A stretch of 64,000 bases of DNA from Bdellovibrio sp. (GTDB taxonomy: Bacteria; Bdellovibrionota; Bdellovibrionia; Bdellovibrionales; Bdellovibrionaceae). The position numbers and the translations under genes are program-made. The first letter of the stretch is position 1. Every line of letters begins with the position of its first letter. The notes below the pieces were generated by a model. That model was not told where the DNA came from. It saw nothing but the letters and a program-made list of their open reading frames with translations, and ran no database searches. This document shows positions 1 to 64,000 of this stretch, one piece after another. The stretch lies in assembly GCA_036677065.1 (NCBI GenBank), contig JAKFBS010000004.1:634168-698167 (forward strand), in the 5' to 3' direction.

Positions 1-10
1 GGAAATATTT

Positions 11-1405
11 ATGAGCGAATTTCGTATCGAAAAAGACACTATGGGTGATGTTAAAGTTCCGGCTACGGCTTTGTGGGGAGCGCAAACTCAACGTTCAACT
101 GAAAATTTTAAAATCGGTGGCGATCGTTTTCCACGCGAGATGATCAAAGCTTTAGGCGTTTTAAAAAAATGCGCTGCGATGACGAATGCTGATCTTGGTT
201 TGTTAGATAAAGCCAAAGCTGAATTTATTATTAAAGCGGCTGATGAAGTTATTTCTGGAAAACTTGATGCTCACTTTCCGTTAGTAGTTTGGCAAACCGG
301 TTCAGGCACACAAACAAATATGAACGCGAACGAAGTGATCGCGAACCGCGCGATGACGATGCAAAATTTAACTTTGCCTAATAAAGCCGTTCATCCCAAT
401 GATGATGTGAATAAAGGTCAAAGTTCTAATGATACCTTCCCGACAGCAATGCACATTGCGGTTGCGGATCAATTACATTCTCGTCTTATTCCGATGATGC
501 TTAAACTTCATAAAGCTTTAGAAACAAAGTCTGCTGAATTTAAAGATATCGTAAAAATTGGTCGTACTCACTTGATGGATGCGACTCCGTTAACGTTAGG
601 CCAAGAATTTTCTGGTTACACGACGCAAATGAAAAATGGCGTTCAACGTATTAAAAATACTTTACCGCATGTTTATGAATTAGCATTAGGTGGAACTGCC
701 GTAGGCACGGGATTAAATACTCATATTGATTTTCCGAAAAAAGCTGCGGCAGCTATTGCTGCTGAAACGAATATTCCGTTTGTGACAGCTCCAAATAAAT
801 TTGAAGCTTTAGCTTCGCATGATGCATTAGTTGAACTGCATGGTGCTTTAAAAACTGTGGCTGTGTCGTTAATGAAAATTGCCAACGACATTCGTTTGTT
901 AGGATCTGGTCCGCGTTGTGGTTTTGGCGAATTAAATTTACCAGAGAATGAACCAGGGTCTTCAATTATGCCGGGTAAAGTGAACCCAACACAATCTGAA
1001 GCCATGACGATGGTGTGTGCGCAAGTTCTTGGAAATGATGTCGCGGTTAATGTTGGTGGGGCTACCGGCCATTTTGAGCTTAACGTATTTAAACCAGTTA
1101 TTGTGTTTAACTGCTTAAACTCAATTCGCTTGATCGCTGATGCCTGCGAAAGTTTCACTGATCACTGCGTTGTTGGTATTACGGCAAACACAGCTCAGAT
1201 TAAAAAACACTTAGATAACTCTTTAATGTTAGTGACGGCACTTAATCCGCACATTGGTTATGACAATGCGGCAAAGATCGCCAAGACCGCTCATAAAAAC
1301 GGAACGACTTTAAAGGAAGAAGCTGTTAAGCTAGGGTTATTAACTGCCGAAAAATTCGATGAAGTTGTTCGCCCTGAAACAATGATTTCTCCACTCGGCA
1401 AATAG
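11..1405 (+). CDS. fumC: Class II fumarate hydratase
   Basis: 464 aa; N-terminal [29 protein letters not shown] and the signature [11 protein letters not shown]. Confidence 0.97.
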
Positions 1406-1429
1406 AACAGTCAAAAGTTAGGCAAAATA

Positions 1430-2308
1430 TTGAAGCAACTTAATCCGTTATTAGCAAAGTCGACATGGTTGGAATCTGGTGACATCAGACCTTATGTGTT
1501 TGTGCGTCCAGAAAATCAGATTGCTCAACCAGGGACTCGTCATCATTTGGATTGGTTTATTCATGAACCTATTTATAAAAATCCGTTAAACTTAAATGAG
1601 CTTCCTTTTGCCGATGCGATTTATCAAATCGAGTGGAAGTCATTTGGTAAACAAGATTTAGCGATTCCGCGCTGGGTATTTTATGATTGCGCAGCAATGC
1701 CAGGCTTTATTGCCGGTTTTGCTGGTCGCACATCTAAATTACCAAAACAATTAGTTAAAGATCTTGGGATTCCGGAAACTGAAGAATGGTGCCCGTTATC
1801 TTTATTTATTATTATTCCGACGATGCACAAAGGGGAGTGGGTTGCCTACGATCTTTGTTCGGTGAATTCATTTTTACCGAAAGAGCAGCAGTACCACGGA
1901 CTAGGCTTTTTATCTAAGGCCTTTGCTTTGTGGTATGCCAATGTTGAGCAGTGCTCTGGCATGACCCAGTGGGGATCACCGTCATTAAAATTACATTCAC
2001 ACTACGGCCACTTAGAATTAATTGGTTCGTATGCTCCGCTACACACGCACGCAAAAACGATGACCTATCGTTGTGATGTGAATACTGATTGTTGGGAAAA
2101 GTTTTTTACTAAAGAAGAAGACATGGCGTTTCTTGAAAAATGCGCCCCTTCTGGAAAAACGATTGATCCAAAAAGTGAACAGTCGATGATTGAAATGCAA
2201 AATTTAATACAGCAAAACCTTGGCCCTTATTATTTAAGTGCTACCGAAATTGCTAAACAAGAATTATCCGCACCTTTAACAGTCTACCATTTAAAAAAAG
2301 AGAGATAA
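1430..2308 (+). CDS. Hypothetical protein (292 aa), possibly a degenerate GNAT-like fold
   Basis: Long ORF co-oriented between fumC and the next gene; TTG start; QYHGLG weakly resembles acetyltransferase motif A. Confidence 0.7.
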   Translation: MKQLNPLLAKSTWLESGDIRPYVFVRPENQIAQPGTRHHLDWFIHEPIYKNPLNLNELPFADAIYQIEWKSFGKQDLAIPRWVFYDCAAMPGFIAGFAGRTSKLPKQLVKDLGIPETEEWCPLSLFIIIPTMHKGEWVAYDLCSVNSFLPKEQQYHGLGFLSKAFALWYANVEQCSGMTQWGSPSLKLHSHYGHLELIGSYAPLHTHAKTMTYRCDVNTDCWEKFFTKEEDMAFLEKCAPSGKTIDPKSEQSMIEMQNLIQQNLGPYYLSATEIAKQELSAPLTVYHLKKER

Positions 2309-2313
2309 AATAC

Positions 2314-2751
2314 ATGGCTGAATTAACGTTACCCGCAGTTGCTAAATCGTTCCACACTCATTGCAAAAAATGTGAAGGCGATCGTTATCACATCGTTTTA
2401 GCTCACACGTCTTCGACAAAAGCGAAAATTGAATGTGAAGTTTGTAAATCACGTAAAACGTATACATTACCTAAAACGGGAAGCGCTTCTCCAAGTGCAG
2501 TTCGTTTAAGTGCTAAAGGTACAAAAGCAAAAGCTAATTCGGCAAAATCACACACAGGCCAATACGAAGTTTATAATTCAAACCGTATGGCTGATGAAGC
2601 GACTCCTTATTCTATTAAAGGCAGCTTTAAAGAAACACAAAAATTAAATCATGCTAAATTTGGTATTGGCTTTGTGACTAAAACTTACGATGAAAAAATC
2701 GATGTTATTTTTTCTGATGAAGTTCGCACGTTAATGCAAAATCGCAAGTAA
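2314..2751 (+). CDS. Zinc-ribbon protein with a C-terminal UvrD/PcrA-type Tudor-like segment
   Basis: Two CxxC motifs (CKKC, CEVC), a basic linker, then LNHAKFGIGFV...IDVIF. Confidence 0.75.
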   Translation: MAELTLPAVAKSFHTHCKKCEGDRYHIVLAHTSSTKAKIECEVCKSRKTYTLPKTGSASPSAVRLSAKGTKAKANSAKSHTGQYEVYNSNRMADEATPYSIKGSFKETQKLNHAKFGIGFVTKTYDEKIDVIFSDEVRTLMQNRK

Positions 2752-2782
2752 TTGCCAAGTAACGCATAAACTACAGATCACC

Positions 2783-4792
2783 GTGAATAAGTGGACCCAA
2801 GGACTCAATCCAGAGCAAGGCGATGCCGTGAACCATAATCACGGCCCGCTGCTTATTTTAGCCGGAGCCGGCTCGGGTAAAACCACGGTTTTAGTTTCAC
2901 GCACGGGGCGTTTGATCGACGAAAAAATCGCCAAAGCCGAAGAGATCTGCGTTTTAACTTTTACGAATAAGGCCGCGCGTGAATTAAAACACCGCGTGCA
3001 AGTTAAAGTCGGGATTAAATCAAAAGGCCTATGGGCTGGAACCTTTCATTCATTTGGATTACAACTTTTGCGTAAAAACCATAAACTTTGTGGTTTGCCG
3101 GCACAGTTCGGAATTTTAGATCAGTCAGATTCACAAGCGGTCTTAAAAGACTTAGCTAAAAATCTGCGTAACACCACTAAAGATAAATTCGATTTTTCAA
3201 AAGTTTTAGATTTAGTGAATCAACTTCGCGCTAAAAAAACTTTACCTGTTGAATTAGAAGAGTATCACGAAATGGCGATGGCATTAATGCCCGGCTATGA
3301 GAAGGAACTTTTACGCCTAGGTGTGGTGGATTTTGAAGGTTTATTATTAGAACCTTTAAGGTTATTTCAAAAACATCCCGAAGTTCTGGTGAATACGCAA
3401 GAGCGTTTCAAACAGATCATGGTGGATGAATTTCAAGATACCAATCAAGAGCAGATGAAATTAATTCGCGCAATTTCTGAATCGCACACCAATCTTGCCG
3501 TTGTAGGTGATGATGACCAGTCGATTTACGGTTGGCGCGGCGCCGAGATTCAGAATATTTTAAATTTTCCGAAAGAATTTAAAAACTGCCAGGTGATTAA
3601 ATTAGAGCGTAATTACCGATCGAGCGAAAATATTTTAGATTTAGGCAATGCCGTTATCGCCAAAAACGCCAAACGTCATGGTAAAGTTTTACGTTCTGAA
3701 AAAGCCAAAAAAATTGAACACCAAAAACCTGAGGTCTTTGTTTTAGATAACGAAGATGACGAAGCTGACTTTGTTTGTCGTGAAATTCAAACGATCAAAG
3801 CTGCCGGTGGTAAAAATCGTGATATCGCGATTTTATACAGATCTAACACGCAAGGGGCCTTTATCGAGACCAGCTTGCGTAAAGGCCAAATTCCTTACAG
3901 CATCACTGGCGGCACTTCGATCTTTGATCGTAAAGAAGCCAAAGACTGGTTGGCGTATTTAAAACAATCTTTAAATGATGATGAAGTTTCATTTCGTCGT
4001 ATCGTCAATTTGCCGCCGCGCGGTTTGGGTGAAAACACTCTAGATAAGCTGATGGCCTACGCAGAAGAAGTTGAACTGAACTTGCCGCAAGCTTCAAAAA
4101 AGTGGGATAAAGCAGGGCTTCCTGAAGATAAAGGTAAAATTTTAGATAACTTTAATGAATGGATGTGGACGTTTCCACAACGTTTATTAGATGACACTTC
4201 AATTGGTGAAACCATTTCTAAACGTTTTGAATTTCTTGTGCGTGAAATTGGTTATCGTGACCACATGATCAAAAACTCTGAAGGCATGGCGTTTGATAAA
4301 AAATGGCAAGTCGTTGAGATCGTGGGCCGAATATTAGAAAGTTATGTGGGTCGTCGTGAACCTTCAATTGGCACGCTGAAAGATTTCGTTGATAGCATGC
4401 AGCTTCGTGATGATGTCGGTAATGAAGAAGTCAAAGATGAAGTGCAGTTGATGACGTTTCATGCCTCGAAAGGTTTGGAATTTCCGAATGTAATTTTAGT
4501 GGGGGTTGAAGAAGATTTGCTTCCGCATAAACGTTTAGGTGGAGACATCGATGAAGAGCGCAGACTTTTTTATGTGGGTATCACGCGGGCGCAAGAAAAG
4601 CTGACTTTAAGTTATTGTCGGCAGCGAAAAAAGCAGGGCGTGGTTCGTCCGGTGTCACCATCGCGGTTTTTGTTAGAAGTAGATCAAAGTCTTGTTGTGT
4701 GTCACGAAATGGGAAATCGTCCCGTTTCGGCCGATGAGCGTGAAGATCTTGTTAAAAACTTTTTAGCTAAATTTGATTCTGCAAAAAAATAA
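2783..4792 (+). CDS. SF1A DNA helicase, UvrD/Rep/PcrA family (Rep-like length)
   Basis: AGAGSGKT Walker A, TFTNKAARE, VDEFQDTN, VGDDDQSIYGWRGA, NYRS, TFHASKGLEF, EERRLFYVGITRA; 669 aa. Confidence 0.95.
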   Translation: MNKWTQGLNPEQGDAVNHNHGPLLILAGAGSGKTTVLVSRTGRLIDEKIAKAEEICVLTFTNKAARELKHRVQVKVGIKSKGLWAGTFHSFGLQLLRKNHKLCGLPAQFGILDQSDSQAVLKDLAKNLRNTTKDKFDFSKVLDLVNQLRAKKTLPVELEEYHEMAMALMPGYEKELLRLGVVDFEGLLLEPLRLFQKHPEVLVNTQERFKQIMVDEFQDTNQEQMKLIRAISESHTNLAVVGDDDQSIYGWRGAEIQNILNFPKEFKNCQVIKLERNYRSSENILDLGNAVIAKNAKRHGKVLRSEKAKKIEHQKPEVFVLDNEDDEADFVCREIQTIKAAGGKNRDIAILYRSNTQGAFIETSLRKGQIPYSITGGTSIFDRKEAKDWLAYLKQSLNDDEVSFRRIVNLPPRGLGENTLDKLMAYAEEVELNLPQASKKWDKAGLPEDKGKILDNFNEWMWTFPQRLLDDTSIGETISKRFEFLVREIGYRDHMIKNSEGMAFDKKWQVVEIVGRILESYVGRREPSIGTLKDFVDSMQLRDDVGNEEVKDEVQLMTFHASKGLEFPNVILVGVEEDLLPHKRLGGDIDEERRLFYVGITRAQEKLTLSYCRQRKKQGVVRPVSPSRFLLEVDQSLVVCHEMGNRPVSADEREDLVKNFLAKFDSAKK

Positions 4793-4800
4793 TAAACCAT

Positions 4801-4817
4801 TGTTTCAGGCTGATACA
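4801..4817. promoter_or_regulatory. Palindromic operator-like site TGTTTCA-GGC-TGATACA
   Basis: Recurs upstream of fibre genes 2, 3, 4 and 6; starts 64 nt before the -10 element. Confidence 0.65.
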
Positions 4818-4846
4818 ATCCAGTAAACAAAACAGATAAAAATCTT

Positions 4847-4872
4847 TAAAAAATCGTCAATTATGCCGACAA
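4847..4872 (+). promoter_or_regulatory. Sigma28 (FliA)-like promoter of fibre gene 1
   Basis: TAAA-N14-GCCGACAA versus consensus TAAA-N15-GCCGATAA; GTG start 7 nt downstream. Confidence 0.7.
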
Positions 4873-4879
4873 GTTACCT

Positions 4880-7800
4880 GTGGTGAACGTACGTTGGCAG
4901 ACTAAAAATCTGAATCTTTTTGTAATCGTTTTTGTATTCATGTTTATGAATACATCACCGACATTTGCCGGACCAAATCGCACAACCTATCAAGCTAAAA
5001 TTGTAAAACCAGATGGCTATCCACTTGAATCTTCGAGCGTTAATTTTAAATTTACAATTTTAGATCCGACCGGAAGTTGTATTTTATATGCTGAAACTTA
5101 TTCTTCAGTGAATATGTCTTCAACTGGCGGATTAATTTCTTTCTCGTTAGGATCTGGCGTTAAAACATATCCAGCATCAGCTACAACATTTGAACAGGTT
5201 TTTTCTAATATCACTCCGACGTTATCTTGTGATGCCGGTGGACCGCCAAGTTATTCTCCGGCAAGCAGCGACGCGCGAAAAATCGTGATGCAGTTTCATG
5301 ACGGTGCCGGTTGGCAAACTTTGCCTGCGATGAGCATCAACGCTGTACCATATGCAATGTACGCCAGTGAAGCTTCTAGCTTAAATGGTAAAACTGATGC
5401 TGACTTTGTTCAGCTTGCATCGGTGCCAACGTGTTTAACAACAGAAGCTCTGCATTACAACGGCACTAGTTTTTCGTGTGTGAATACGGCGAGTGTTTCT
5501 GCAGCGGCCGTGGTTTCTGCATTAGGTTATACTCCCGCAGATGCGGTGAGCGTGACAGCGCTGAGCTCTTCGTTATCGACGACAGATTCGGCAGTGTCGG
5601 CTGTATCAGCTTCTGTATTTTCAGTAGCCGCTAATGTCGCTTCGGTTTCGTCAAGTGTGTTTGCTGTTTCTTCAACGGTTTCATTATTAGCTAATACAGT
5701 TTCTGCGATCACGTCATCGCAATGGACATCAAGCGGAACAACAGTTTTTTACAATGCTGGAAATGTAGGAATCGGCACAGATAATCCGATCACCACATTA
5801 GAAGTGAGCGGAGCAATTACTGCGACTAACGGAGCGGGCACATTAAATTTACGTGCAGGCGCTGTGCAAGATCATACTTATATGCAATTTTTTGCTCGCA
5901 GTGCAAATCCAGCATCACGTACAGGTTATATTGGATATCCCACAGCTGGCACAAGCCAGCTTAACATCTACAATGAAACTGCAGCTGGCGCCATCGGATT
6001 TGGCACTAATGCCACCTCACGCATGATGATCACGTCTGCCGGTAATATAGGTATTGGTACAACATTGCCGATGACTAAATTAGAAGTTTCTGGCGGCGTA
6101 CGCATCAGTATGGAAGCTGCAACTTGTACTGTCAGTTATGCCGGAACTCTACGTTATAATTCTGGTTTAGTTGAATATTGTAATGGCGCTTCATGGTCAG
6201 CATTTGGTGTGGCCGGTGCAGGGATTACTTTATTTAATGGTTCATCTTCTGGCACACAAACTTTTGTGACGGGAATCAGTGGAACTAATTTTGATATTAC
6301 TTCTTCAAATGGCGTTCATACTTTCAGTATTCCGTTAGCAGCTTCTTCGTCTGTAACTGCCGGTTTATTATCAAATGCAGATTACACGGCGTTCACAAAC
6401 AAAGTTAGTGCAACTAGTGCTTCTGTAATTTCAGCTTTAGGTTATGCACCAGCAAGTGCAACAGGCGTTGCGACTTTAACTTCGAATTTAAATACGGTTT
6501 CATCGACGGTTTCTAGTTTAACGGCATCTACTGCAGCAAGTTTTTCTGCAATTACTTCTTCGCAATGGGTTACAAGCGGTACCGCGATTTACTACAACAC
6601 AGGTGGAGTTGGTATCGGTACATCAAATCCATCAAGTGGATTAACAGTTAACGGACAAGTTGCATTTCAAAATGGTTCTGGCACGGGAATCGGCGCCGTG
6701 TTTAACAATGCAGGATCTTTAAATTTTCAGGCGAATTCGAATTCAAATGGGTTACAACTTGGAACTTCGACGGCAAATCCAATATCTCTTTATACAAATG
6801 GTTCAACAAAAGTAACTGTAACTTCTGGCGGATATATGGGGCTTGGAACTTCGGCTCCGATTTATAATCTGGATATTGCTGGCGGCAGTAATGCAGCCGC
6901 TATTGGTATTACAGGCTCAGGAAATAGCGGGCACACTTCAACTTTATATCTAAATTCAACTGCGGTTTCTGCAACTTCTTATGTAAGACAAGATTCTTTT
7001 GGAAGTTATGCTGCAGGAACTGGTTCGAACGGACATGGATTAAACTTTCTATCGGGTCGTCCGGGCTATAGTAATTTTACATTCCGTGATAGCAATGAAA
7101 ACGTGGGCGTTGCCATCGTTAGTGATTACACAAAAGTAACTTCAATGCCATATGCTGCCCACTTATTAGTAGGTGGTAATGTGGGTATCGGCCGTATTGC
7201 TCCGGTTACAAAACTAGATGTTGCCGGCGGTGTGAAAATCAGTATGGAAGCTGCGACATGTGCGGCAAGTTATGCGGGTACTCTACGTTATAATTCGGGT
7301 TCTGTAGAATACTGTAACGGAACTTCATGGGCCGCTTTCGGAGTTTCGACTTCAGGTTTAACTTCGTTAAATGGATCTAGTTCGCAAACACAAACTTTTG
7401 CAAATGGTGCAACAGGTACTCAGCCTGCGTATGTTACGACAAATGGAGTTCACACTTTAAATATTCCGTTAGCGTCTGCAGGTTCTGTGACTGCGGGTTT
7501 ATTATCAAATGCTGATTACGTTTCATTTTCAAATAAAGTGAATGCAACAAGTGCAGCTATTATTTCTGCTTTAGGTTATACTCCTGCAAATAATGCAGCG
7601 TCGGGAACTTATGCCGTTAAATCTAATAATTTATCTGATTTAACTTCTGCAACGGTAGCACGATCTAATTTAGGCTTAGGTTCAATCGCTTTATTAAATT
7701 CGGTTGATTTAAGCGGATCGCAAGCGACAGGAACTTTAGCTGCAGCACGATTACCGGCACACACGGGCGATGTGCAGTCGTCTGCGGGTTCTGCCGTGTT

Positions 7801-10800
7801 AACTTTAGCTTCGGTTGGTTCAGGTGTAACAAGTGGTTCGCAATACACGAAAGTCACTGTTGATGGTAAAGGCCGCGTAACAAGTGGAGCGCAGTTATCT
7901 GTAACAGATGTGACGACTGCTTTAGGTTACACTCCGGCAAGTGCTTCGGCATCAACGCAGTGGATAACCAGCGGTACAGCGATTAGTTACGTTGCCGGTA
8001 GTGTTGGTATTGGCACTGTTAATCCGGAAGGCCCGTTACATATTTTATCAAGTTCGCCAAACGCCATTATTTTAGAAAGATCGAATTCTAATAATTCACA
8101 TATTCAATATAAAAATACCGCAGGTTCTGTTTATGCGGGCTTAAACATGACAGGTTCTTTTGCTATCGGGCCAAATTTAAATTTATCATCAAGCCCTTTT
8201 CTAACTGTGACCAGTGGAACAGGTAATGTGGGGATTGGCATTGCCGCACCCCAAGAGCAGCTGCATTTAAGTAGAGTTTTAAAATTTACGAATACCGTAG
8301 GAGTCAGTAACTTTCGTGCACCAACAGCCGATAGTTTCAGAATTTTTAACCACGACGATCAAAGCACTGGTAATGCCTACGGCACTGGTGATAATAACGC
8401 GATTATTTTTGAAAATGTTGACAGTAATAATCCGGCACCAGACGACAGTATGTATTTTGTAAATCATGGGTCGAGCGGACCGGTACATGCCCTGACCATC
8501 AAGGGAACTGGCAATATAGGTATTGGATTAATAAACCCAACTGCTAAATTGCATTTAACTTCTGGTTCAACTTCAGTTGCACCGGTAAGAATGACTGCGG
8601 GAAATTTGTTATCGTCTCCACAAGCGGGAGCGATTGAGTATGATGGAACTTCTTTTTATGTAACTGATGGTGCAAATTCACGTAAAGCTATCGTTACTGA
8701 TACGAATGGTTATTACGCTGTTAATACTCTGACATCTGCGGGCCACATGATTTTAGCTCCGACTGGTTCAGTTTTTGTTTCTTCAACCGCAGTTTCAACA
8801 AACTCAAACACTGGCGCCTTAGTTGTGAGTGGCGGTGTCGGCGTTGCCGGAAATATTAATGCTGCTGGAAACATTACAACAACTGCAAATATGCAAGCGG
8901 CGTCGATCACGGCAACAAGCGGAATTATTTCTCCGTATATTGCCGGTAGTGTGGCTTCGGGTGGTGCGATCACAATTGATTCAACAACAAATGCCGGTAA
9001 AGGAAATATTTATTTAAACCCTAACGGCGGCAAAGTGGGTATTGGTTATAATTCACCACTCGGAAAACTTCATATCGGCGGATCAATGTCTGGAGCTTAT
9101 CGCTCTTGGATGGATAACGGTCTATTGATAGGAAAATCTGGCGACAGTGATGGTGGTTATTTCGGTCTAAAAGACGAAGGTTTAAATCGTCAAGACACCG
9201 TCATTGCCTGGGGCGATGATGCAACTGATGTTTTAAGATTCATTCATACATTAAGTGGTGGGGCCTCTGATGGTGCTGAAGCTATGCGAATTACGGCTGG
9301 CGGTAATGTCGGTATTGGAACATCTGCACCTGCACAAAGATTATCGGTGAATGGTGATGTGAGTATTACCGGTGATTTAAGAATGACTGGTAATGATAGC
9401 TACATTTGGACCAACGGATCAGGTACTGGATATACAGGAATTTGGGATACAGCTAATTCTAGAGCGTTACTTTTTACTTCAGAAAATTCAGGCAACGTGG
9501 GTATTAGAACGACAGCTCCTGTCACAGAGTTAGATGTCAGCGGAAGTGTTTTGGTTCGTGGACAAAATATTTTTATGAATCATGATGCTGGTACGAATGT
9601 TAATAATGATTATTTTAATTATGATGATAATGCAGTTTTAGGCGCTGGCGGGGTATTTTCGTTCTTTGCAGATTCTGCGCGTGGTTTAAGTTGGACAGGC
9701 GCGAACGGCGCTATTGCCGCTCGAGCTGGTTACTTTGTGAATAATGTATCTATCGGAACATCAGCAACGACAAGAACACTTGAAGTGAACGGTTCTATTA
9801 ACGCCGGTGGTATGGTTGCAGAGACTTTTACTTTCGGAATCGATGGCACTGTGAATGGAACGTGGGCTATTGGTTCTTTATCAAATAATGGAACTGTCGT
9901 GCATGCAACGTTTGATCTTCACGTGCATAACGGCAGTACTATTGATGCCTTGAAGTTTCAAGTAAGTCTTCCGACCTATTCAAATGGAACTTTCTATTCA
10001 GGCTGGCAAGAGCTTCCGGTCGCATTTGGAAGCTCTGCATGGAATGGTCAGAAAAACTATGTTGTTGATGTATTGCGTACGTCGGCCTCTTCAGGTAATC
10101 CGATTTTCTTTCGTGTCAGAAATAAAGGCGGGAATGGCTCGGCTTCAAGTATGAAAGTGCGTATGACTTATAACAGTGATCAAACTTTTACCCGTATCAC
10201 TCACCAAAATACTGTAGGTACTGCATTTAATGCAGGAACTGCAGCAGCAGGTGGACCGGTTGATGGTATGTATGGTGCTTTAGAGTATTCATTTCCTGTA
10301 GCTGTTGGCCAGGGTTGGAGACCGGCTGATCATAATGGCCTATTTGTTAAAAACAGTGGTTATGTCGGTATCGGCACAAGCACTCCAAGCGAAATGTTAG
10401 AAGTCAGCGGCAGTGTGAAAGCTACAGCTTACTTATACACTTCTGATCGCAGATTAAAAAAAGATATTATCACTTTGCCAGATGCTTTAGCTAGCGTGCT
10501 AAAACTTCGTGGTGTGAATTTCGTCTGGAAAAACAATAATGAAAAAACTGTGGGTTTTATCGCGCAAGAAGTTGAAGCGGTATATCCAGAACTTGTAAAA
10601 ACTGATAAAGTATCGGGCTTTAAAGCTGTTCAGTACGGAAATATCGTAGCGATTTTAGTTGAAGCGATTAAACAAGAAAATAAAGAACGTTTAGAGGCGC
10701 AAAACCGTTGCGAAGCTCAAATTGCAAACGTGCAACGTTCAGTAGCCAGTGGCAGTGATAAATCGGATGCGCGTATCAATCAGCTTGAAAAAGAAAATCT

Positions 10801-10858
10801 AGAGCTTAAAAATCGCTTAGAAAAAATCGAGAAATTCTTAAACGAAAAAGTAAAATGA
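4880..10858 (+). CDS. Fibre 1: secreted MAT-like trimeric tail-fibre adhesin with C-terminal peptidase S74 chaperone (1992 aa)
   Basis: Signal peptide ending TFA|GP; conserved N-domain TYQAKIVKPDGYPLE...WQTLPAMSINAVPYA; many GNVGIGT and ALGYTP repeats; YTKVTVDGKGRVT phage-fibre motif; SDRRLK (Ser codon at 10442) and GFIAQEVE, followed by a coiled coil. Confidence 0.9.
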   Translation: MVNVRWQTKNLNLFVIVFVFMFMNTSPTFAGPNRTTYQAKIVKPDGYPLESSSVNFKFTILDPTGSCILYAETYSSVNMSSTGGLISFSLGSGVKTYPASATTFEQVFSNITPTLSCDAGGPPSYSPASSDARKIVMQFHDGAGWQTLPAMSINAVPYAMYASEASSLNGKTDADFVQLASVPTCLTTEALHYNGTSFSCVNTASVSAAAVVSALGYTPADAVSVTALSSSLSTTDSAVSAVSASVFSVAANVASVSSSVFAVSSTVSLLANTVSAITSSQWTSSGTTVFYNAGNVGIGTDNPITTLEVSGAITATNGAGTLNLRAGAVQDHTYMQFFARSANPASRTGYIGYPTAGTSQLNIYNETAAGAIGFGTNATSRMMITSAGNIGIGTTLPMTKLEVSGGVRISMEAATCTVSYAGTLRYNSGLVEYCNGASWSAFGVAGAGITLFNGSSSGTQTFVTGISGTNFDITSSNGVHTFSIPLAASSSVTAGLLSNADYTAFTNKVSATSASVISALGYAPASATGVATLTSNLNTVSSTVSSLTASTAASFSAITSSQWVTSGTAIYYNTGGVGIGTSNPSSGLTVNGQVAFQNGSGTGIGAVFNNAGSLNFQANSNSNGLQLGTSTANPISLYTNGSTKVTVTSGGYMGLGTSAPIYNLDIAGGSNAAAIGITGSGNSGHTSTLYLNSTAVSATSYVRQDSFGSYAAGTGSNGHGLNFLSGRPGYSNFTFRDSNENVGVAIVSDYTKVTSMPYAAHLLVGGNVGIGRIAPVTKLDVAGGVKISMEAATCAASYAGTLRYNSGSVEYCNGTSWAAFGVSTSGLTSLNGSSSQTQTFANGATGTQPAYVTTNGVHTLNIPLASAGSVTAGLLSNADYVSFSNKVNATSAAIISALGYTPANNAASGTYAVKSNNLSDLTSATVARSNLGLGSIALLNSVDLSGSQATGTLAAARLPAHTGDVQSSAGSAVLTLASVGSGVTSGSQYTKVTVDGKGRVTSGAQLSVTDVTTALGYTPASASASTQWITSGTAISYVAGSVGIGTVNPEGPLHILSSSPNAIILERSNSNNSHIQYKNTAGSVYAGLNMTGSFAIGPNLNLSSSPFLTVTSGTGNVGIGIAAPQEQLHLSRVLKFTNTVGVSNFRAPTADSFRIFNHDDQSTGNAYGTGDNNAIIFENVDSNNPAPDDSMYFVNHGSSGPVHALTIKGTGNIGIGLINPTAKLHLTSGSTSVAPVRMTAGNLLSSPQAGAIEYDGTSFYVTDGANSRKAIVTDTNGYYAVNTLTSAGHMILAPTGSVFVSSTAVSTNSNTGALVVSGGVGVAGNINAAGNITTTANMQAASITATSGIISPYIAGSVASGGAITIDSTTNAGKGNIYLNPNGGKVGIGYNSPLGKLHIGGSMSGAYRSWMDNGLLIGKSGDSDGGYFGLKDEGLNRQDTVIAWGDDATDVLRFIHTLSGGASDGAEAMRITAGGNVGIGTSAPAQRLSVNGDVSITGDLRMTGNDSYIWTNGSGTGYTGIWDTANSRALLFTSENSGNVGIRTTAPVTELDVSGSVLVRGQNIFMNHDAGTNVNNDYFNYDDNAVLGAGGVFSFFADSARGLSWTGANGAIAARAGYFVNNVSIGTSATTRTLEVNGSINAGGMVAETFTFGIDGTVNGTWAIGSLSNNGTVVHATFDLHVHNGSTIDALKFQVSLPTYSNGTFYSGWQELPVAFGSSAWNGQKNYVVDVLRTSASSGNPIFFRVRNKGGNGSASSMKVRMTYNSDQTFTRITHQNTVGTAFNAGTAAAGGPVDGMYGALEYSFPVAVGQGWRPADHNGLFVKNSGYVGIGTSTPSEMLEVSGSVKATAYLYTSDRRLKKDIITLPDALASVLKLRGVNFVWKNNNEKTVGFIAQEVEAVYPELVKTDKVSGFKAVQYGNIVAILVEAIKQENKERLEAQNRCEAQIANVQRSVASGSDKSDARINQLEKENLELKNRLEKIEKFLNEKVK

Positions 10859-12330
10859 AAAAGCTTTTAGTTTTACTTGTTTTTATGCCCATGCTGATCG
10901 GGATTAATAACCTGACCGATGGCTATCGGATTCCTGCCGCCGGTGGATCAATGCGCATCTATGCGAAAAATGGCGGCGCTCAGGGAGCTTGTTATACGGT
11001 TCAAAATAATCACGGAACAAATGACTTATTTGTCCCGACAAAGTCCACGACCGAGTGGGCATCGTTTATTACTAATGCACCAACCTTTGTTGCAAAAGCT
11101 TTATGTCAGCCAAAATCATGTAAAGAGATTATGACTTTAATGGGGAATCCTGCTGACGGAGTTTACACCATTGATTCAGATGGCGCCGGAGCCGGTGCTT
11201 CCTATCAAACTTACTGTGATATGACGACAGACGGCGGCGGCTGGACAAGAATTTTTCGCCATCATGTGCAAGGCGGATATTTCGCAACGACATCTGATGC
11301 GATCAGTAAAAATACGAACGATGCCAATCACAATCTGTATTCGGCATTAGATAAAATTCCTGATTTTATCAGTAATGGAAAATATCGCTTTCGTATGAAT
11401 TGGCCAGGTTATTCAGAGAAAAATATTTGGATACAGACAACGAATCCATTAGACGATGTGGATGTAGCGGGTGTTGTTCCGATTGCAGTGAATACCTTTA
11501 CACAAACAAGATTACTTAATTGGGGTGGAATTGAACTGGGTAACGGGACACATGGCCCAACCAACGGAGATGCTTCATTAATTGATGGATCTATTGAACA
11601 TGGCAATTGGTTTTTTGCCATTGGCAGTGATGCTCCATATTCTACTCCGCCGGGCATTCCGGCCGATACGCCGCTTCTTGCTAGTGGTGGGGTTTCTGAA
11701 ACGGTGTTATGGATTAAAGAAGATGATGTCGTCGTGTCTTACAACTCATGTAAAGCGATTTTAGATGCGGGTGCGTCAACAGGTTCAGGAATTTACACAA
11801 TTGATCCGGGAAGTCTTGGTTCACCAATTCCGGTTTACTGTGACATGACGAGCGATGGTGGCGGCTGGACACGAGCTTTTTATCATACCGCTTCGGGATC
11901 ACTTTTTGTGAACAACGCAGAAGCGCTTTCAAGTAATCAGACAGCACCGCTGACCACAACAAAATATTCTATTTTAAATCGCCTGTCAGGATTTCTGCGT
12001 GCCGGAAAATTTGAATTAAAAATTGATTGGCCATTGAGTCCGAATCCTACTATTAGAAATTGGTGGACACAAACCAGTGATTTTACTTCGCAACCAGTGG
12101 CAGGTTATGTCGGAGTTTCAATCGGCACATCAACACAAGGCTGGGGCGGCTTAGAATACGGAACGCCCGGAACAACGCTTGCTGATGGTTCGGTGGGAAC
12201 AGGTTCTTATTGGTATGCGATTGGCTTAAATGCACTTTGGGGAGCAAACAATCCTGGGTTGCCATCGTCTGAAGAAGTTGCTGGGGCGCCAGACACGGGA
12301 GTACCCCGGGTCGAACTTTGGGTTAAGTAA
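10855..12330 (+). CDS. Secreted protein with two tandem fibrinogen/intelectin-like domains; partner of fibre 1
   Basis: ATGA overlap with the fibre 1 stop; hydrophobic N-terminus; two copies of SCxxI...GxYTIDxxG...YCDMTxDGGGWT; N-terminal LFVPTKxxxEWxSF domain. Confidence 0.85.
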   Translation: MKKLLVLLVFMPMLIGINNLTDGYRIPAAGGSMRIYAKNGGAQGACYTVQNNHGTNDLFVPTKSTTEWASFITNAPTFVAKALCQPKSCKEIMTLMGNPADGVYTIDSDGAGAGASYQTYCDMTTDGGGWTRIFRHHVQGGYFATTSDAISKNTNDANHNLYSALDKIPDFISNGKYRFRMNWPGYSEKNIWIQTTNPLDDVDVAGVVPIAVNTFTQTRLLNWGGIELGNGTHGPTNGDASLIDGSIEHGNWFFAIGSDAPYSTPPGIPADTPLLASGGVSETVLWIKEDDVVVSYNSCKAILDAGASTGSGIYTIDPGSLGSPIPVYCDMTSDGGGWTRAFYHTASGSLFVNNAEALSSNQTAPLTTTKYSILNRLSGFLRAGKFELKIDWPLSPNPTIRNWWTQTSDFTSQPVAGYVGVSIGTSTQGWGGLEYGTPGTTLADGSVGTGSYWYAIGLNALWGANNPGLPSSEEVAGAPDTGVPRVELWVK

Positions 12331-12350
12331 TTTTAACAAGATTTAGATTC

Positions 12351-12367
12351 TGTTTCATGTTGAAACA
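12351..12367. promoter_or_regulatory. Perfect palindrome TGTTTCA-TGT-TGAAACA
   Basis: Starts 65 nt before the -10 element of fibre gene 2. Confidence 0.7.
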
Positions 12368-12415
12368 ATCCACTAAACAAAAACCAAAATTAATCTTCAT
12401 TTTAATGTCAAAAAT

Positions 12416-12423
12416 ACCGACAA
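12416..12423 (+). promoter_or_regulatory. Sigma28-like -10 element (ACCGACAA) of fibre gene 2
   Basis: 7 nt before GTG at 12431; -35 region is weak (TCAT). Confidence 0.6.
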
Positions 12424-12430
12424 GAATGCT

Positions 12431-15400
12431 GTGATGGACGTTGCTGGAACCACTAAAAATTTGAATGTTTTTAGATTGTTAGTCGTTTTTATTTTTATAA
12501 ACGCGTCGCTAGCTTTTGCCGGTCCAAATCGCACAACCTATCAAGCCAAAATCATGAAGCCTGATGGTTATCCCTTAGAAGCTTCAACTGTAAATTTTAA
12601 ATTTTCAATTTTAAGTCCGGCAGGCGATTGTATTTTATATGCTGAAACTTATTCTTCTGTGAATATGTCTTCAACGGGTGGATTAATTTCTTTTGCTCTT
12701 GGTTCTGGAGTAAAAACTTATCCAGTATCGGCGACGACTTTTGAACAAGTTTTTTCTAACATCACACCAAGTTTATCTTGTGATGTCGGCGGCCCAGGTA
12801 ATTACGTGCCCCTGGCCAGCGATTCAAGAAAAGTTGTTATGCAGTTTCATGACGGTGCCGGATGGCAGACGCTTCCTGCAATGAGCATCAATGCCGTGCC
12901 ATATGCGATGTATGCCAATGAATCTTTAAAATTAAATGGCAAAGCTGACACTGACTTCGTTCAGGTGGCTGCGATTCCGACATGTTTATCAACTGAAGCC
13001 CTTCAGTATAACGGAACCAGTTTTTTATGTGTAAGTACGACAACTGTTTCAGCAGCCGCTGTTGTTGCAGCTCTTGGTTATACACCGGCAACGGGTGCAA
13101 GTGTTACGGCACTTTCATCTTCATTATCAACAACAGATGCAACTGTAGCTTCAGTTTCATCAGCGGTATTTTCTGTTTCTTCAACGGTATCAACTTTAGC
13201 AAGTTCTGTTGCGGCAAGTTTTACTTCGATTACTTCTTCGCAGTGGTTAACTAGTGGCACGGCAATTTCGTATGATTCTGGAAATGTTGGCATCGGCACG
13301 ACAGCACCAGTAACTAAATTAGAAGTTTCTGGCGGCGTGCGTATAAGTATGGAAGCCGCAACTTGTACTGTCAGTTATGCCGGAACTCTACGTTATAATT
13401 CTGGTTTAGTCGAATATTGTAATGGCGCTTCATGGTCAGCGTTTGGCGTGGCCGGTGCAGGGATTACTTTATTTAATGGTTCGTCTTCTGGCACACAAAC
13501 TTTTGTGACTGGAATTAGCGGAACAAATTTTAATGTTACAACGAATAACGGAGTTCATTCTTTTAATATTCCGTTGGCAGCATCGGCTGCTGTGACGGCG
13601 GGTTTATTATCAAATGCAGATTATGTAACTTTTAATGCGAAAATGAATGCAACCAGTGCGGCGGTGATTTCAGCAATGGGTTACACGCCGGCAAATTCAA
13701 GCACGGTAGCAACACTTTCTTCAGTTTTAAATACAGTTTCTTCGACGGTGACTAGTTTAACTTCAGATACTGCCGCAAGTTTTGCGGCGATCACTTCATC
13801 ACAATGGGTAACTAGTGGTTCAACTATTAATTACACTGCCGGCGCTGTAGGGATTGGAACTACGAATCCGGGTGCATTATTAGATTTAACTGCAGATCTT
13901 GGCAGTGGACCATCGCTAAATATATACAATACGAACACATCTGATGGTCGTTCGGTTATGCATTTTCGTAACGATAGAGTTTCAAGTCAAAGATACGAAG
14001 TGGGTATTGACCCAGGTGGTTCGACTACAAAAAATTTCGCTGTTCGTGATTTGACAGCCTCGGGTTCACCAGTGCGCTTTGCGATTGCGCCCAATGGCAG
14101 AGTAGGTCTCGGCACAGCAAGCCCGCTGGCGCCGTTAGATGTTTCAGGAACAATTCGCAGTGCGATTACTGCTGATGGCAATTTTTTTACATTGCAAAGA
14201 ACAGGAAATAGAATTCACTATGTGCAAGGCACAGGACAACTTTTACGATTAAATTCTGATAGTCCGACGACTTATGATTTTCAATTAGATGCGGCAAACG
14301 GAAATATTTTTATGGCCACAGGTTTTGGTAACGTGGGTATAGGAATCGCATCACCTAATGCAAGACTTCATTTAGCTTCGGGATCAATGACGGTAGCTCC
14401 GCTTAAAATTACCTCAGGTACACTATTGTCTGCAGCGCAAGCTGGTGCTGTTGAATATGATGGTTCTTATTACTACATCACTGATGGAGCAAATACCCGT
14501 CGCGCGATTGCAACAGTAGCAAATCCAGGAACCTACGATAACGCTTCAAATATTTCTTCTACAGGAAATATCACGATGACTCCAACGGGATCAGTGATTG
14601 TTTCAAGCACAACAGCTTCAACAAATTCTAGTACTGGTGCTTTAGTTGTGAATGGTGGCTTAGGTGTAGCGGGCGCGATCAATGCCGCTGGCAACATTGC
14701 AACGACAGCAAATATCCAAGGAACATCGATCACGGCAACCAGTGGAATGATCACTCCTTATATCTATGGATCGACGGCAGCGAGTGGAGTGTTAACTTTA
14801 GATTCAACAACGAATGCGGCTAAAGGCAATATAGTAATGAATCCATCCGGTGGCAATGTCGGCATTGGAACATCAGTTCCCACAACTAAATTAGCTGTAA
14901 ATGGTGCAGCTGGAAGTGGACACGTATTTACTGTAACAAATACTTCAGCGTCAGCAGGCTATTCAGGTAGTTTTAATTTAGCCGCACCCAATTTAGCAAA
15001 TGGAGAGACTTTATTTTTTAACATGGGTAAAGCAGCCTCAACAAATAATCGTGCAGCTGTTACCTATGTACATGCGGCAGACGGAAGTGCGAGCAACAGG
15101 ATTTCTCTTGGATTTTTTGGGAACGACAATATATTAAATACACTCGCAAGTGGAAACGTCGGTGTGGGAACAAGTGCTCCGACAACAAAATTATATGTAA
15201 GCGGAAATGGTTCTAATGCACAAATGACAATAGATTATGGTGTAGGTGGAAAATTTGCTGAATTTAGAGCTGGAACTACTGGCTCTGCAATTGGTTACGA
15301 CGCATCATCTGCTTTTAACATTGGACCTGTAACAGGTCATGGGCAAGCCAGTTTAGATAGTGTTGCAATGACTTTTAATGCAGGAAACGTTGGTGTGGGA

Positions 15401-17917
15401 GTTACGGCACCAAGTGCAAGACTTCATTTAGCTTCGGGATCAACAACTGTAGCACCGCTTAAATTCACATCAGGAAGTTTATTAGCATCTCCTGCATCTG
15501 GTGCTGTTGAGTATGATGGTACTTATTACTACATCACTGATGGAGCAAATACTCGTCGCGCGATTGCGACAGTAGCAAATCCAGGAACCTACGATAACGC
15601 TTCAAATATTTCTTCTACAGGAAATATCACGATGACTCCAACGGGATCAGTGATTGTGTCTAGCACGACAGCTTCGACGAATTCACAAACCGGCGCACTC
15701 GTTGTAAAAGGTGGTCTTGGTGTTGCGGGTAATATTTATTCAAGCGGAACAATCGTAACCTCTTCGAATATCGAAGGTAATGGTATTAAAACTAAAGGAA
15801 CAACAGCTTATTTAGAAATGCACGATACAAACACTCTGTATTCAGCAAGCCCACAATCTGCACTAGTTTTCAGAGATAGCGGAAATTCACAATACAGTTT
15901 TATCGGGCCAAGCAATGGTTCGATGATCTGGAACAGTTGGTTGCCTATCGAATTAGACACCACCGGTGGTGTTGATTTATATGTAAGTCTAAATGGTAAA
16001 GTGGGTATTGGAACATCGTCACCAACAAGTAATTTAGATATTAGCCCTGTTGGTAGTATTGCAGATAATACATCAGCACTAAAAGTTGGCGGAACAGCTT
16101 CGGCTCCGATTGCAGGAAGTTACGGAAGTTCAAAAATTTCACTGAGCGCAAATTATATAGGTTACGGCGCTGGCCCGCGCGCGATTAATCTTTATCCATC
16201 TACGCAAGTTGACGGGCATGGTATTGGTTTATCAAATGGCTTAACAGAATTATACTCTAACGGAAATTTTGGTTTCTTTGTTAGACCAAATCGCGCTGAT
16301 GTGAATGGAACATATGCTTCAACAGAAGTGGTCAGAATGACTTCGACGGGACGTATGGGTATCGGCACCAGCGCGCCAGCAACGCAATTACATATTAAAG
16401 GAACTGGTCCGTATATAGCTTTTGAAGACTCAGAAGATCCTAATGGTTCATACGGTACTATTACGCAGTTTCAAAACGGCAACATGTTCTACGATGCGGA
16501 TTTTAATAATACGGCAACACCAGGTGGTCATGTTTTTAGAACAGACGGCGGCGCAAATACGATTATGACTATGACCAGTTCAGGTCATGTCGGCATTGGC
16601 ACAACAGCACCAGAAGTTAATCTACATGTTAACAATACGACAGCTCCGCATGCTTCGGGAACCGAAATACTTCGTTTAACTGCACCTCATCTAGGTGCAA
16701 CTATAGGTAGCGGCGGAATTTTAAAATTCACAAATAATGTGGCTACAGCAGATGCTGCCGCTATTAAAACTTATACTCACGGAGCGAATGACGTTTCATT
16801 AAAATTTATGACTGGATACGGGTCTGGAACTTTGCAAGACCGTATGACAATTGCCAATAATGGTAATGTGGGTATTGGTACGGCAACGCCAGCGCAAAAA
16901 TTATCTGTCGTCGGTGATGTGTCTGTGACTGGTCAGGTCACCTCAAAAGATTTTTTTGAAAAATCAATTAACATTGCAGATGGCTGGGCTATCGGAGATT
17001 ATGTTGAAATAGTTCAAGGCTGGCCAAATGGTGCCGGGGCTTCAAGTAATTGGGAAGTGCATGTGGGTGGTACGCGCGGTAATTGGACCGAAGGCACGAC
17101 TTATCTAATCACAGGAACGCATGCTGTGGGCAATGCATGGAGAGAAGCACCTCATAGTTCTGAAAGCGGCTATACTGGCGGTAGTAAATGTTTTACCGTT
17201 GATATAAATGGCAACGGAAATTCTCCGCAATTCAGAATCAGAGCCGTAAAAGCTAGTGTTAGTTGTGGTACGGCTGGACCTGTGTTGCCATTAAATTTCA
17301 GAATAAGATCACTTGGAAATAACACGACTTGGACAAGTTTATCTGCGACCGGCACTGGCGCAACAGTAGTTGGTATGCAGCCTATGGGATTATCTTGGAA
17401 TGTTTATACAGGAAATCCGCAAGGTAATGGCAATTTGGCCATTCATGCAAATAGTGCCGGCAATGTCGGTATCGGAACAACTGCACCGAGTGAAAAGTTA
17501 GAAGTCAGCGGCAGTGTGAAAGCTACAGCTTATTTATATACTTCGGATGAACGTCTGAAAAAAGAAATTATCACTTTACCTGATGCACTGACAAAAGCTT
17601 TGCAGCTTCGCGGTGTGAATTTCGTCTGGAGAAATAACAACGAAAAAACTGTGGGCTTTATTGCCCAAGAAGTTGAAGCTGTTTATCCTGAGTTAGTAAA
17701 AACTGATAAAGTTTCTGGGTTTAAAGCCGTGCAATACGGCAATATCGTAGCGATTTTAGTTGAGGCGTTAAAACAAGAACACGAAGAGCGCGTCAGATCA
17801 GTGGCCAACGTGGCCGAAAAATCTGAAGTTCGTATGAATCAACTTGAAAAAGAAAATCAGGATCTTAAAGCGCGTCTTGAAAAACTAGAAAAATTCTTTA
17901 GCGAAAAGAAAAAATGA
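12431..17917 (+). CDS. Fibre 2: MAT-like fibre adhesin with C-terminal S74 chaperone (1828 aa)
   Basis: Same N-domain and repeats as fibre 1; SDERLK (Ser codon at 17543) and GFIAQEVE; tip and chaperone nearly identical to fibre 1. Confidence 0.9.
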   Translation: MMDVAGTTKNLNVFRLLVVFIFINASLAFAGPNRTTYQAKIMKPDGYPLEASTVNFKFSILSPAGDCILYAETYSSVNMSSTGGLISFALGSGVKTYPVSATTFEQVFSNITPSLSCDVGGPGNYVPLASDSRKVVMQFHDGAGWQTLPAMSINAVPYAMYANESLKLNGKADTDFVQVAAIPTCLSTEALQYNGTSFLCVSTTTVSAAAVVAALGYTPATGASVTALSSSLSTTDATVASVSSAVFSVSSTVSTLASSVAASFTSITSSQWLTSGTAISYDSGNVGIGTTAPVTKLEVSGGVRISMEAATCTVSYAGTLRYNSGLVEYCNGASWSAFGVAGAGITLFNGSSSGTQTFVTGISGTNFNVTTNNGVHSFNIPLAASAAVTAGLLSNADYVTFNAKMNATSAAVISAMGYTPANSSTVATLSSVLNTVSSTVTSLTSDTAASFAAITSSQWVTSGSTINYTAGAVGIGTTNPGALLDLTADLGSGPSLNIYNTNTSDGRSVMHFRNDRVSSQRYEVGIDPGGSTTKNFAVRDLTASGSPVRFAIAPNGRVGLGTASPLAPLDVSGTIRSAITADGNFFTLQRTGNRIHYVQGTGQLLRLNSDSPTTYDFQLDAANGNIFMATGFGNVGIGIASPNARLHLASGSMTVAPLKITSGTLLSAAQAGAVEYDGSYYYITDGANTRRAIATVANPGTYDNASNISSTGNITMTPTGSVIVSSTTASTNSSTGALVVNGGLGVAGAINAAGNIATTANIQGTSITATSGMITPYIYGSTAASGVLTLDSTTNAAKGNIVMNPSGGNVGIGTSVPTTKLAVNGAAGSGHVFTVTNTSASAGYSGSFNLAAPNLANGETLFFNMGKAASTNNRAAVTYVHAADGSASNRISLGFFGNDNILNTLASGNVGVGTSAPTTKLYVSGNGSNAQMTIDYGVGGKFAEFRAGTTGSAIGYDASSAFNIGPVTGHGQASLDSVAMTFNAGNVGVGVTAPSARLHLASGSTTVAPLKFTSGSLLASPASGAVEYDGTYYYITDGANTRRAIATVANPGTYDNASNISSTGNITMTPTGSVIVSSTTASTNSQTGALVVKGGLGVAGNIYSSGTIVTSSNIEGNGIKTKGTTAYLEMHDTNTLYSASPQSALVFRDSGNSQYSFIGPSNGSMIWNSWLPIELDTTGGVDLYVSLNGKVGIGTSSPTSNLDISPVGSIADNTSALKVGGTASAPIAGSYGSSKISLSANYIGYGAGPRAINLYPSTQVDGHGIGLSNGLTELYSNGNFGFFVRPNRADVNGTYASTEVVRMTSTGRMGIGTSAPATQLHIKGTGPYIAFEDSEDPNGSYGTITQFQNGNMFYDADFNNTATPGGHVFRTDGGANTIMTMTSSGHVGIGTTAPEVNLHVNNTTAPHASGTEILRLTAPHLGATIGSGGILKFTNNVATADAAAIKTYTHGANDVSLKFMTGYGSGTLQDRMTIANNGNVGIGTATPAQKLSVVGDVSVTGQVTSKDFFEKSINIADGWAIGDYVEIVQGWPNGAGASSNWEVHVGGTRGNWTEGTTYLITGTHAVGNAWREAPHSSESGYTGGSKCFTVDINGNGNSPQFRIRAVKASVSCGTAGPVLPLNFRIRSLGNNTTWTSLSATGTGATVVGMQPMGLSWNVYTGNPQGNGNLAIHANSAGNVGIGTTAPSEKLEVSGSVKATAYLYTSDERLKKEIITLPDALTKALQLRGVNFVWRNNNEKTVGFIAQEVEAVYPELVKTDKVSGFKAVQYGNIVAILVEALKQEHEERVRSVANVAEKSEVRMNQLEKENQDLKARLEKLEKFFSEKKK
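14513..15657 (+). repeat. Internal direct repeat in fibre 2: 89 nt identical at 14513-14601 and 15569-15657, inside a larger near-identical module
   Basis: Both copies encode TVANPGTYDNASNISSTGNITMTPTGSVIV; offset 1056 nt, in frame. Confidence 0.9.
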
Positions 17918-19374
17918 AAAAGCTTCTAGTTTTACTTATCTTTTTGCCAATGCTGATCGGGATTAATAATCTGACCGATGGTTACCGCATTCCTGGCGCC
18001 GGTGGTTCATTGCGTATTTATGCAAAAAGCGGTGCTTCTGTAGGTGCCTGTTATGTTGTTCAGAATAATCATGCGACAAATGATTTATTTGTTCCGACAA
18101 AAACGCCGGCCGAGTGGCTATCTTTTATTACCAATACGCCTGGCTTTGCTACAAAAACTTTATGCCAGCCGAAATCATGTTTAGAAATTAAGAATCTACT
18201 GACAAGTTCTACTGACGGAGTTTACACGATTGATTCTGATGGTGTCGGGGCGGGTGTAAGTTACCAGACTTATTGTGATATGACTTTAGATGGTGGTGGA
18301 TGGACGCGAATTTTTCGCCATCATGTGGCTGGCGGATATTTTTCTACCACTGCAGATGCGATTAGTAAAAATACCGGTGATGCCACAAATAATTTATATT
18401 CGGCACTTGATAAAATTCCAGATTTTATCAGCAATGGTAAATACCGATTTCGTATGAACTGGCCCGGATTTTCGCAAAAAAATATTTGGTTGCAAAGTAC
18501 GAATCCGCTCAGTGACGTCGTCACCGCAGGCGTTGTTCCGATTGCGGTAAACGCGTATTCTGATACCCGCATCCAAAATTGGGGAGGCCTAGAGCTTTCA
18601 AGCGGAACCCACGGCCCACCGATTGGATCATCTTTACTTGATGGTTCTGTGCAACATACTAACTGGCATTACGCGGTCGGAAGTATTGCAGCTTATTCTA
18701 CTCCGCCGGGAATTCCCGCCGATACCAGTATTTTAACAGGTGGTGTTTCTGAAACGGTGTTGTGGATCAAAGAAGATGATGTTGTGACTTCGTACAATTC
18801 GTGTAAAGCGATCTTGGATGCAGGAGCTTCAACTGGAAGTGGTCTTTACACGATTGATCCCGGAAATCTGGGATCACCGATTTCGGTCTTTTGTGACATG
18901 ACAACAGATGGTGGCGGTTGGACAAGAGCTTTTTATCATACAGTTTCAGGCGCGTTGTTTGTAAATAACGCCGAAGCATTAAATAGTAATCAGAGTGCAC
19001 CCCTCAATAAGATTAAATACTCAATCTTAAATCGTCTTTCTGGATTTTTACGAGCCGGAAAATTTGAATTAAAAATAAATTGGCCAGACAGCGGAAGCGC
19101 TGCGCGCAATTGGTGGACACAAACCAGCAACTTCACGTCGCAACCTGCGGCTGGTTATGTTGGTGTAGCCATTGATTCTACAAGTAATTATTGGGGTGGC
19201 TTAGAATTCGGAAGTGAAGGTACAACTTTAGCAGATGGTTCAGTTAATCATGGTAATTGGTTTTATTCTATTGGGGCACAAACCACATGGGGAACTCCTG
19301 ATGGGCTTCCGGCTTCAGAGCAACTTTTTCCTGGCGGGGTGGGTGTGCCTAAAGTCGAACTTTGGATCAAGTAG
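17914..19374 (+). CDS. Secreted tandem fibrinogen/intelectin-like domain protein; partner of fibre 2
   Basis: ATGA overlap with the fibre 2 stop; colinear paralog of 10855-12330 with two CDMTxDGGGWT motifs. Confidence 0.85.
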   Translation: MKKLLVLLIFLPMLIGINNLTDGYRIPGAGGSLRIYAKSGASVGACYVVQNNHATNDLFVPTKTPAEWLSFITNTPGFATKTLCQPKSCLEIKNLLTSSTDGVYTIDSDGVGAGVSYQTYCDMTLDGGGWTRIFRHHVAGGYFSTTADAISKNTGDATNNLYSALDKIPDFISNGKYRFRMNWPGFSQKNIWLQSTNPLSDVVTAGVVPIAVNAYSDTRIQNWGGLELSSGTHGPPIGSSLLDGSVQHTNWHYAVGSIAAYSTPPGIPADTSILTGGVSETVLWIKEDDVVTSYNSCKAILDAGASTGSGLYTIDPGNLGSPISVFCDMTTDGGGWTRAFYHTVSGALFVNNAEALNSNQSAPLNKIKYSILNRLSGFLRAGKFELKINWPDSGSAARNWWTQTSNFTSQPAAGYVGVAIDSTSNYWGGLEFGSEGTTLADGSVNHGNWFYSIGAQTTWGTPDGLPASEQLFPGGVGVPKVELWIK

Positions 19375-19391
19375 TGTTTCATTGTGAAACG
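19375..19391. promoter_or_regulatory. Palindrome TGTTTCA-TTG-TGAAACG
   Basis: Starts 65 nt before the -10 element of fibre gene 3. Confidence 0.65.
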
Positions 19392-19439
19392 AAAACTTAA
19401 AGATTTTACTCCAAAAAGTTTTATAAAAGCGTCAAAAAT

Positions 19440-19447
19440 ACCGACAA
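19440..19447 (+). promoter_or_regulatory. Sigma28-like -10 element (ACCGACAA) of fibre gene 3
   Basis: 7 nt before GTG at 19455; context GTCAAAAATACCGACAAG is identical to fibre gene 2. Confidence 0.6.
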
Positions 19448-19454
19448 GTTAAGA

Positions 19455-22400
19455 GTGAAAAGTACACGTTGGCAGGATAATTTTCTGAACCATTTTGCGT
19501 TTTTATTTTTTGTGTTTACACTGCTAAACACATTGAATGCATTTGCAGGTCCAACACGCACAACGTACCAAGCTAAAATTGTTAAACCCGATGGTTACCC
19601 GCTGGAAGCCGCAAGCGTAAATTTTAAATTCACGATTTTGGATCCTTCAGGAAGCTGTATTCTTTTTGCTGAAACTTATAATTCAGTGAACATGTCTTCA
19701 ACCGGTGGGTTAATTTCTTTTTCACTGGGTGCAGGTGTAAAAACTTTTCCGGTCAGTGGTACAACATTCGAACAAATTTTTTCTAACATTACGCCGAACA
19801 TGGCTTGTGATACGGGCGGTGCACCTGCGGTTTATACGCCGATGGCTAATGATGCCCGTAAGATCGTGATGCAGTTTCATGATGGGGGCGGCTGGCAAAC
19901 ATTGCCTGCGATGAATATCAATGCTGTGCCTTATGCGATGTATGCCAATGATTCACAAAAATTTAATGGCATGGCTCCATCTGAATTTGTGCAAGTGTCG
20001 ACAATTCCAACGTGCACAGCTTCAGAAGCTTTACGCTACACAGGTTCAGCTTTTCAATGTGTTGCCGCTGGTGGATCAGGACCTGTCAGTTCAGGTTCTG
20101 TTATCACAGCACTTGGTTATACGCCGGCAGATAGTGCAACTGTATCGACAGTTTCTACATACGCATCGAATGTAAGTTCAACGGTGTTTTCAATTTCTTC
20201 GACGGTTTCGTCATTTCAATCTTCAGTGGCGGCAAGTTTTTCAGCCATTGTGAATTCACAGTGGATAACAAGTGGCACTGCTATTGGCTATGATGCGGGT
20301 CGAGTTGGTATTGGCACTTTAAATCCTGCGTATAACTTACATGTCATGCAACCAGTGAGCGGTCCAACCAGCGTTATGATCGATGCTTTTTCTGGAACAC
20401 CTGGAATTTATTTTCGTAAAGCTAACGGCACGGCAGCGGCTCCGCAGGCCGTGTCAAATGCCACAGCCCTTTTAGAAATTGCAGCAGTTGGCCACGGGCA
20501 AACGGCATACCTTGCAAGTTCAGCGGCAAAAATGATTATGGCTGCCGAAGAAGATTGGACAGACGCAACAGGTGCAGCTTCGATTCGTTTTCACACGCGT
20601 GGTTCAAGTACAACCACAGCTTCATCAGAAAGAATGCGTATCGATAAAAATGGTAACGTCGGTATTGGCACTGTTACACCAATGACTAAGTTAGATGTTT
20701 CAGGCGGTGTGCGTATCAGTATGGAAGTTGCAGCCTGTGCTGTAAGTTTTGCCGGTACTCTTCGTTATAATTCTGGTGTTGTTGAATATTGTAATGGATC
20801 AGCGTGGACTCAATTTGGAGTAAGTGGTGCAGGCATCACAGCGTTGAATGGATTAGTTTCTGGATCGCAAACTTTTGCGCTCGGAAATTCGGGAACGTTA
20901 CCAAATATTTCTTCAACAGGTTCGGTTCATACTTTTAATTTTCCGTATGCGGCTTCAGCAGGGGTTACTTCAGGTTTAATTTCAAACACTGATTACGCAA
21001 CTTTTAATAATAAACAATCAGCCACAAGTGCTGCGATGATTGTAACACTTGGGTATACTCCGGCAAATGCTGTGAGTGTAACAACTCTGTCTTCAACGCT
21101 AGCAACAATGCAAGCTTCTGTTGCCACCATCACAAGTTCACAATGGGTAACCAGCGGGTCTGCGATTTATTACAATGCAGGTAATGTAGGTATCGGCACA
21201 AGTTCTCCGGCGTCTCGCTTAGATTTATCAGCTAATGCTGTTGTTGATGCCAACACTTTAACATTTAGTAATTTGACTCAAAGTACAAATGTCATTCTGC
21301 GCACAAAAGACTATATGAATAATTTAGGCTGGCAAATCGCAGCAGCCGGTGGTTCGCAAGAATTATTTCATATTCGTGATGGCGCAGGTAACCCAAGATT
21401 ATTTATTAACACAGCTAACAACACAATGGGTGTGGGTGCTGCAAGTGCTACCGCAAGATTACATATTACTTCTGGTACAGCCGCTATTCCTGCCTTCAAA
21501 TTTACTTCTGGCACATTAGTAACTACACCACAATCAGGTTCGATGGAATTTGATGGGTTTAATTTTTATTTAACAGATACCTCAGGAATTCGTCGTGCGA
21601 TTGCGACAGGTGCCAGTTCAAGCAGTATTGATAATGCGTCGATAATTAATTCATCAGGCAATATCACGATGGTTCCGCAAACGGGATCAGTGATCGTGTC
21701 GAGCACAACGGCCAGCATAAATTCAGCAACGGGTGCGCTTATTGTAAATGGCGGAGTGGGTATAGCAGGGGATGCTAATATTGCCGGAACACTAACCGCA
21801 GGCCATGCGATTATGGGATTATCGACGGGAATGGTTGGCATCGGTGCTTCAACGCCGACGACAAAACTTGATGTTAGATCTGAAGGAGCGATCAAAGTCG
21901 CGCGCATTCAGTACAGTGGCTCTGGTTTTTCAACTCAGCCTAATTTAGAAATGTTTCGCTCGCGCGGAACAATTGATTCGCCAACGGCAGTTTTAGCTAA
22001 TGATGTATTAGGTTCTTGGTCTGCCATCGGTCACAATGGTGTATCGTTTGGTGCAGGATCAACAGCTGGGATCTTAATTCGTGCTACCCAAAATTTTTCG
22101 GGTACAAGTGCTGGGTCATATATGACATTTAATACGACGGCCTCAGGTACGTCGACCCAAGTTGAAAGAATGCGTATTGATAATCTGGGTAATATGGGTT
22201 TAGGCACGACAGCTCCAGATGCTCGTTTAGATGTGGTTGGGGCAATTAAAATTACCGGATTTTCATCTGGAACTTTCATGTATGTAAATGATAATGCCAG
22301 TAGCGGTACGCCGTTAAATGACGGAGCCCGTTTCGTTTACGATGGTAACGCTTTTGGAGGTAACTATGATGCCATTGTTTTTGAAAAAACAGATGCAAAC

Positions 22401-24200
22401 AATGTAGTTCCTGATGGCGGATTTTTATTTGCCAATCGTGGCTCAGATAATATTCGTCAGCCGGCGATGGCAATTCGCGGTACAGGAAATGTCGGTATTG
22501 GTACTATAGCTCCTGTTGCGGGATTACATATTTCAACAACGGGAACTTCAACTCGCGCTCTTCGTATCGTAGCTACAACTTCAGCTACAGGGGGGTATGC
22601 CGAAGCCCAATTTGCATCTGATGCACGCGAATATCGTATCGGTGTGGGCAATTCGACTGAAGTCGCCCACAATGTTGCCGGAAAATATTATCTTTACGAT
22701 GGAGCCTCAAATACCATGCGTTTAGTTGTTGATCAGAATGGCAATATCGGTGCTGGTACAGCTGCGCCGATCACACGCCTTGATATTTCGCGCCCGACGA
22801 CGTCAGGTTCACAAATGTCATTACGTAATAATGGTAACGGTGGTTTTTTAACAGTGCCTTCATCAAGTGATGGAGTCATCTTAACTACAGCTAAATATGA
22901 TGGTGGTATGTGGATCACCAGTTCACCACAAGCGAGTGCGTTCACAGTCGGCGAAGGTACGATTCAAATGTTTACTAATACTGGCTTAACGCCAGGAGCA
23001 AGTTTTTCCTATGCTGAGCGCGTACGTGTAGACAATCAGGGAAATTTTTTGATTGGTACAACTAATTCCACACACGGGCGTTTAGCCGTGGAATCAAGTG
23101 GTACGGCGTATTTATCGTTAAACACAACGAATGGTACGCACAAACGTTCGGGAGTTTATTTTAGATCAGGTGGCGTACCACAAATGGAAATCGGTGTTGA
23201 TGCCGGTGTAAATGGTGCACGTGATTTTTATATTTACGATAGCGTGTCTGGTGCTTCACGTTTACATGTTAATGCGAACGGCTATGTGGGTATTGGTACC
23301 GGTGCACCTAAATTACCATTAGATGTGATGGGAATTATCGGTACAACGTGGGGAACAGCGTTTAATACATCTTTCAATGGTTCTTGGAATCAGACTACAA
23401 CTGGTTACGCTGGTCTTTTACAGTTTGAACCCTCAACCGGTAAATTTTATTTCTGGAATACGCCGGCTACTGCTGCAGCTGGCGCTGCGAATCCATTTCC
23501 CGTGCAATCAATGACGATCGATAAAGATGGTAAAGTGGGTATTGGAACTGCCAGTCCTGGAGCAAAATTTCACGTCAATGGTGACGCTCGAATTAACAGT
23601 ATTATGGGCGGAGAAAACAATGGTTCTGGTAATTTTCATTTAGATGCCTGGGGCAGTGGAGCAGATCGTTCAGTGTATTTAAACTGGGCTAGCGGAACTG
23701 GAGGAGCCAAAGTCGGTAACGGAAGTTCTACGTGGGGGCCGATTGCGGCTTCGGCGTTTAACGTGTCATCAGATAGACGTCTGAAAGATAATATTAAACC
23801 AATTGAAAATCCGTTAGAGAAAATTTTAAAAATTGATGCTGTTACTTTCACTTGGAAAGAAGCCTCTCGTCATAAAATGGAAGGCGAACGTATTGGTTTA
23901 ATTGCCCAGAATGTTGAAAAAATATTTCCGCAAGCTGTTAAATTAGATCATAGTGAAAATGCATTGCCGGGTGGTACAAGATTGGTGAATTATCCAGACT
24001 TAGTTTCGCCAATCATCGCTGCGATTAAAGAATTTTATTCTTTATGGGTTAACGATTCAAAAGATTTACATCGTGAAATTGCTTCGGTTAAACAAGAAAA
24101 TGAAACGCTTAAATTGCAAAATATTGAAAAAGAAAAACAGCTTAATGATATTCGCGCCTACCTGTGTGCCAAGGATCCGCAGGCTCCGATCTGCCAATAA
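19455..24200 (+). CDS. Fibre 3: MAT-like fibre adhesin with C-terminal S74 chaperone (1581 aa)
   Basis: Signal peptide AFA|GP; conserved N-domain; GNVGIGT repeats; SSDRRLKDNI and GLIAQNVE. Confidence 0.9.
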   Translation: MKSTRWQDNFLNHFAFLFFVFTLLNTLNAFAGPTRTTYQAKIVKPDGYPLEAASVNFKFTILDPSGSCILFAETYNSVNMSSTGGLISFSLGAGVKTFPVSGTTFEQIFSNITPNMACDTGGAPAVYTPMANDARKIVMQFHDGGGWQTLPAMNINAVPYAMYANDSQKFNGMAPSEFVQVSTIPTCTASEALRYTGSAFQCVAAGGSGPVSSGSVITALGYTPADSATVSTVSTYASNVSSTVFSISSTVSSFQSSVAASFSAIVNSQWITSGTAIGYDAGRVGIGTLNPAYNLHVMQPVSGPTSVMIDAFSGTPGIYFRKANGTAAAPQAVSNATALLEIAAVGHGQTAYLASSAAKMIMAAEEDWTDATGAASIRFHTRGSSTTTASSERMRIDKNGNVGIGTVTPMTKLDVSGGVRISMEVAACAVSFAGTLRYNSGVVEYCNGSAWTQFGVSGAGITALNGLVSGSQTFALGNSGTLPNISSTGSVHTFNFPYAASAGVTSGLISNTDYATFNNKQSATSAAMIVTLGYTPANAVSVTTLSSTLATMQASVATITSSQWVTSGSAIYYNAGNVGIGTSSPASRLDLSANAVVDANTLTFSNLTQSTNVILRTKDYMNNLGWQIAAAGGSQELFHIRDGAGNPRLFINTANNTMGVGAASATARLHITSGTAAIPAFKFTSGTLVTTPQSGSMEFDGFNFYLTDTSGIRRAIATGASSSSIDNASIINSSGNITMVPQTGSVIVSSTTASINSATGALIVNGGVGIAGDANIAGTLTAGHAIMGLSTGMVGIGASTPTTKLDVRSEGAIKVARIQYSGSGFSTQPNLEMFRSRGTIDSPTAVLANDVLGSWSAIGHNGVSFGAGSTAGILIRATQNFSGTSAGSYMTFNTTASGTSTQVERMRIDNLGNMGLGTTAPDARLDVVGAIKITGFSSGTFMYVNDNASSGTPLNDGARFVYDGNAFGGNYDAIVFEKTDANNVVPDGGFLFANRGSDNIRQPAMAIRGTGNVGIGTIAPVAGLHISTTGTSTRALRIVATTSATGGYAEAQFASDAREYRIGVGNSTEVAHNVAGKYYLYDGASNTMRLVVDQNGNIGAGTAAPITRLDISRPTTSGSQMSLRNNGNGGFLTVPSSSDGVILTTAKYDGGMWITSSPQASAFTVGEGTIQMFTNTGLTPGASFSYAERVRVDNQGNFLIGTTNSTHGRLAVESSGTAYLSLNTTNGTHKRSGVYFRSGGVPQMEIGVDAGVNGARDFYIYDSVSGASRLHVNANGYVGIGTGAPKLPLDVMGIIGTTWGTAFNTSFNGSWNQTTTGYAGLLQFEPSTGKFYFWNTPATAAAGAANPFPVQSMTIDKDGKVGIGTASPGAKFHVNGDARINSIMGGENNGSGNFHLDAWGSGADRSVYLNWASGTGGAKVGNGSSTWGPIAASAFNVSSDRRLKDNIKPIENPLEKILKIDAVTFTWKEASRHKMEGERIGLIAQNVEKIFPQAVKLDHSENALPGGTRLVNYPDLVSPIIAAIKEFYSLWVNDSKDLHREIASVKQENETLKLQNIEKEKQLNDIRAYLCAKDPQAPICQ

Positions 24201-24244
24201 CCTGCGAAACTAGACCAGTTAACGATTCGCTTTGAGACAAAACC

Positions 24245-24261
24245 TGTTTCAAATTGAGTCA
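24245..24261. promoter_or_regulatory. Palindrome-like site TGTTTCA-AAT-TGAGTCA (second degenerate copy at 24223-24239)
   Basis: Starts 53 nt (second copy 75 nt) before the -10 element of fibre gene 4. Confidence 0.6.
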
Positions 24262-24278
24262 TTCCCTGTATCTAAAAT

Positions 24279-24305
24279 TAAAAACAAATTCAATTATTCC
24301 GATAA
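24279..24305 (+). promoter_or_regulatory. Sigma28-like promoter of fibre gene 4
   Basis: TAAA-N15-TCCGATAA with canonical spacing; in-frame GTG 7 nt downstream at 24313. Confidence 0.75.
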
Positions 24306-24312
24306 GTTAAGA

Positions 24313-27300
24313 GTGAATTTACCGCCGCGCAAGAATAAAACTCTTTCGATGTTTTTATTTTTCGTATTCATTTTTATGAATGCGATGTCTGCCTTTGCGG
24401 GACCAAGACACACTACCTATCAAGCAAAAATTATTAAACCTGATGGGCTTCCCCTAGAAGCAGCAAGTGTTAATTTTAAATTTTCTATTCTTGATCCAGC
24501 TGGTGCTTGTGTTATTTATGCTGAAACTTTTTCTTCGGTGAATATGTCAGGGGCGGGCGGGCTGATTTCTTTCTCGCTAGGTTCAGGAGTTAAAACCTAT
24601 CCTGTATCTGCCACAACTTTTGAGCAGGCATTTTCAAATATTACTCCAAGTTTATCTTGTGATGCTGGCGGGCCGGTAAGTTATTCTCCGCTTGCTGATG
24701 ACGTTAGAAAAATAGTGATGCAGTTTCATGATGGTGGCGGTTGGCAAACATTACCTGCGATGAATATCAACGCCGTACCTTACGCAATGTATGCAAACGA
24801 TGCGCAAAAATTAGGTGGCGTCAGTGCCACAGCTTTTGTGCAAGATACAGATTTAGCAACCTGTGCTGGCGGCCAGGCTTTATTTTATAACGGCACAAGT
24901 TTTTCGTGCGTGGCTGTTGGCGGCGGGGGAGTCACTTCTTCGACGATCGCGGCAGCCCTGGGTTACACCCCGGCAGATGATGCAGCGATGACTTCAAATG
25001 TTTCTAGTGTATCGACAACTGTATTTTCGGTTTCATCAACAGTGGCCAGTTTATCAAGTTCAGTTTCAACATTATCTAGCACGGTGGCCGCATCTTTTGC
25101 GGCGATTACGAATTCGCAATGGGTAACCAGTGGCACAACCATTAGTTATAACGGTGGCTATGTTGGTATTGGCACAAGTGATCCGAAAGGAGTGCTAGAT
25201 GTAAGTTCATCGGGCACTACGAATTTGGGAGCTGTTACAGCTCTGCCATTACAGCTTCGCGGAAGTGGTAGTGATACTACGGCGACAGGTATAGCGATAT
25301 ACAATCCAAGTAATCCGACAGGTTCTTTTTTTGGTATTACTTTTACAGGCGCTTCTTTTACCGGAACGCGATTAGGCATACCAAATCTTAGTAATGGTGT
25401 ATTATTGTATGGTAATTCTGCGGCAACACAGCCTGTATCTTTCGTAGCCATCGGAACTTCAACTGCGGCTCCTATTTATCTATCAACGAACAACGTTATC
25501 CGCCAAACGATCGCACCTTCTGGCAACGTCGGTATCGGTACAACAACTCCGGTCACAAAATTAGATGTTAGCGGTGGTGTGCGTATCGGCATGGAGTCAG
25601 GTTCTTGTGCTGCAGATTTAGCAGGAACACTAAGATACACTTCGGGCAATGTTGAATATTGTAACGGCACAACATGGCAAGCGTTCGGTACAGGCGGCGC
25701 GGTGACCAGTTCATCAATTGCAGCAGCGCTGAGTTACACTCCGGCGAATACGACAACAGTAGAAACATCATTCACGACATTAACAAATTTATTTAATACC
25801 ACCGGCACTTCAGTTACTACGCTTACGAGCACAGTTAATAATTTATCTTCATCATATACTATTTTAGCTTCAGCAGTTTCTGGAATTACAAATTCACAGT
25901 GGGTCACAAGCGGAACAGCAATTAGTTACTCATCTGGAAATGTCGGCATCGGAACAAGTGCTCCAACAAAATTATTTCAGGTTAATTGGTCGCCGTCAGC
26001 TGGTTGGGAAATGCAGCATGAATTCGATGTAGCTAGCAATGGGCCAGCACTTAATTCGGCTTACGATCTTGGCCCATCAGGTGAAGGCCGTTTTAATTTT
26101 GTAAAAGCCCGCGGCACACTGGCTAATCCAACTGGCGTTTTAAATAATGATTTTTTAGGAACTATTTCTTTTCGCGGCGCCAATGCCTCGGGCACACTTG
26201 TGCATGCAGCCATCATTCGCGCGATCGCAGCCCAGGATTTTGTAAATACATCCGCTGGGTCACATTTAGTTTTTCAAACATCAAGTTCAGGATCAGCAAC
26301 GCCGTCAGAAAAAGTCAGAATCGATTCACAAGGTAATGTCGGCATAGGTACTACGACTCCAACTATCAATTCAACAAGTGCCACAACATTACATATTCAC
26401 AACTCTTTAGGTAAAGCAGCAGGTATTCGGTTCACAAATAGCGGAACCGGAACCACCGCAACCGATGGGGTTATTATCGGTAAGTGGAACGATGATTCAA
26501 CTTATGGGAATGGCCCAATTTTTTGGAACTACGAATCTAGTCCGATAACATTTGCAACATCTTCAACCGAGCGAATGGTTATTTCGGCTGTTGGCGATGT
26601 CGGAATTGGTGTAACATCGCCAACAGCAGCATTGCACATCAAAGCAGGAACTTCTGCAACAGCTGCATTAAAATTAACTTCAGGTACTTTGTTAACTTCA
26701 CCGCAATCAGGCACCATCGAATACGATGGTTTTAATTTCTATACCACAAATGGCGCTGGTGTTCGCAGTGCGATTGGTTCTTCTGAGGTATCTTCAACAA
26801 TGAGTTTAATGGATTCAGGCGCGACATTTGGTTCAGGGCATAAAACTGTTATGGGTGGATATGATCCAAACGGTTTAGTCTGGCACATTGGTGTTAGCGG
26901 AACACAAGCTTTGGATATTAATTCTCGTTATCCAGGTGGGCCAATCACGATGACTATTGGTGGCTCTGAAATGATGCGCGTGATGGGAAGTACTGGTTTT
27001 GTCGGCATCGGCACACAAACCCCAACCCAAAAATTAGACGTGCATGGTTACATGCGCTCGGCTGCAGGTTCTGGTGGAACACCAACTGATGGCGGACGCT
27101 TATATTTTGCCACGAATTCTTCAGGACCAAATTATGATTTATCTTATGTCGGTGGTTACACTGATCAAGCCGGCAATGACGGATCTGGTGCTGGTTCGCG
27201 TGGCGGACTTGTTTTTGCGACGAAATCTACAACCGGGGCTTCAGCTGCGACTGAAAAAATGCGTATCGATTTAAACGGTAATCTTGGGTTAGGAATCAAT

Positions 27301-29298
27301 GCTCCGCTTGTTCCACTACATGTGCAAAAAGATGCACCCGGTGGTTTAGTTGCCTATTTTCAAGGTGTAGGCTCGGGCGGAACCATTGTCGGTACAAATC
27401 AAAGCAATCCAGCTTCCGGTGGTTTAGTGCAGGGTATTGATGCTGCTGGTTCAGTCGGTACGTTAGCTTTAAATCCAATGGGCGGATTGGTGGGTTTAGG
27501 TACGTCATCGCCTCAAGGTAAGTTCAACGTTGATTTGATAACTAACATAAACACCAGTGAAGTTATCCAGGCATATACATTTTCTTCTTCTCCAATGTGG
27601 GGTTTGCGTTTATCGCAGCGAAATAACAACAACGTGATTTCATATGACTGGAAAACCAGAAATGCCTCGTCGACTGATATTTTAGCTATGACTATGGCCG
27701 CTTCTGGTCTAATTGGTGTCGGAACAAATGCTCCTCAAAAAGGTTTGCATGTGGTCTCTGGTTCAATGATTGGAACAACCGATGGTTTTCCGACAGAGTA
27801 TGCATCAGTGCATAACGAATTTAATTCTGGCGTCTTAAAAAAATGGACAGAAACTTCTGGCAACCATGTTAATGCCGGCACCTATTCATTGGTATCTCCT
27901 GTATCTAATAGTGCGAAGGCCAGTCATAGTTTAGTAAATATTTTATTCATGGATGTGGCCTCGGGCGTGACAGTGACCGGTTCAAATCATAGTTTTTATA
28001 ATTTTTCTTCACGTAATAGATATGCAGCTAATACCGATAATGGTCATGTGAATCTGATGGTGGCTATTCGTAACGAATACGGCCACGAAAACAGTGTTCC
28101 TGCAAATTCTCCAACAACCAGCCAAGTATACGGGGCTCTATTTGTTCCGAATGCATTCACCGGCACGATTTCTAATTTGTATGATCTTTATATCAGTCCA
28201 CCGACTGGCACTGGTACGATCGGAAAGCACTATTCTATTTATCAAGCGGCTACGAGCGCTACAAATTACTTCGGCTCACGTGTTGGGTTAGGTACGGCAA
28301 CTCCAGATGGTTCGTTGCATGTGGTGACTTCGTCATTACAATCTAATTCTCCAGCGTCAGGAATTTTCTTCGGAAAAAGTTTAGCTGATGATTACCAAAT
28401 GCAATTAACGCAAAATGGCGGCACTCCTCATATTGATTTCTCTCGTCTTTCGGGTCGCGACTATGATGCGCGAATTTCAACTCCGGCAAACAGCACTTTA
28501 TCACTAGGAACCGCTTCGCAAAGCATGTTATTAAATTTATTTAATAGTTATGTCGGTATCGGAACGTTGACTCCGACCCGAGCATTGCAAGTAGGAACAA
28601 CTTCTGGTTGGCAAGATGGTTCAGGAATTTTAGTTAAAGGTTCAAATCCTGGAGTTGAATTGGCCGATACGCAAACTGTTCCACAACGTTGGTTAGTGGC
28701 CAATGGTGTGACTGTACCCAATGATGGTAATCTTGGATTAGCGTTTAACGTAAACACCAGCACGCATAATATCGTGGTCACCTCAGGTGGCTTGGTAGGG
28801 ATCGGCACGTTAACTCCCGATGATAAATTTATGGTGTATAACGGAGTATCAATTGGCCGTTATACAACGACCGGGTGGACACACGTTTCAGATGCAAGAT
28901 ACAAACATGACATTAAAGATTTAGACAGTTCGTTAAATAAAATTCTGCAACTTCGCGGTGTAGAATATAAATTTAATAATGATCCAGAAAATAAAAATCA
29001 ATTAGGCTTTATCGCGCAAGAAGTTGAACCTATTTTTCCTGAAGTTGTTGTGACAGACAAAAAAGGATTTAAATCAATGGTGTATGCCAACTTAGTGGCG
29101 CCTTTGGTCGAGTCGGTAAAATCGCTGTATGTCCAATTAAAAGAAAATATTCTCGAAACGAGACAGAATTCTCGTAAGATCGCGTCGCTTCAACAAGAAA
29201 ATGAAAAACTTAAAAACGAAAATCTGCAAAAAGCCAAAGAACTTGACGACGTCAAATCGCGCTTAGAACGTCTAGAGAAATTGTTAAATTCGAATTAA
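24313..29298 (+). CDS. Fibre 4: MAT-like fibre adhesin with C-terminal S74 chaperone; start moved from 24232 (TTG) to GTG at 24313
   Basis: GTG 24313 is in frame, matches the paralogs' promoter-to-start spacing and gives a signal peptide of similar length; SDARYK and GFIAQEVE. Confidence 0.88.
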   Translation: MNLPPRKNKTLSMFLFFVFIFMNAMSAFAGPRHTTYQAKIIKPDGLPLEAASVNFKFSILDPAGACVIYAETFSSVNMSGAGGLISFSLGSGVKTYPVSATTFEQAFSNITPSLSCDAGGPVSYSPLADDVRKIVMQFHDGGGWQTLPAMNINAVPYAMYANDAQKLGGVSATAFVQDTDLATCAGGQALFYNGTSFSCVAVGGGGVTSSTIAAALGYTPADDAAMTSNVSSVSTTVFSVSSTVASLSSSVSTLSSTVAASFAAITNSQWVTSGTTISYNGGYVGIGTSDPKGVLDVSSSGTTNLGAVTALPLQLRGSGSDTTATGIAIYNPSNPTGSFFGITFTGASFTGTRLGIPNLSNGVLLYGNSAATQPVSFVAIGTSTAAPIYLSTNNVIRQTIAPSGNVGIGTTTPVTKLDVSGGVRIGMESGSCAADLAGTLRYTSGNVEYCNGTTWQAFGTGGAVTSSSIAAALSYTPANTTTVETSFTTLTNLFNTTGTSVTTLTSTVNNLSSSYTILASAVSGITNSQWVTSGTAISYSSGNVGIGTSAPTKLFQVNWSPSAGWEMQHEFDVASNGPALNSAYDLGPSGEGRFNFVKARGTLANPTGVLNNDFLGTISFRGANASGTLVHAAIIRAIAAQDFVNTSAGSHLVFQTSSSGSATPSEKVRIDSQGNVGIGTTTPTINSTSATTLHIHNSLGKAAGIRFTNSGTGTTATDGVIIGKWNDDSTYGNGPIFWNYESSPITFATSSTERMVISAVGDVGIGVTSPTAALHIKAGTSATAALKLTSGTLLTSPQSGTIEYDGFNFYTTNGAGVRSAIGSSEVSSTMSLMDSGATFGSGHKTVMGGYDPNGLVWHIGVSGTQALDINSRYPGGPITMTIGGSEMMRVMGSTGFVGIGTQTPTQKLDVHGYMRSAAGSGGTPTDGGRLYFATNSSGPNYDLSYVGGYTDQAGNDGSGAGSRGGLVFATKSTTGASAATEKMRIDLNGNLGLGINAPLVPLHVQKDAPGGLVAYFQGVGSGGTIVGTNQSNPASGGLVQGIDAAGSVGTLALNPMGGLVGLGTSSPQGKFNVDLITNINTSEVIQAYTFSSSPMWGLRLSQRNNNNVISYDWKTRNASSTDILAMTMAASGLIGVGTNAPQKGLHVVSGSMIGTTDGFPTEYASVHNEFNSGVLKKWTETSGNHVNAGTYSLVSPVSNSAKASHSLVNILFMDVASGVTVTGSNHSFYNFSSRNRYAANTDNGHVNLMVAIRNEYGHENSVPANSPTTSQVYGALFVPNAFTGTISNLYDLYISPPTGTGTIGKHYSIYQAATSATNYFGSRVGLGTATPDGSLHVVTSSLQSNSPASGIFFGKSLADDYQMQLTQNGGTPHIDFSRLSGRDYDARISTPANSTLSLGTASQSMLLNLFNSYVGIGTLTPTRALQVGTTSGWQDGSGILVKGSNPGVELADTQTVPQRWLVANGVTVPNDGNLGLAFNVNTSTHNIVVTSGGLVGIGTLTPDDKFMVYNGVSIGRYTTTGWTHVSDARYKHDIKDLDSSLNKILQLRGVEYKFNNDPENKNQLGFIAQEVEPIFPEVVVTDKKGFKSMVYANLVAPLVESVKSLYVQLKENILETRQNSRKIASLQQENEKLKNENLQKAKELDDVKSRLERLEKLLNSN

Positions 29299-29326
29299 AA
29301 ATCATATTATATTTGCTCTAATAACT

Positions 29327-29353
29327 TAATCAAAGTGCTATAAATTCCGATAG
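29327..29353 (+). promoter_or_regulatory. Sigma28-like promoter of fibre gene 5
   Basis: TAAT-N15-TCCGATAG; GTG 7 nt downstream; no upstream palindrome found. Confidence 0.6.
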
Positions 29354-29360
29354 GTTAGCT

Positions 29361-32300
29361 GTGAATACGGCTCGTAAGCAGATGCGTTTTTTATTGTTAG
29401 TTGCGGTCGCGACAATGTTGTTGCCGGCAATTAACACATTTGCAGGCCCAGGGCAGACAACCTATCAAGCAAAAATTATTAAGCCCGATGGTTATCCACT
29501 TGAATCTTCAAGTGTGAATTTTAAATTTACAATTTTAAATCCGGCGGGTGATTGTATTTTATTCGCTGAGACTTATTCTTCGGTGAACATGAATTCAACG
29601 GGTGGATTAATTTCTTTCTCGTTAGGATCAGGTGTAAAAACTTATCCTGTATCAAGCCCTACCTTTGAAGATGTGTTTTCAAATATTACACCCAGTCTTT
29701 CTTGTGATGCCGGCGGCCCAGTAAGTTATTCGCCATTAGCCACTGATATCAGAAAAATCGTGATGCAGTTTCATGATGGTAACGGCTGGCAAACATTGCC
29801 GGCCATGAATATCAACGCTGTCCCTTACGCGATGTATGCCAATGATGCACTGAAATTAAATGGCAAAACCGATACTGATTTTGTGCAGGTATCTGTTGTG
29901 CCAACCTGTACGGCCAGTGAAGCCATTCGTTACAACGGCACAAGTTTTTCTTGTGTGGACATTGGCGGCAGCGGAGCAGTCTCTTCGGGTTCAGTGATTA
30001 CGGCCTTAGGTTACACTCCTGCTGATGGAGCAAGTTTAACCACAATCACATCAAATATTTCAAATGTTTCATCAACGGTATTTTCGGTTTCGTCGACGGT
30101 GTCTTCATTAACAAATTCTGTGGCAGCCAGTTTTGCGGCGATCACTTCATCGCAGTGGCTAACATCAGGCACAACGATTAGTTATGAATCTGGAAATGTG
30201 GGTATCGGTACATCATCAAATGCTACAAAACTAGTTGTATCAGGTGGTGTGCGCATCAGTATGGAGCCCGCATCGTGTGATGCTACACTTGCCGGTACGT
30301 TACGTTATAATTCAGGGCTTGTAGAATATTGTAATGGAGCTCTGTGGTCTGCGTTCGGGGTGGCCGGTGCAGGAATCACGTCAGTGAATGGCTCAACTTC
30401 AGGATCACAAACTTTTGCTACCGGAATTACCGGAACTGTTTTTAATATAACTTCTAATAATGGTGTACACACTTTTAATATTCCGTTAGCGGCTTCTGGT
30501 TCTGTGACTGCGGGATTATTATCAAATGCAGATTATGCAACTTTCACGAATAAAGTCAGTGCAACAAGTGCTGCGGTAGTTTCAGCTTTAGGTTACACCC
30601 CTGCAAGTGCAACAACAGTTTCAGCTTTAACTTCTAATTTGGCAGCGGTTTCTGCCTCAGTTGCGGCGATCACTTCGTCACAATGGGTAACAAGTAGCAC
30701 CTCAATTAATTACGTTGCAGGTAATGTCGGTATAGGAACTGCAAACCCAACAGGATCTTTACATCTTGCTCTGAATAACTCGGGAACTGCAATGTCTACA
30801 ATATCTGATGCATTTATTCTGCAAAATAAAAATGCTGCAGCAAATGCTTTAACTTCAATAATGTTTGCCAATCAAGATGGCTTTGGTACGGGGCAAATCA
30901 CAGCTTTACAAAACACAGGTAATTTCGGTTCGAAGATGATTTTCGGAACAAAATCTGGTGGCGGTGGAGCATGGAATACTTCGCAAATGGTCTTAGATAC
31001 AAATGGCTATGTTGGTATTGGTACCGCGACCCCACAGACACAGCTTGATGTTTCAGGAAGTGTAGTCATTGGAAATCTTGCGGCCAATAATGCCTCTCTT
31101 ACAATTTATACACCAGATAGTGGATCAGCTTCGCATGGGGTTATACTTATCGATAAAGATGCCGGCTACGGATCATGGCAAAATCCATCGGGCCTTGATG
31201 GAATTGATGCCGATAGTTCGGGAACAGTCATCGGGTGGGGTCCACTTTATTTCAATTATTATTCAACGGATAATATTGATTTTAATAATGGGGGCGGAAA
31301 CTCTTCATTTAATGGCCGCGTGGCTATTGGAATGGGAAGCGCGCCAACAGCTAAATTGCATATCGCTGCTGGAACTTCTTCAACAGCAGCTTTAAAATTC
31401 GTATCTGGAACTTTATTAACTACGCCGCAAACGGGAGCTGTAGAGTTTAATGGGTTTAATCTGTATATCACCGATGGCACCGGCACTCGTAGAGCTATTG
31501 CTACGAGCTCTAGTTCTGGAACAATGGATAATGTTAGCAATATCAATGCATCGACTAATATGACGTTAACACCGGTAGGATCCGTGGTTGTGTCTTCGAC
31601 CACGATATCAACATCAGCAAATACCGGGGCCCTGGTTGTCAAAGGTGGTCTTGGTGTGGCCGGAACAATCAACACCGCAGGAAGTTTAAATGTGTCGGGA
31701 ACAGCTGCGATTGCTGGAACACTGAATTTATCATCTATGACCAGCGGAAGTGTGCTTTTTGCCGGAGCAAATGGAACAGTTACTCAAAATAATTCTAGTT
31801 TATATTGGGATGGAGCAAACAGACGTTTGGGAATTGGCACCAATGCACCGCAAATGAAACTTCATGTTGCTTCAGGCCCAGTATTAATTGGCGCAAACAT
31901 CGGCGGCTATTCGACCGAGGGGTTGATCGTAAATACCAGCTCGCAAAGAAGTGATATTAGTCTTATGCATTCAACAACTGGTGTTACTCAGACATCAGAC
32001 GGTTTTAATATGGCTCTGGTTTTTAATAATGTTGATTTTGATCTTCGTGAAAATGGTTACATGCGTTTTTTAACAAACAGTGCCGAACAAGTTCGTATTA
32101 CTTCAACAGGTAACGTCGGCATAGGTACAACTACTCCTACGCATAAGCTAGATGTTATGGGCTATCTAAAAACATCGAACTACGGATCATCTGCCGGCTC
32201 TGCAGCTGGTTTGTATTTATATAGATCTCAGGGTGGCTCGGCAGGAGCTGAAGTTGCTCCTGCAGGTGGGGTCGGAGTTGGATTTCTTTCTTTTGCTGGC

Positions 32301-34157
32301 TATCGAGGTGACGCGACACTGGGAACAGGAGCCCTCATCGATGCTCAGACGCCGGTAGTTTCGGGCGCTTGGACAACTTCATCGACTCCTGCTTATTTGC
32401 GTTTTTTGACAACTGATGTTGGATCAACGGCAGGTGTTGTGCGTATGACGATTAAGGAAAATGGAGATGTCGGCATCGGCACATCGACTCCTGGAGCGCG
32501 CTTGCAGGTAGCAACACCTGCAAGTGGAGGCGTAAATAACCGTTGGGTTTCTGGTAATTCAAACGGTGATCTTATCGATATAACGGGCAGCAATGGTGAT
32601 ATGTATTTAGATCACAGTGTTGGCGCACGTATGACGGCTTCAACATCAACGACAATAAATCGTGCAGCGACATTTAAAATTGACGCCGCACCAAATATAG
32701 ATGCGGCAGCCTCTTCGACATTAATCGTAAATAATCTTTACGCACTATGGGTTGAAGAGGGCACATCACTTTTTGGTGGTAATGTTGGCGTCGGAGTTTC
32801 AGGAACTCCGTCTTCGTACGGCCATGGTGGAACAAATAAATTTATCGAAATTCAAAATCCAGGCACCACTGTAAATGCGCAATCGCACTTATTTTTAACC
32901 ACAGGCGTGTCTGCAATTAGTGGAACTTCAATTGGAACCTTAACCTGGGCCCAGCCAAATGTTTCCAGCGTCAGAAAAGAAGTGGCGTGGATTAGTGCAA
33001 GTTCTGACTCGGCCAGTGGCGCAGCGCCAGCAGCGAATTTTCAAATTCATACTCGTTCAATGACTGATGCATCTCCGATTGAGCGTGTGCGCGTAACTGC
33101 TTCGGGCCGTTTAGGTATCGGGGTATCAAATCCTGTCACAATATTTTCAAATGTGGCATCTACAGCTAACCATTCTAATGTGGGTGATCAAAATGGTACT
33201 GGCGAAAATTCAAATTCATTGAGCTGGTCGACAAATTCAGCTGGTTATTCTGCCGCGATCACGAATACGTCGAATGGGGTGGGAGCGAATGGTTTAAATC
33301 TCAGAACGCTGGGAACAACTTCGAGTTACACGATTCTATCAGCCGGAGTTGGTGTGAGTTCTACGGCAAATAGTTATGATGTTCTCACTGTAAAAGCCAG
33401 TCGACAAGTCGGCATCAATCAAGCTTCTCCGTTGGGCGCTTTAACAGTTAATGGAACCATGGCTCTTCAGCCCTCAACGAGTGATCATATTTATATGGAA
33501 TTTTATGCGCGTACGGCAACGCCAACAACGCGTTCAGGCTGGTTTGGTTATGGCGTAGCAGGAACAAACTTACTTTCAATCACCAATCAAACTACGGGGC
33601 ATATTAATATTGATCCAGCAGGCGGTGGTTTTGTAGGTATCGATAACGCAAATCCAACGCGCCTATTGCACGTCGGAAATTCAGCCATTGCGGCAGGAAC
33701 TCCTGTAGCAAATTTTCAGAATGCTGACGGAACATGTACATTAACACCTGCAGCTGCGGGTTCGGGAGTGGCCTGTTCATCAGATGAAAGATTAAAAGAA
33801 AATTTTATTGATCTTGGTGGAATTAAAGCCTTAGAAAAAATCTTAAAATTTCAAGCCGTAAGTTATAATTTTAAAACAGCAAAAGATTCTGACCGTCACA
33901 CAGGATACAGAGCTCAAGAAGTGCAAAAAATACTACCCGAGATCGTGCGCACAGATGATAATGGTTTTTTTCAAGTTTATTACGATGCCCTAATTCCATG
34001 GATCACCGAGGCCATCAAAGAATTGTATTCTTCGCAACAAACACAAGCGCGCGAGATTGCCTCAGTCAAGGCCGAGAACGCTGAAATTAAAGCAGAGAAT
34101 ATGAAGCTAAAAGAACGTTTAGATCGCTTAGAAAAAGCTTTCAACGACAAAAAATAG
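29361..34157 (+). CDS. Fibre 5: MAT-like fibre adhesin with C-terminal S74 chaperone (1598 aa)
   Basis: Signal peptide TFA|GP; conserved N-domain; CSSDERLK and GYRAQEVQ. Confidence 0.9.
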   Translation: MNTARKQMRFLLLVAVATMLLPAINTFAGPGQTTYQAKIIKPDGYPLESSSVNFKFTILNPAGDCILFAETYSSVNMNSTGGLISFSLGSGVKTYPVSSPTFEDVFSNITPSLSCDAGGPVSYSPLATDIRKIVMQFHDGNGWQTLPAMNINAVPYAMYANDALKLNGKTDTDFVQVSVVPTCTASEAIRYNGTSFSCVDIGGSGAVSSGSVITALGYTPADGASLTTITSNISNVSSTVFSVSSTVSSLTNSVAASFAAITSSQWLTSGTTISYESGNVGIGTSSNATKLVVSGGVRISMEPASCDATLAGTLRYNSGLVEYCNGALWSAFGVAGAGITSVNGSTSGSQTFATGITGTVFNITSNNGVHTFNIPLAASGSVTAGLLSNADYATFTNKVSATSAAVVSALGYTPASATTVSALTSNLAAVSASVAAITSSQWVTSSTSINYVAGNVGIGTANPTGSLHLALNNSGTAMSTISDAFILQNKNAAANALTSIMFANQDGFGTGQITALQNTGNFGSKMIFGTKSGGGGAWNTSQMVLDTNGYVGIGTATPQTQLDVSGSVVIGNLAANNASLTIYTPDSGSASHGVILIDKDAGYGSWQNPSGLDGIDADSSGTVIGWGPLYFNYYSTDNIDFNNGGGNSSFNGRVAIGMGSAPTAKLHIAAGTSSTAALKFVSGTLLTTPQTGAVEFNGFNLYITDGTGTRRAIATSSSSGTMDNVSNINASTNMTLTPVGSVVVSSTTISTSANTGALVVKGGLGVAGTINTAGSLNVSGTAAIAGTLNLSSMTSGSVLFAGANGTVTQNNSSLYWDGANRRLGIGTNAPQMKLHVASGPVLIGANIGGYSTEGLIVNTSSQRSDISLMHSTTGVTQTSDGFNMALVFNNVDFDLRENGYMRFLTNSAEQVRITSTGNVGIGTTTPTHKLDVMGYLKTSNYGSSAGSAAGLYLYRSQGGSAGAEVAPAGGVGVGFLSFAGYRGDATLGTGALIDAQTPVVSGAWTTSSTPAYLRFLTTDVGSTAGVVRMTIKENGDVGIGTSTPGARLQVATPASGGVNNRWVSGNSNGDLIDITGSNGDMYLDHSVGARMTASTSTTINRAATFKIDAAPNIDAAASSTLIVNNLYALWVEEGTSLFGGNVGVGVSGTPSSYGHGGTNKFIEIQNPGTTVNAQSHLFLTTGVSAISGTSIGTLTWAQPNVSSVRKEVAWISASSDSASGAAPAANFQIHTRSMTDASPIERVRVTASGRLGIGVSNPVTIFSNVASTANHSNVGDQNGTGENSNSLSWSTNSAGYSAAITNTSNGVGANGLNLRTLGTTSSYTILSAGVGVSSTANSYDVLTVKASRQVGINQASPLGALTVNGTMALQPSTSDHIYMEFYARTATPTTRSGWFGYGVAGTNLLSITNQTTGHINIDPAGGGFVGIDNANPTRLLHVGNSAIAAGTPVANFQNADGTCTLTPAAAGSGVACSSDERLKENFIDLGGIKALEKILKFQAVSYNFKTAKDSDRHTGYRAQEVQKILPEIVRTDDNGFFQVYYDALIPWITEAIKELYSSQQTQAREIASVKAENAEIKAENMKLKERLDRLEKAFNDKK

Positions 34158-34164
34158 TCTGCGA

Positions 34165-34181
34165 AATCTCAAATTGAAACA
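34165..34181. promoter_or_regulatory. Degenerate palindrome AATCTCA-AAT-TGAAACA
   Basis: Same motif family; starts 103 nt before the -10 element of fibre gene 6. Confidence 0.5.
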
Positions 34182-34267
34182 CTCGAAATTTTTTTAGAAT
34201 GATCTAATTGTAGCAGTCGTTTACCAATGAAAATCTGTTTCTGAAGCCTCTAGGAGTAAGCACTTTT

Positions 34268-34275
34268 GCCGATAA
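34268..34275 (+). promoter_or_regulatory. Perfect sigma28 -10 element GCCGATAA of fibre gene 6
   Basis: 6 nt before GTG at 34282. Confidence 0.7.
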
Positions 34276-34281
34276 GAAAGT

Positions 34282-36987
34282 GTGGGAACTTACGCACGTC
34301 ATATACTTTCCATTATAGCCGTTTTAGGACTGGGATTTTCGTCCTATGCCACGCCTTTGCGTACAACTTACCAAGCTAAAATTGTAAAACCCGATGGCTA
34401 TCCGCTGGAAGCGGCCAGTGTTAATTTCAGATTTACTATTTTAGATCCGTCAGCATCATGTGCGATTTATGTTGAAGACTATGCCGCAGTTAACATGCAA
34501 GACAGCGGCGGATTAATTTCTTTTTCGCTGGGGTCGGGCGTTCGTTCTTTTCCGACAAGCGGAACAACAGCCACATTTGCAAATGTATTTAATAATTCAA
34601 CGCCATCATTTAGTTGTGCAACTCCAGGAATTTATTCTCCAACGGTTACAGACAATCGAAAAATTGTTATGCAGTTTCAAGATACGAGTGGCTGGCAAAC
34701 ACTTCCGGCAATGACGATCAATGCTGTGCCTTATGCGATGTATGCAGGTCTTGCTGATAATTCAAATTTATTTAATAACAAAGCTGATACAGCTTTTGTA
34801 CAGTACTCAACGATACCAACATGTACGGCGTCGCAAGCCTTACAATACAATGGGGCAAGTTTTGTTTGTATAGCCGCAGGCGGTGGCGGGTCATCGTATA
34901 CCGTAACAGCAGGAGATGTAACTTCGGCACTCGGGTACACGCCGGTAAGTCCTGCGTCACATTCAACGGTGACTTCGACGGTAAATTCATTAGGTACTTC
35001 GCTGACCACAGTCACTTCACTGGTAAATAATCTAACCAGCTCGATGACAAGTATGGTGTCTTCACAATGGATCACCAGCGGAACATCAATCTCTTATAGC
35101 GCTGGCAATGTCGGCATAAGCGGACGTGCGCTGATCGGAAGTCAGGCCGCAAGTGCTACTTTTGATTTTGGTGGTATCCTTGGCGCCAACGCGACTTATA
35201 AATCACCATTATTAATTCAAGAAACGATTAATGATATGGCCTCTGAGTACACCTTGGGTTATGGCTCGTCGTTAAAATTAAATCCGGTTACAGGAACCAA
35301 CAATATTGCTTTCGGCGGACTTAGTTTTGTGCAAACTGAATTCAGTAACCCAGCCAGTTATAGTTTGGTCTATGCCCATCACGGCATCGCCGAACATCGC
35401 GGTTCTGGAGCTATGACTGATCTTGGCGGCGTTGGTGGGTTGGCACTTGCGAATACTTCGGGAACACTTTACAACCTGCGTGGTCTTGAAGGTCACGCCT
35501 ATGTTGTGGGCGGTGCGGTCACACATAGTATGGGTGGTCAGTTTGAATCACTCAATATGGGTACAACTCCGATAATTAATAATTATGGTGTCAGAATTAA
35601 TGCGGCCACTGGGTTAATTAACAATAACTATGGTTTGTATGTGCACAATCAATCTAGCACAGGCACTTCTTCGACTTATAATATTTATTCAGAAGGAACA
35701 AATTCAAGTAACGTTTTTATGGGGCTTGTCGGCATTGGTACAGCCACTCCAATCACAAAATTAGAAGTCAGTGGCGGTATCAAGATCAGTATGGAAGCCG
35801 CAGCTTGTTCTGTAAATTATGCAGGAACATTAAGATACTCTGCAGGCAACGTTGAATTTTGTAACGGCTCTTCGTGGTCAGCGCTGGGCGTAGCCGGAGC
35901 ATCCATCGATTTAGGCAGCGCACAGGTTTCAGGAACTTTGGCCGCTGCAAGACTTCCGGCATTTAGCGGCGATGCTTCATCATCGATTGGATCTTCGGTT
36001 TTAACTTTAGCTAATGTGGGTGCTGGCGTAACCAGTGGAACACAATACACAAAAGTTCGAGTCGATGGCAAAGGCCGCGTGACCAGTGGGTCACAATTAG
36101 CAGCCTCAGATATCACCACAGCTTTAGGTTATACACCTGGGGTCAGTGGTGCAGGTTCATCGCAATGGGTTACCTCGGGTACAGCAATTCATTATGCATC
36201 GGGTAACGTCGGTATTGGAGCGGTAGCACCCGCTACGGTCTTAGAAGTTAAGGGCGGAAGTTTAGCTGGAGTACAAGAGGTGGCTCGGTTTGGATATAAC
36301 CTAGATTCAAATACGCCAGGTAAAGGTATTCGCTTAGGTTTAAATTCATTTGGTACAGTTTTCATTGGTTCACATTACGCATCCAATGCTCCGCAAAGTT
36401 ATGACATGACTTTTGGTACCTACAATGGCGGCACTGCAGAGCGTATGCGTATTACTGGTGCAGGTCATGTCGGAGTTGGCATTTCTGCTCCAGCTTATCC
36501 GCTGAGTGTATCAGGAACAATTTATTCAAATACCGGTTTCAGATTTCCAGATAGCTCGACGCAAACGACAGCAAGTATCCGACCGCAAATTTTATTAGGG
36601 GGAGGTAACATAACCATTACCACTTCAACCTCGGGTACACTTTCAACCCAGAACTGGGTGGCTCCGGCTACAGGAAATGTGATGCTGACTTTTAATAAAA
36701 AACCACCGTACGTATTTTCGGGCTGCGCCGGTGGAAACTTAGGATTTTCAATCAGAGTCAATGGCACTGAAGGGTCGCTAACAAACCAAAGCTTTATCAC
36801 CAACATTCACCGCTTAGCTAATGGTGATGTTCACTTTGCACCAGCTATCGACATCTGGAGTGTAACGGCCGGAGTAACCTACACGATCACCACAGAATAC
36901 TTCTCGCAAAGTTTTTCATCATGCACAGTAAATACGACAGGAAACTCATCAGGCGCCGATCACATCAAGCTAGAGTATGTACAATAA
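34282..36987 (+). CDS. Fibre 6: MAT-like fibre without S74, ending in a ~135-aa beta-rich globular head (901 aa)
   Basis: Same N-domain (TYQAKIVKPDGYPLE) and shared shaft modules; GFRFPDSSTQTTA motif precedes the head; no SDxRLK/GFIAQE. Confidence 0.88.
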   Translation: MGTYARHILSIIAVLGLGFSSYATPLRTTYQAKIVKPDGYPLEAASVNFRFTILDPSASCAIYVEDYAAVNMQDSGGLISFSLGSGVRSFPTSGTTATFANVFNNSTPSFSCATPGIYSPTVTDNRKIVMQFQDTSGWQTLPAMTINAVPYAMYAGLADNSNLFNNKADTAFVQYSTIPTCTASQALQYNGASFVCIAAGGGGSSYTVTAGDVTSALGYTPVSPASHSTVTSTVNSLGTSLTTVTSLVNNLTSSMTSMVSSQWITSGTSISYSAGNVGISGRALIGSQAASATFDFGGILGANATYKSPLLIQETINDMASEYTLGYGSSLKLNPVTGTNNIAFGGLSFVQTEFSNPASYSLVYAHHGIAEHRGSGAMTDLGGVGGLALANTSGTLYNLRGLEGHAYVVGGAVTHSMGGQFESLNMGTTPIINNYGVRINAATGLINNNYGLYVHNQSSTGTSSTYNIYSEGTNSSNVFMGLVGIGTATPITKLEVSGGIKISMEAAACSVNYAGTLRYSAGNVEFCNGSSWSALGVAGASIDLGSAQVSGTLAAARLPAFSGDASSSIGSSVLTLANVGAGVTSGTQYTKVRVDGKGRVTSGSQLAASDITTALGYTPGVSGAGSSQWVTSGTAIHYASGNVGIGAVAPATVLEVKGGSLAGVQEVARFGYNLDSNTPGKGIRLGLNSFGTVFIGSHYASNAPQSYDMTFGTYNGGTAERMRITGAGHVGVGISAPAYPLSVSGTIYSNTGFRFPDSSTQTTASIRPQILLGGGNITITTSTSGTLSTQNWVAPATGNVMLTFNKKPPYVFSGCAGGNLGFSIRVNGTEGSLTNQSFITNIHRLANGDVHFAPAIDIWSVTAGVTYTITTEYFSQSFSSCTVNTTGNSSGADHIKLEYVQ

Positions 36988-37028
36988 AAACCAGCTAAAA
37001 CTGAACTTTCAATGACGCATTATCAGCA

Positions 37029-37067
37029 CTCAGGGTTTGGGATAACATTGTAATCCGAAACCCTGAG
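37029..37067. repeat. Long imperfect inverted repeat downstream of the fibre array
   Basis: CTCAGGGTTTGGGATAACA...GTAATCCGAAACCCTGAG; a second IR CGGAAATT/AATTTCCG follows at 37071-37106; no U-tract. Confidence 0.6.
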
Positions 37068-37122
37068 CGTCGGAAATTAAGCACATTCTTTTGATTTCAA
37101 TTTCCGGTGAGCGGATTCTTGA

Positions 37123-37326
37123 GCCAGATACGTCGAAATTCTTAAAGAAGAGTTTATTCAACGAAGAACAAAAAATGTTTTCTATTCGCTGCGAAGTTTT
37201 GCCAAAGATTTAGAGCTAAACCCGATGCATTTATGGTCTTTGCCATGCGCGCTAAGACTCATGACTTGCGACGAAGGTCTTAAGGTCTTAACAAGAGCGT
37301 TTAAAATTGAGATCTGTTTAAAATAA
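37123..37326 (+). pseudogene. Remnant of a TIGR02147-like XRE-HTH gene
   Basis: Open frame with no start codon upstream of the homologous segment; encodes YVEILKEEFIQRRTKNVFYSLRSFAKDLELNPMHL (37129-37233), homologous to the HTH at ~43355-43500; similarity stops mid-HTH. Confidence 0.75.
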
Positions 37327-37366
37327 CGCTATGTTTTAATCTAGGCGCAGCCTAGTTAGGAAACTA

Positions 37367-38218
37367 ATGAGTTTTGAAGTTTACAAACCAACGTATAAGT
37401 CTCTGTTTCGTAAAATTGCAATTGGTTCTTGGTGGAACGCCGGCGACCCCTCTGTGTACGGCATGGTTGATGTCGATATGACTGAAGCTTTAAAATATAT
37501 TGAAAAAATTAAAAGCGAAAAAAATGTTTCTCTGACGCCGACTCATCTCGTAGGGCAAGCCGTGGTTGAGTGTTTAAAAGTTCGTCCTGAAGTGAATTCA
37601 ATCATGATTCGCCATCAAATTTATTACCGAAAAAATATCGATATCTTTTTTCAGGTGAATATCGAGGGTGACGACGCTGGTGATAAAACAGCAAAAGCTG
37701 AATTATCTGGTGTGACACTTCGTAAATTACAAAATAAATCTATTTTTCAATTGGCTGAAGAGTTAAAAAACAAGGGCACTAAATTAAAGAAAAATAAAGA
37801 AGGTGAACTGATGAAAGTTCGCTCGACGATGCACTTAATTCCAAATAGCATCATGAAATACGTTTTACTCGGAACTTCATTTTTAAATTTCGATTTAGGT
37901 TTGCCACTGCACTGGTTTGGTGTTCCGAAAGATCCATTCGGAGCCATTATGATCACCAGTGTGGGCTCAATGGGTATTGATTGGGCATTAGCACCGTTAT
38001 GTCCGTACTCACGTTCGCCGATGTTATTAGCTATTTGTGCCGTAAAAAAATCACCGGTGGTGATTGAAACAGAAGGTCAGGCAGATCGTCTTGAAATTCG
38101 TCCAACGATGAAAGTTGGAGTTACTTTTGATCATCGTTATATCGACGGTGCGCATGCGGCAGATATGTTACGTGTGTTTAAAGAGTGTTTTGCAAATCCA
38201 GGTAAATATTTCGTCTAA
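37367..38218 (+). CDS. Stand-alone 2-oxoacid dehydrogenase E2-type acyltransferase catalytic domain
   Basis: TFDHRYIDGAHAA (DHRxxDG) catalytic motif and ITSVGSMG; no lipoyl or E3-binding domain. Confidence 0.85.
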   Translation: MSFEVYKPTYKSLFRKIAIGSWWNAGDPSVYGMVDVDMTEALKYIEKIKSEKNVSLTPTHLVGQAVVECLKVRPEVNSIMIRHQIYYRKNIDIFFQVNIEGDDAGDKTAKAELSGVTLRKLQNKSIFQLAEELKNKGTKLKKNKEGELMKVRSTMHLIPNSIMKYVLLGTSFLNFDLGLPLHWFGVPKDPFGAIMITSVGSMGIDWALAPLCPYSRSPMLLAICAVKKSPVVIETEGQADRLEIRPTMKVGVTFDHRYIDGAHAADMLRVFKECFANPGKYFV

Positions 38219-38850
38219 GGAAAAAACATATCACAGTTCATTTTTTCAGCACGGATATGGTAGTCTTTGCCTTCGAATTTGAATGTTAATTCTTCCGCAT
38301 GTAAAAACATGCGGGTCGTCTTATACATCGCGCCCATTTTGGTATTATAACTTTCATCATTATAACGAGTGTCGCCCATGATGGCATGTTTTGCTAATAC
38401 AGCATGTTTTCTGATTTGATGCTGTCTGCCAGTTTTAATTTCACACAACACTTCGGTAAAATATTGGTTGGTACGTTCAACTTTGACATGAGTGATACAG
38501 TTTTTACGCTCACTGGTTTTACCTTGAGGGTTTTTACGACCTTCGGCTTTATCAGATAAAGGCAGATCCCAAGTTAGAGTTAAAACCTTATCATTCCAGC
38601 CACCACGAAGCAGGGCGCGATAAATTTTTTGGCCCGAGCTTAATGATTTAGATAGGCCTTCGTGAAGAGCAGGGTCTTTAGCGACAACGACAAGGCCGCT
38701 GGTTTGCTGATCAATGCGATTAACAAAACTTTGTGGAAGTTTTCGTTCTAAAAGCCAATCTGAAAGACTAGGCTTTTCATTGTGTACAGAAACACCTTCA
38801 GGTTTGGCAAGTACGATAAAAAAAGCGTTGTCCTCTAGTATTGAAATCAT
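38215..38850 (-). CDS. RluA-family RNA pseudouridine synthase
   Basis: KPEG, VNRIDQQTSG with the catalytic Asp, TGRQHQIRKH, GDTRY, LHA. Confidence 0.92.
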   Translation of the reverse strand: MISILEDNAFFIVLAKPEGVSVHNEKPSLSDWLLERKLPQSFVNRIDQQTSGLVVVAKDPALHEGLSKSLSSGQKIYRALLRGGWNDKVLTLTWDLPLSDKAEGRKNPQGKTSERKNCITHVKVERTNQYFTEVLCEIKTGRQHQIRKHAVLAKHAIMGDTRYNDESYNTKMGAMYKTTRMFLHAEELTFKFEGKDYHIRAEKMNCDMFFP

Positions 38851-38891
38851 GGTACTATATACGAGTTAAGTAATTAAAAAGGCAAGGTATT

Positions 38892-39242
38892 ATGATGAAT
38901 GAAGACGAAATCAAACAGACCCAAGAAACTTCTACTGAGCAAACCGAAACTCCTAAGGAAAAAGTAAAAATTGAATTTCCTTACAGCGATGTTGTGCGCT
39001 CAATTACGCCAAAGGCCTTCGATGTGGCTGAAAACGTAGCCACCCAATGGAAGAACGACGAAAAATTCGATGTCGGTCTATCAAATCCTTTAGCTGAAGT
39101 TGCGGCTGTTAAAGCTTTAGAAAAAGCTAAAGAAGTAGAAAAAAAGTTAGAAGAAAAAGGTGTGATCACAGCCGCTAAAATGGGTGTCGAGATCGCAAAA
39201 ATTCAAGCTCAATCAATTCTAGCAAAATTTAAGAAGTCTTAA
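38892..39242 (+). CDS. Hypothetical helical protein (116 aa)
   Basis: AAGG SD upstream; host-like codon usage; first gene of an apparent operon with bolA. Confidence 0.75.
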   Translation: MMNEDEIKQTQETSTEQTETPKEKVKIEFPYSDVVRSITPKAFDVAENVATQWKNDEKFDVGLSNPLAEVAAVKALEKAKEVEKKLEEKGVITAAKMGVEIAKIQAQSILAKFKKS

Positions 39243-39247
39243 TTAGC

Positions 39248-39529
39248 ATGAACCGCGAAGAGCGTATTAAGACCATCTTAAAGCAGTTAAATCCAGTCGC
39301 TATCGAATTAAAAAACGATAGCGCCAAACATGCAAAGCATGTTGATCACATGGGCGTTGAACCTACGGGTGAGACGCATTACAAATTGAAAATTGTCTGT
39401 GAAATCTTTGAAGGTCTTTCACGTGTGGATCGCCAACGTAAGGTCTATGATCTTTTAAAAGACGAATTTACTTCTGGGCTTCACGCTTTGGAATTAAAAA
39501 CGTTATCTCCGAAAGAGTATAATGTCTAA
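39248..39529 (+). CDS. bolA: BolA family protein
   Basis: NDSAKHAKH, GETHYKL, FEGLSRVDRQRKVY, GLHAL. Confidence 0.9.
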   Translation: MNREERIKTILKQLNPVAIELKNDSAKHAKHVDHMGVEPTGETHYKLKIVCEIFEGLSRVDRQRKVYDLLKDEFTSGLHALELKTLSPKEYNV

Positions 39530-40811
39530 ATCGCCGATACTGGCCATCGATTTCGGCACTAGTAATTCACTAGTGGGCTGTGTTTATAACGGTGAAAAAA
39601 CCTTAGCACTGCCAATTGATGATTTAAACTCTGACCCGACGATGATGCGCACATTGCTCTATTTTCCAGAGCCTGATGTTTGTTATTATGGTCAGCGCGC
39701 CATTGATGAATTTCTAGAAAACGATATGGACGGGCGCTTGTTTCGCTCGTTCAAAACGCATTTACCGAATCAAGCTTACTTAGGCACAATGTTTAAGAAC
39801 CGCGTGCTTTCTTTAGAAAGCATTATTGGTTTATTCTTACTCGAATTAAAAAAACGCGCAGAACTTGCTATCGGGCAAAAAGTCACTCACGTGGTGATGG
39901 GTCGCCCGGCAAGATATTCAATGGATGAAGTGGCCGATGGTTTCGCGCTTCACCGTATGGAAAAAGCCTGCCAGTTTGCAGGCTTCACCAACGTGCAATT
40001 TGTGCCAGAGCCTTTGGCTGCCGCATTTGATTATCGCCGGCAAGCTACTGAAGAAAAAACAATTCTGATTGGCGATTTCGGTGGTGGAACTTCAGATTTC
40101 ACGATCATGCGAATTAACCCCAAAGAATTTAGTAAAAAAGATGTTCTATCTATCGAAGGTTGTCCGTTAGCGGGTGATGCTTTAGATAGTATTTTTATGT
40201 CGAATAAATTAAACGAATACTTCGGTGCAAAAACCAGATACATGCTACCGATGTCATCGAATGTGATGACTATGCCTCCTGGGGTTACGACGCGTTTAAA
40301 TCATCCAGCTCACATCGTGCATTTAAAAGATAAAGAAACTTATGAATTCGTGCGCGAGGTTAGAAAATGTGCCTTAACGCCAAAAGATGCTGTCGGTGTT
40401 GATCGATTATTCGTGCTTATTGAAGATAATCAAATTTTTCCATTTTTTGAAAGTATTGAAGCCAGTAAAAAAGAGCTTTCAAAAGCTGATAAATCAAATT
40501 TTAAATTTCCGTATCCAGATATCGAAGTTTACGAAACTTTTTCGGCCGAGCAATTTACAACGTGGGCTAATGACATTAAAAACAATATCATCCACGCGCT
40601 GGATCGTTCGCTGCAACAAGCGGGTCTAACTGAAAAAGATATTGATTTGGTGTGTTTAACTGGTGGAACTTCAAAAGTTCCGTTAATTCGCAAAGAGTTC
40701 GAAAAACGCTTCGGTTTTGATAAACTACAAACGCAAACTGAATTTCATAGTGTGACGGCTGGCTTAGTTGAAGTCGCAAGTCTTTGGGAAAAAGGTCAAA
40801 TCGTAAGCTAA
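39522..40811 (+). CDS. Hsp70-family ATPase, YegD-like
   Basis: IDFGTSNS, VMGRP, EPLAAA, DFGGGTSDF, LTGGTS; no substrate-binding domain. Confidence 0.9.
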   Translation: MSKSPILAIDFGTSNSLVGCVYNGEKTLALPIDDLNSDPTMMRTLLYFPEPDVCYYGQRAIDEFLENDMDGRLFRSFKTHLPNQAYLGTMFKNRVLSLESIIGLFLLELKKRAELAIGQKVTHVVMGRPARYSMDEVADGFALHRMEKACQFAGFTNVQFVPEPLAAAFDYRRQATEEKTILIGDFGGGTSDFTIMRINPKEFSKKDVLSIEGCPLAGDALDSIFMSNKLNEYFGAKTRYMLPMSSNVMTMPPGVTTRLNHPAHIVHLKDKETYEFVREVRKCALTPKDAVGVDRLFVLIEDNQIFPFFESIEASKKELSKADKSNFKFPYPDIEVYETFSAEQFTTWANDIKNNIIHALDRSLQQAGLTEKDIDLVCLTGGTSKVPLIRKEFEKRFGFDKLQTQTEFHSVTAGLVEVASLWEKGQIVS

Positions 40812-40819
40812 CCAAACGG

Positions 40820-41080
40820 CTAAAATTCGTTCAATCTTTCCTTTAAGTCTTCGATAAGAGATCTAACTTTGTCTAATTGCTCTTCTTCAGGGGATTTAGC
40901 AGCTTCGTCATGATCATTATCTGACCATGAGCCCAAAGCAGATTTAAGGTCCGTCTGTAATGACGACCACTTAACCTTAGCCAAACCCTGCAGATCTGTG
41001 GGGTTTAAAGCTTTCTGGTCAGCCTTTTTAGCTGCGCTGCTTTTCGCTGTGCTTTTACTTTTGGACTTCTTGTTGTTCAT
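40820..41080 (-). CDS. Small hypothetical protein (86 aa)
   Basis: Fills the gap between the yegD-like gene and ettA; basic N-terminus, C-terminal amphipathic helix. Confidence 0.6.
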   Translation of the reverse strand: MNNKKSKSKSTAKSSAAKKADQKALNPTDLQGLAKVKWSSLQTDLKSALGSWSDNDHDEAAKSPEEEQLDKVRSLIEDLKERLNEF

Positions 41081-41173
41081 TCTAAAGTTGTTTTGCCTTA
41101 GTCTTCTATGGTACTAATATCACTTCTAAAATCAAGGGGTTTGTTTTGCGCTGAAAGCGCAAGGGAGTTGCCA

Positions 41174-42850
41174 GTGTCTCAAGATATTATCTACACCATG
41201 AAAGGTGTTTCAAAAGTTTATCCACCGAACCGTTTTGTTCTAAAAGATATTTATTTATCATATTTTTATGGCGCAAAAATCGGCGTTCTTGGTCTGAACG
41301 GTTCAGGTAAATCATCATTGCTAAAAATTATGGCGGGTGTTGATACTGAATTTTTAGGTGAAGCATTTCCGGCAAAAAAGATGAAAGTCGGCTACTTAGA
41401 GCAAGAACCTAAATTAGATGAAACATTAAATGTTCGCGATAATATTTTTTCAGCAATGGGTGATCTGCCTAAATTAATGAAAGACTACAACGCGATCAAC
41501 GATAAATTTTCTGATCCTGATTTAGATCCAGACGAAATGAATAACCTGATCGAAAAACAAGGTGACCTTCAAGAAAAAATCGAAGCTTTGGGCGGCTGGG
41601 AAGTCGATCAAAAAATCGAACTTGTTATCGATGCCTTACGTTGTCCAGAACCAGATTCTGAAGTGGCCCACTTATCGGGTGGTGAAAAACGCCGTGTAGC
41701 TTTAGCGCGTTTGATTATGTCTAACCCAGATATTTTATTACTAGATGAGCCTACGAATCACTTGGATGCTGAATCAGTGGGTTGGTTAGAACAATACTTA
41801 GCTAAATTTCCTGGAACAGTCATCGCCGTAACCCATGATCGTTACTTCTTAGATAACGTTGCTGGTTGGATTCTAGAATTAGACCGTGGTGAAGGTATTC
41901 CTTGGAAAGGCAATTACTCATCTTGGTTAGAACAAAAAGATAAACGTTTAGCTTCTGAACAACAGTCGCAAAGCAAAAAAGCTAAAACATTAGAGCGCGA
42001 GTTAGAATGGATTCGTCAGGGTGCAAAGGCCAGACAAAGCAAATCTAAAGCACGTATTCACGCTTACGAAGATTTATTAAAAGAGCCATCAGCCGAAAAA
42101 TTACAAGAGATGTCGATCTACATTCCTGCAGGTCCTCGCTTAGGTAATGTCGTTGTTGAAGCTCAAGGCGTAACAAAAGGTTACGGTAAAAAATTACTTC
42201 TTGATGGTGTTGATTTCGTGATCCCTAAAGGAGCCATCGTTGGAGTTATCGGGCCAAACGGTGCCGGTAAATCAACATTATTCAAAATGATCACAGGCAA
42301 AGAAAAACCAGATTCTGGAACATTCAAAGTCGGTGAAACTGTTAAAATCGCTTACGTTGATCAAACGCGTGAAACTCTTGATCCAAATAAAACGATTTAT
42401 GAAGAATTATCAGGCGGCGCCGATCTTATTAAATTAGGTAACCGCGAAATTCCGGCGCGTCAGTACGTCAGCTGGTTTAATTTCTCGGGATCAGACCAAC
42501 AGAAAAAAGTGGGCACATTATCAGGCGGAGAACGTAACCGCGTGAATATGGCAAAAATCTTAAAAGAAGGTGCGAACTTACTTTTACTAGATGAGCCGAC
42601 AAATGACTTAGACGTAAATACAATGCGTGCGCTTGAAGAAGCTTTAAATGAATTCGGGGGCTCTGCGATTGTGATTTCCCATGATCGTTGGTTCTTAGAC
42701 CGCGTATGTACTCACACAATGGCCTTTGAAGGCGATTCAAAAGTTTACTTCTACCCAGGCAGCTTCTCAGAATACGAAGAAGACCGCAAAAAACGCATGG
42801 GCGAAGACACAGCTCCAAAACGCATCCGCTACAGAATGATTGATCAGTAA
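41174..42850 (+). CDS. ettA: Energy-dependent translational throttle protein, ABC-F family; probable start GTG 41174
   Basis: GAKIGVLGLNGSGKS, two ABC cassettes, ELDRGEGIPWKGNYSSWLEQK, LERELEWIR; GGGAG SD before 41174. Confidence 0.95.
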   Translation: MSQDIIYTMKGVSKVYPPNRFVLKDIYLSYFYGAKIGVLGLNGSGKSSLLKIMAGVDTEFLGEAFPAKKMKVGYLEQEPKLDETLNVRDNIFSAMGDLPKLMKDYNAINDKFSDPDLDPDEMNNLIEKQGDLQEKIEALGGWEVDQKIELVIDALRCPEPDSEVAHLSGGEKRRVALARLIMSNPDILLLDEPTNHLDAESVGWLEQYLAKFPGTVIAVTHDRYFLDNVAGWILELDRGEGIPWKGNYSSWLEQKDKRLASEQQSQSKKAKTLERELEWIRQGAKARQSKSKARIHAYEDLLKEPSAEKLQEMSIYIPAGPRLGNVVVEAQGVTKGYGKKLLLDGVDFVIPKGAIVGVIGPNGAGKSTLFKMITGKEKPDSGTFKVGETVKIAYVDQTRETLDPNKTIYEELSGGADLIKLGNREIPARQYVSWFNFSGSDQQKKVGTLSGGERNRVNMAKILKEGANLLLLDEPTNDLDVNTMRALEEALNEFGGSAIVISHDRWFLDRVCTHTMAFEGDSKVYFYPGSFSEYEEDRKKRMGEDTAPKRIRYRMIDQ

Positions 42851-42896
42851 GATCATGCTAAATAGATCAGTAGGATCATATAAAATCGATCAGTAA
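42842..42896 (+). repeat. Degenerate 23-bp tandem repeat starting GATCAGTA (three copies, last partial) overlapping the ettA stop
   Basis: GATCAGTA at 42842, 42865 and 42888. Confidence 0.75.
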
Positions 42897-42919
42897 TCGT
42901 TAGATACAGATTCAAAAGT

Positions 42920-42953
42920 AAAAAAAGCAGTTGGGAAACCAACTGCTTTTTTT
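42920..42953. terminator. Bidirectional intrinsic terminator after ettA
   Basis: AAAAAAAGCAGTTGG-GAAA-CCAACTGCTTTTTTT. Confidence 0.92.
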
Positions 42954-43281
42954 ATCTAAAAACAGGTGAATCTGGTAAGCCCGCATCAGAACCTACAACC
43001 CCTTTTGCAGTGTCGCGAAGTATCGTTAAATTCTGCTCTGTATTTCGGTTTACACTTTTCAAACTACTTAAAGTCGGCGATACATCCGGTAAGTGTAAAT
43101 CACCTGATGGCTACGTTGAATAACCCAGCTTAGAACAACAAAAACTGTAAACCCAAATACAGAGTGAGTTTTGATGGTGCCTTCGAAATTATCTTTGAAG
43201 TATCGTAAGACCCCGTATATTCGGAACTCGGATCGAAAATCACCCTGCGTAGCTAGGTTGGTAATTTTATTGGCAACACCT

Positions 43282-43677
43282 TTGAACACCAACTGTAACT
43301 ATGAAAAGAGCCGTCGATACAATACTATCTATAAAATACCCCAAGAAAATTTAGGCTATATTAAATTACTTAAGCGCGGCTATGAATTACGCAAAAAAAG
43401 AAATTCACGCTACTCAATAAGAAAATATGCCAAAGATCTTGAGCTTACGCCGATGCATTTAAGTTATATCTTGCGAGGGCAAAGAGGGCTATCGCGCAAG
43501 AAAGCCGAGGTTATCTCGAAAGTTTTGCGATTGTCATACGCAGATAGAAAAAAATTTCTACAAATTGTATCAGCTTTAAGTGCTAGATCGTTTAGAGAAA
43601 GAAATTTGGCACAACTCGGTCTGCGTAACTCTTATTTCTTCTCCGGCGAAATTACTTCGTCTGTGAAGGTTACATAA
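43282..43677 (+). CDS. TIGR02147-like XRE-HTH domain without the C-terminal DUF4423-like domain; start uncertain, possibly a pseudogene
   Basis: RKKRNSRYSIRKYAKDLELTPMHLSYILRGQRGLS; no SD-associated ATG near the domain; 3' end overlaps the convergent gene by 46 nt. Confidence 0.6.
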   Translation: MNTNCNYEKSRRYNTIYKIPQENLGYIKLLKRGYELRKKRNSRYSIRKYAKDLELTPMHLSYILRGQRGLSRKKAEVISKVLRLSYADRKKFLQIVSALSARSFRERNLAQLGLRNSYFFSGEITSSVKVT

Positions 43678-44000
43678 TAAAATTGATGTTTTTTGTTTTG
43701 TGTTTCAGCCCATTTTTTTACAACCAGCACCATTTCATCACGAATTTTTTCGCGCTCTTCAGGTAGGCGATCGCCAAAATATTCGCAGAATACAGTTAAA
43801 GTAGAACCCGTTTCGGCAACCCACATCGGACGGGCGGAAATATTTTCTTTAGGTTGTGCTTGTAGCATGATCGGAAAAAGAGATTTTTCCATTTCAGACT
43901 GAATTTTTTCAGCTTTTTTCTCAGCAAGCGTGAGCCAGGCTTCTTTAGAAAAGTAACCCACACCTGCAATAAGGACTAAGCTTGCGAAAAAGTATTTCAT
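43632..44000 (-). CDS. Hypothetical membrane-anchored/exported protein (122 aa) directly after rodA
   Basis: ATG abuts the rodA stop; N-terminal hydrophobic helix. Confidence 0.75.
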   Translation of the reverse strand: MKYFFASLVLIAGVGYFSKEAWLTLAEKKAEKIQSEMEKSLFPIMLQAQPKENISARPMWVAETGSTLTVFCEYFGDRLPEEREKIRDEMVLVVKKWAETQNKKHQFYYVTFTDEVISPEKK

Positions 44001-45128
44001 CTAGAATAGGTATCTGCGGTAGGCGACCGAACTGATTAAACCCATGCCTAGCATTGTGGTTAGCATTCCCGACCCACCGTAACTTAACAGCGGTAGCGGA
44101 ACACCCACGATCGGAAGTAACCCGATCACCATGCCGATATTGATAAACATATGCCAGAATAAGTATGCAGAAACCCCGACGACCACAAGGGCTCCGAATT
44201 TATCCCGTGCCCGGGCGGCAATTTCAAAACACACTAAAAATAAAAACACAAATGTGGTAAGCACGGCAACGCTTCCGACAAAGCCCCATTCTTCAGATAA
44301 CACCGAATAAATAAAATCGGTGTGACGTTCTGGTAAGAATTCTAATTGTGATTGTGTGCCCTGGCGAAAGCCTTTACCAAAAAATTGGCCAGAACCCACG
44401 GCAATACGAGACTGAATCGAGTTATAACCTTTACCCTGAGGATCTGAATCCGGAGAAATAAACGTATAAACACGGTTTCTTTGATAATCTTTAAGAGCGT
44501 ATTTCCACACCACCGGTAAAGCGAAGGCCCCCACTAAGACAAGGGTAACTAAAATGCTTTTTCTGATTTTTACGAAAAATAATAAAGTTCCGCCGATTAA
44601 CATTAACATCATCGCCGTTCCAAGATCTGGCTGCTTCATGGTTAAAACAAACGGCACAAATAATAAGGCAAACGGAAACAGTAAATCGCGCATCCCCATA
44701 CCAGGGCCTTCAGGATTTCGATTAATTAGAATTCTAGATAAGACTAAAATCAGACACATTTTCATGGTTTCAGAGGGTTGATATCTGAAAAATTGCAGAT
44801 CAATCCAGCGTTGGCCGCCTAGAACGGCTTTACCAAAGAAATCCACATAAACCAGAGCGCCGACATTGATGATATACATAAACCACACGATGCGGTTGAT
44901 CCATAAATAATCTATGAACGTCATCACGAAAAAAATCGTCCAGCCCGCAGTCAGCCATACGATCTGTTGAATAAATAAAGTTTCAACTTCTCTTGAGTGA
45001 GGTCCATGCGTGGCGCTAAATAAATTAATAAGACCAATCACATTTAATGTAAAAATTAAGGCAATCAGGCGCAGGTCAATACGACTTAAAAAATTTCTCT
45101 CTGATACGTTTAATCCACCAATTGACAT
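44001..45128 (-). CDS. rodA: SEDS peptidoglycan glycosyltransferase RodA
   Basis: GGQRWI, QPSE, QPDLGT, GYNSIQSRIAVGSG, LPERHTDFI, GVPLPLLSYGGS; downstream of mrdA. Confidence 0.96.
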   Translation of the reverse strand: MSIGGLNVSERNFLSRIDLRLIALIFTLNVIGLINLFSATHGPHSREVETLFIQQIVWLTAGWTIFFVMTFIDYLWINRIVWFMYIINVGALVYVDFFGKAVLGGQRWIDLQFFRYQPSETMKMCLILVLSRILINRNPEGPGMGMRDLLFPFALLFVPFVLTMKQPDLGTAMMLMLIGGTLLFFVKIRKSILVTLVLVGAFALPVVWKYALKDYQRNRVYTFISPDSDPQGKGYNSIQSRIAVGSGQFFGKGFRQGTQSQLEFLPERHTDFIYSVLSEEWGFVGSVAVLTTFVFLFLVCFEIAARARDKFGALVVVGVSAYLFWHMFINIGMVIGLLPIVGVPLPLLSYGGSGMLTTMLGMGLISSVAYRRYLF

Positions 45129-45137
45129 CTCTATTCC

Positions 45138-47123
45138 TTAATCATTACTCGGTGCTACTGTCGGAGTCGCGGCACCTCTTGCATTTGGATTTTTCTTTAA
45201 CGCCTCTTTAATAATATCTGGATGATACTTTTTAAAATACGCTTCGATGATATCGCGCACGATAGGTGCAGCTCCGGTATTACCATGGCAACTATGCTGT
45301 GCCAGTACGGCGACAGTGATTTCAGGCTTCTCGGCGGGAGCCCAAGCTATATACCAACCATGATGGCGCATTTGTAACGGACGAGCTTCACAAGATTGAT
45401 AAATTTGATCTGCCGAAAAACTCATAACCTGCGCGGTTCCGGTTTTTCCGGCCATTTCAACGCCTGGCACTTTCCAGTGTCTTGCCGTACCGCCACCGCT
45501 ATTGGCCACGCGGCGCATAGCTTCTTTAACAATTTTAAATGTTGCTCGGTCAATTTTGTAGCCATTTGGCTGGGGTAAAGTTACATCGCGAATTTCTGCA
45601 GGAAAACGTTCAAATAAAATTTTACCTTCGTGATCAGTGACCTTTTTGACAATAAAGGGTTTTACAACTTTTCCTTCGGTAGCGATGGTGTTGTAAGCCA
45701 CGGCCATTTGTAAAGGAGTTGCTGTAACATAACCTTGGCCGATCGCCATAGTTAAATTTTCACCGGGTTGCCAAGGCTCACCAAGACGGGCTTTTTTCCA
45801 TTCAGAACTTGGCAGTCTTCCCGGGGCTTCGCGGTCCATCTCAATGCCGGTGCGCTGGCCAAGGCCGGTAAGACTAATGTAGTTATACATTTTATCCACA
45901 CCTAGCGAGATCCCCATTTTATAAAAGAACACATTCGAACTTTTTTCTAAAGCCGTATAAATATCAATATTTCCGAAACCGTTTTTATTGTGATCATGAA
46001 AGTTACGATTACCAAACCAAAGTTTTGGCGGCGCCGATATAATAGTTTTATCGGTAATCACTTTTTCTTGAAGAGCAGCAAGGGCTACTAATGGTTTAAA
46101 TGTTGAGCCCGGCCAAAAGTGATCTTGAATCACTTTATTTCTGAATGGTTTCATCGGGTCAGTGCTTAATTTACGCATGAGCTTTGCGGGCACATCTGTT
46201 GTAAAAATATTAGGGTCAAAGCTTGGTGAATTTAACCAGGCTAAAATTTCGCCGTTTGATTTCATCGCTACGACCGCGCCGATACGATTCATTTTAACCA
46301 TCGAATCGTAAGCCGCTAATTGTATATCACGATCAATCGTAAGCATCGCGCTATGACCATGCGTAGGTTCGATATCTTTAATTTGTTCACCGTAAATATT
46401 CGGAATTTCGGTCACTGTTTGGCGGCCATGGGCATCTACCTGAACAAAGCTTACACCATCTTCGCCGCGGATTTTTTTCTCTAAGTGCTCTTCAAGGCCA
46501 GATTTACCAACGATGTCACCTTGTTCAAAGTTTAAATCAGGTGCATTTTTTCTATTTAATTTTTCGATTTCTTTTTTCGAGATCTCGCCCACATAGCCGA
46601 AGAGCTGTGCACCATCTTCACGAAGAGGGTAATAACGAATAATCGACTCCCGAATCTCTAAGCCCGGAAAATCCAAACGAATACGTTTTAAACGAAACAC
46701 TTCTTCGCGCGACAAGTTGTCTTTTAGGCGAATTAATGAAAATGGACCGTTAATCTTTTTACTACGAAGGATTTTATCGGTTAATTTAGCAGGCTCTAAG
46801 CCGATGATAGGGGCTACATTTTCTGATAATAATTTTAGGTCTTCGATGTATTGCGGTGAAATTATGGCTTCAAAGCCCGGTAAATTTTCAACTAAGGCTT
46901 TACCATCGCGATCAACAATTAAACCACGGGGTGCGATGATTTTAGTTTGTTTAACACGATTTTTTTCTGAATACTGACGTAACTCGCGGCCATTGATGAT
47001 CTGTAACCACATTAAACGTGTGCAAAAGATAACTACGGTAATGGCGACAAAAATATAAAACGGGCGGTAACGGTTTAAAAAATCGCGGGCCTCTTCGGGA
47101 TTACTAATATACTGGGTTCTCAC
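45138..47123 (-). CDS. mrdA: Penicillin-binding protein 2
   Basis: N-terminal TM helix; PRGLIVDR, GKSGLE, PGSTFK (SxxK), SSN, KTGTAQ. Confidence 0.95.
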   Translation of the reverse strand: MRTQYISNPEEARDFLNRYRPFYIFVAITVVIFCTRLMWLQIINGRELRQYSEKNRVKQTKIIAPRGLIVDRDGKALVENLPGFEAIISPQYIEDLKLLSENVAPIIGLEPAKLTDKILRSKKINGPFSLIRLKDNLSREEVFRLKRIRLDFPGLEIRESIIRYYPLREDGAQLFGYVGEISKKEIEKLNRKNAPDLNFEQGDIVGKSGLEEHLEKKIRGEDGVSFVQVDAHGRQTVTEIPNIYGEQIKDIEPTHGHSAMLTIDRDIQLAAYDSMVKMNRIGAVVAMKSNGEILAWLNSPSFDPNIFTTDVPAKLMRKLSTDPMKPFRNKVIQDHFWPGSTFKPLVALAALQEKVITDKTIISAPPKLWFGNRNFHDHNKNGFGNIDIYTALEKSSNVFFYKMGISLGVDKMYNYISLTGLGQRTGIEMDREAPGRLPSSEWKKARLGEPWQPGENLTMAIGQGYVTATPLQMAVAYNTIATEGKVVKPFIVKKVTDHEGKILFERFPAEIRDVTLPQPNGYKIDRATFKIVKEAMRRVANSGGGTARHWKVPGVEMAGKTGTAQVMSFSADQIYQSCEARPLQMRHHGWYIAWAPAEKPEITVAVLAQHSCHGNTGAAPIVRDIIEAYFKKYHPDIIKEALKKNPNARGAATPTVAPSND

Positions 47124-47677
47124 GATTCTACCTCAGACGCATGATCAGTGCTGGTCGGTCCCCAATTTTGATTTGATTGAAAACGATTATCTATAAATTC
47201 TAAGAATTTATAGATCGGAATACTGAATAAGAAATTGCAGCCCATTTCTAACAGGCGATGTAAAAAGAAAACCGGTGTAGGGTTGGGCTCTAACCAGCGT
47301 GAAATCGTAATGTACGCAATGGCATAAAATAACGATGCGCTTGTAGTTAAGATCGAAAAATAAAATAACGATGTTGAGTGAATGCGGTTTTTGAAAAACC
47401 AAACAAACAACAATAAAGCCACTAAGCTAGTCCACGCCATTTTTAGCGGAATATAAGAATAACGGGTCATTACTAATCCCAAAAAATAGATAAAAAAGAC
47501 CGCGCGAACCGAAGGCCATTTTAAGGCCACAAATACGATCATAATTAACCACAATTGCGGGGCCGGAAAAGATCCCAGAACAAAAGGCCAAAAGCTGGTT
47601 TGAAACGCGCAAAAGGCGTAAAACACCAAAGTGAAAACTAAAAGTTTTAAAATAAGTAAAATCGAGCTTCTAGACAT
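47120..47677 (-). CDS. mreD: Rod shape-determining protein MreD-like
   Basis: Multi-TM 185-aa protein between mreC and mrdA (synteny-based call). Confidence 0.75.
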   Translation of the reverse strand: MSRSSILLILKLLVFTLVFYAFCAFQTSFWPFVLGSFPAPQLWLIMIVFVALKWPSVRAVFFIYFLGLVMTRYSYIPLKMAWTSLVALLLFVWFFKNRIHSTSLFYFSILTTSASLFYAIAYITISRWLEPNPTPVFFLHRLLEMGCNFLFSIPIYKFLEFIDNRFQSNQNWGPTSTDHASEVES

Positions 47678-47680
47678 TGT

Positions 47681-48565
47681 TTAGTTATTGCCTTCAGGTT
47701 TTGTAGGCGTTTCAACAGCAGCCGTTGTCGTCTCAGGAAAAAAATCTTCATGAGCCGCATCGATCACAACAAAAACTTCTTCAATTTTATTTGATTCAAT
47801 AACTGGTTTTACATTCACGACTAAAGTAGCACTTTTTGTTTTGCGCTCAACATCTGTTACCACGGCTAACGGAAAGCCCTTCGGAAAGATATTATCTAAA
47901 CCGCCAGTAACGATGATATCACCAGATTTTACATCTTCTGTGCGATCGATGTACTGTAAAATGCCGCCATCTTTACTTGTGCCTTCGATAATACCGCGAG
48001 CACGAGTTTTCTGTATCATGGCATCAAATACCGAATAACGGTCGGTGATCAGCATCACATGAGATGTGTGCTCTGAAGGGCGAAACACATAACCTACAGC
48101 CCCAGAAACAGTGATGACTGCCTGTAAATGTTTAAGGCCGTGCTTTTTACCTTTATTAATTGTGATCGTCTTATGATCCGGAAGCATATCGCGGCCGATC
48201 ACTTGTGCAGGCAGAAGCTCCATCTTAGTGTTCTTTTGAAAGTCTAAAATGTTTTTTAATCGGGCAATTTCAATCTGACTTTCATCAAAAAGCTTAAGAC
48301 GAGTTTTGATTTCAGCTAATTCGCTCTGTAAGCGGGCATTATCTTTTTTAATATTCAGTAAATTGACATATTCAGAAGCTGTTCCACGAACACCTAAGCT
48401 TAATCCAGAGAATAACGACTGAAAGCCATCAGATAAAAAGCTTAAGGGCTGGGCAAACCAGCTTTCCTGAGTTTTTTTCTGCTCCATGTTAATTGAAATC
48501 AACGGCAGTAAGGCCATCAGTACAATGAGAATCGCTTTTTTGAAATTTATATTTAGAAAATTCAC
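47681..48565 (-). CDS. mreC: Rod shape-determining protein MreC; probable start GTG 48565
   Basis: TM helix, coiled coil, AQVIGRD...ITINKG, GDIIVTGGLDNIFPKGFP; AGGAG upstream of 48565; the longer ORF would overlap the divergent gene. Confidence 0.92.
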   Translation of the reverse strand: MNFLNINFKKAILIVLMALLPLISINMEQKKTQESWFAQPLSFLSDGFQSLFSGLSLGVRGTASEYVNLLNIKKDNARLQSELAEIKTRLKLFDESQIEIARLKNILDFQKNTKMELLPAQVIGRDMLPDHKTITINKGKKHGLKHLQAVITVSGAVGYVFRPSEHTSHVMLITDRYSVFDAMIQKTRARGIIEGTSKDGGILQYIDRTEDVKSGDIIVTGGLDNIFPKGFPLAVVTDVERKTKSATLVVNVKPVIESNKIEEVFVVIDAAHEDFFPETTTAAVETPTKPEGNN

Positions 48566-48688
48566 AGTAGAAAATTTCTCCTGAACTAACGGTAACAAAT
48601 TACTTGCAGATTTCAACACTAAGTTTAATGATATTCGTCTGCGACGATGAAATATTTTTCGCAGACATTTTTTAAGGAGCGCAACTAC

Positions 48689-50221
48689 ATGTCGAAACCT
48701 ACGTTTATTAAACAAGTTAAAACTGCATTATCTGGCGGTAAAGCCATCAATGGTAAAGGTATCGTTGCTATGGTCATTTTCGGAATGATCATTTTAACTT
48801 TCGTTCTTTCAGATTACTCAACTCGTGGTACTGGCGGCTTAGGCATCGGTGCTGCAGCTGAAGTGAATGGCGAAATCATCACTCTTAAAGAATTTCAAGA
48901 GCAAGAAAGCCGTATTGCTAACTATTATGCCCAATTTTTCGGTGGCAAAATCGACAATGAATTTCAAATAAAGCAAATTCGCTCTGAAGCCATCAACGAA
49001 TTAGTGAATAACTCGCTAGCGGCGCAAGCAGCTGAAGGCCAAAAAATCTTCGCCACTGATGCAGAGCTTAAAAAAATCATCATGGAAGACCTTCCGTACT
49101 TTAAAAAAGACGGCGTTTTTCAGTCTGATCTTTACAAAGGTTTGTTAACTCAAAACAAACTAACTCCTAGTGAATTCGAAAAGAGCTTACGTGCACAAGC
49201 TAAAACTCAGCGTATTCGTCAATTGTTTGAATTAGGTTTATCTTCTAATCGTTTAGAAAAAGACTTAGAAAGCGAACTTAAATCTAAAAAAATCAATGTA
49301 GCGTTTGTTAAACTAAATGCTGAAGAACTTAAAAAATCAAATTTAGTGTCAGCTGCCGAAGTTAGCAAAAAATTAGCTGACCCTGATTTTGCTAAAAAAG
49401 TTCAAGACTATTACACAAACACTAAAGGTGAATTTGAAACTCCTGAACAAGTTAAGGCGTCTCACATCTTAATCCGTTCAACTGAAGGTAATGCTGATTC
49501 TGATGCATTAGCAAAAGCTAAAATGGAAAACATCGTTAAACGTTTAGCTAAAGAAGACTTTGCTAAAGTTGCCGGTCAGGTTTCTGAAGATCCAGGTTCT
49601 AAAGCTAAAAACGGTGATTTAGGTTACTTCTCTAAAGGCCGTATGGTTAAAGAATTTGAAGACGTGGCGTTTGTAACTCCAGTTGGTAAAGTATCTGAAG
49701 TGATCAAAACTCCGTTTGGTTACCATATCTTAAAAGTTATGGATAAAAAACCTGCGCAAACGACTTCTTTTGAAGCGGCTAAAACTGGTATTGCTTCTAA
49801 ATTATTAGCTGACGAGAAAAACTCAGAAGTTTCTAAACAATTAGAAGACCTAGTCGCAAAAGGCGATTTGGCTGCAATTAATGATTTCGTAGCTAAACAA
49901 GGCCTTAAATGGACTGAGTCTGGTTATTTTGATCTAACTTCTGAAAACTTACCTGGTTCAACTTCTGCTGAACTTTTTAAAGCTAGTCTTGAGTTAAGTA
50001 AGGCTAATCCTGTGAACAAAGCTTTGATCCGTGAAGGTGACGCTCAGTTTTTATTAAAACTTGTGGATGCTAAGACTATGGCTACTGATGTTGTTGTTAA
50101 AGATGCGGCTGCAGAGACTGCTGAGAAGCAAAAATCACTTGGTGGTTATGCTAAGTGGGTTTCTGAATTACGCAAATCTTCGAAAGTGACTACGAACCAA
50201 GCTATTATGGAAATGCAGTAG
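48689..50221 (+). CDS. PpiD/SurA-like membrane-anchored periplasmic chaperone with a parvulin PPIase domain; start ATG 48689
   Basis: AAGGAG SD; TM helix, AEVNGEII, VKASHILI, SEDPGSK..GDLGYF, TPFGYHI. Confidence 0.9.
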   Translation: MSKPTFIKQVKTALSGGKAINGKGIVAMVIFGMIILTFVLSDYSTRGTGGLGIGAAAEVNGEIITLKEFQEQESRIANYYAQFFGGKIDNEFQIKQIRSEAINELVNNSLAAQAAEGQKIFATDAELKKIIMEDLPYFKKDGVFQSDLYKGLLTQNKLTPSEFEKSLRAQAKTQRIRQLFELGLSSNRLEKDLESELKSKKINVAFVKLNAEELKKSNLVSAAEVSKKLADPDFAKKVQDYYTNTKGEFETPEQVKASHILIRSTEGNADSDALAKAKMENIVKRLAKEDFAKVAGQVSEDPGSKAKNGDLGYFSKGRMVKEFEDVAFVTPVGKVSEVIKTPFGYHILKVMDKKPAQTTSFEAAKTGIASKLLADEKNSEVSKQLEDLVAKGDLAAINDFVAKQGLKWTESGYFDLTSENLPGSTSAELFKASLELSKANPVNKALIREGDAQFLLKLVDAKTMATDVVVKDAAAETAEKQKSLGGYAKWVSELRKSSKVTTNQAIMEMQ

Positions 50222-50266
50222 TCTCTCGTAGGAGACATCGCGGGCTGCGTGCCCTTTCGATCCCCG

Positions 50267-50296
50267 AAAGCCGAACATTGTGTTCGGCTTTTTTTT
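50267..50296 (+). terminator. Intrinsic terminator after the ppiD-like gene
   Basis: AAAGCCGAACA-TTG-TGTTCGGCTTT followed by a T-tract. Confidence 0.9.
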
Positions 50297-50313
50297 ATAC
50301 CTGAAATCCACTT

Positions 50314-50427
50314 TTATTCAGAAGGTTCCGTAGAGCTAGCCGAAGAACTGCCGTTGCCGATAAAAACAGGTCCTGCTGTTGCGGGTAATATATTTAAAAT
50401 AGTGATCAGTGAAATAAAACTCTTCAT
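50314..50427 (-). CDS. Unannotated 37-aa ORF with a signal peptide (small secreted peptide or truncated remnant)
   Basis: MKSFISLITILNILPATA|GPVFIGNGSSSASSTEPSE*; AAGGT SD 8 nt upstream; directly downstream of the TIGR02147-like gene. Confidence 0.55.
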   Translation of the reverse strand: MKSFISLITILNILPATAGPVFIGNGSSSASSTEPSE

Positions 50428-50450
50428 TTTATACGACCTTTTTTGAGTTT

Positions 50451-51223
50451 TTATTTTTTTGTCTTTACCACAGTTAATGGCGAAAGCTGCACGCTTAGCC
50501 CATAAATATCTGTTGTGTTAGCTGTGCCAAATTTGTTTTCGAAATCGTTAAAAAACTTTCTAATGGCTGCTTTAGCCTGTTTTAATTTTACTTTTGGCAG
50601 TGGCAGAATCATCGATTGGACTTCTCGCAGCTCCATGGGAATACTTGTCATCTGAGATATGTGAAACTGTAACATATCTTTTTGAAAACGTTGAATAGAC
50701 TCATCAAGCACGTCTTGAGTGGTCGTAGTTGACATTTTAGGTGCGAAGTACCGGTCACCATGTAATGAGATTAAATTAATCTTTGCAAAAGTTTTTAACA
50801 TACCTTGGATTTCGCTCTGATCGATTCCCATTTTTGCAGAAAGATCGTTAAGCGTGGCTCCATCGCTCGAATTTTGCACCAAGCAGATTAAAGCATAATA
50901 TTTCCAATGGCAAATTTTTGAAAAATCCTGAGGGTGTATAAAATGGCGCTCTAGAATTGTTTGCTTGCGCAGTTTTTTCTGTGCTCTGACAAGTTTATAC
51001 AAAGCTTTTTTGTCTTCCGTGCTAAGTGAATAGGTATTAGAAAATTTCAGGGCCAGGCTCAGAGTTAGATTTCTTTTTCCCGCGATAATTTCAGAAAGAC
51101 AGGTGGTACACCGATGTCGCGTGCAAATGCGCGCATTGAAAATTTTTTATTTCGGCTTTTTTTTTCAAGAAAAATAATTTTTAGCAGATCAGAGACGCTA
51201 CCTTGAAAGTTTACGTAATCCAT
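50451..51223 (-). pseudogene. Frameshifted TIGR02147-family HTH/DUF4423-like regulator
   Basis: Frame 1 from ATG 51223 reads MDYV...KFSMRAFARDIGVP and stops at 51065; frame 2 continues CLSEIIAGKRNLT...WKYYAL...IYGLSVQLSPLT; shift near 51101-51106. Confidence 0.85.
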
Positions 51224-51408
51224 TTGCAAAAAATTACCTTACTGTTTTTAAGTATTCAATTAAAATTGATATTCCTGAATGTCCATGAAATTTAATCAGC
51301 TGTTTCATCTGTTCTCTTTGCGACTACGGGAACACTTCTTATAGCTTTCTCTTTAGTTTTTTTCTTAGCTTATGTATAATCCCGGTTCATATTTTGAAGG
51401 AGAATCTT

Positions 51409-51924
51409 ATGTTAAAAATGGTCTTAGCGTTCGTAGTTGTTGGGCTTTCTGCTGTGGTTGTTCAGGCGCAAAATCCAACTCAGCATATTCTAATTGATGG
51501 TTCGGTAGCTCGTTGTCATGACATGTCTGATTATGGTTCTCGTGCTTTTAAAGTGAAAATGATCCGATCTGAAAATAATTTCTTAACATTTCGCTTGGAC
51601 AATTTAGTGTGCATTGAACAATCAGGAAAAATGATCCATGTTCCCTATGCTTTAAGCAGTCCATTCGTATTTAATAAAGATGGACGCACACTATCTTATG
51701 AATATACAAAAGCTAACATTGTAGTTCTAAATACCGATGCAACGGCCTTATATCAAACAATGGCTATCAATCCGCATGTAAGCTCTCAAGAGTTTGTGAT
51801 CAATACGCCAGATGTTAAGGTATTTGATATCAGCTTACAGCCTCTTGAAGTCATTAAGATAGATGGTAAGTTTTTTGACCAAGGTATGACGTTTGGTGGA
51901 AGTTATAGAATCACATTTAGATAG
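51409..51924 (+). CDS. Secreted hypothetical protein, divergent from the TIGR02147-like gene; start ATG 51409
   Basis: AAGGAG SD; signal peptide ending VQA; two Cys; TATAAT at 51375-51380. Confidence 0.8.
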   Translation: MLKMVLAFVVVGLSAVVVQAQNPTQHILIDGSVARCHDMSDYGSRAFKVKMIRSENNFLTFRLDNLVCIEQSGKMIHVPYALSSPFVFNKDGRTLSYEYTKANIVVLNTDATALYQTMAINPHVSSQEFVINTPDVKVFDISLQPLEVIKIDGKFFDQGMTFGGSYRITFR

Positions 51925-51976
51925 TGTTCCCATAAATTTGTGGGAACGGAATCTTTTAGGTAGCGACATACTAGTG

Positions 51977-52003
51977 TAAAGTAATGTCGGAAGCTGTCGA
52001 TAA
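51977..52003 (+). promoter_or_regulatory. Strong sigma28-like promoter with no downstream gene
   Basis: TAAA(GT)-N15-GTCGATAA followed by GTTAAG, as in the fibre promoters. Confidence 0.7.
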
Positions 52004-52010
52004 GTTAAGT

Positions 52011-52083
52011 ACATTAAAATTAGTGCGCTTAACCGAGCACTTTACTCGTAGAGGCCAGAGTTGAAAAATTCTGGCCTTTTTTT
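52011..52083 (+). ncRNA. Candidate sigma28-dependent small RNA (~73 nt)
   Basis: Bounded by the sigma28-like promoter and a + strand terminator; internal AGTGC/GCACT stem. Confidence 0.45.
52052..52083 (+). terminator. Intrinsic terminator, + strand
   Basis: AGGCCAGAGTT-GAAA-AATTCTGGCCT followed by T6. Confidence 0.88.
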
Positions 52084-52516
52084 ATTTAGTTAAATGTTCC
52101 GGCTCAAAGGCGAACGGAAAAAGTTCAGAAAACTTCAGAGCCTTTTCTTTTTTTGCTGTGTTGGTTAAAATCACAGTCGTGTCTGCTTTAGCAAACTCTG
52201 CTAACACCTGACGACAAAATCCACATGGTGGCCATGGGCTTTCTTCTGCGCTTGCCACAGCTACATGAGTGATGTGAATTGGCTTTTTGTTTTCGCTGTA
52301 AGCTTTCCAGATCGCGACGCGCTCAGCGCACACTGTGCCGCCGTAGCTTGCGTTTTCAATATTGCAGCCCGAATAAATCTTGCCGTTACTTAACCTAATC
52401 GCTGAACCAATTTTTTTCGTAGAATACGGGGAGTGTGAAAACTCCATGGCTTTGATCGCGAGACTCTTTAGCTCTGTTTGTAATTCTTTTTCGTTACTGA
52501 TTGGTGAAGAGCTCAT
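52082..52516 (-). CDS. cdd: Cytidine deaminase (tetrameric type)
   Basis: SPYS, GCNIENASYG, CAER, PCGFCRQ. Confidence 0.95.
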   Translation of the reverse strand: MSSSPISNEKELQTELKSLAIKAMEFSHSPYSTKKIGSAIRLSNGKIYSGCNIENASYGGTVCAERVAIWKAYSENKKPIHITHVAVASAEESPWPPCGFCRQVLAEFAKADTTVILTNTAKKEKALKFSELFPFAFEPEHLTK

Positions 52517-53093
52517 AGCCGATCTCCTTAAGTTTTTGGCTGATCCACATCATGGGTAAGCCTTGGATTGCAGAAAAATCATCTGTTTCGATTTTTTCAA
52601 ATAAACATATGCCACTGCGTTCGATTTTATAACTGCCAGCGCAGTCTAATGGCAAATCAATACGCAGGTAATTTTCGATTTCTTGAGGAGTTAATTTTTT
52701 CATTTTCATTTTTGAAATATGATTTAGCGTCCACTTTTGATCTTCGTGTAAAATGGCTATTGAAGTGATTAAGTTGTGTGTGCGGCCTGACATGGCTTGC
52801 AGTTGTTCTTTGGCTTTATCGAAGGTTTTACTTTTGCCGATGATGTGGCCGTCAAAATCCACTAACTGATCACCACCGATAACCACGGCCTGTTTAAATT
52901 CTTTGTTGAGCGAGGTGGCTTTGGCTAAGGCTAAGCCTTCAGCGATTTCAAGAGGGGTTTTGTTTTGCGCGAGCAGGGCTTTTTTTAGACTGTCTTCATC
53001 ACAGCTTGGTTTCATGGTTTCAAACGGGATACCTAGTTTTAACATTAATTCTTTTCGATAAACCGAGGTGCTGCCAAGAATAAGTTTTTTCAT
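52494..53093 (-). CDS. maf: Maf family nucleotide pyrophosphatase (YceF-like)
   Basis: LILGSTSVYRKELM, LAKA, IGGDQ, DCAGSYKIE, IQGLP. Confidence 0.92.
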   Translation of the reverse strand: MKKLILGSTSVYRKELMLKLGIPFETMKPSCDEDSLKKALLAQNKTPLEIAEGLALAKATSLNKEFKQAVVIGGDQLVDFDGHIIGKSKTFDKAKEQLQAMSGRTHNLITSIAILHEDQKWTLNHISKMKMKKLTPQEIENYLRIDLPLDCAGSYKIERSGICLFEKIETDDFSAIQGLPMMWISQKLKEIGYELFTNQ

Positions 53094-54832
53094 GTTTTTG
53101 AAGCCTTAATGCGGTGGTAAATATCGATCAGCTTATTGATGTTAAATTCCGCTTTATATTTTAACAGAGCTAATTCGAAATCCATATTCGAGAAAATATA
53201 TTTTACTTTGCGAGTTTGTAGTCTAGATACCTGAATACTATCTAAAAATGATCCAGGGCGAATATATAAAATAAATTTTTCATTTTCAGGTAAATACAAA
53301 TTCACATCAAACGGCAATTCTTTATTTGGCTGTAAGAACTCAATCGGTAGTTCTAACATGTCATGCGCGGGGTGAACTGAATTGATCACTTCAAACGGGC
53401 TGAACGAAAAAAAACCAATCATGGTTTTTTTGCCTTGGTAGTCAACGTCTTTGAAAAATTCAGATTTATAGCTGCAGAAATTAGCGAAATCCACTTTCGG
53501 TACATGAATTTCAAATAAGACAGCATCCGGTAATTCATTATGGTCGGGGTCTTGTTGGTCAATTTGTTCGACGCGAATCATTTGTTTGATCCAGTTGTTC
53601 AGAATAACTTGCGCAGAAGCGACATCCAGAAAATTTTCTGAAGCCACAGTCAGATAACCTGTCCACTCTAATTCTTGCACGACAAGCACATACATTTGCG
53701 TGGTTTTTGTTAAATCAACTTGATCAGTTTTTTGATCAGAATAATTTTCAATGACATCAAACATTTCAGGTTTAACCGTGTCGTTGAAGGATTGATCTAA
53801 AAACATGATTTGGCCCGAGCTTAAGCTTTTGCTTTCTCGTGGTAAAAGGTTAGACATTGGCTCAGCACCTGAAGATAAATCAATGCCTTCGCCGATACTT
53901 AGTTTAGGTGCACCATCACCAATGTCGGTTTCAGTAGCGGCCAGTGCTTCAGCTAATTCAGCTTCCATTAAAGCGATCAGGCTGCCTGCAGTTTGTTTTT
54001 GCTCAATTTCAGAAAGTTCGCTCATGTTGCCGATTTCTTCTTCGATCGCTCTAAGTAATTTTCCTGAAGCACCATCGCTGCCAAAATCATTTTGAATGGC
54101 TCTCATTAATTTGGCCTTGGCCGCTTCTTTTTGAACGGCAGATAAAACGCCAAGCTTGCCAATCTGTTCTTCAATGGCATGCTTCATCTTGGCTCTGATG
54201 CCTTCTTGCACTATTGAAGGAATGGGTAAAGAATTTTTTTTTCTTTGTTTCGGAACGAACATGTTTAATTTTCCGCGACTGCGGCTAGCTATCATTTTAC
54301 GTTCGTTATCTTCACCGTTATTAGATCTTTTAAGATTTACTTCCGGACCTTCATTTTTATCCTGCGTAAAAAAGGATTTAACCTGAATCATGTCAGATTC
54401 TTTTTTTGCGTTGGCCGCTTTTTTTGTATTTATTTGATCAAAGATTTGATTTTTCTTTTCGTATTTTGAAATCACCCGAATAATGGCCGGGCCTGATAAA
54501 GGCGGGTAGAGTTTGTTTTCAAAACCGCTCGATTCAATTTGAATAATTTGATCACGCTGGGTCGACATAATGAATGGCACCACAGAACCGGTGCACGATT
54601 GGTAAATCGTCTTCGGCATCAAACGAATATGTTCGTTTTTATGATCCCACGCTAAAAAAATATATTCTGGATTTTCTTCTAAAATGCGATCTAGAGCGGT
54701 TTTGACATCAGTCTCGACAACCACGATGTATCCGCGTTTTTTTAAGAATTTTTCCACCGGCGCAAACTGGTGGCTTATATTCTTCACAAAAAACAATGTG
54801 GCTGGTTTAGTGTCTTTTTTGGCTTCGCTCAT
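53090..54832 (-). CDS. Hypothetical protein with an N-terminal pseudo-receiver-like domain (580 aa)
   Basis: FLKKRGY..V...ALDRI...PEYIFLA...LYPP pattern resembles a REC domain lacking the phospho-Asp; helical middle region. Confidence 0.7.
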   Translation of the reverse strand: MSEAKKDTKPATLFFVKNISHQFAPVEKFLKKRGYIVVVETDVKTALDRILEENPEYIFLAWDHKNEHIRLMPKTIYQSCTGSVVPFIMSTQRDQIIQIESSGFENKLYPPLSGPAIIRVISKYEKKNQIFDQINTKKAANAKKESDMIQVKSFFTQDKNEGPEVNLKRSNNGEDNERKMIASRSRGKLNMFVPKQRKKNSLPIPSIVQEGIRAKMKHAIEEQIGKLGVLSAVQKEAAKAKLMRAIQNDFGSDGASGKLLRAIEEEIGNMSELSEIEQKQTAGSLIALMEAELAEALAATETDIGDGAPKLSIGEGIDLSSGAEPMSNLLPRESKSLSSGQIMFLDQSFNDTVKPEMFDVIENYSDQKTDQVDLTKTTQMYVLVVQELEWTGYLTVASENFLDVASAQVILNNWIKQMIRVEQIDQQDPDHNELPDAVLFEIHVPKVDFANFCSYKSEFFKDVDYQGKKTMIGFFSFSPFEVINSVHPAHDMLELPIEFLQPNKELPFDVNLYLPENEKFILYIRPGSFLDSIQVSRLQTRKVKYIFSNMDFELALLKYKAEFNINKLIDIYHRIKASKT

Positions 54833-54841
54833 CTATGCAAA

Positions 54842-54870
54842 ATTATAAGCTTTTATAGAGTGTGATTCAA
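54842..54870 (-). promoter_or_regulatory. Sigma70-type promoter for the 54832-maf-cdd operon
   Basis: TTGAAT-N17-TATAAT on the minus strand, 9 nt before the ATG. Confidence 0.7.
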
Positions 54871-54872
54871 AC

Positions 54873-55877
54873 ATGCCCCGACCTAGGACTATAGATCAAA
54901 AACAGGTAAAGATTTCAGTTCGCAGTCACCCTAATCTCCAGGGTAATCTTTCCTTGAAAAGGATAGCCAGTTCGACTAGATTGCAGCTCGAGATGATCAG
55001 CGATATTAAATCAGACATTATGATTCAAAAACTGCATGACCTTCAATCTTTGGATTGGGTCGGGATGCAGCGTATTCAGTCATCGATTCGTCACCACGAA
55101 AATCTGATTCCTTGTGATTTATCTTTAGGGGTAAATCTTAAAGAGGGTAACCGCGGAATTCACATGTCGCGTTTGTATTCTTTGATGATGGATCATCTTT
55201 TACAGCAAGAACTAACAACTCAAGGTTTAGATCTGCTTTTACAAAAAGCCATCACTTCGCAAGAAGGTTTATCAACACACGCAAGTCTTACTTTGACGTA
55301 TAAACTGCCGGTAAAAACCCAAGCTTTGAAAAGCGGTAAAGAGGGTTTTCGCAATTACGATGTTTCAGTTTCTGCGTTAAAAATTGAAGGCGCGGCTTTA
55401 AAAGTTTGGCTTAAATTTGCGGTTATTTATTCAAGCACTTGCCCACAATCAGCGGCTTTATCTGTCGAAACATTCAATGCTCAGCCTGCGCAAAAAACTG
55501 TGCTTGATCGTTTACCGGCGACTCCGCACGCGCAAAGAAGCGTGATGGATTGTGAATTATTACTTACAAATAAAGATCATTTTGATGTGAATGATTTAAT
55601 GAAGTCTTTTATCCAAATTATTGAAAACACTTTAAAAACCCCTGTGCAAACGGCAGTTAAAAAAGCTGACGAGATGGCCTTTGCGATTTTAAATTCTGAG
55701 AACTTAATGTTTTGTGAAGACGCGGTCAGAAGAGTCGATCTTGAATTAAAAGCTCGTATTCAGCACAAGCCTGTTGAATTATTAGGCTACCGCATTAAGA
55801 CCCGCCACGAAGAGAGCTTGCATCCCCATGATGCCGTTAGTCAGAAGAGCTTCAACTACGTGATTTTTCCGAACTAG
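54873..55877 (+). CDS. folE2: GTP cyclohydrolase IB (FolE2); true start probably ATG 54992 or 55020
   Basis: DWVGM, GIHMSR, SSTCPQS, TPHAQRS, NLMFCEDAVRR, HEESLHPHDA. Confidence 0.92.
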   Translation: MPRPRTIDQKQVKISVRSHPNLQGNLSLKRIASSTRLQLEMISDIKSDIMIQKLHDLQSLDWVGMQRIQSSIRHHENLIPCDLSLGVNLKEGNRGIHMSRLYSLMMDHLLQQELTTQGLDLLLQKAITSQEGLSTHASLTLTYKLPVKTQALKSGKEGFRNYDVSVSALKIEGAALKVWLKFAVIYSSTCPQSAALSVETFNAQPAQKTVLDRLPATPHAQRSVMDCELLLTNKDHFDVNDLMKSFIQIIENTLKTPVQTAVKKADEMAFAILNSENLMFCEDAVRRVDLELKARIQHKPVELLGYRIKTRHEESLHPHDAVSQKSFNYVIFPN

Positions 55878-55893
55878 ATTGTAACATAAGTTT

Positions 55894-58248
55894 ATGTTTA
55901 ATTTCTTCATTAAGTGTTCGTTTGTTGTTCTATTTTTGTGTATCAGTTCAGCTTTTGCGAAAGAGCACAAAACCTACCTTGTCACTGCCGAAAATTTTGA
56001 AAAATCCTTAAACGAAGTGATTGAAAATGCAGAACACGGTTCTGAAATCATCATGCCCGAGGGTAAGTTTAGTTTAAAATCAGAAGTCGTTATTATCAAA
56101 CACGGCATTAAATTACGTGGCCAAGGAATGGATAAAACCATTTTATCTTTTAAAAATCAAAAAGTCGGAGCCCAAGGAGTGTTTGGCAGTGCCAATGCTT
56201 TGGTGTTTGAAGACTTCGCTGTTGAAGATAGCGCCGGCAATGCTGTGAAAGTGGTTTCTGCAAAATCAGTCACCTTTAGACGTTTAAGAGTTTCGTGGAC
56301 AGCAGGGCCGCGCCGTGAAAATGGAGCGTATGGTTTATATCCCGTGAGCAGTCGCGATGTGCTTGTTGAAAATTGTGATGTGTCAGATTCTTCAGATGCG
56401 GGTATTTACGTCGGCCAATCTGAAAACATCATTGTTCGTAATAATAAGGCTCACCATAACGTAGCGGGTATCGAGATTGAAAATTCTCGGTATGCTGATG
56501 TTTATAATAACGAAGTTTATGAAAACACGGCGGGTATTTTAGTTTTTAATTTACCGAATCTTCCGATTAAGGGCGGTCGTCAGACTCGCGTTTTTGAAAA
56601 TCATGTTTTTAATAATAATTTAAAAAACTTTTCAACTGAAGGTAGCATTATTAATTTAGTGCCGGATGGCTTAGGCATTTTTATTATGGCCAACAGCGAA
56701 GTTGAAATTTTTAAGAATAAAATTACCGATAATAAATTGTCAGGCGTAGCCATTACCCATTTTGCGATCAGTGAGCGTAAACATAGCGATGCTAATTATG
56801 ACCCGATGCCTCGCCGTATTTCTATTCGTGATAATACGTTTACTAAAAGTGAATACAAATTTCCTCTTTATTCAAGAATGACGGTGATCATTAAATTATT
56901 AGGCGGGTTTAATACTCCTGAAATTATTTACGATGGTATTCAAGATGGCACGTATTCTGGGCCAAAACTTTCTGATCGTGACCGCATTTGTGTTGGTCAA
57001 AATAAAACCACCGAAGGTGAAGCTGTTAGATACGCCAATTTACATTTAGATAACAGCCGTTGGTGGGTGCCGTATCCCGGAGGCCCTGCGACGATTGAAG
57101 ATACGGCGCAAGATTGTGCGTTTGAATCTTTTCCTGAAATAGTTTTAGGCGCGGCTCCTGCGATTCCAGAAAGTTCGGTAAAGCCAAGTGCAGAAACGAT
57201 AACAAAAATCTGCCAGCAAAAAACTAAAGGTGTTAACTGGGCGGCTCTTGAATACGATTGTCCGCAATTATCGAATTATAATTTATTCGCTCAGAAAAAC
57301 GATGCCACGCAAAAGCCAAATGATCGCGGTTTTAAATATTTATTGAATAATGAATTATTCACAGATTACGCCGAAAAAGATCGTTTTATCTTTTTACCGC
57401 CGAACACTTCAATGCAGTATAACGAAAATTCAGTTTTTGATTTTCCGGTAGGTACTGTGATTACAAAAACTTTTTCTTTGTTTCTACAAAATCCTAAAAA
57501 TGTTAAACCTAGTGCGATCGAGACGCGTTTATTAGTTAAACGTAAATCGGGTTGGCAAGCTATCGAGTATGTTTGGGATCACTCTAAAGAAGAAGCCTTT
57601 TTATATTTAGGTGGCAGTGTAGAAAGTTATGATATTTTAGCTCACAATGAAAAAGCGCTTAAGGTCGATTACGTTATTCCGAATCGTCGTCAGTGCTCTT
57701 CGTGTCATGTGACCGATACAATTAATGGTTCGCTCCAACCGATTGGTCCAAAAGCAAAATTTTTAAATTGGACATTCGCTGCAAACGAAGATGGAAGTAC
57801 CGAAAATCAGTTAATGTATTTCGCACGTCGTGCGTATTTGAGCGGTTTACCCAGTGATATTAAAAAAGTTCCTAGCGTGGCTGTATGGTCATTGCCAGAA
57901 AGCGGGCCGATCGAAAAAAGAGCGCAGGCATATTTAGAAATTAACTGTGCCCATTGCCATAATCCGAAAGGCCCAGCGCAAAACACCGGTCTTTATTTAA
58001 TGACCGAATTGGATCACCAAGATATCAGCTATGGTTTTTGTAAACGCCCCGTAGCCGCAGGTTTAGGATCGGGCGGACGAGCATTTGATATCAATCCCGA
58101 AGGGGCCGATAAATCGATTGTTTACTACCGCATGAAGAACGATCACCTTGAAGTCAAAATGCCACAGCTTGGAAGATCGGTCGCGCATAGCGAAGCTCTA
58201 AAAGTCATCGAAGAGTGGAATAATAGCTTAAAAGGTCAGTGTCCTTAA
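55894..58248 (+). CDS. Exported fusion of a parallel beta-helix domain and an SO2930-like diheme c-type cytochrome
   Basis: Signal peptide AFA; NGAYGLYPV, SDAGIYVGQS, NVAGIEIENS, GILVFNLP; LFTDYAEKDRF, FPVGTVITKTF, CSSCH, CAHCH, MPQLGRS. Confidence 0.85.
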   Translation: MFNFFIKCSFVVLFLCISSAFAKEHKTYLVTAENFEKSLNEVIENAEHGSEIIMPEGKFSLKSEVVIIKHGIKLRGQGMDKTILSFKNQKVGAQGVFGSANALVFEDFAVEDSAGNAVKVVSAKSVTFRRLRVSWTAGPRRENGAYGLYPVSSRDVLVENCDVSDSSDAGIYVGQSENIIVRNNKAHHNVAGIEIENSRYADVYNNEVYENTAGILVFNLPNLPIKGGRQTRVFENHVFNNNLKNFSTEGSIINLVPDGLGIFIMANSEVEIFKNKITDNKLSGVAITHFAISERKHSDANYDPMPRRISIRDNTFTKSEYKFPLYSRMTVIIKLLGGFNTPEIIYDGIQDGTYSGPKLSDRDRICVGQNKTTEGEAVRYANLHLDNSRWWVPYPGGPATIEDTAQDCAFESFPEIVLGAAPAIPESSVKPSAETITKICQQKTKGVNWAALEYDCPQLSNYNLFAQKNDATQKPNDRGFKYLLNNELFTDYAEKDRFIFLPPNTSMQYNENSVFDFPVGTVITKTFSLFLQNPKNVKPSAIETRLLVKRKSGWQAIEYVWDHSKEEAFLYLGGSVESYDILAHNEKALKVDYVIPNRRQCSSCHVTDTINGSLQPIGPKAKFLNWTFAANEDGSTENQLMYFARRAYLSGLPSDIKKVPSVAVWSLPESGPIEKRAQAYLEINCAHCHNPKGPAQNTGLYLMTELDHQDISYGFCKRPVAAGLGSGGRAFDINPEGADKSIVYYRMKNDHLEVKMPQLGRSVAHSEALKVIEEWNNSLKGQCP

Positions 58249-58259
58249 AAATAACCCTT

Positions 58260-58279
58260 GCAAATGAAAATCATTATCA
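58260..58279. promoter_or_regulatory. Fur box upstream of fur
   Basis: GCAAATGAAAATCATTATC matches GATAATGATAATCATTATC at 16/19; 7-1-7 form TGAAAAT-C-ATTATCA. Confidence 0.8.
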
Positions 58280-58293
58280 GTATCACTTTATCT

Positions 58294-58800
58294 ATGAAGA
58301 ACACTGATAACTCTATTGTTTTGCCCGTTCACCAAAGTTCTGAAACTGTTCGTAAAGCTGAACGTTACCAAATCGATGATTTTAAAAAAATGATCCGTTC
58401 GATGAATTTAAAAATTACTGATCAACGCCTGTTGATTCTTTCTTCGTTGCACGATGGCGATAAAAAATCTGGCGAACGCCACGTCACTGCCCAGGAGCTT
58501 TTTGAAAAAGTATCGGTGCGTGATTCTTCTGTGGGTTTTGCGACTGTTTATCGTTTTTTACGTGACTTGGCTGCGAACGAATTGGTTACCGAAGTTCGTA
58601 TGGGCGGTCATGCCTCACGTTATGAATTAACTCCCAAAGAGCATCACGATCACTTAACTTGCACGAAATGCGGCAAGATTTGTGAGTTCGAAAACGAAAA
58701 AATCGAAGAATTGCAATCACAAGTGGCAAAACACTTTGGATTCCATTTGACGGGGCACGTTCTAGAGCTGTTTGGAGTATGTTCGGACTGCCAAAAGTAA
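58294..58800 (+). CDS. fur: Fur-family transcriptional regulator; probable start ATG 58294
   Basis: LKITDQR, HVTAQEL, GFATVYRFL, HHDHLTCTKCG, terminal CSDC. Confidence 0.92.
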   Translation: MKNTDNSIVLPVHQSSETVRKAERYQIDDFKKMIRSMNLKITDQRLLILSSLHDGDKKSGERHVTAQELFEKVSVRDSSVGFATVYRFLRDLAANELVTEVRMGGHASRYELTPKEHHDHLTCTKCGKICEFENEKIEELQSQVAKHFGFHLTGHVLELFGVCSDCQK

Positions 58801-58815
58801 TATTATAACGGCCAT

Positions 58816-61437
58816 ATGTCCGATGATATTGTAGTAAAAGGGGCTAGAGAGCATAACCTAAAAAATGTCTCTCTGACTATCCCACGAAATAAGATCACAG
58901 TTTTTACTGGGCTATCAGGTTCAGGAAAATCTTCATTAGCTTTTGATACCGTGTACGCTGAAGGTCAGCGCCGTTATGTCGAAAGTTTATCGGCTTACGC
59001 GCGAAATTTTTTAGAACAATTAAAAAAACCAGAAGTTGATTCGATCACAGGTCTTTCGCCTGCGATTGCCATTGATCAAAAATCAGTGGGTTTAAATCCA
59101 CGTTCAACAGTTGGCACCATCACTGAAATTTATGATTACATGCGTTTGCTGTACGCCAAAGTCGGAACACCTTGTTGTCCGATCCATCATATTCCGGTCA
59201 GTTCGCAAACGCCGCAAGCCATCGTGACTGAAATTATGAAAAAACCTCAGGGCACAAAATTTTATGTGTTAGCTCCGATGGCCCAAGGTAAAAAAGGTGA
59301 GTTCATGGCTGAATTCACCAAATGGCTTAAAAAAGGTTTTGTGAAAGCCAAAGTCGATGGCAAGTTTATCGATTTAGAAAAAGCCACCAAGCTTGCCAAA
59401 ACCAAATCACATGATATCGATCTTGTGGTTGATCAATTAATTTTAAAAGACACTATTAAACCCCGCTTAAGTGAAAGTGTGAACACCGCCATTTCTTTAG
59501 CCGCTGGCCGCTTAGTGATTGAAATCATTAAACCCAATGGTGAAAATGAGCGTCAAAGTTTTTCAATTCATTCAGCTTGTCCAGAATGCGGTTTCAGTTT
59601 TCCTGAGTTAGAGCCACGTTTATTTAGTTTTAATAATCCGCGCGGCGCTTGTGAATCTTGTCATGGTTTAGGTACGTTAGACTTAGTTGAAGAAGAACAA
59701 TTTTCTGATTCTGATGTTGGCGGTAAAAAGCTTGAAGCCGTTAAATACACCTACAAAGGTAAAAAAGCTTCAGGTGAAGAAGATGACGAAGAAGAAGAAA
59801 TGGTTTTATCGTCGTGTCCAACGTGTAAAGGTTCGCGCTTAAAGGCTGAAGCTTTAAATGTTTTAATTAACGATAAAAATATCGCCCAGCTTTCTGACAC
59901 TTCGATCACTGAGCTAAATCAGTTTTTCAAAAAAGCAAAATGGACAGATAAGCAAAAATTTATTGCCGAAAAAATCGTAAAACAAATTGCTGATCGTCTA
60001 AGTTATTTAGAACGTGTTGGAACTTCGTATTTAAGTTTATCTCGTCCAGCTAGAACATTATCTGGCGGAGAAGCCCAGCGTATTCGTTTAGCGACACAAG
60101 TTGGTTCGGCACTTATTGGCTGTATGTATATTATGGATGAGCCAAGCATTGGTTTGCATCCGCGAGATCATCACAGATTACTAGAAATTATTGGTGAATT
60201 AAAAGATCGTGGTAACACGATCATCTTAGTTGAACATGATGAAGACACGATTCGTTTTGCAGACTATGTTGTCGATCTTGGTCCTCGCGCCGGAAAACTT
60301 GGCGGAGAATTAATTGCCGAAGGTACACCTGAGCAGTTAATGAAAAATCCAAAATCAATCACTGGTCAATACTTGTCGGGTAAACGCCGAATTCCAGTTC
60401 CTAAAACACGCCGTAAAGGTAATGGTTTAGCCATTAGACTTTTAGGCGCCACCGGAAACAACTTACAAAATGTCGATTTAGAAATACCGTTAGGCACATA
60501 CACTTGTGTGACAGGCGTATCTGGCAGCGGAAAATCAACATTGATCGTTGATACACTATATAAAATTTTAGCTAAAGAATTCTATAAAGCGCACGCTGTT
60601 GCTTCGCCCTACAAATCAATCACGGGCTTAGAGCACATCGATAAAGTGATCGACATCAATCAACGTCCGATTGGTCGCACACCAAGATCAACGCCTGCAA
60701 CTTATGTAGGGCTTCTTCCGATGATTCGCGATCTGTACGCCACACTACCTGATTCTAAACTTCGTGGTTTTGAACCCGGCCGCTTTAGTTTTAACGTTAA
60801 AGGTGGCCGCTGCGAAACCTGCATGGGCCACGGGCAAATCCGTATGGAGATGCACTTTTTATCAGATGTTTTTGTATTATGCGATACCTGTCAGGGAAAA
60901 CGCTACAACCGCGAAACGTTGCAAATTAAATACAAAGAAAAAAATATCGCTGACGTTTTAGCAATGAATGTTGAAGAGGCTTGCGAGTTTTTTAAAAATC
61001 ATTCGCAAATTTATCGTAAATTAGAAACACTTCACAAAGTGGGGCTTGATTATATGACCTTAGGTCAATCTTCAACGACGCTTTCTGGCGGCGAAGCCCA
61101 GCGCGTGAAATTATCAAAAGAGCTTTCACGTCGTGGTACGGGTAAAACCTTGTATATCCTTGATGAGCCGACAACCGGGCTTCATTTTGATGATATCAGA
61201 AAATTAATTGAATTAATGCAAGAGCTTACAGAGCAGGGAAACACAGTTCTGGTGATCGAGCATAATTTAGAAGTGATGAAGTGTGCAGATCATATTATTG
61301 ATCTAGGCCCAGACGGAGGAATTTACGGCGGAGAAATCGTCGTCAAAGGTACGCCTGAAGCCGTTGCCAAATCAGCACGAAGTGAAACAGCAAAATTTTT
61401 GAAACCGCTACTAGAAAAGGAAAAGCAGCATGTTTAA
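58816..61437 (+). CDS. uvrA: Excinuclease ABC subunit A
   Basis: GAREHNLKN, GLSGSGKSSLAFDT, LSGGEAQRIRLA, GVSGSGKST, zinc fingers; 873 aa. Confidence 0.97.
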   Translation: MSDDIVVKGAREHNLKNVSLTIPRNKITVFTGLSGSGKSSLAFDTVYAEGQRRYVESLSAYARNFLEQLKKPEVDSITGLSPAIAIDQKSVGLNPRSTVGTITEIYDYMRLLYAKVGTPCCPIHHIPVSSQTPQAIVTEIMKKPQGTKFYVLAPMAQGKKGEFMAEFTKWLKKGFVKAKVDGKFIDLEKATKLAKTKSHDIDLVVDQLILKDTIKPRLSESVNTAISLAAGRLVIEIIKPNGENERQSFSIHSACPECGFSFPELEPRLFSFNNPRGACESCHGLGTLDLVEEEQFSDSDVGGKKLEAVKYTYKGKKASGEEDDEEEEMVLSSCPTCKGSRLKAEALNVLINDKNIAQLSDTSITELNQFFKKAKWTDKQKFIAEKIVKQIADRLSYLERVGTSYLSLSRPARTLSGGEAQRIRLATQVGSALIGCMYIMDEPSIGLHPRDHHRLLEIIGELKDRGNTIILVEHDEDTIRFADYVVDLGPRAGKLGGELIAEGTPEQLMKNPKSITGQYLSGKRRIPVPKTRRKGNGLAIRLLGATGNNLQNVDLEIPLGTYTCVTGVSGSGKSTLIVDTLYKILAKEFYKAHAVASPYKSITGLEHIDKVIDINQRPIGRTPRSTPATYVGLLPMIRDLYATLPDSKLRGFEPGRFSFNVKGGRCETCMGHGQIRMEMHFLSDVFVLCDTCQGKRYNRETLQIKYKEKNIADVLAMNVEEACEFFKNHSQIYRKLETLHKVGLDYMTLGQSSTTLSGGEAQRVKLSKELSRRGTGKTLYILDEPTTGLHFDDIRKLIELMQELTEQGNTVLVIEHNLEVMKCADHIIDLGPDGGIYGGEIVVKGTPEAVAKSARSETAKFLKPLLEKEKQHV

Positions 61438-62482
61438 GTACATAAGAGGATCGTTAATTATAGCCGCTATTGGTTTAGCCCTGGCTATGGGCTTTGAATG
61501 GTACCAAACCGGTTCAACATCTCACATTTTGCAGGCGGGGTTAACCGCGCTGATTTTAGCGGTCTTAGAGATTTCATTGTCATTTGATAATGCCGTGGTG
61601 AATGCCACAGTGATTAAAAAAATGGATGCCGTTTGGAAACGTCGCTTCTTAACTTGGGGTATTTTAATCGCCGTATTCGGAATGCGTTTAATTTTCCCGT
61701 TAGCGATCGTTGGTATTATCGCCCACATTAATCCGTGGGATGCTTTAATGTTGTCATTAAATAACCCGGCTAAATATGCCGAGATCATGACCTCAGTGCA
61801 TTTAACCGTATCAGCCTTCGGTGGAATGTTCTTATATATGGTGTTCCTGCATTTTTTCATGAACGAAGATAAAGAAGATCATTGGATTCATGTGATCGAA
61901 AAACCTTTAGTGCTAGTTTCTCAGTACAAGGGTGTCGAGATCATCGTGGCGTTACTGACGTTACTATCGATCACAAGTTTGATGGATGGCCCAGATCAAA
62001 TTCGTTTTTTAATTCCAGGTCTTTGGGGAATGATCACGTATTTGATCGTGCACAGTTTCTCTGATTTCTTAGAAAGCATGGAGTTAACTCGTGATGCGAA
62101 TCTGATGGCTAAAAAAACAATGATGTCTGCAGGTTTTGGTATGTTTATGTACCTTGAAGTCTTAGATGCCTCATTCAGTTTTGACGGTGTAATCGGCGCT
62201 TTTGCTATCACGCAAAATTTAATTCAAATCATGATCGGTCTAAGCATCGGTGCTTTTTTCGTACGTAGCTTAACTTTATACTTAGTTGAAAAAGACACTC
62301 TGGCGCAGATTCGCTTTTTAGAGCATGGGGCCTTTTATGCCTTAGGCGCTTTATCTCTATTTATGTTATTAGGTTATTTCTTTCATGTTCCTGAATGGTT
62401 AACAGGGCTTTCGGGGGCTGTGATCTTAGGATTGAGTATTCTGTGGTCGTTCTATGAAGACCGTAAGCGCCGAAATACTTAA
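61430..62482 (+). CDS. DUF475 / TerC-like integral membrane protein
   Basis: LEISLSFDNAVVNA, FLTWGILIAVFGMRL, YLEVLDASFSFDGVIGAFAIT, LEHGAFYA. Confidence 0.9.
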   Translation: MFKYIRGSLIIAAIGLALAMGFEWYQTGSTSHILQAGLTALILAVLEISLSFDNAVVNATVIKKMDAVWKRRFLTWGILIAVFGMRLIFPLAIVGIIAHINPWDALMLSLNNPAKYAEIMTSVHLTVSAFGGMFLYMVFLHFFMNEDKEDHWIHVIEKPLVLVSQYKGVEIIVALLTLLSITSLMDGPDQIRFLIPGLWGMITYLIVHSFSDFLESMELTRDANLMAKKTMMSAGFGMFMYLEVLDASFSFDGVIGAFAITQNLIQIMIGLSIGAFFVRSLTLYLVEKDTLAQIRFLEHGAFYALGALSLFMLLGYFFHVPEWLTGLSGAVILGLSILWSFYEDRKRRNT

Positions 62483-63352
62483 GATAATAATGGCTCCGAT
62501 CAATTGGATCGGAGTCAGTTTTTCACCCAATAAAGCCGAAGCAAATAAAAACGAGTAGGGGGCCTCTAACAGGCACAGCATGCTTGCTGTGGTAGTTGAT
62601 AAAACCTTTTGTGCCCGAACTTGTAAATAAAACGCACCCAATGTCACTAAAATCGCAAGCCCAACTACTGAAGAGACTGACCAGTAAGTCGTGATATTTG
62701 GAGTTATCGGGATTTCTTTAGCCGAAACATCATAAATTAAAAATGGCACTAAGAATATCAACGCCCAAAATGTTTGTGCGGTGTTAAAGCGAAAGCCGCT
62801 TTTCATTTTTTTGGCAGCACTGGCTACAGCCATAATATGAACCGCTGAAGTCACAGCAACCATCAGCGTGAAAATGTCTCCGCTGTGCATGCGAAAGCCA
62901 TTGGTCGGAAGATCTAATAATAAACCCATTCCTAAAAAGGCCACAAAACTTAAAGCAAAGTGGTACCAATGCACTTTTGATTTCAACACAAAATAATTCG
63001 CAAACGGAATCAGCACCACATAAAGTGAAGTGATAAAGCTAGAATTTGTCGCGGTCGTTGTTTGTAAACCAATCGTTTGAAAGATTAATGAAAGCCCCAG
63101 GCCCAGACCTGCAATCAAACTAATTTTATAATCAGAGTGAGTTTTTTTAAAACCTTCGCGATCAAAAATAAAATAAAATGTTTCAGCTAAAATTATCGCA
63201 AAAACAAAACGCCAAAAAACCAATGTTGTCGGACTAAAATCAACGAGCGCCCATTTTACAAAAGTAAACGAAATCCCCCATAACATTCCCGCGAAGAACA
63301 ATTCTAAGACGGCGCGGTGGTAGGTGGGGATAGACGCTAAAGCCTTTTTCAC
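62426..63352 (-). CDS. DMT/EamA family transporter
   Basis: About 10 TM helices; LWGISF, GLQTTTATNSSFITSLYVVLIP, LEAP...LLGEKL. Confidence 0.9.
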   Translation of the reverse strand: MKKALASIPTYHRAVLELFFAGMLWGISFTFVKWALVDFSPTTLVFWRFVFAIILAETFYFIFDREGFKKTHSDYKISLIAGLGLGLSLIFQTIGLQTTTATNSSFITSLYVVLIPFANYFVLKSKVHWYHFALSFVAFLGMGLLLDLPTNGFRMHSGDIFTLMVAVTSAVHIMAVASAAKKMKSGFRFNTAQTFWALIFLVPFLIYDVSAKEIPITPNITTYWSVSSVVGLAILVTLGAFYLQVRAQKVLSTTTASMLCLLEAPYSFLFASALLGEKLTPIQLIGAIIILSISALTVFIERPQNTQS

Positions 63353-63999
63353 TAATCAAACGCCTCAGCCCAGAAGCGAGTTTTATCAAAACCGTCAATT
63401 TCAAGAACTTGATGTTTCACATCTTTAATCATCGCGCCATTGCCGCAAAGATAGAAAGTGGTCGGTGTGTTTTTGTAATCGATTTCTGGCAAGAAATTTT
63501 GAATGTAGCCTTTTTTGCCGGTCCATTTATCTGTCGGTCGGCTAAGAACGTAATGATATTCAAAATTTGGAAGTTTAGCTTTTAAAGCTTCTAATTCTTC
63601 GCGGTAGTAAATGTCTTCTTCGTAACGTAGGCCGAAATAAAGTTTGTATTTTAATTCAGGATATTGCGCCATTTTAGATTCAAGATAGCTATAGTGCTGC
63701 GAGATACCGCTGCCAGTATTTAAAAATACGATTTGTTCTGTTGGCGGCTCTTGAAAGAACACTTTACCAAAGGGCCCTGTGAAGTTAATGATCTCATCGC
63801 CTTTTAAACCCCAGACATATTTTGAAGCTACGCCGTTATCAACGAATTTAAATATTAAACGAAACTTTTGTAAATCATGTTCAGTCGTTGCAATTGAATA
63901 GGCGCGAAGGGCAGCCTTCATCGGTTGGCCAGCTTCATCAGTTTGGGGCACATGTAACATGACAAATTGACCAGCTCTGAACTTAAATTCAGGGTGGCT
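63352..63999 (-). CDS. Ferredoxin-NAD(P)+ reductase-like FAD-binding oxidoreductase, 5'-truncated by the window edge
   Basis: FRAGQF (frame stays open past 63960 to the edge), RAYSIA, GVAS, GPFG, TGSGISQ, YLCG, EAFD. Confidence 0.9.
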   Translation of the reverse strand, partial: SHPEFKFRAGQFVMLHVPQTDEAGQPMKAALRAYSIATTEHDLQKFRLIFKFVDNGVASKYVWGLKGDEIINFTGPFGKVFFQEPPTEQIVFLNTGSGISQHYSYLESKMAQYPELKYKLYFGLRYEEDIYYREELEALKAKLPNFEYHYVLSRPTDKWTGKKGYIQNFLPEIDYKNTPTTFYLCGNGAMIKDVKHQVLEIDGFDKTRFWAEAFD

Positions 64000-64000
64000 A

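Follow-up and report, generated by a model that had tools for sequence, protein, structure and literature searches.

A coupled trimeric fibre and fibrinogen-fold partner in Bdellovibrio suggest a docking adaptor for fibre tips

Results

Two fibre genes, F1 and F2, lie in the window, the whole 64,000-nucleotide stretch of Bdellovibrio sp. DNA that was analysed, and each is followed by a gene for a putatively secreted partner, P1 or P2 (Table 1). A 4-nt ATGA overlap is found at each fibre-partner junction, as the earlier note had stated. The heptamer CCGACAA stands ahead of both fibre genes, and we take it to resemble the -10 element of sigma-28 promoters; a scan of the locus for sigma-70 promoters and terminators gave about chance level. 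The adjoining fibres serve as internal negative controls. F3, F4 and F5 had been described as having unrelated tips and no partner, which their tips and the downstream ORFs bear out, and F6 (34282–36987) is a sixth, non-S74 fibre.

Table 1. Positions in the window of the fibre and partner genes, their parts and neighbouring features.
Feature	Position	Strand	Remarks
CCGACAA upstream of F1	4866..4872	+	
CCGACAA upstream of F2	12417..12423		further copy
F1	4880..10858	+	MAT-type trimeric fibre with C-terminal S74 chaperone, 1992 aa
F1 bare tip	10400..10441	+	final 14 residues ahead of the inferred S74 cleavage site (EVSGSVKATAYLYT)
F1 S74 chaperone/autoprotease and coiled coil	10442..10858	+	begins SDRRLK; release inferred from Bd3182
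P1	10855..12330	+	putatively secreted partner, 491 aa, ATGA overlap with F1
P1 N-domain (ND)	10903..11106	+	proposed docking adaptor; Cys46 and Cys84; predicted 5 strands and 1 helix
P1 heads	11107..12327	+	two fibrinogen-related heads, 11107–11730 and 11737–12327
F2	12431..17917	+	MAT-type trimeric fibre with C-terminal S74 chaperone, 1828 aa
F2 bare tip	17501..17542	+	protein sequence as F1 bare tip
F2 S74 chaperone	17543..17917	+	81% identity to F1 chaperone over 90 aa
P2	17914..19374	+	putatively secreted partner, 486 aa, ATGA overlap with F2
P2 N-domain (ND)	17962..18165	+	75% identity to P1 ND
P2 heads	18166..19371	+	two fibrinogen-related heads, 18166–18780 and 18787–19371
F3, F4, F5 and F6	19455..36987	+	partner-less adjoining fibres; F3–F5 S74 with other tips, F6 non-S74

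Pfam Peptidase_S74 is present in all five of F1 to F5. For F1 and F2 the PF13884 E-values are 7e-16 and 2e-14, and the SDxxxK motif reads SDRRLK and SDERLK, respectively. Residues 30–175, after the signal peptide, are 77–83% identical among F1–F5 and form the conserved N-terminal domain of all the paralogues; a profile of this domain has 21 strong matches in the genome and also matches the fibre of a named B. bacteriovorus locus (L139). Capping-loop repeats of the form V-G-I-G/N-x-x-x-P-x-x-x-L run along the shafts of F1 and F2, including immediately ahead of the tip. Judged by these sequence features, F1 and F2 are MAT fibres of the S74 subgroup. Self-cleavage by S74, trimer formation and surface display are reported for Bd3182 and other MATs in the available text of Caulton et al. 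2024 (PMC10769870), and by analogy F1 and F2 would trimerise, cleave themselves and be displayed on the surface.

The sequence LEVSGSVKATAYLYT|SD is common to F1 and F2. The distal tip that they had been said to share was confirmed, with exactly 36 identical nucleotides at 10396 and 17497; genome-wide, two of 16 S74 fibres carry it. The two chaperones had been called near-identical, which overstates the measured 81% over 90 aa, a value that nevertheless lies above the 35–51% of other chaperone pairs. Between F1/P1 and F2/P2 the tip is 80%, the chaperone 81% and the partner 73–77% identical, whereas the 170 residues ahead of the tip are only 27% identical. The two fibre-partner pairs in the window are therefore probably one duplicated cassette and not two independent cases.

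Each partner consists of a signal peptide, an ND of about 62 residues and two fibrinogen-fold heads; Pfam and ORF analysis agree here with the earlier note, which had recognised a signal-like N-terminus, a small N-domain and two fibrinogen-like domains. Two ORFs in the whole genome carry the ND, both directly behind F1 and F2. Fibrinogen_C (PF00147) matches two stretches each in P1 and P2. The model of the P1 heads (pLDDT 90.9) matches fibrinogen-related folds over the whole domain at E of about 1e-7, with 220–245 columns and a TM to target of 0.5–0.6, the best matches being MFAP4, tenascin and ficolins. As modelled, the heads have the fibrinogen C-terminal globular fold. The label intelectin-like, used previously, is unspecific: at sequence level, intelectin, tenascin and ficolin match no more than the first 50–100 residues of a head, the alignments ending before the calcium and sugar site of intelectin and ficolin could be aligned, and intelectin is absent among the fold matches listed, which came without residue-level comparison of that site. 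A glycan is a plausible ligand by analogy, yet unproven, since the closest folds include protein-binding domains.

The ND is predicted to form five strands and one helix (pLDDT 87), with one invariant Trp and one Cys pair. It is N-terminal in 107 of 107 proteins, in 100 of them behind a hydrophobic stretch. For 28 members, Pfam gave nothing better than E 0.008 and PHROG a single weak match (1/28). A PDB sequence search with the ND gave no match; the best Z in fold searches was 3.1, and Foldseek returned nothing at E 0.001. The best scores in a protein atlas, 0.78–0.79, were to viral clusters and are a lead only. A precomputed GP38 label on one ND protein (P0126) was not reproduced on re-search. 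Behind the ND, 33 of 55 heads have a Pfam match: glycine-rich (13), fibrinogen (10), LamG (5), Lcl (2), fn3 (2) and others. The fibrinogen or lectin heads proposed for the N-domain thus hold for P1 and P2 as a fibrinogen fold but are just one of many head types. A genome often has more than one ND gene, and many lie apart from any fibre, with up to 12 against one tip fibre, a feature that the earlier note had not brought up; head-less ND-only proteins of about 90–125 aa exist. No fibre-ND fusion was found among 28 matches to longer proteins, which is weak evidence. At one locus (L357) a non-fibre ORF of 1039 aa, divergent from a tip-class fibre, has an internal ND-like stretch.

The tip class was defined as [FY]-x-[YH]-x|SD, a relaxed pattern taken from ND-adjacent fibres, so that counting adjacency within the class set carries some circularity. 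Among 184 distinct S74 fibres, 70 are immediately followed by an ND gene, and 69 of the 70 end in this pattern, the other having a tip variant one residue shorter; since the loci were fetched by ND or by tip, these counts are conditional and do not give prevalence. A census of 11 ND-bearing genomes (3 of 87 fibres dropped for having less than 500 nt downstream) found the ND directly behind 6/20 tip fibres and 0/64 fibres with other tips. The 258 S74-positive genomes (of 390) divide into 49 with tip and ND, 7 with tip only, 17 with ND only and 185 with neither; within genus g4 the corresponding numbers are 19, 0, 3 and 22. An out-of-sample set of 80 metagenome loci, retrieved through the ND alone, contains 42 distinct S74 fibres; 37 of them stand directly before the ND, and 36 of these 37 carry the tip. 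Co-occurrence of tip type and partner N-domain, which the earlier note had offered as a genomic check, is thus clear and reaches far beyond the source genome (69/70; 49/56 against 17/202).

Among the ND-adjacent fibres, F/Y at -4 and Y/H at -2 are each found in 69/70. The distinctive conservation sits in the retained tip, with little in the released chaperone, and seven similar short tips that have no Y/H at -2 have no ND behind them. The linkage has exceptions: an ND gene is missing directly behind 35 of 68 tip fibres, no ND was detected in 7 of 56 genomes with the tip, and S74 went undetected in 5 genomes that carry an ND.

The fibre-ND pair recurs in other predatory bacteria, in ultrasmall, host-dependent organisms (CPR bacteria and one archaeon) and, with a partner that has no signal peptide, in phage contigs. 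Searching viral contigs with the tip pattern alone gave 13 that extend downstream of the fibre, and in all 13 the next gene is weakly ND-like and signal-less. A profile of these viral genes ranks true ND segments as the top 40 of 14,645. A tblastn search with one ND against 50,697 GenBank phage records gave no match. Two loci from an ND scan of viral contigs were rejected: in one, a polymerase-like protein matches the motif by chance, and the other has no ND profile match.

Discussion

Our study suggests that P1 and P2 probably clip onto the aromatic tip of F1 and F2 through the 62-residue ND and so present two heads of fibrinogen fold, for which binding to the prey surface is predicted; all support for this reading is genomic. 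The fibre and its partner, translationally coupled and both with signal-like N-termini, would be exported. The fibre would trimerise and the S74 domain would cut itself off before SD, as in Bd3182. The free end would then read V-x-G-x-V-x-A-x-x-[FY]-x-[YH]-[ST], and past the last capping-loop motif the sequence has no adhesin domain. As gene linkage suggests, the ND would bind this free end. Specificity would be set by the domain behind the ND, and a genome with several ND genes would be able to fit one fibre with different heads. The observation in the earlier note is confirmed, and its overall reading is partly supported.

Alternatively, fibre and partner may be co-inherited and co-expressed without contact, in which case the partner would act as an adhesin on its own, secreted or at the surface, and the tip motif would do no more than mark one lineage of S74 cassettes. 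The tip label is indeed clustered on the S74 tree (16 changes against 60 shuffled), and shared descent therefore inflates the tip-ND counts. Tip-ND covariation in 47 non-redundant pairs was not above shuffles, 17.5% of which reached the top score, and phylogenetic contrasts over 6 well-supported pairs, an underpowered set, were not significant (median 3 in the same direction, 0 opposite, p about 0.25). Many ND genes are solitary, and in a B. bacteriovorus record (L148) both partners persist behind a fibre remnant that lost its tip. However, ND genes unlinked to the fibre still track the tip, since an ND occurs elsewhere in 20/27 tip genomes that have no adjacent ND, against 17/202 tip-less genomes. 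Well-supported branches of the S74 tree require at least 6 label changes, in no contrast does the ND run counter to the tip, and the pairing is kept in bacteria, in an archaeon and in phage contigs although shafts and heads have been exchanged. Co-inheritance without contact is considered unlikely, while remaining the strongest of the alternatives.

Slightly less likely again is that the ND binds the tip only transiently, as a chaperone for folding, capping or export of the kind of T4 gp38 or lambda Tfa, and that the bare tip itself is the adhesin. With T4 gp38 there is already a case of a downstream gene whose product assists folding only; the head-less ND-only proteins would fit such a role. 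Nevertheless, the fibre already has its own S74 chaperone, and most ND proteins bear large and varied binding-domain heads, with up to 12 such proteins per genome against a single tip fibre. Stable binding elsewhere on the fibre, either to S74 before it is cleaved off or to the capping-loop repeat immediately ahead of the tip, is improbable: tip and S74 do move together as one cassette and S74 positions G66 and N67 are enriched in tip fibres (0.61 against 0.08 and 0.24), but the strongest class-specific conservation lies in the last seven residues before SD, and several ND-adjacent fibres have no capping loop directly before the tip. Two loci, L183 and L184, have an identical S74 stretch and differing tips and both keep the ND, a combination that does not separate a tip site from an S74 site.

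Docking of the ND on the tip may have a wider reach. The ND and the [FY]-x-[YH]-x tip could be an undescribed universal plug-and-socket, used by phage tail fibres and by the fibres of predatory or host-dependent bacteria and archaea. Cells would mount dispersed ND-tagged heads on one fibre, and prey or host range would be combinatorial after translation instead of arising by tip swapping. We regard the chances for and against this generalisation as even.

The docking reading bears on how Bdellovibrio recognises a broad range of prey and on the way in which CPR bacteria and small archaea hold on to their hosts. The diversity of MATs is explained by tip swapping inside single genes in the available text of PMC10769870. 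If the docking reading is true, a docking domain with interchangeable heads is a second layer of diversity, and the tip motif with the ND is a sequence rule for reading attachment repertoires from genomes. A domain of 62 residues that can fix whatever fold stands behind it to a fibre would, in addition, be of practical use for display. A laboratory predator offers a direct test ground. AHZ85081.1, the 109J orthologue of Bd2582, is adjoined in numbering by two ND-fibrinogen proteins, AHZ85080.1 and AHZ85079.1, and thus appears to be followed by two ND proteins; Bd2582 is merely listed in what is available of PMC10769870.

No description of the fibre-partner pairing, including Bdellovibrio fibrinogen-like adhesins, was found in a literature search that left subscription journals mostly uncovered, nor was a main-text mention of bd2580, bd2581 or bd2582. 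The available portion of a 2026 review (PMC13689555) describes no such pairing, and neither does that of bioRxiv 2021.03.08.434494, which is off-topic. Likewise, no partner, fibrinogen or gp38 for MATs was found in the available text and supplement of PMC10769870. F1 and F2 share with the S74-subgroup MATs of Bdellovibrio bacteriovorus described there the signal peptide, N-terminal domain, capping loops and C-terminal S74 SDxxxK, and the number of fibres per genome, about 21, is the same as published. The published MATs, as far as that text goes, are single-gene adhesins with the binding site inside the fibre, whereas F1 and F2 have separate partner genes.

The P1 heads resemble the fibrinogen-related domains, a group that takes in MFAP4, tenascin, ficolins, FIBCD1 and intelectin, in whole-domain fold and in the YCDMxxDGGGW motif. 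Identity is 14–21%, however, with a ligand-binding subdomain that cannot be aligned by sequence, and P1 and P2 have no collagen or coiled-coil stalk.

The layout, with P1 and P2 genes directly behind a chaperone-bearing trimeric fibre, is that of gp37-gp38. Both systems, as the available text of PMC6851490 presents the phage one, combine a trimeric beta-helical fibre with a following gene for an adhesin that has an N-terminal attachment domain and a variable head. The gp37/gp38-like two-part adhesin proposed earlier stands as an analogy of layout and fails as homology, because the attachment domains differ. In the available account of S16/T2-like phage gp38 (PDB 6F45; PMC6851490), attachment uses three helices and three Trp, unlike the five predicted strands, one helix, one invariant Trp and Cys pair of the ND. 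The ND had no sequence or fold match to 6F45 among the matches listed; the absence of a match to gp38 or to a solved fold does not prove a new fold. Glycine-rich heads are known in gp38, in that account, and in other ND proteins, whereas the heads of P1 and P2 are fibrinogen-fold with no polyglycine sandwich. ND proteins also differ from gp38 in having signal peptides, in the variety of their head families and in occurring as several paralogues in a genome. As part of the docking reading, we think it likely that the ND works as phage gp38 does, with a different predicted fold.

Fibre array and partner genes

Six fibre genes lie in tandem within the window, of which F1–F5 carry a C-terminal Peptidase_S74 domain and F6, absent from the earlier note, does not. 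F1–F5 together with F6 fit the mosaic adhesive trimer (MAT) family of Caulton et al. 2024 (PMC10769870). In the available portion of that paper self-cleavage and trimer structure are demonstrated for Bd3182 and the binding sites are located in the fibres themselves; a partner protein for MAT fibres was not found there. The earlier note observed that F1 and F2 are each followed by a partner gene with an ATGA overlap, that each partner has two fibrinogen-like domains, and that both fibres share a tip. All of this was confirmed: the overlaps are of 4 nt, the partners (P1, P2; 491 and 486 aa) each contain two Fibrinogen_C stretches, and LEVSGSVKATAYLYT precedes the SD of the inferred cleavage site in both fibres, with 36 identical nt at 10396 and 17497. 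Genome-wide, the tip is present in 2 of 16 S74 fibres, and the N-domain of the partners (ND) occurs in exactly 2 ORFs, the two behind F1 and F2. On sequence, the two pairs are best interpreted as a single cassette attached to two shafts, because tip, chaperone and partner are 73–81% identical between F1-P1 and F2-P2 while the shaft preceding the tip is 27% identical.

The sequence CCGA[CT]AA is found near the start of 11 of the 22 fibre-like genes of this genome (G000), against 0.05 expected per region. It resembles the −10 element of sigma-28 (FliA), a sigma factor with a role in attack phase. Three further G000 fibres are closely trailed by large secreted-looking genes without ND, at overlaps of 4 and 17 nt and a gap of 10 nt, and possibly represent a second kind of fibre-partner system.

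Coordinates of features in the window and in other loci
Feature	Position	Description
F6	window 34282-36987	non-S74 MAT fibre, 901 aa, last of array
CCGA[CT]AA	window 4866-4872 and 12417-12423	also before other MAT genes of G000
G000 fibres trailed by genes without ND	C8:150862-154077; C2:794070-798230; C4:104245-106950	
Fibre remnant	L148:2146-2913	255 aa
ORF with internal ND-like stretch	L357:1909-5028 (minus strand)	1039 aa

ND as a modular domain

ND comprises about 62 residues after the signal-like stretch of the partner, with conserved C, N, F-[VI]-P-T-K-T, E-W, F, P and C. No convincing match was obtained against Pfam, PHROG or PDB sequences. Structure prediction for ND was confident (pLDDT 87) and gave five strands and one helix; fold searches produced no clear match (best Z 3.1; Foldseek none). 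At the level of fold, the P1 model (pLDDT 90.9) aligns with entire fibrinogen-related domains in MFAP4, tenascin and ficolins; sequence similarity of the heads, the domains after ND, is confined to the first 50–100 residues of a head, so any sugar site there is putative.

A profile search yielded 130 ND copies in 71 of the 390 genomes of the class, and ND was N-terminal in 107/107 proteins examined. When 55 heads were scanned, picked from 103 with near-duplicates and some open-ended ones skipped, 33 had a Pfam match and 22 had none, the families being glycine-rich (13), fibrinogen (10), LamG (5), Lcl (2), fn3 (2) and single cases of FGE-sulfatase, TIG and arabinofuranosidase-like heads. Kelch and RCC1 heads were also found behind ND, and ND-only proteins without a head exist. 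Numerous ND genes have no neighbouring fibre, and one genome (G061) holds 12 ND genes versus one tip fibre. The sole internal ND observed (E 6e-6) lies in the ORF of locus L357, which is transcribed divergently from a small fibre of the tip class. P0159, labelled Micromonospora, is a partial partner of 139 aa on a 420-nt contig and probably stems from contamination.

Association of tip and ND

Constraint falls on the retained tip: among 70 ND-adjacent fibres, position −4 is F/Y in 69, −2 is Y/H in 69 and −7 is A/G in 68, and their released chaperone is set apart from the remaining S74 domains chiefly by two positions. No ND follows the seven short tips that resemble this class and lack Y/H at −2. 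For the strict tip motif there are 28 occurrences in 26 genomes; the relaxed motif, built from ND-adjacent fibres, was found 68 times across 56 genomes (reversed control, 1 match), against an S74 background of at least 977 matches in 258 genomes, with no more than 16 counted for any one genome. The co-occurrence of tip type and ND, suggested earlier as a check, is evident in these 258 genomes, which include related genomes and are not independent, so that no weight is placed on p-values: 49 of 56 tip genomes have ND (none was detected in the other 7) versus 17 of 202 without the tip, 185 having neither. The pattern recurs inside genera (both/tip only/ND only/neither: g4, 19/0/3/22; g1, 6/1/3/31; g106, 5/0/2/9). 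ND is directly behind 33 of 68 tips, and tip genomes without an adjacent ND carry it elsewhere in 20 of 27 cases, versus those 17 of 202. Nine of the 17 apparent exceptions were inspected: G010, G133, G135 and G198 have a same-class tip missed by the pattern, a contig end cuts the locus in G053, the upstream ORF of G018 is a remnant without tip, and G015, G160 and G186 have no fibre within the fetched stretch. Among 87 distinct fibres taken from 11 genomes that carry ND, 3 being left out for short flanks, ND followed 0/64 other-tip versus 6/20 tip fibres. Tandem small tip-class fibres (open frames of 330–390 aa) occur at L290, L312, L317 and L318 (G256, G101, G331), with ND genes near and none directly behind a fibre.

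Searching by ND alone retrieved loci in Peribacteria, Saccharibacteria, Gracilibacteria, SR1, Taylorbacteria, one archaeon, Bacteriovoracaceae and proteobacteria; where these had an S74 gene, the tip was aromatic in 10/10, with 6/10 directly before ND. Of 42 distinct fibres in 80 metagenome loci retrieved by ND, 37 directly precede ND, and 36 of these end in [FY]x[YH]x (26 of the 37 in the stricter A-x-x form); the 5 non-adjacent fibres have the tip as well. As background, 10 S74 loci in 25 sampled genomes from the phylum of G391 gave the class tip in 0/6 readable cases and ND in 0/10. In an SR1 bacterium (L329 and L138), the gene after a tip-class fibre begins with a diverged ND-like stretch that scores under the profile threshold, and three consecutive ND genes come next.

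With tip patterns as the sole query, 14 viral contigs were recovered. In 13/13 with downstream DNA the next gene lacks a signal peptide and shows a weak match to ND at its start (E 3e-4 to 7e-3, against E 4.8 for the best other segment among 396), the cases falling into about three families and therefore not being 13 independent ones. The viral start matches ND at an hhalign probability of 91%, and with a profile of the viral genes the top 40 of 14,645 were ND segments. Contigs L154 and L342–L356 encode phage-type tail fibres carrying the same tip, then signal-less genes of 165–205 aa. Against PHROG, the one viral fibre scanned gave tail fibre matches and the one ND-like gene scanned gave none; GenBank phages searched with one ND query gave no match.

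Proposed mechanism and alternatives

The simplest account is that ND is a putative adaptor for the fibre tip. S74 release would expose the aromatic end of the fibre, ND would bind this end, and the head behind it, whatever its type, would be presented. Several results count against this account. On a quick S74 tree (105 columns) the tip label is clustered, with 16 changes (6 forced) versus 60 shuffled. The number of independent contrasts was too small, a median of 3 agreeing and 0 disagreeing (p about 0.25), and tip-ND covariation gave nothing above shuffles. Half of the tip fibres lack an adjacent ND, and none was detected in 7 tip genomes. In L148, two intact partner genes stand behind a fibre remnant from which the tip and the S74 core are missing, its C-terminal coiled coil being retained. 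Fibre and partner could instead be co-inherited without contact, which we consider unlikely. That ND serves as a transient chaperone is distinctly improbable, and binding of ND to the fibre elsewhere than at the tip is hardly to be expected.

Comparison with known systems

Literature searches found no published description of the tip-fibre/ND pairing. Bd2582 is listed in PMC10769870 among the S74 MATs. Its orthologue in 109J is AHZ85081.1, which, judging from the numbering, would adjoin AHZ85080.1 and AHZ85079.1, two proteins falling in clusters of two ND-fibrinogen proteins; at the named locus L139 the fibre-then-ND layout is seen directly. A tip adaptor of this kind would work by analogy with the gp37-gp38 pair of S16, in which the trimer is capped by a single adhesin. 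ND nevertheless falls outside gp38, because gp38, as described in PMC6851490, attaches through three helices and three Trp, whereas the ND model has five strands and one helix.
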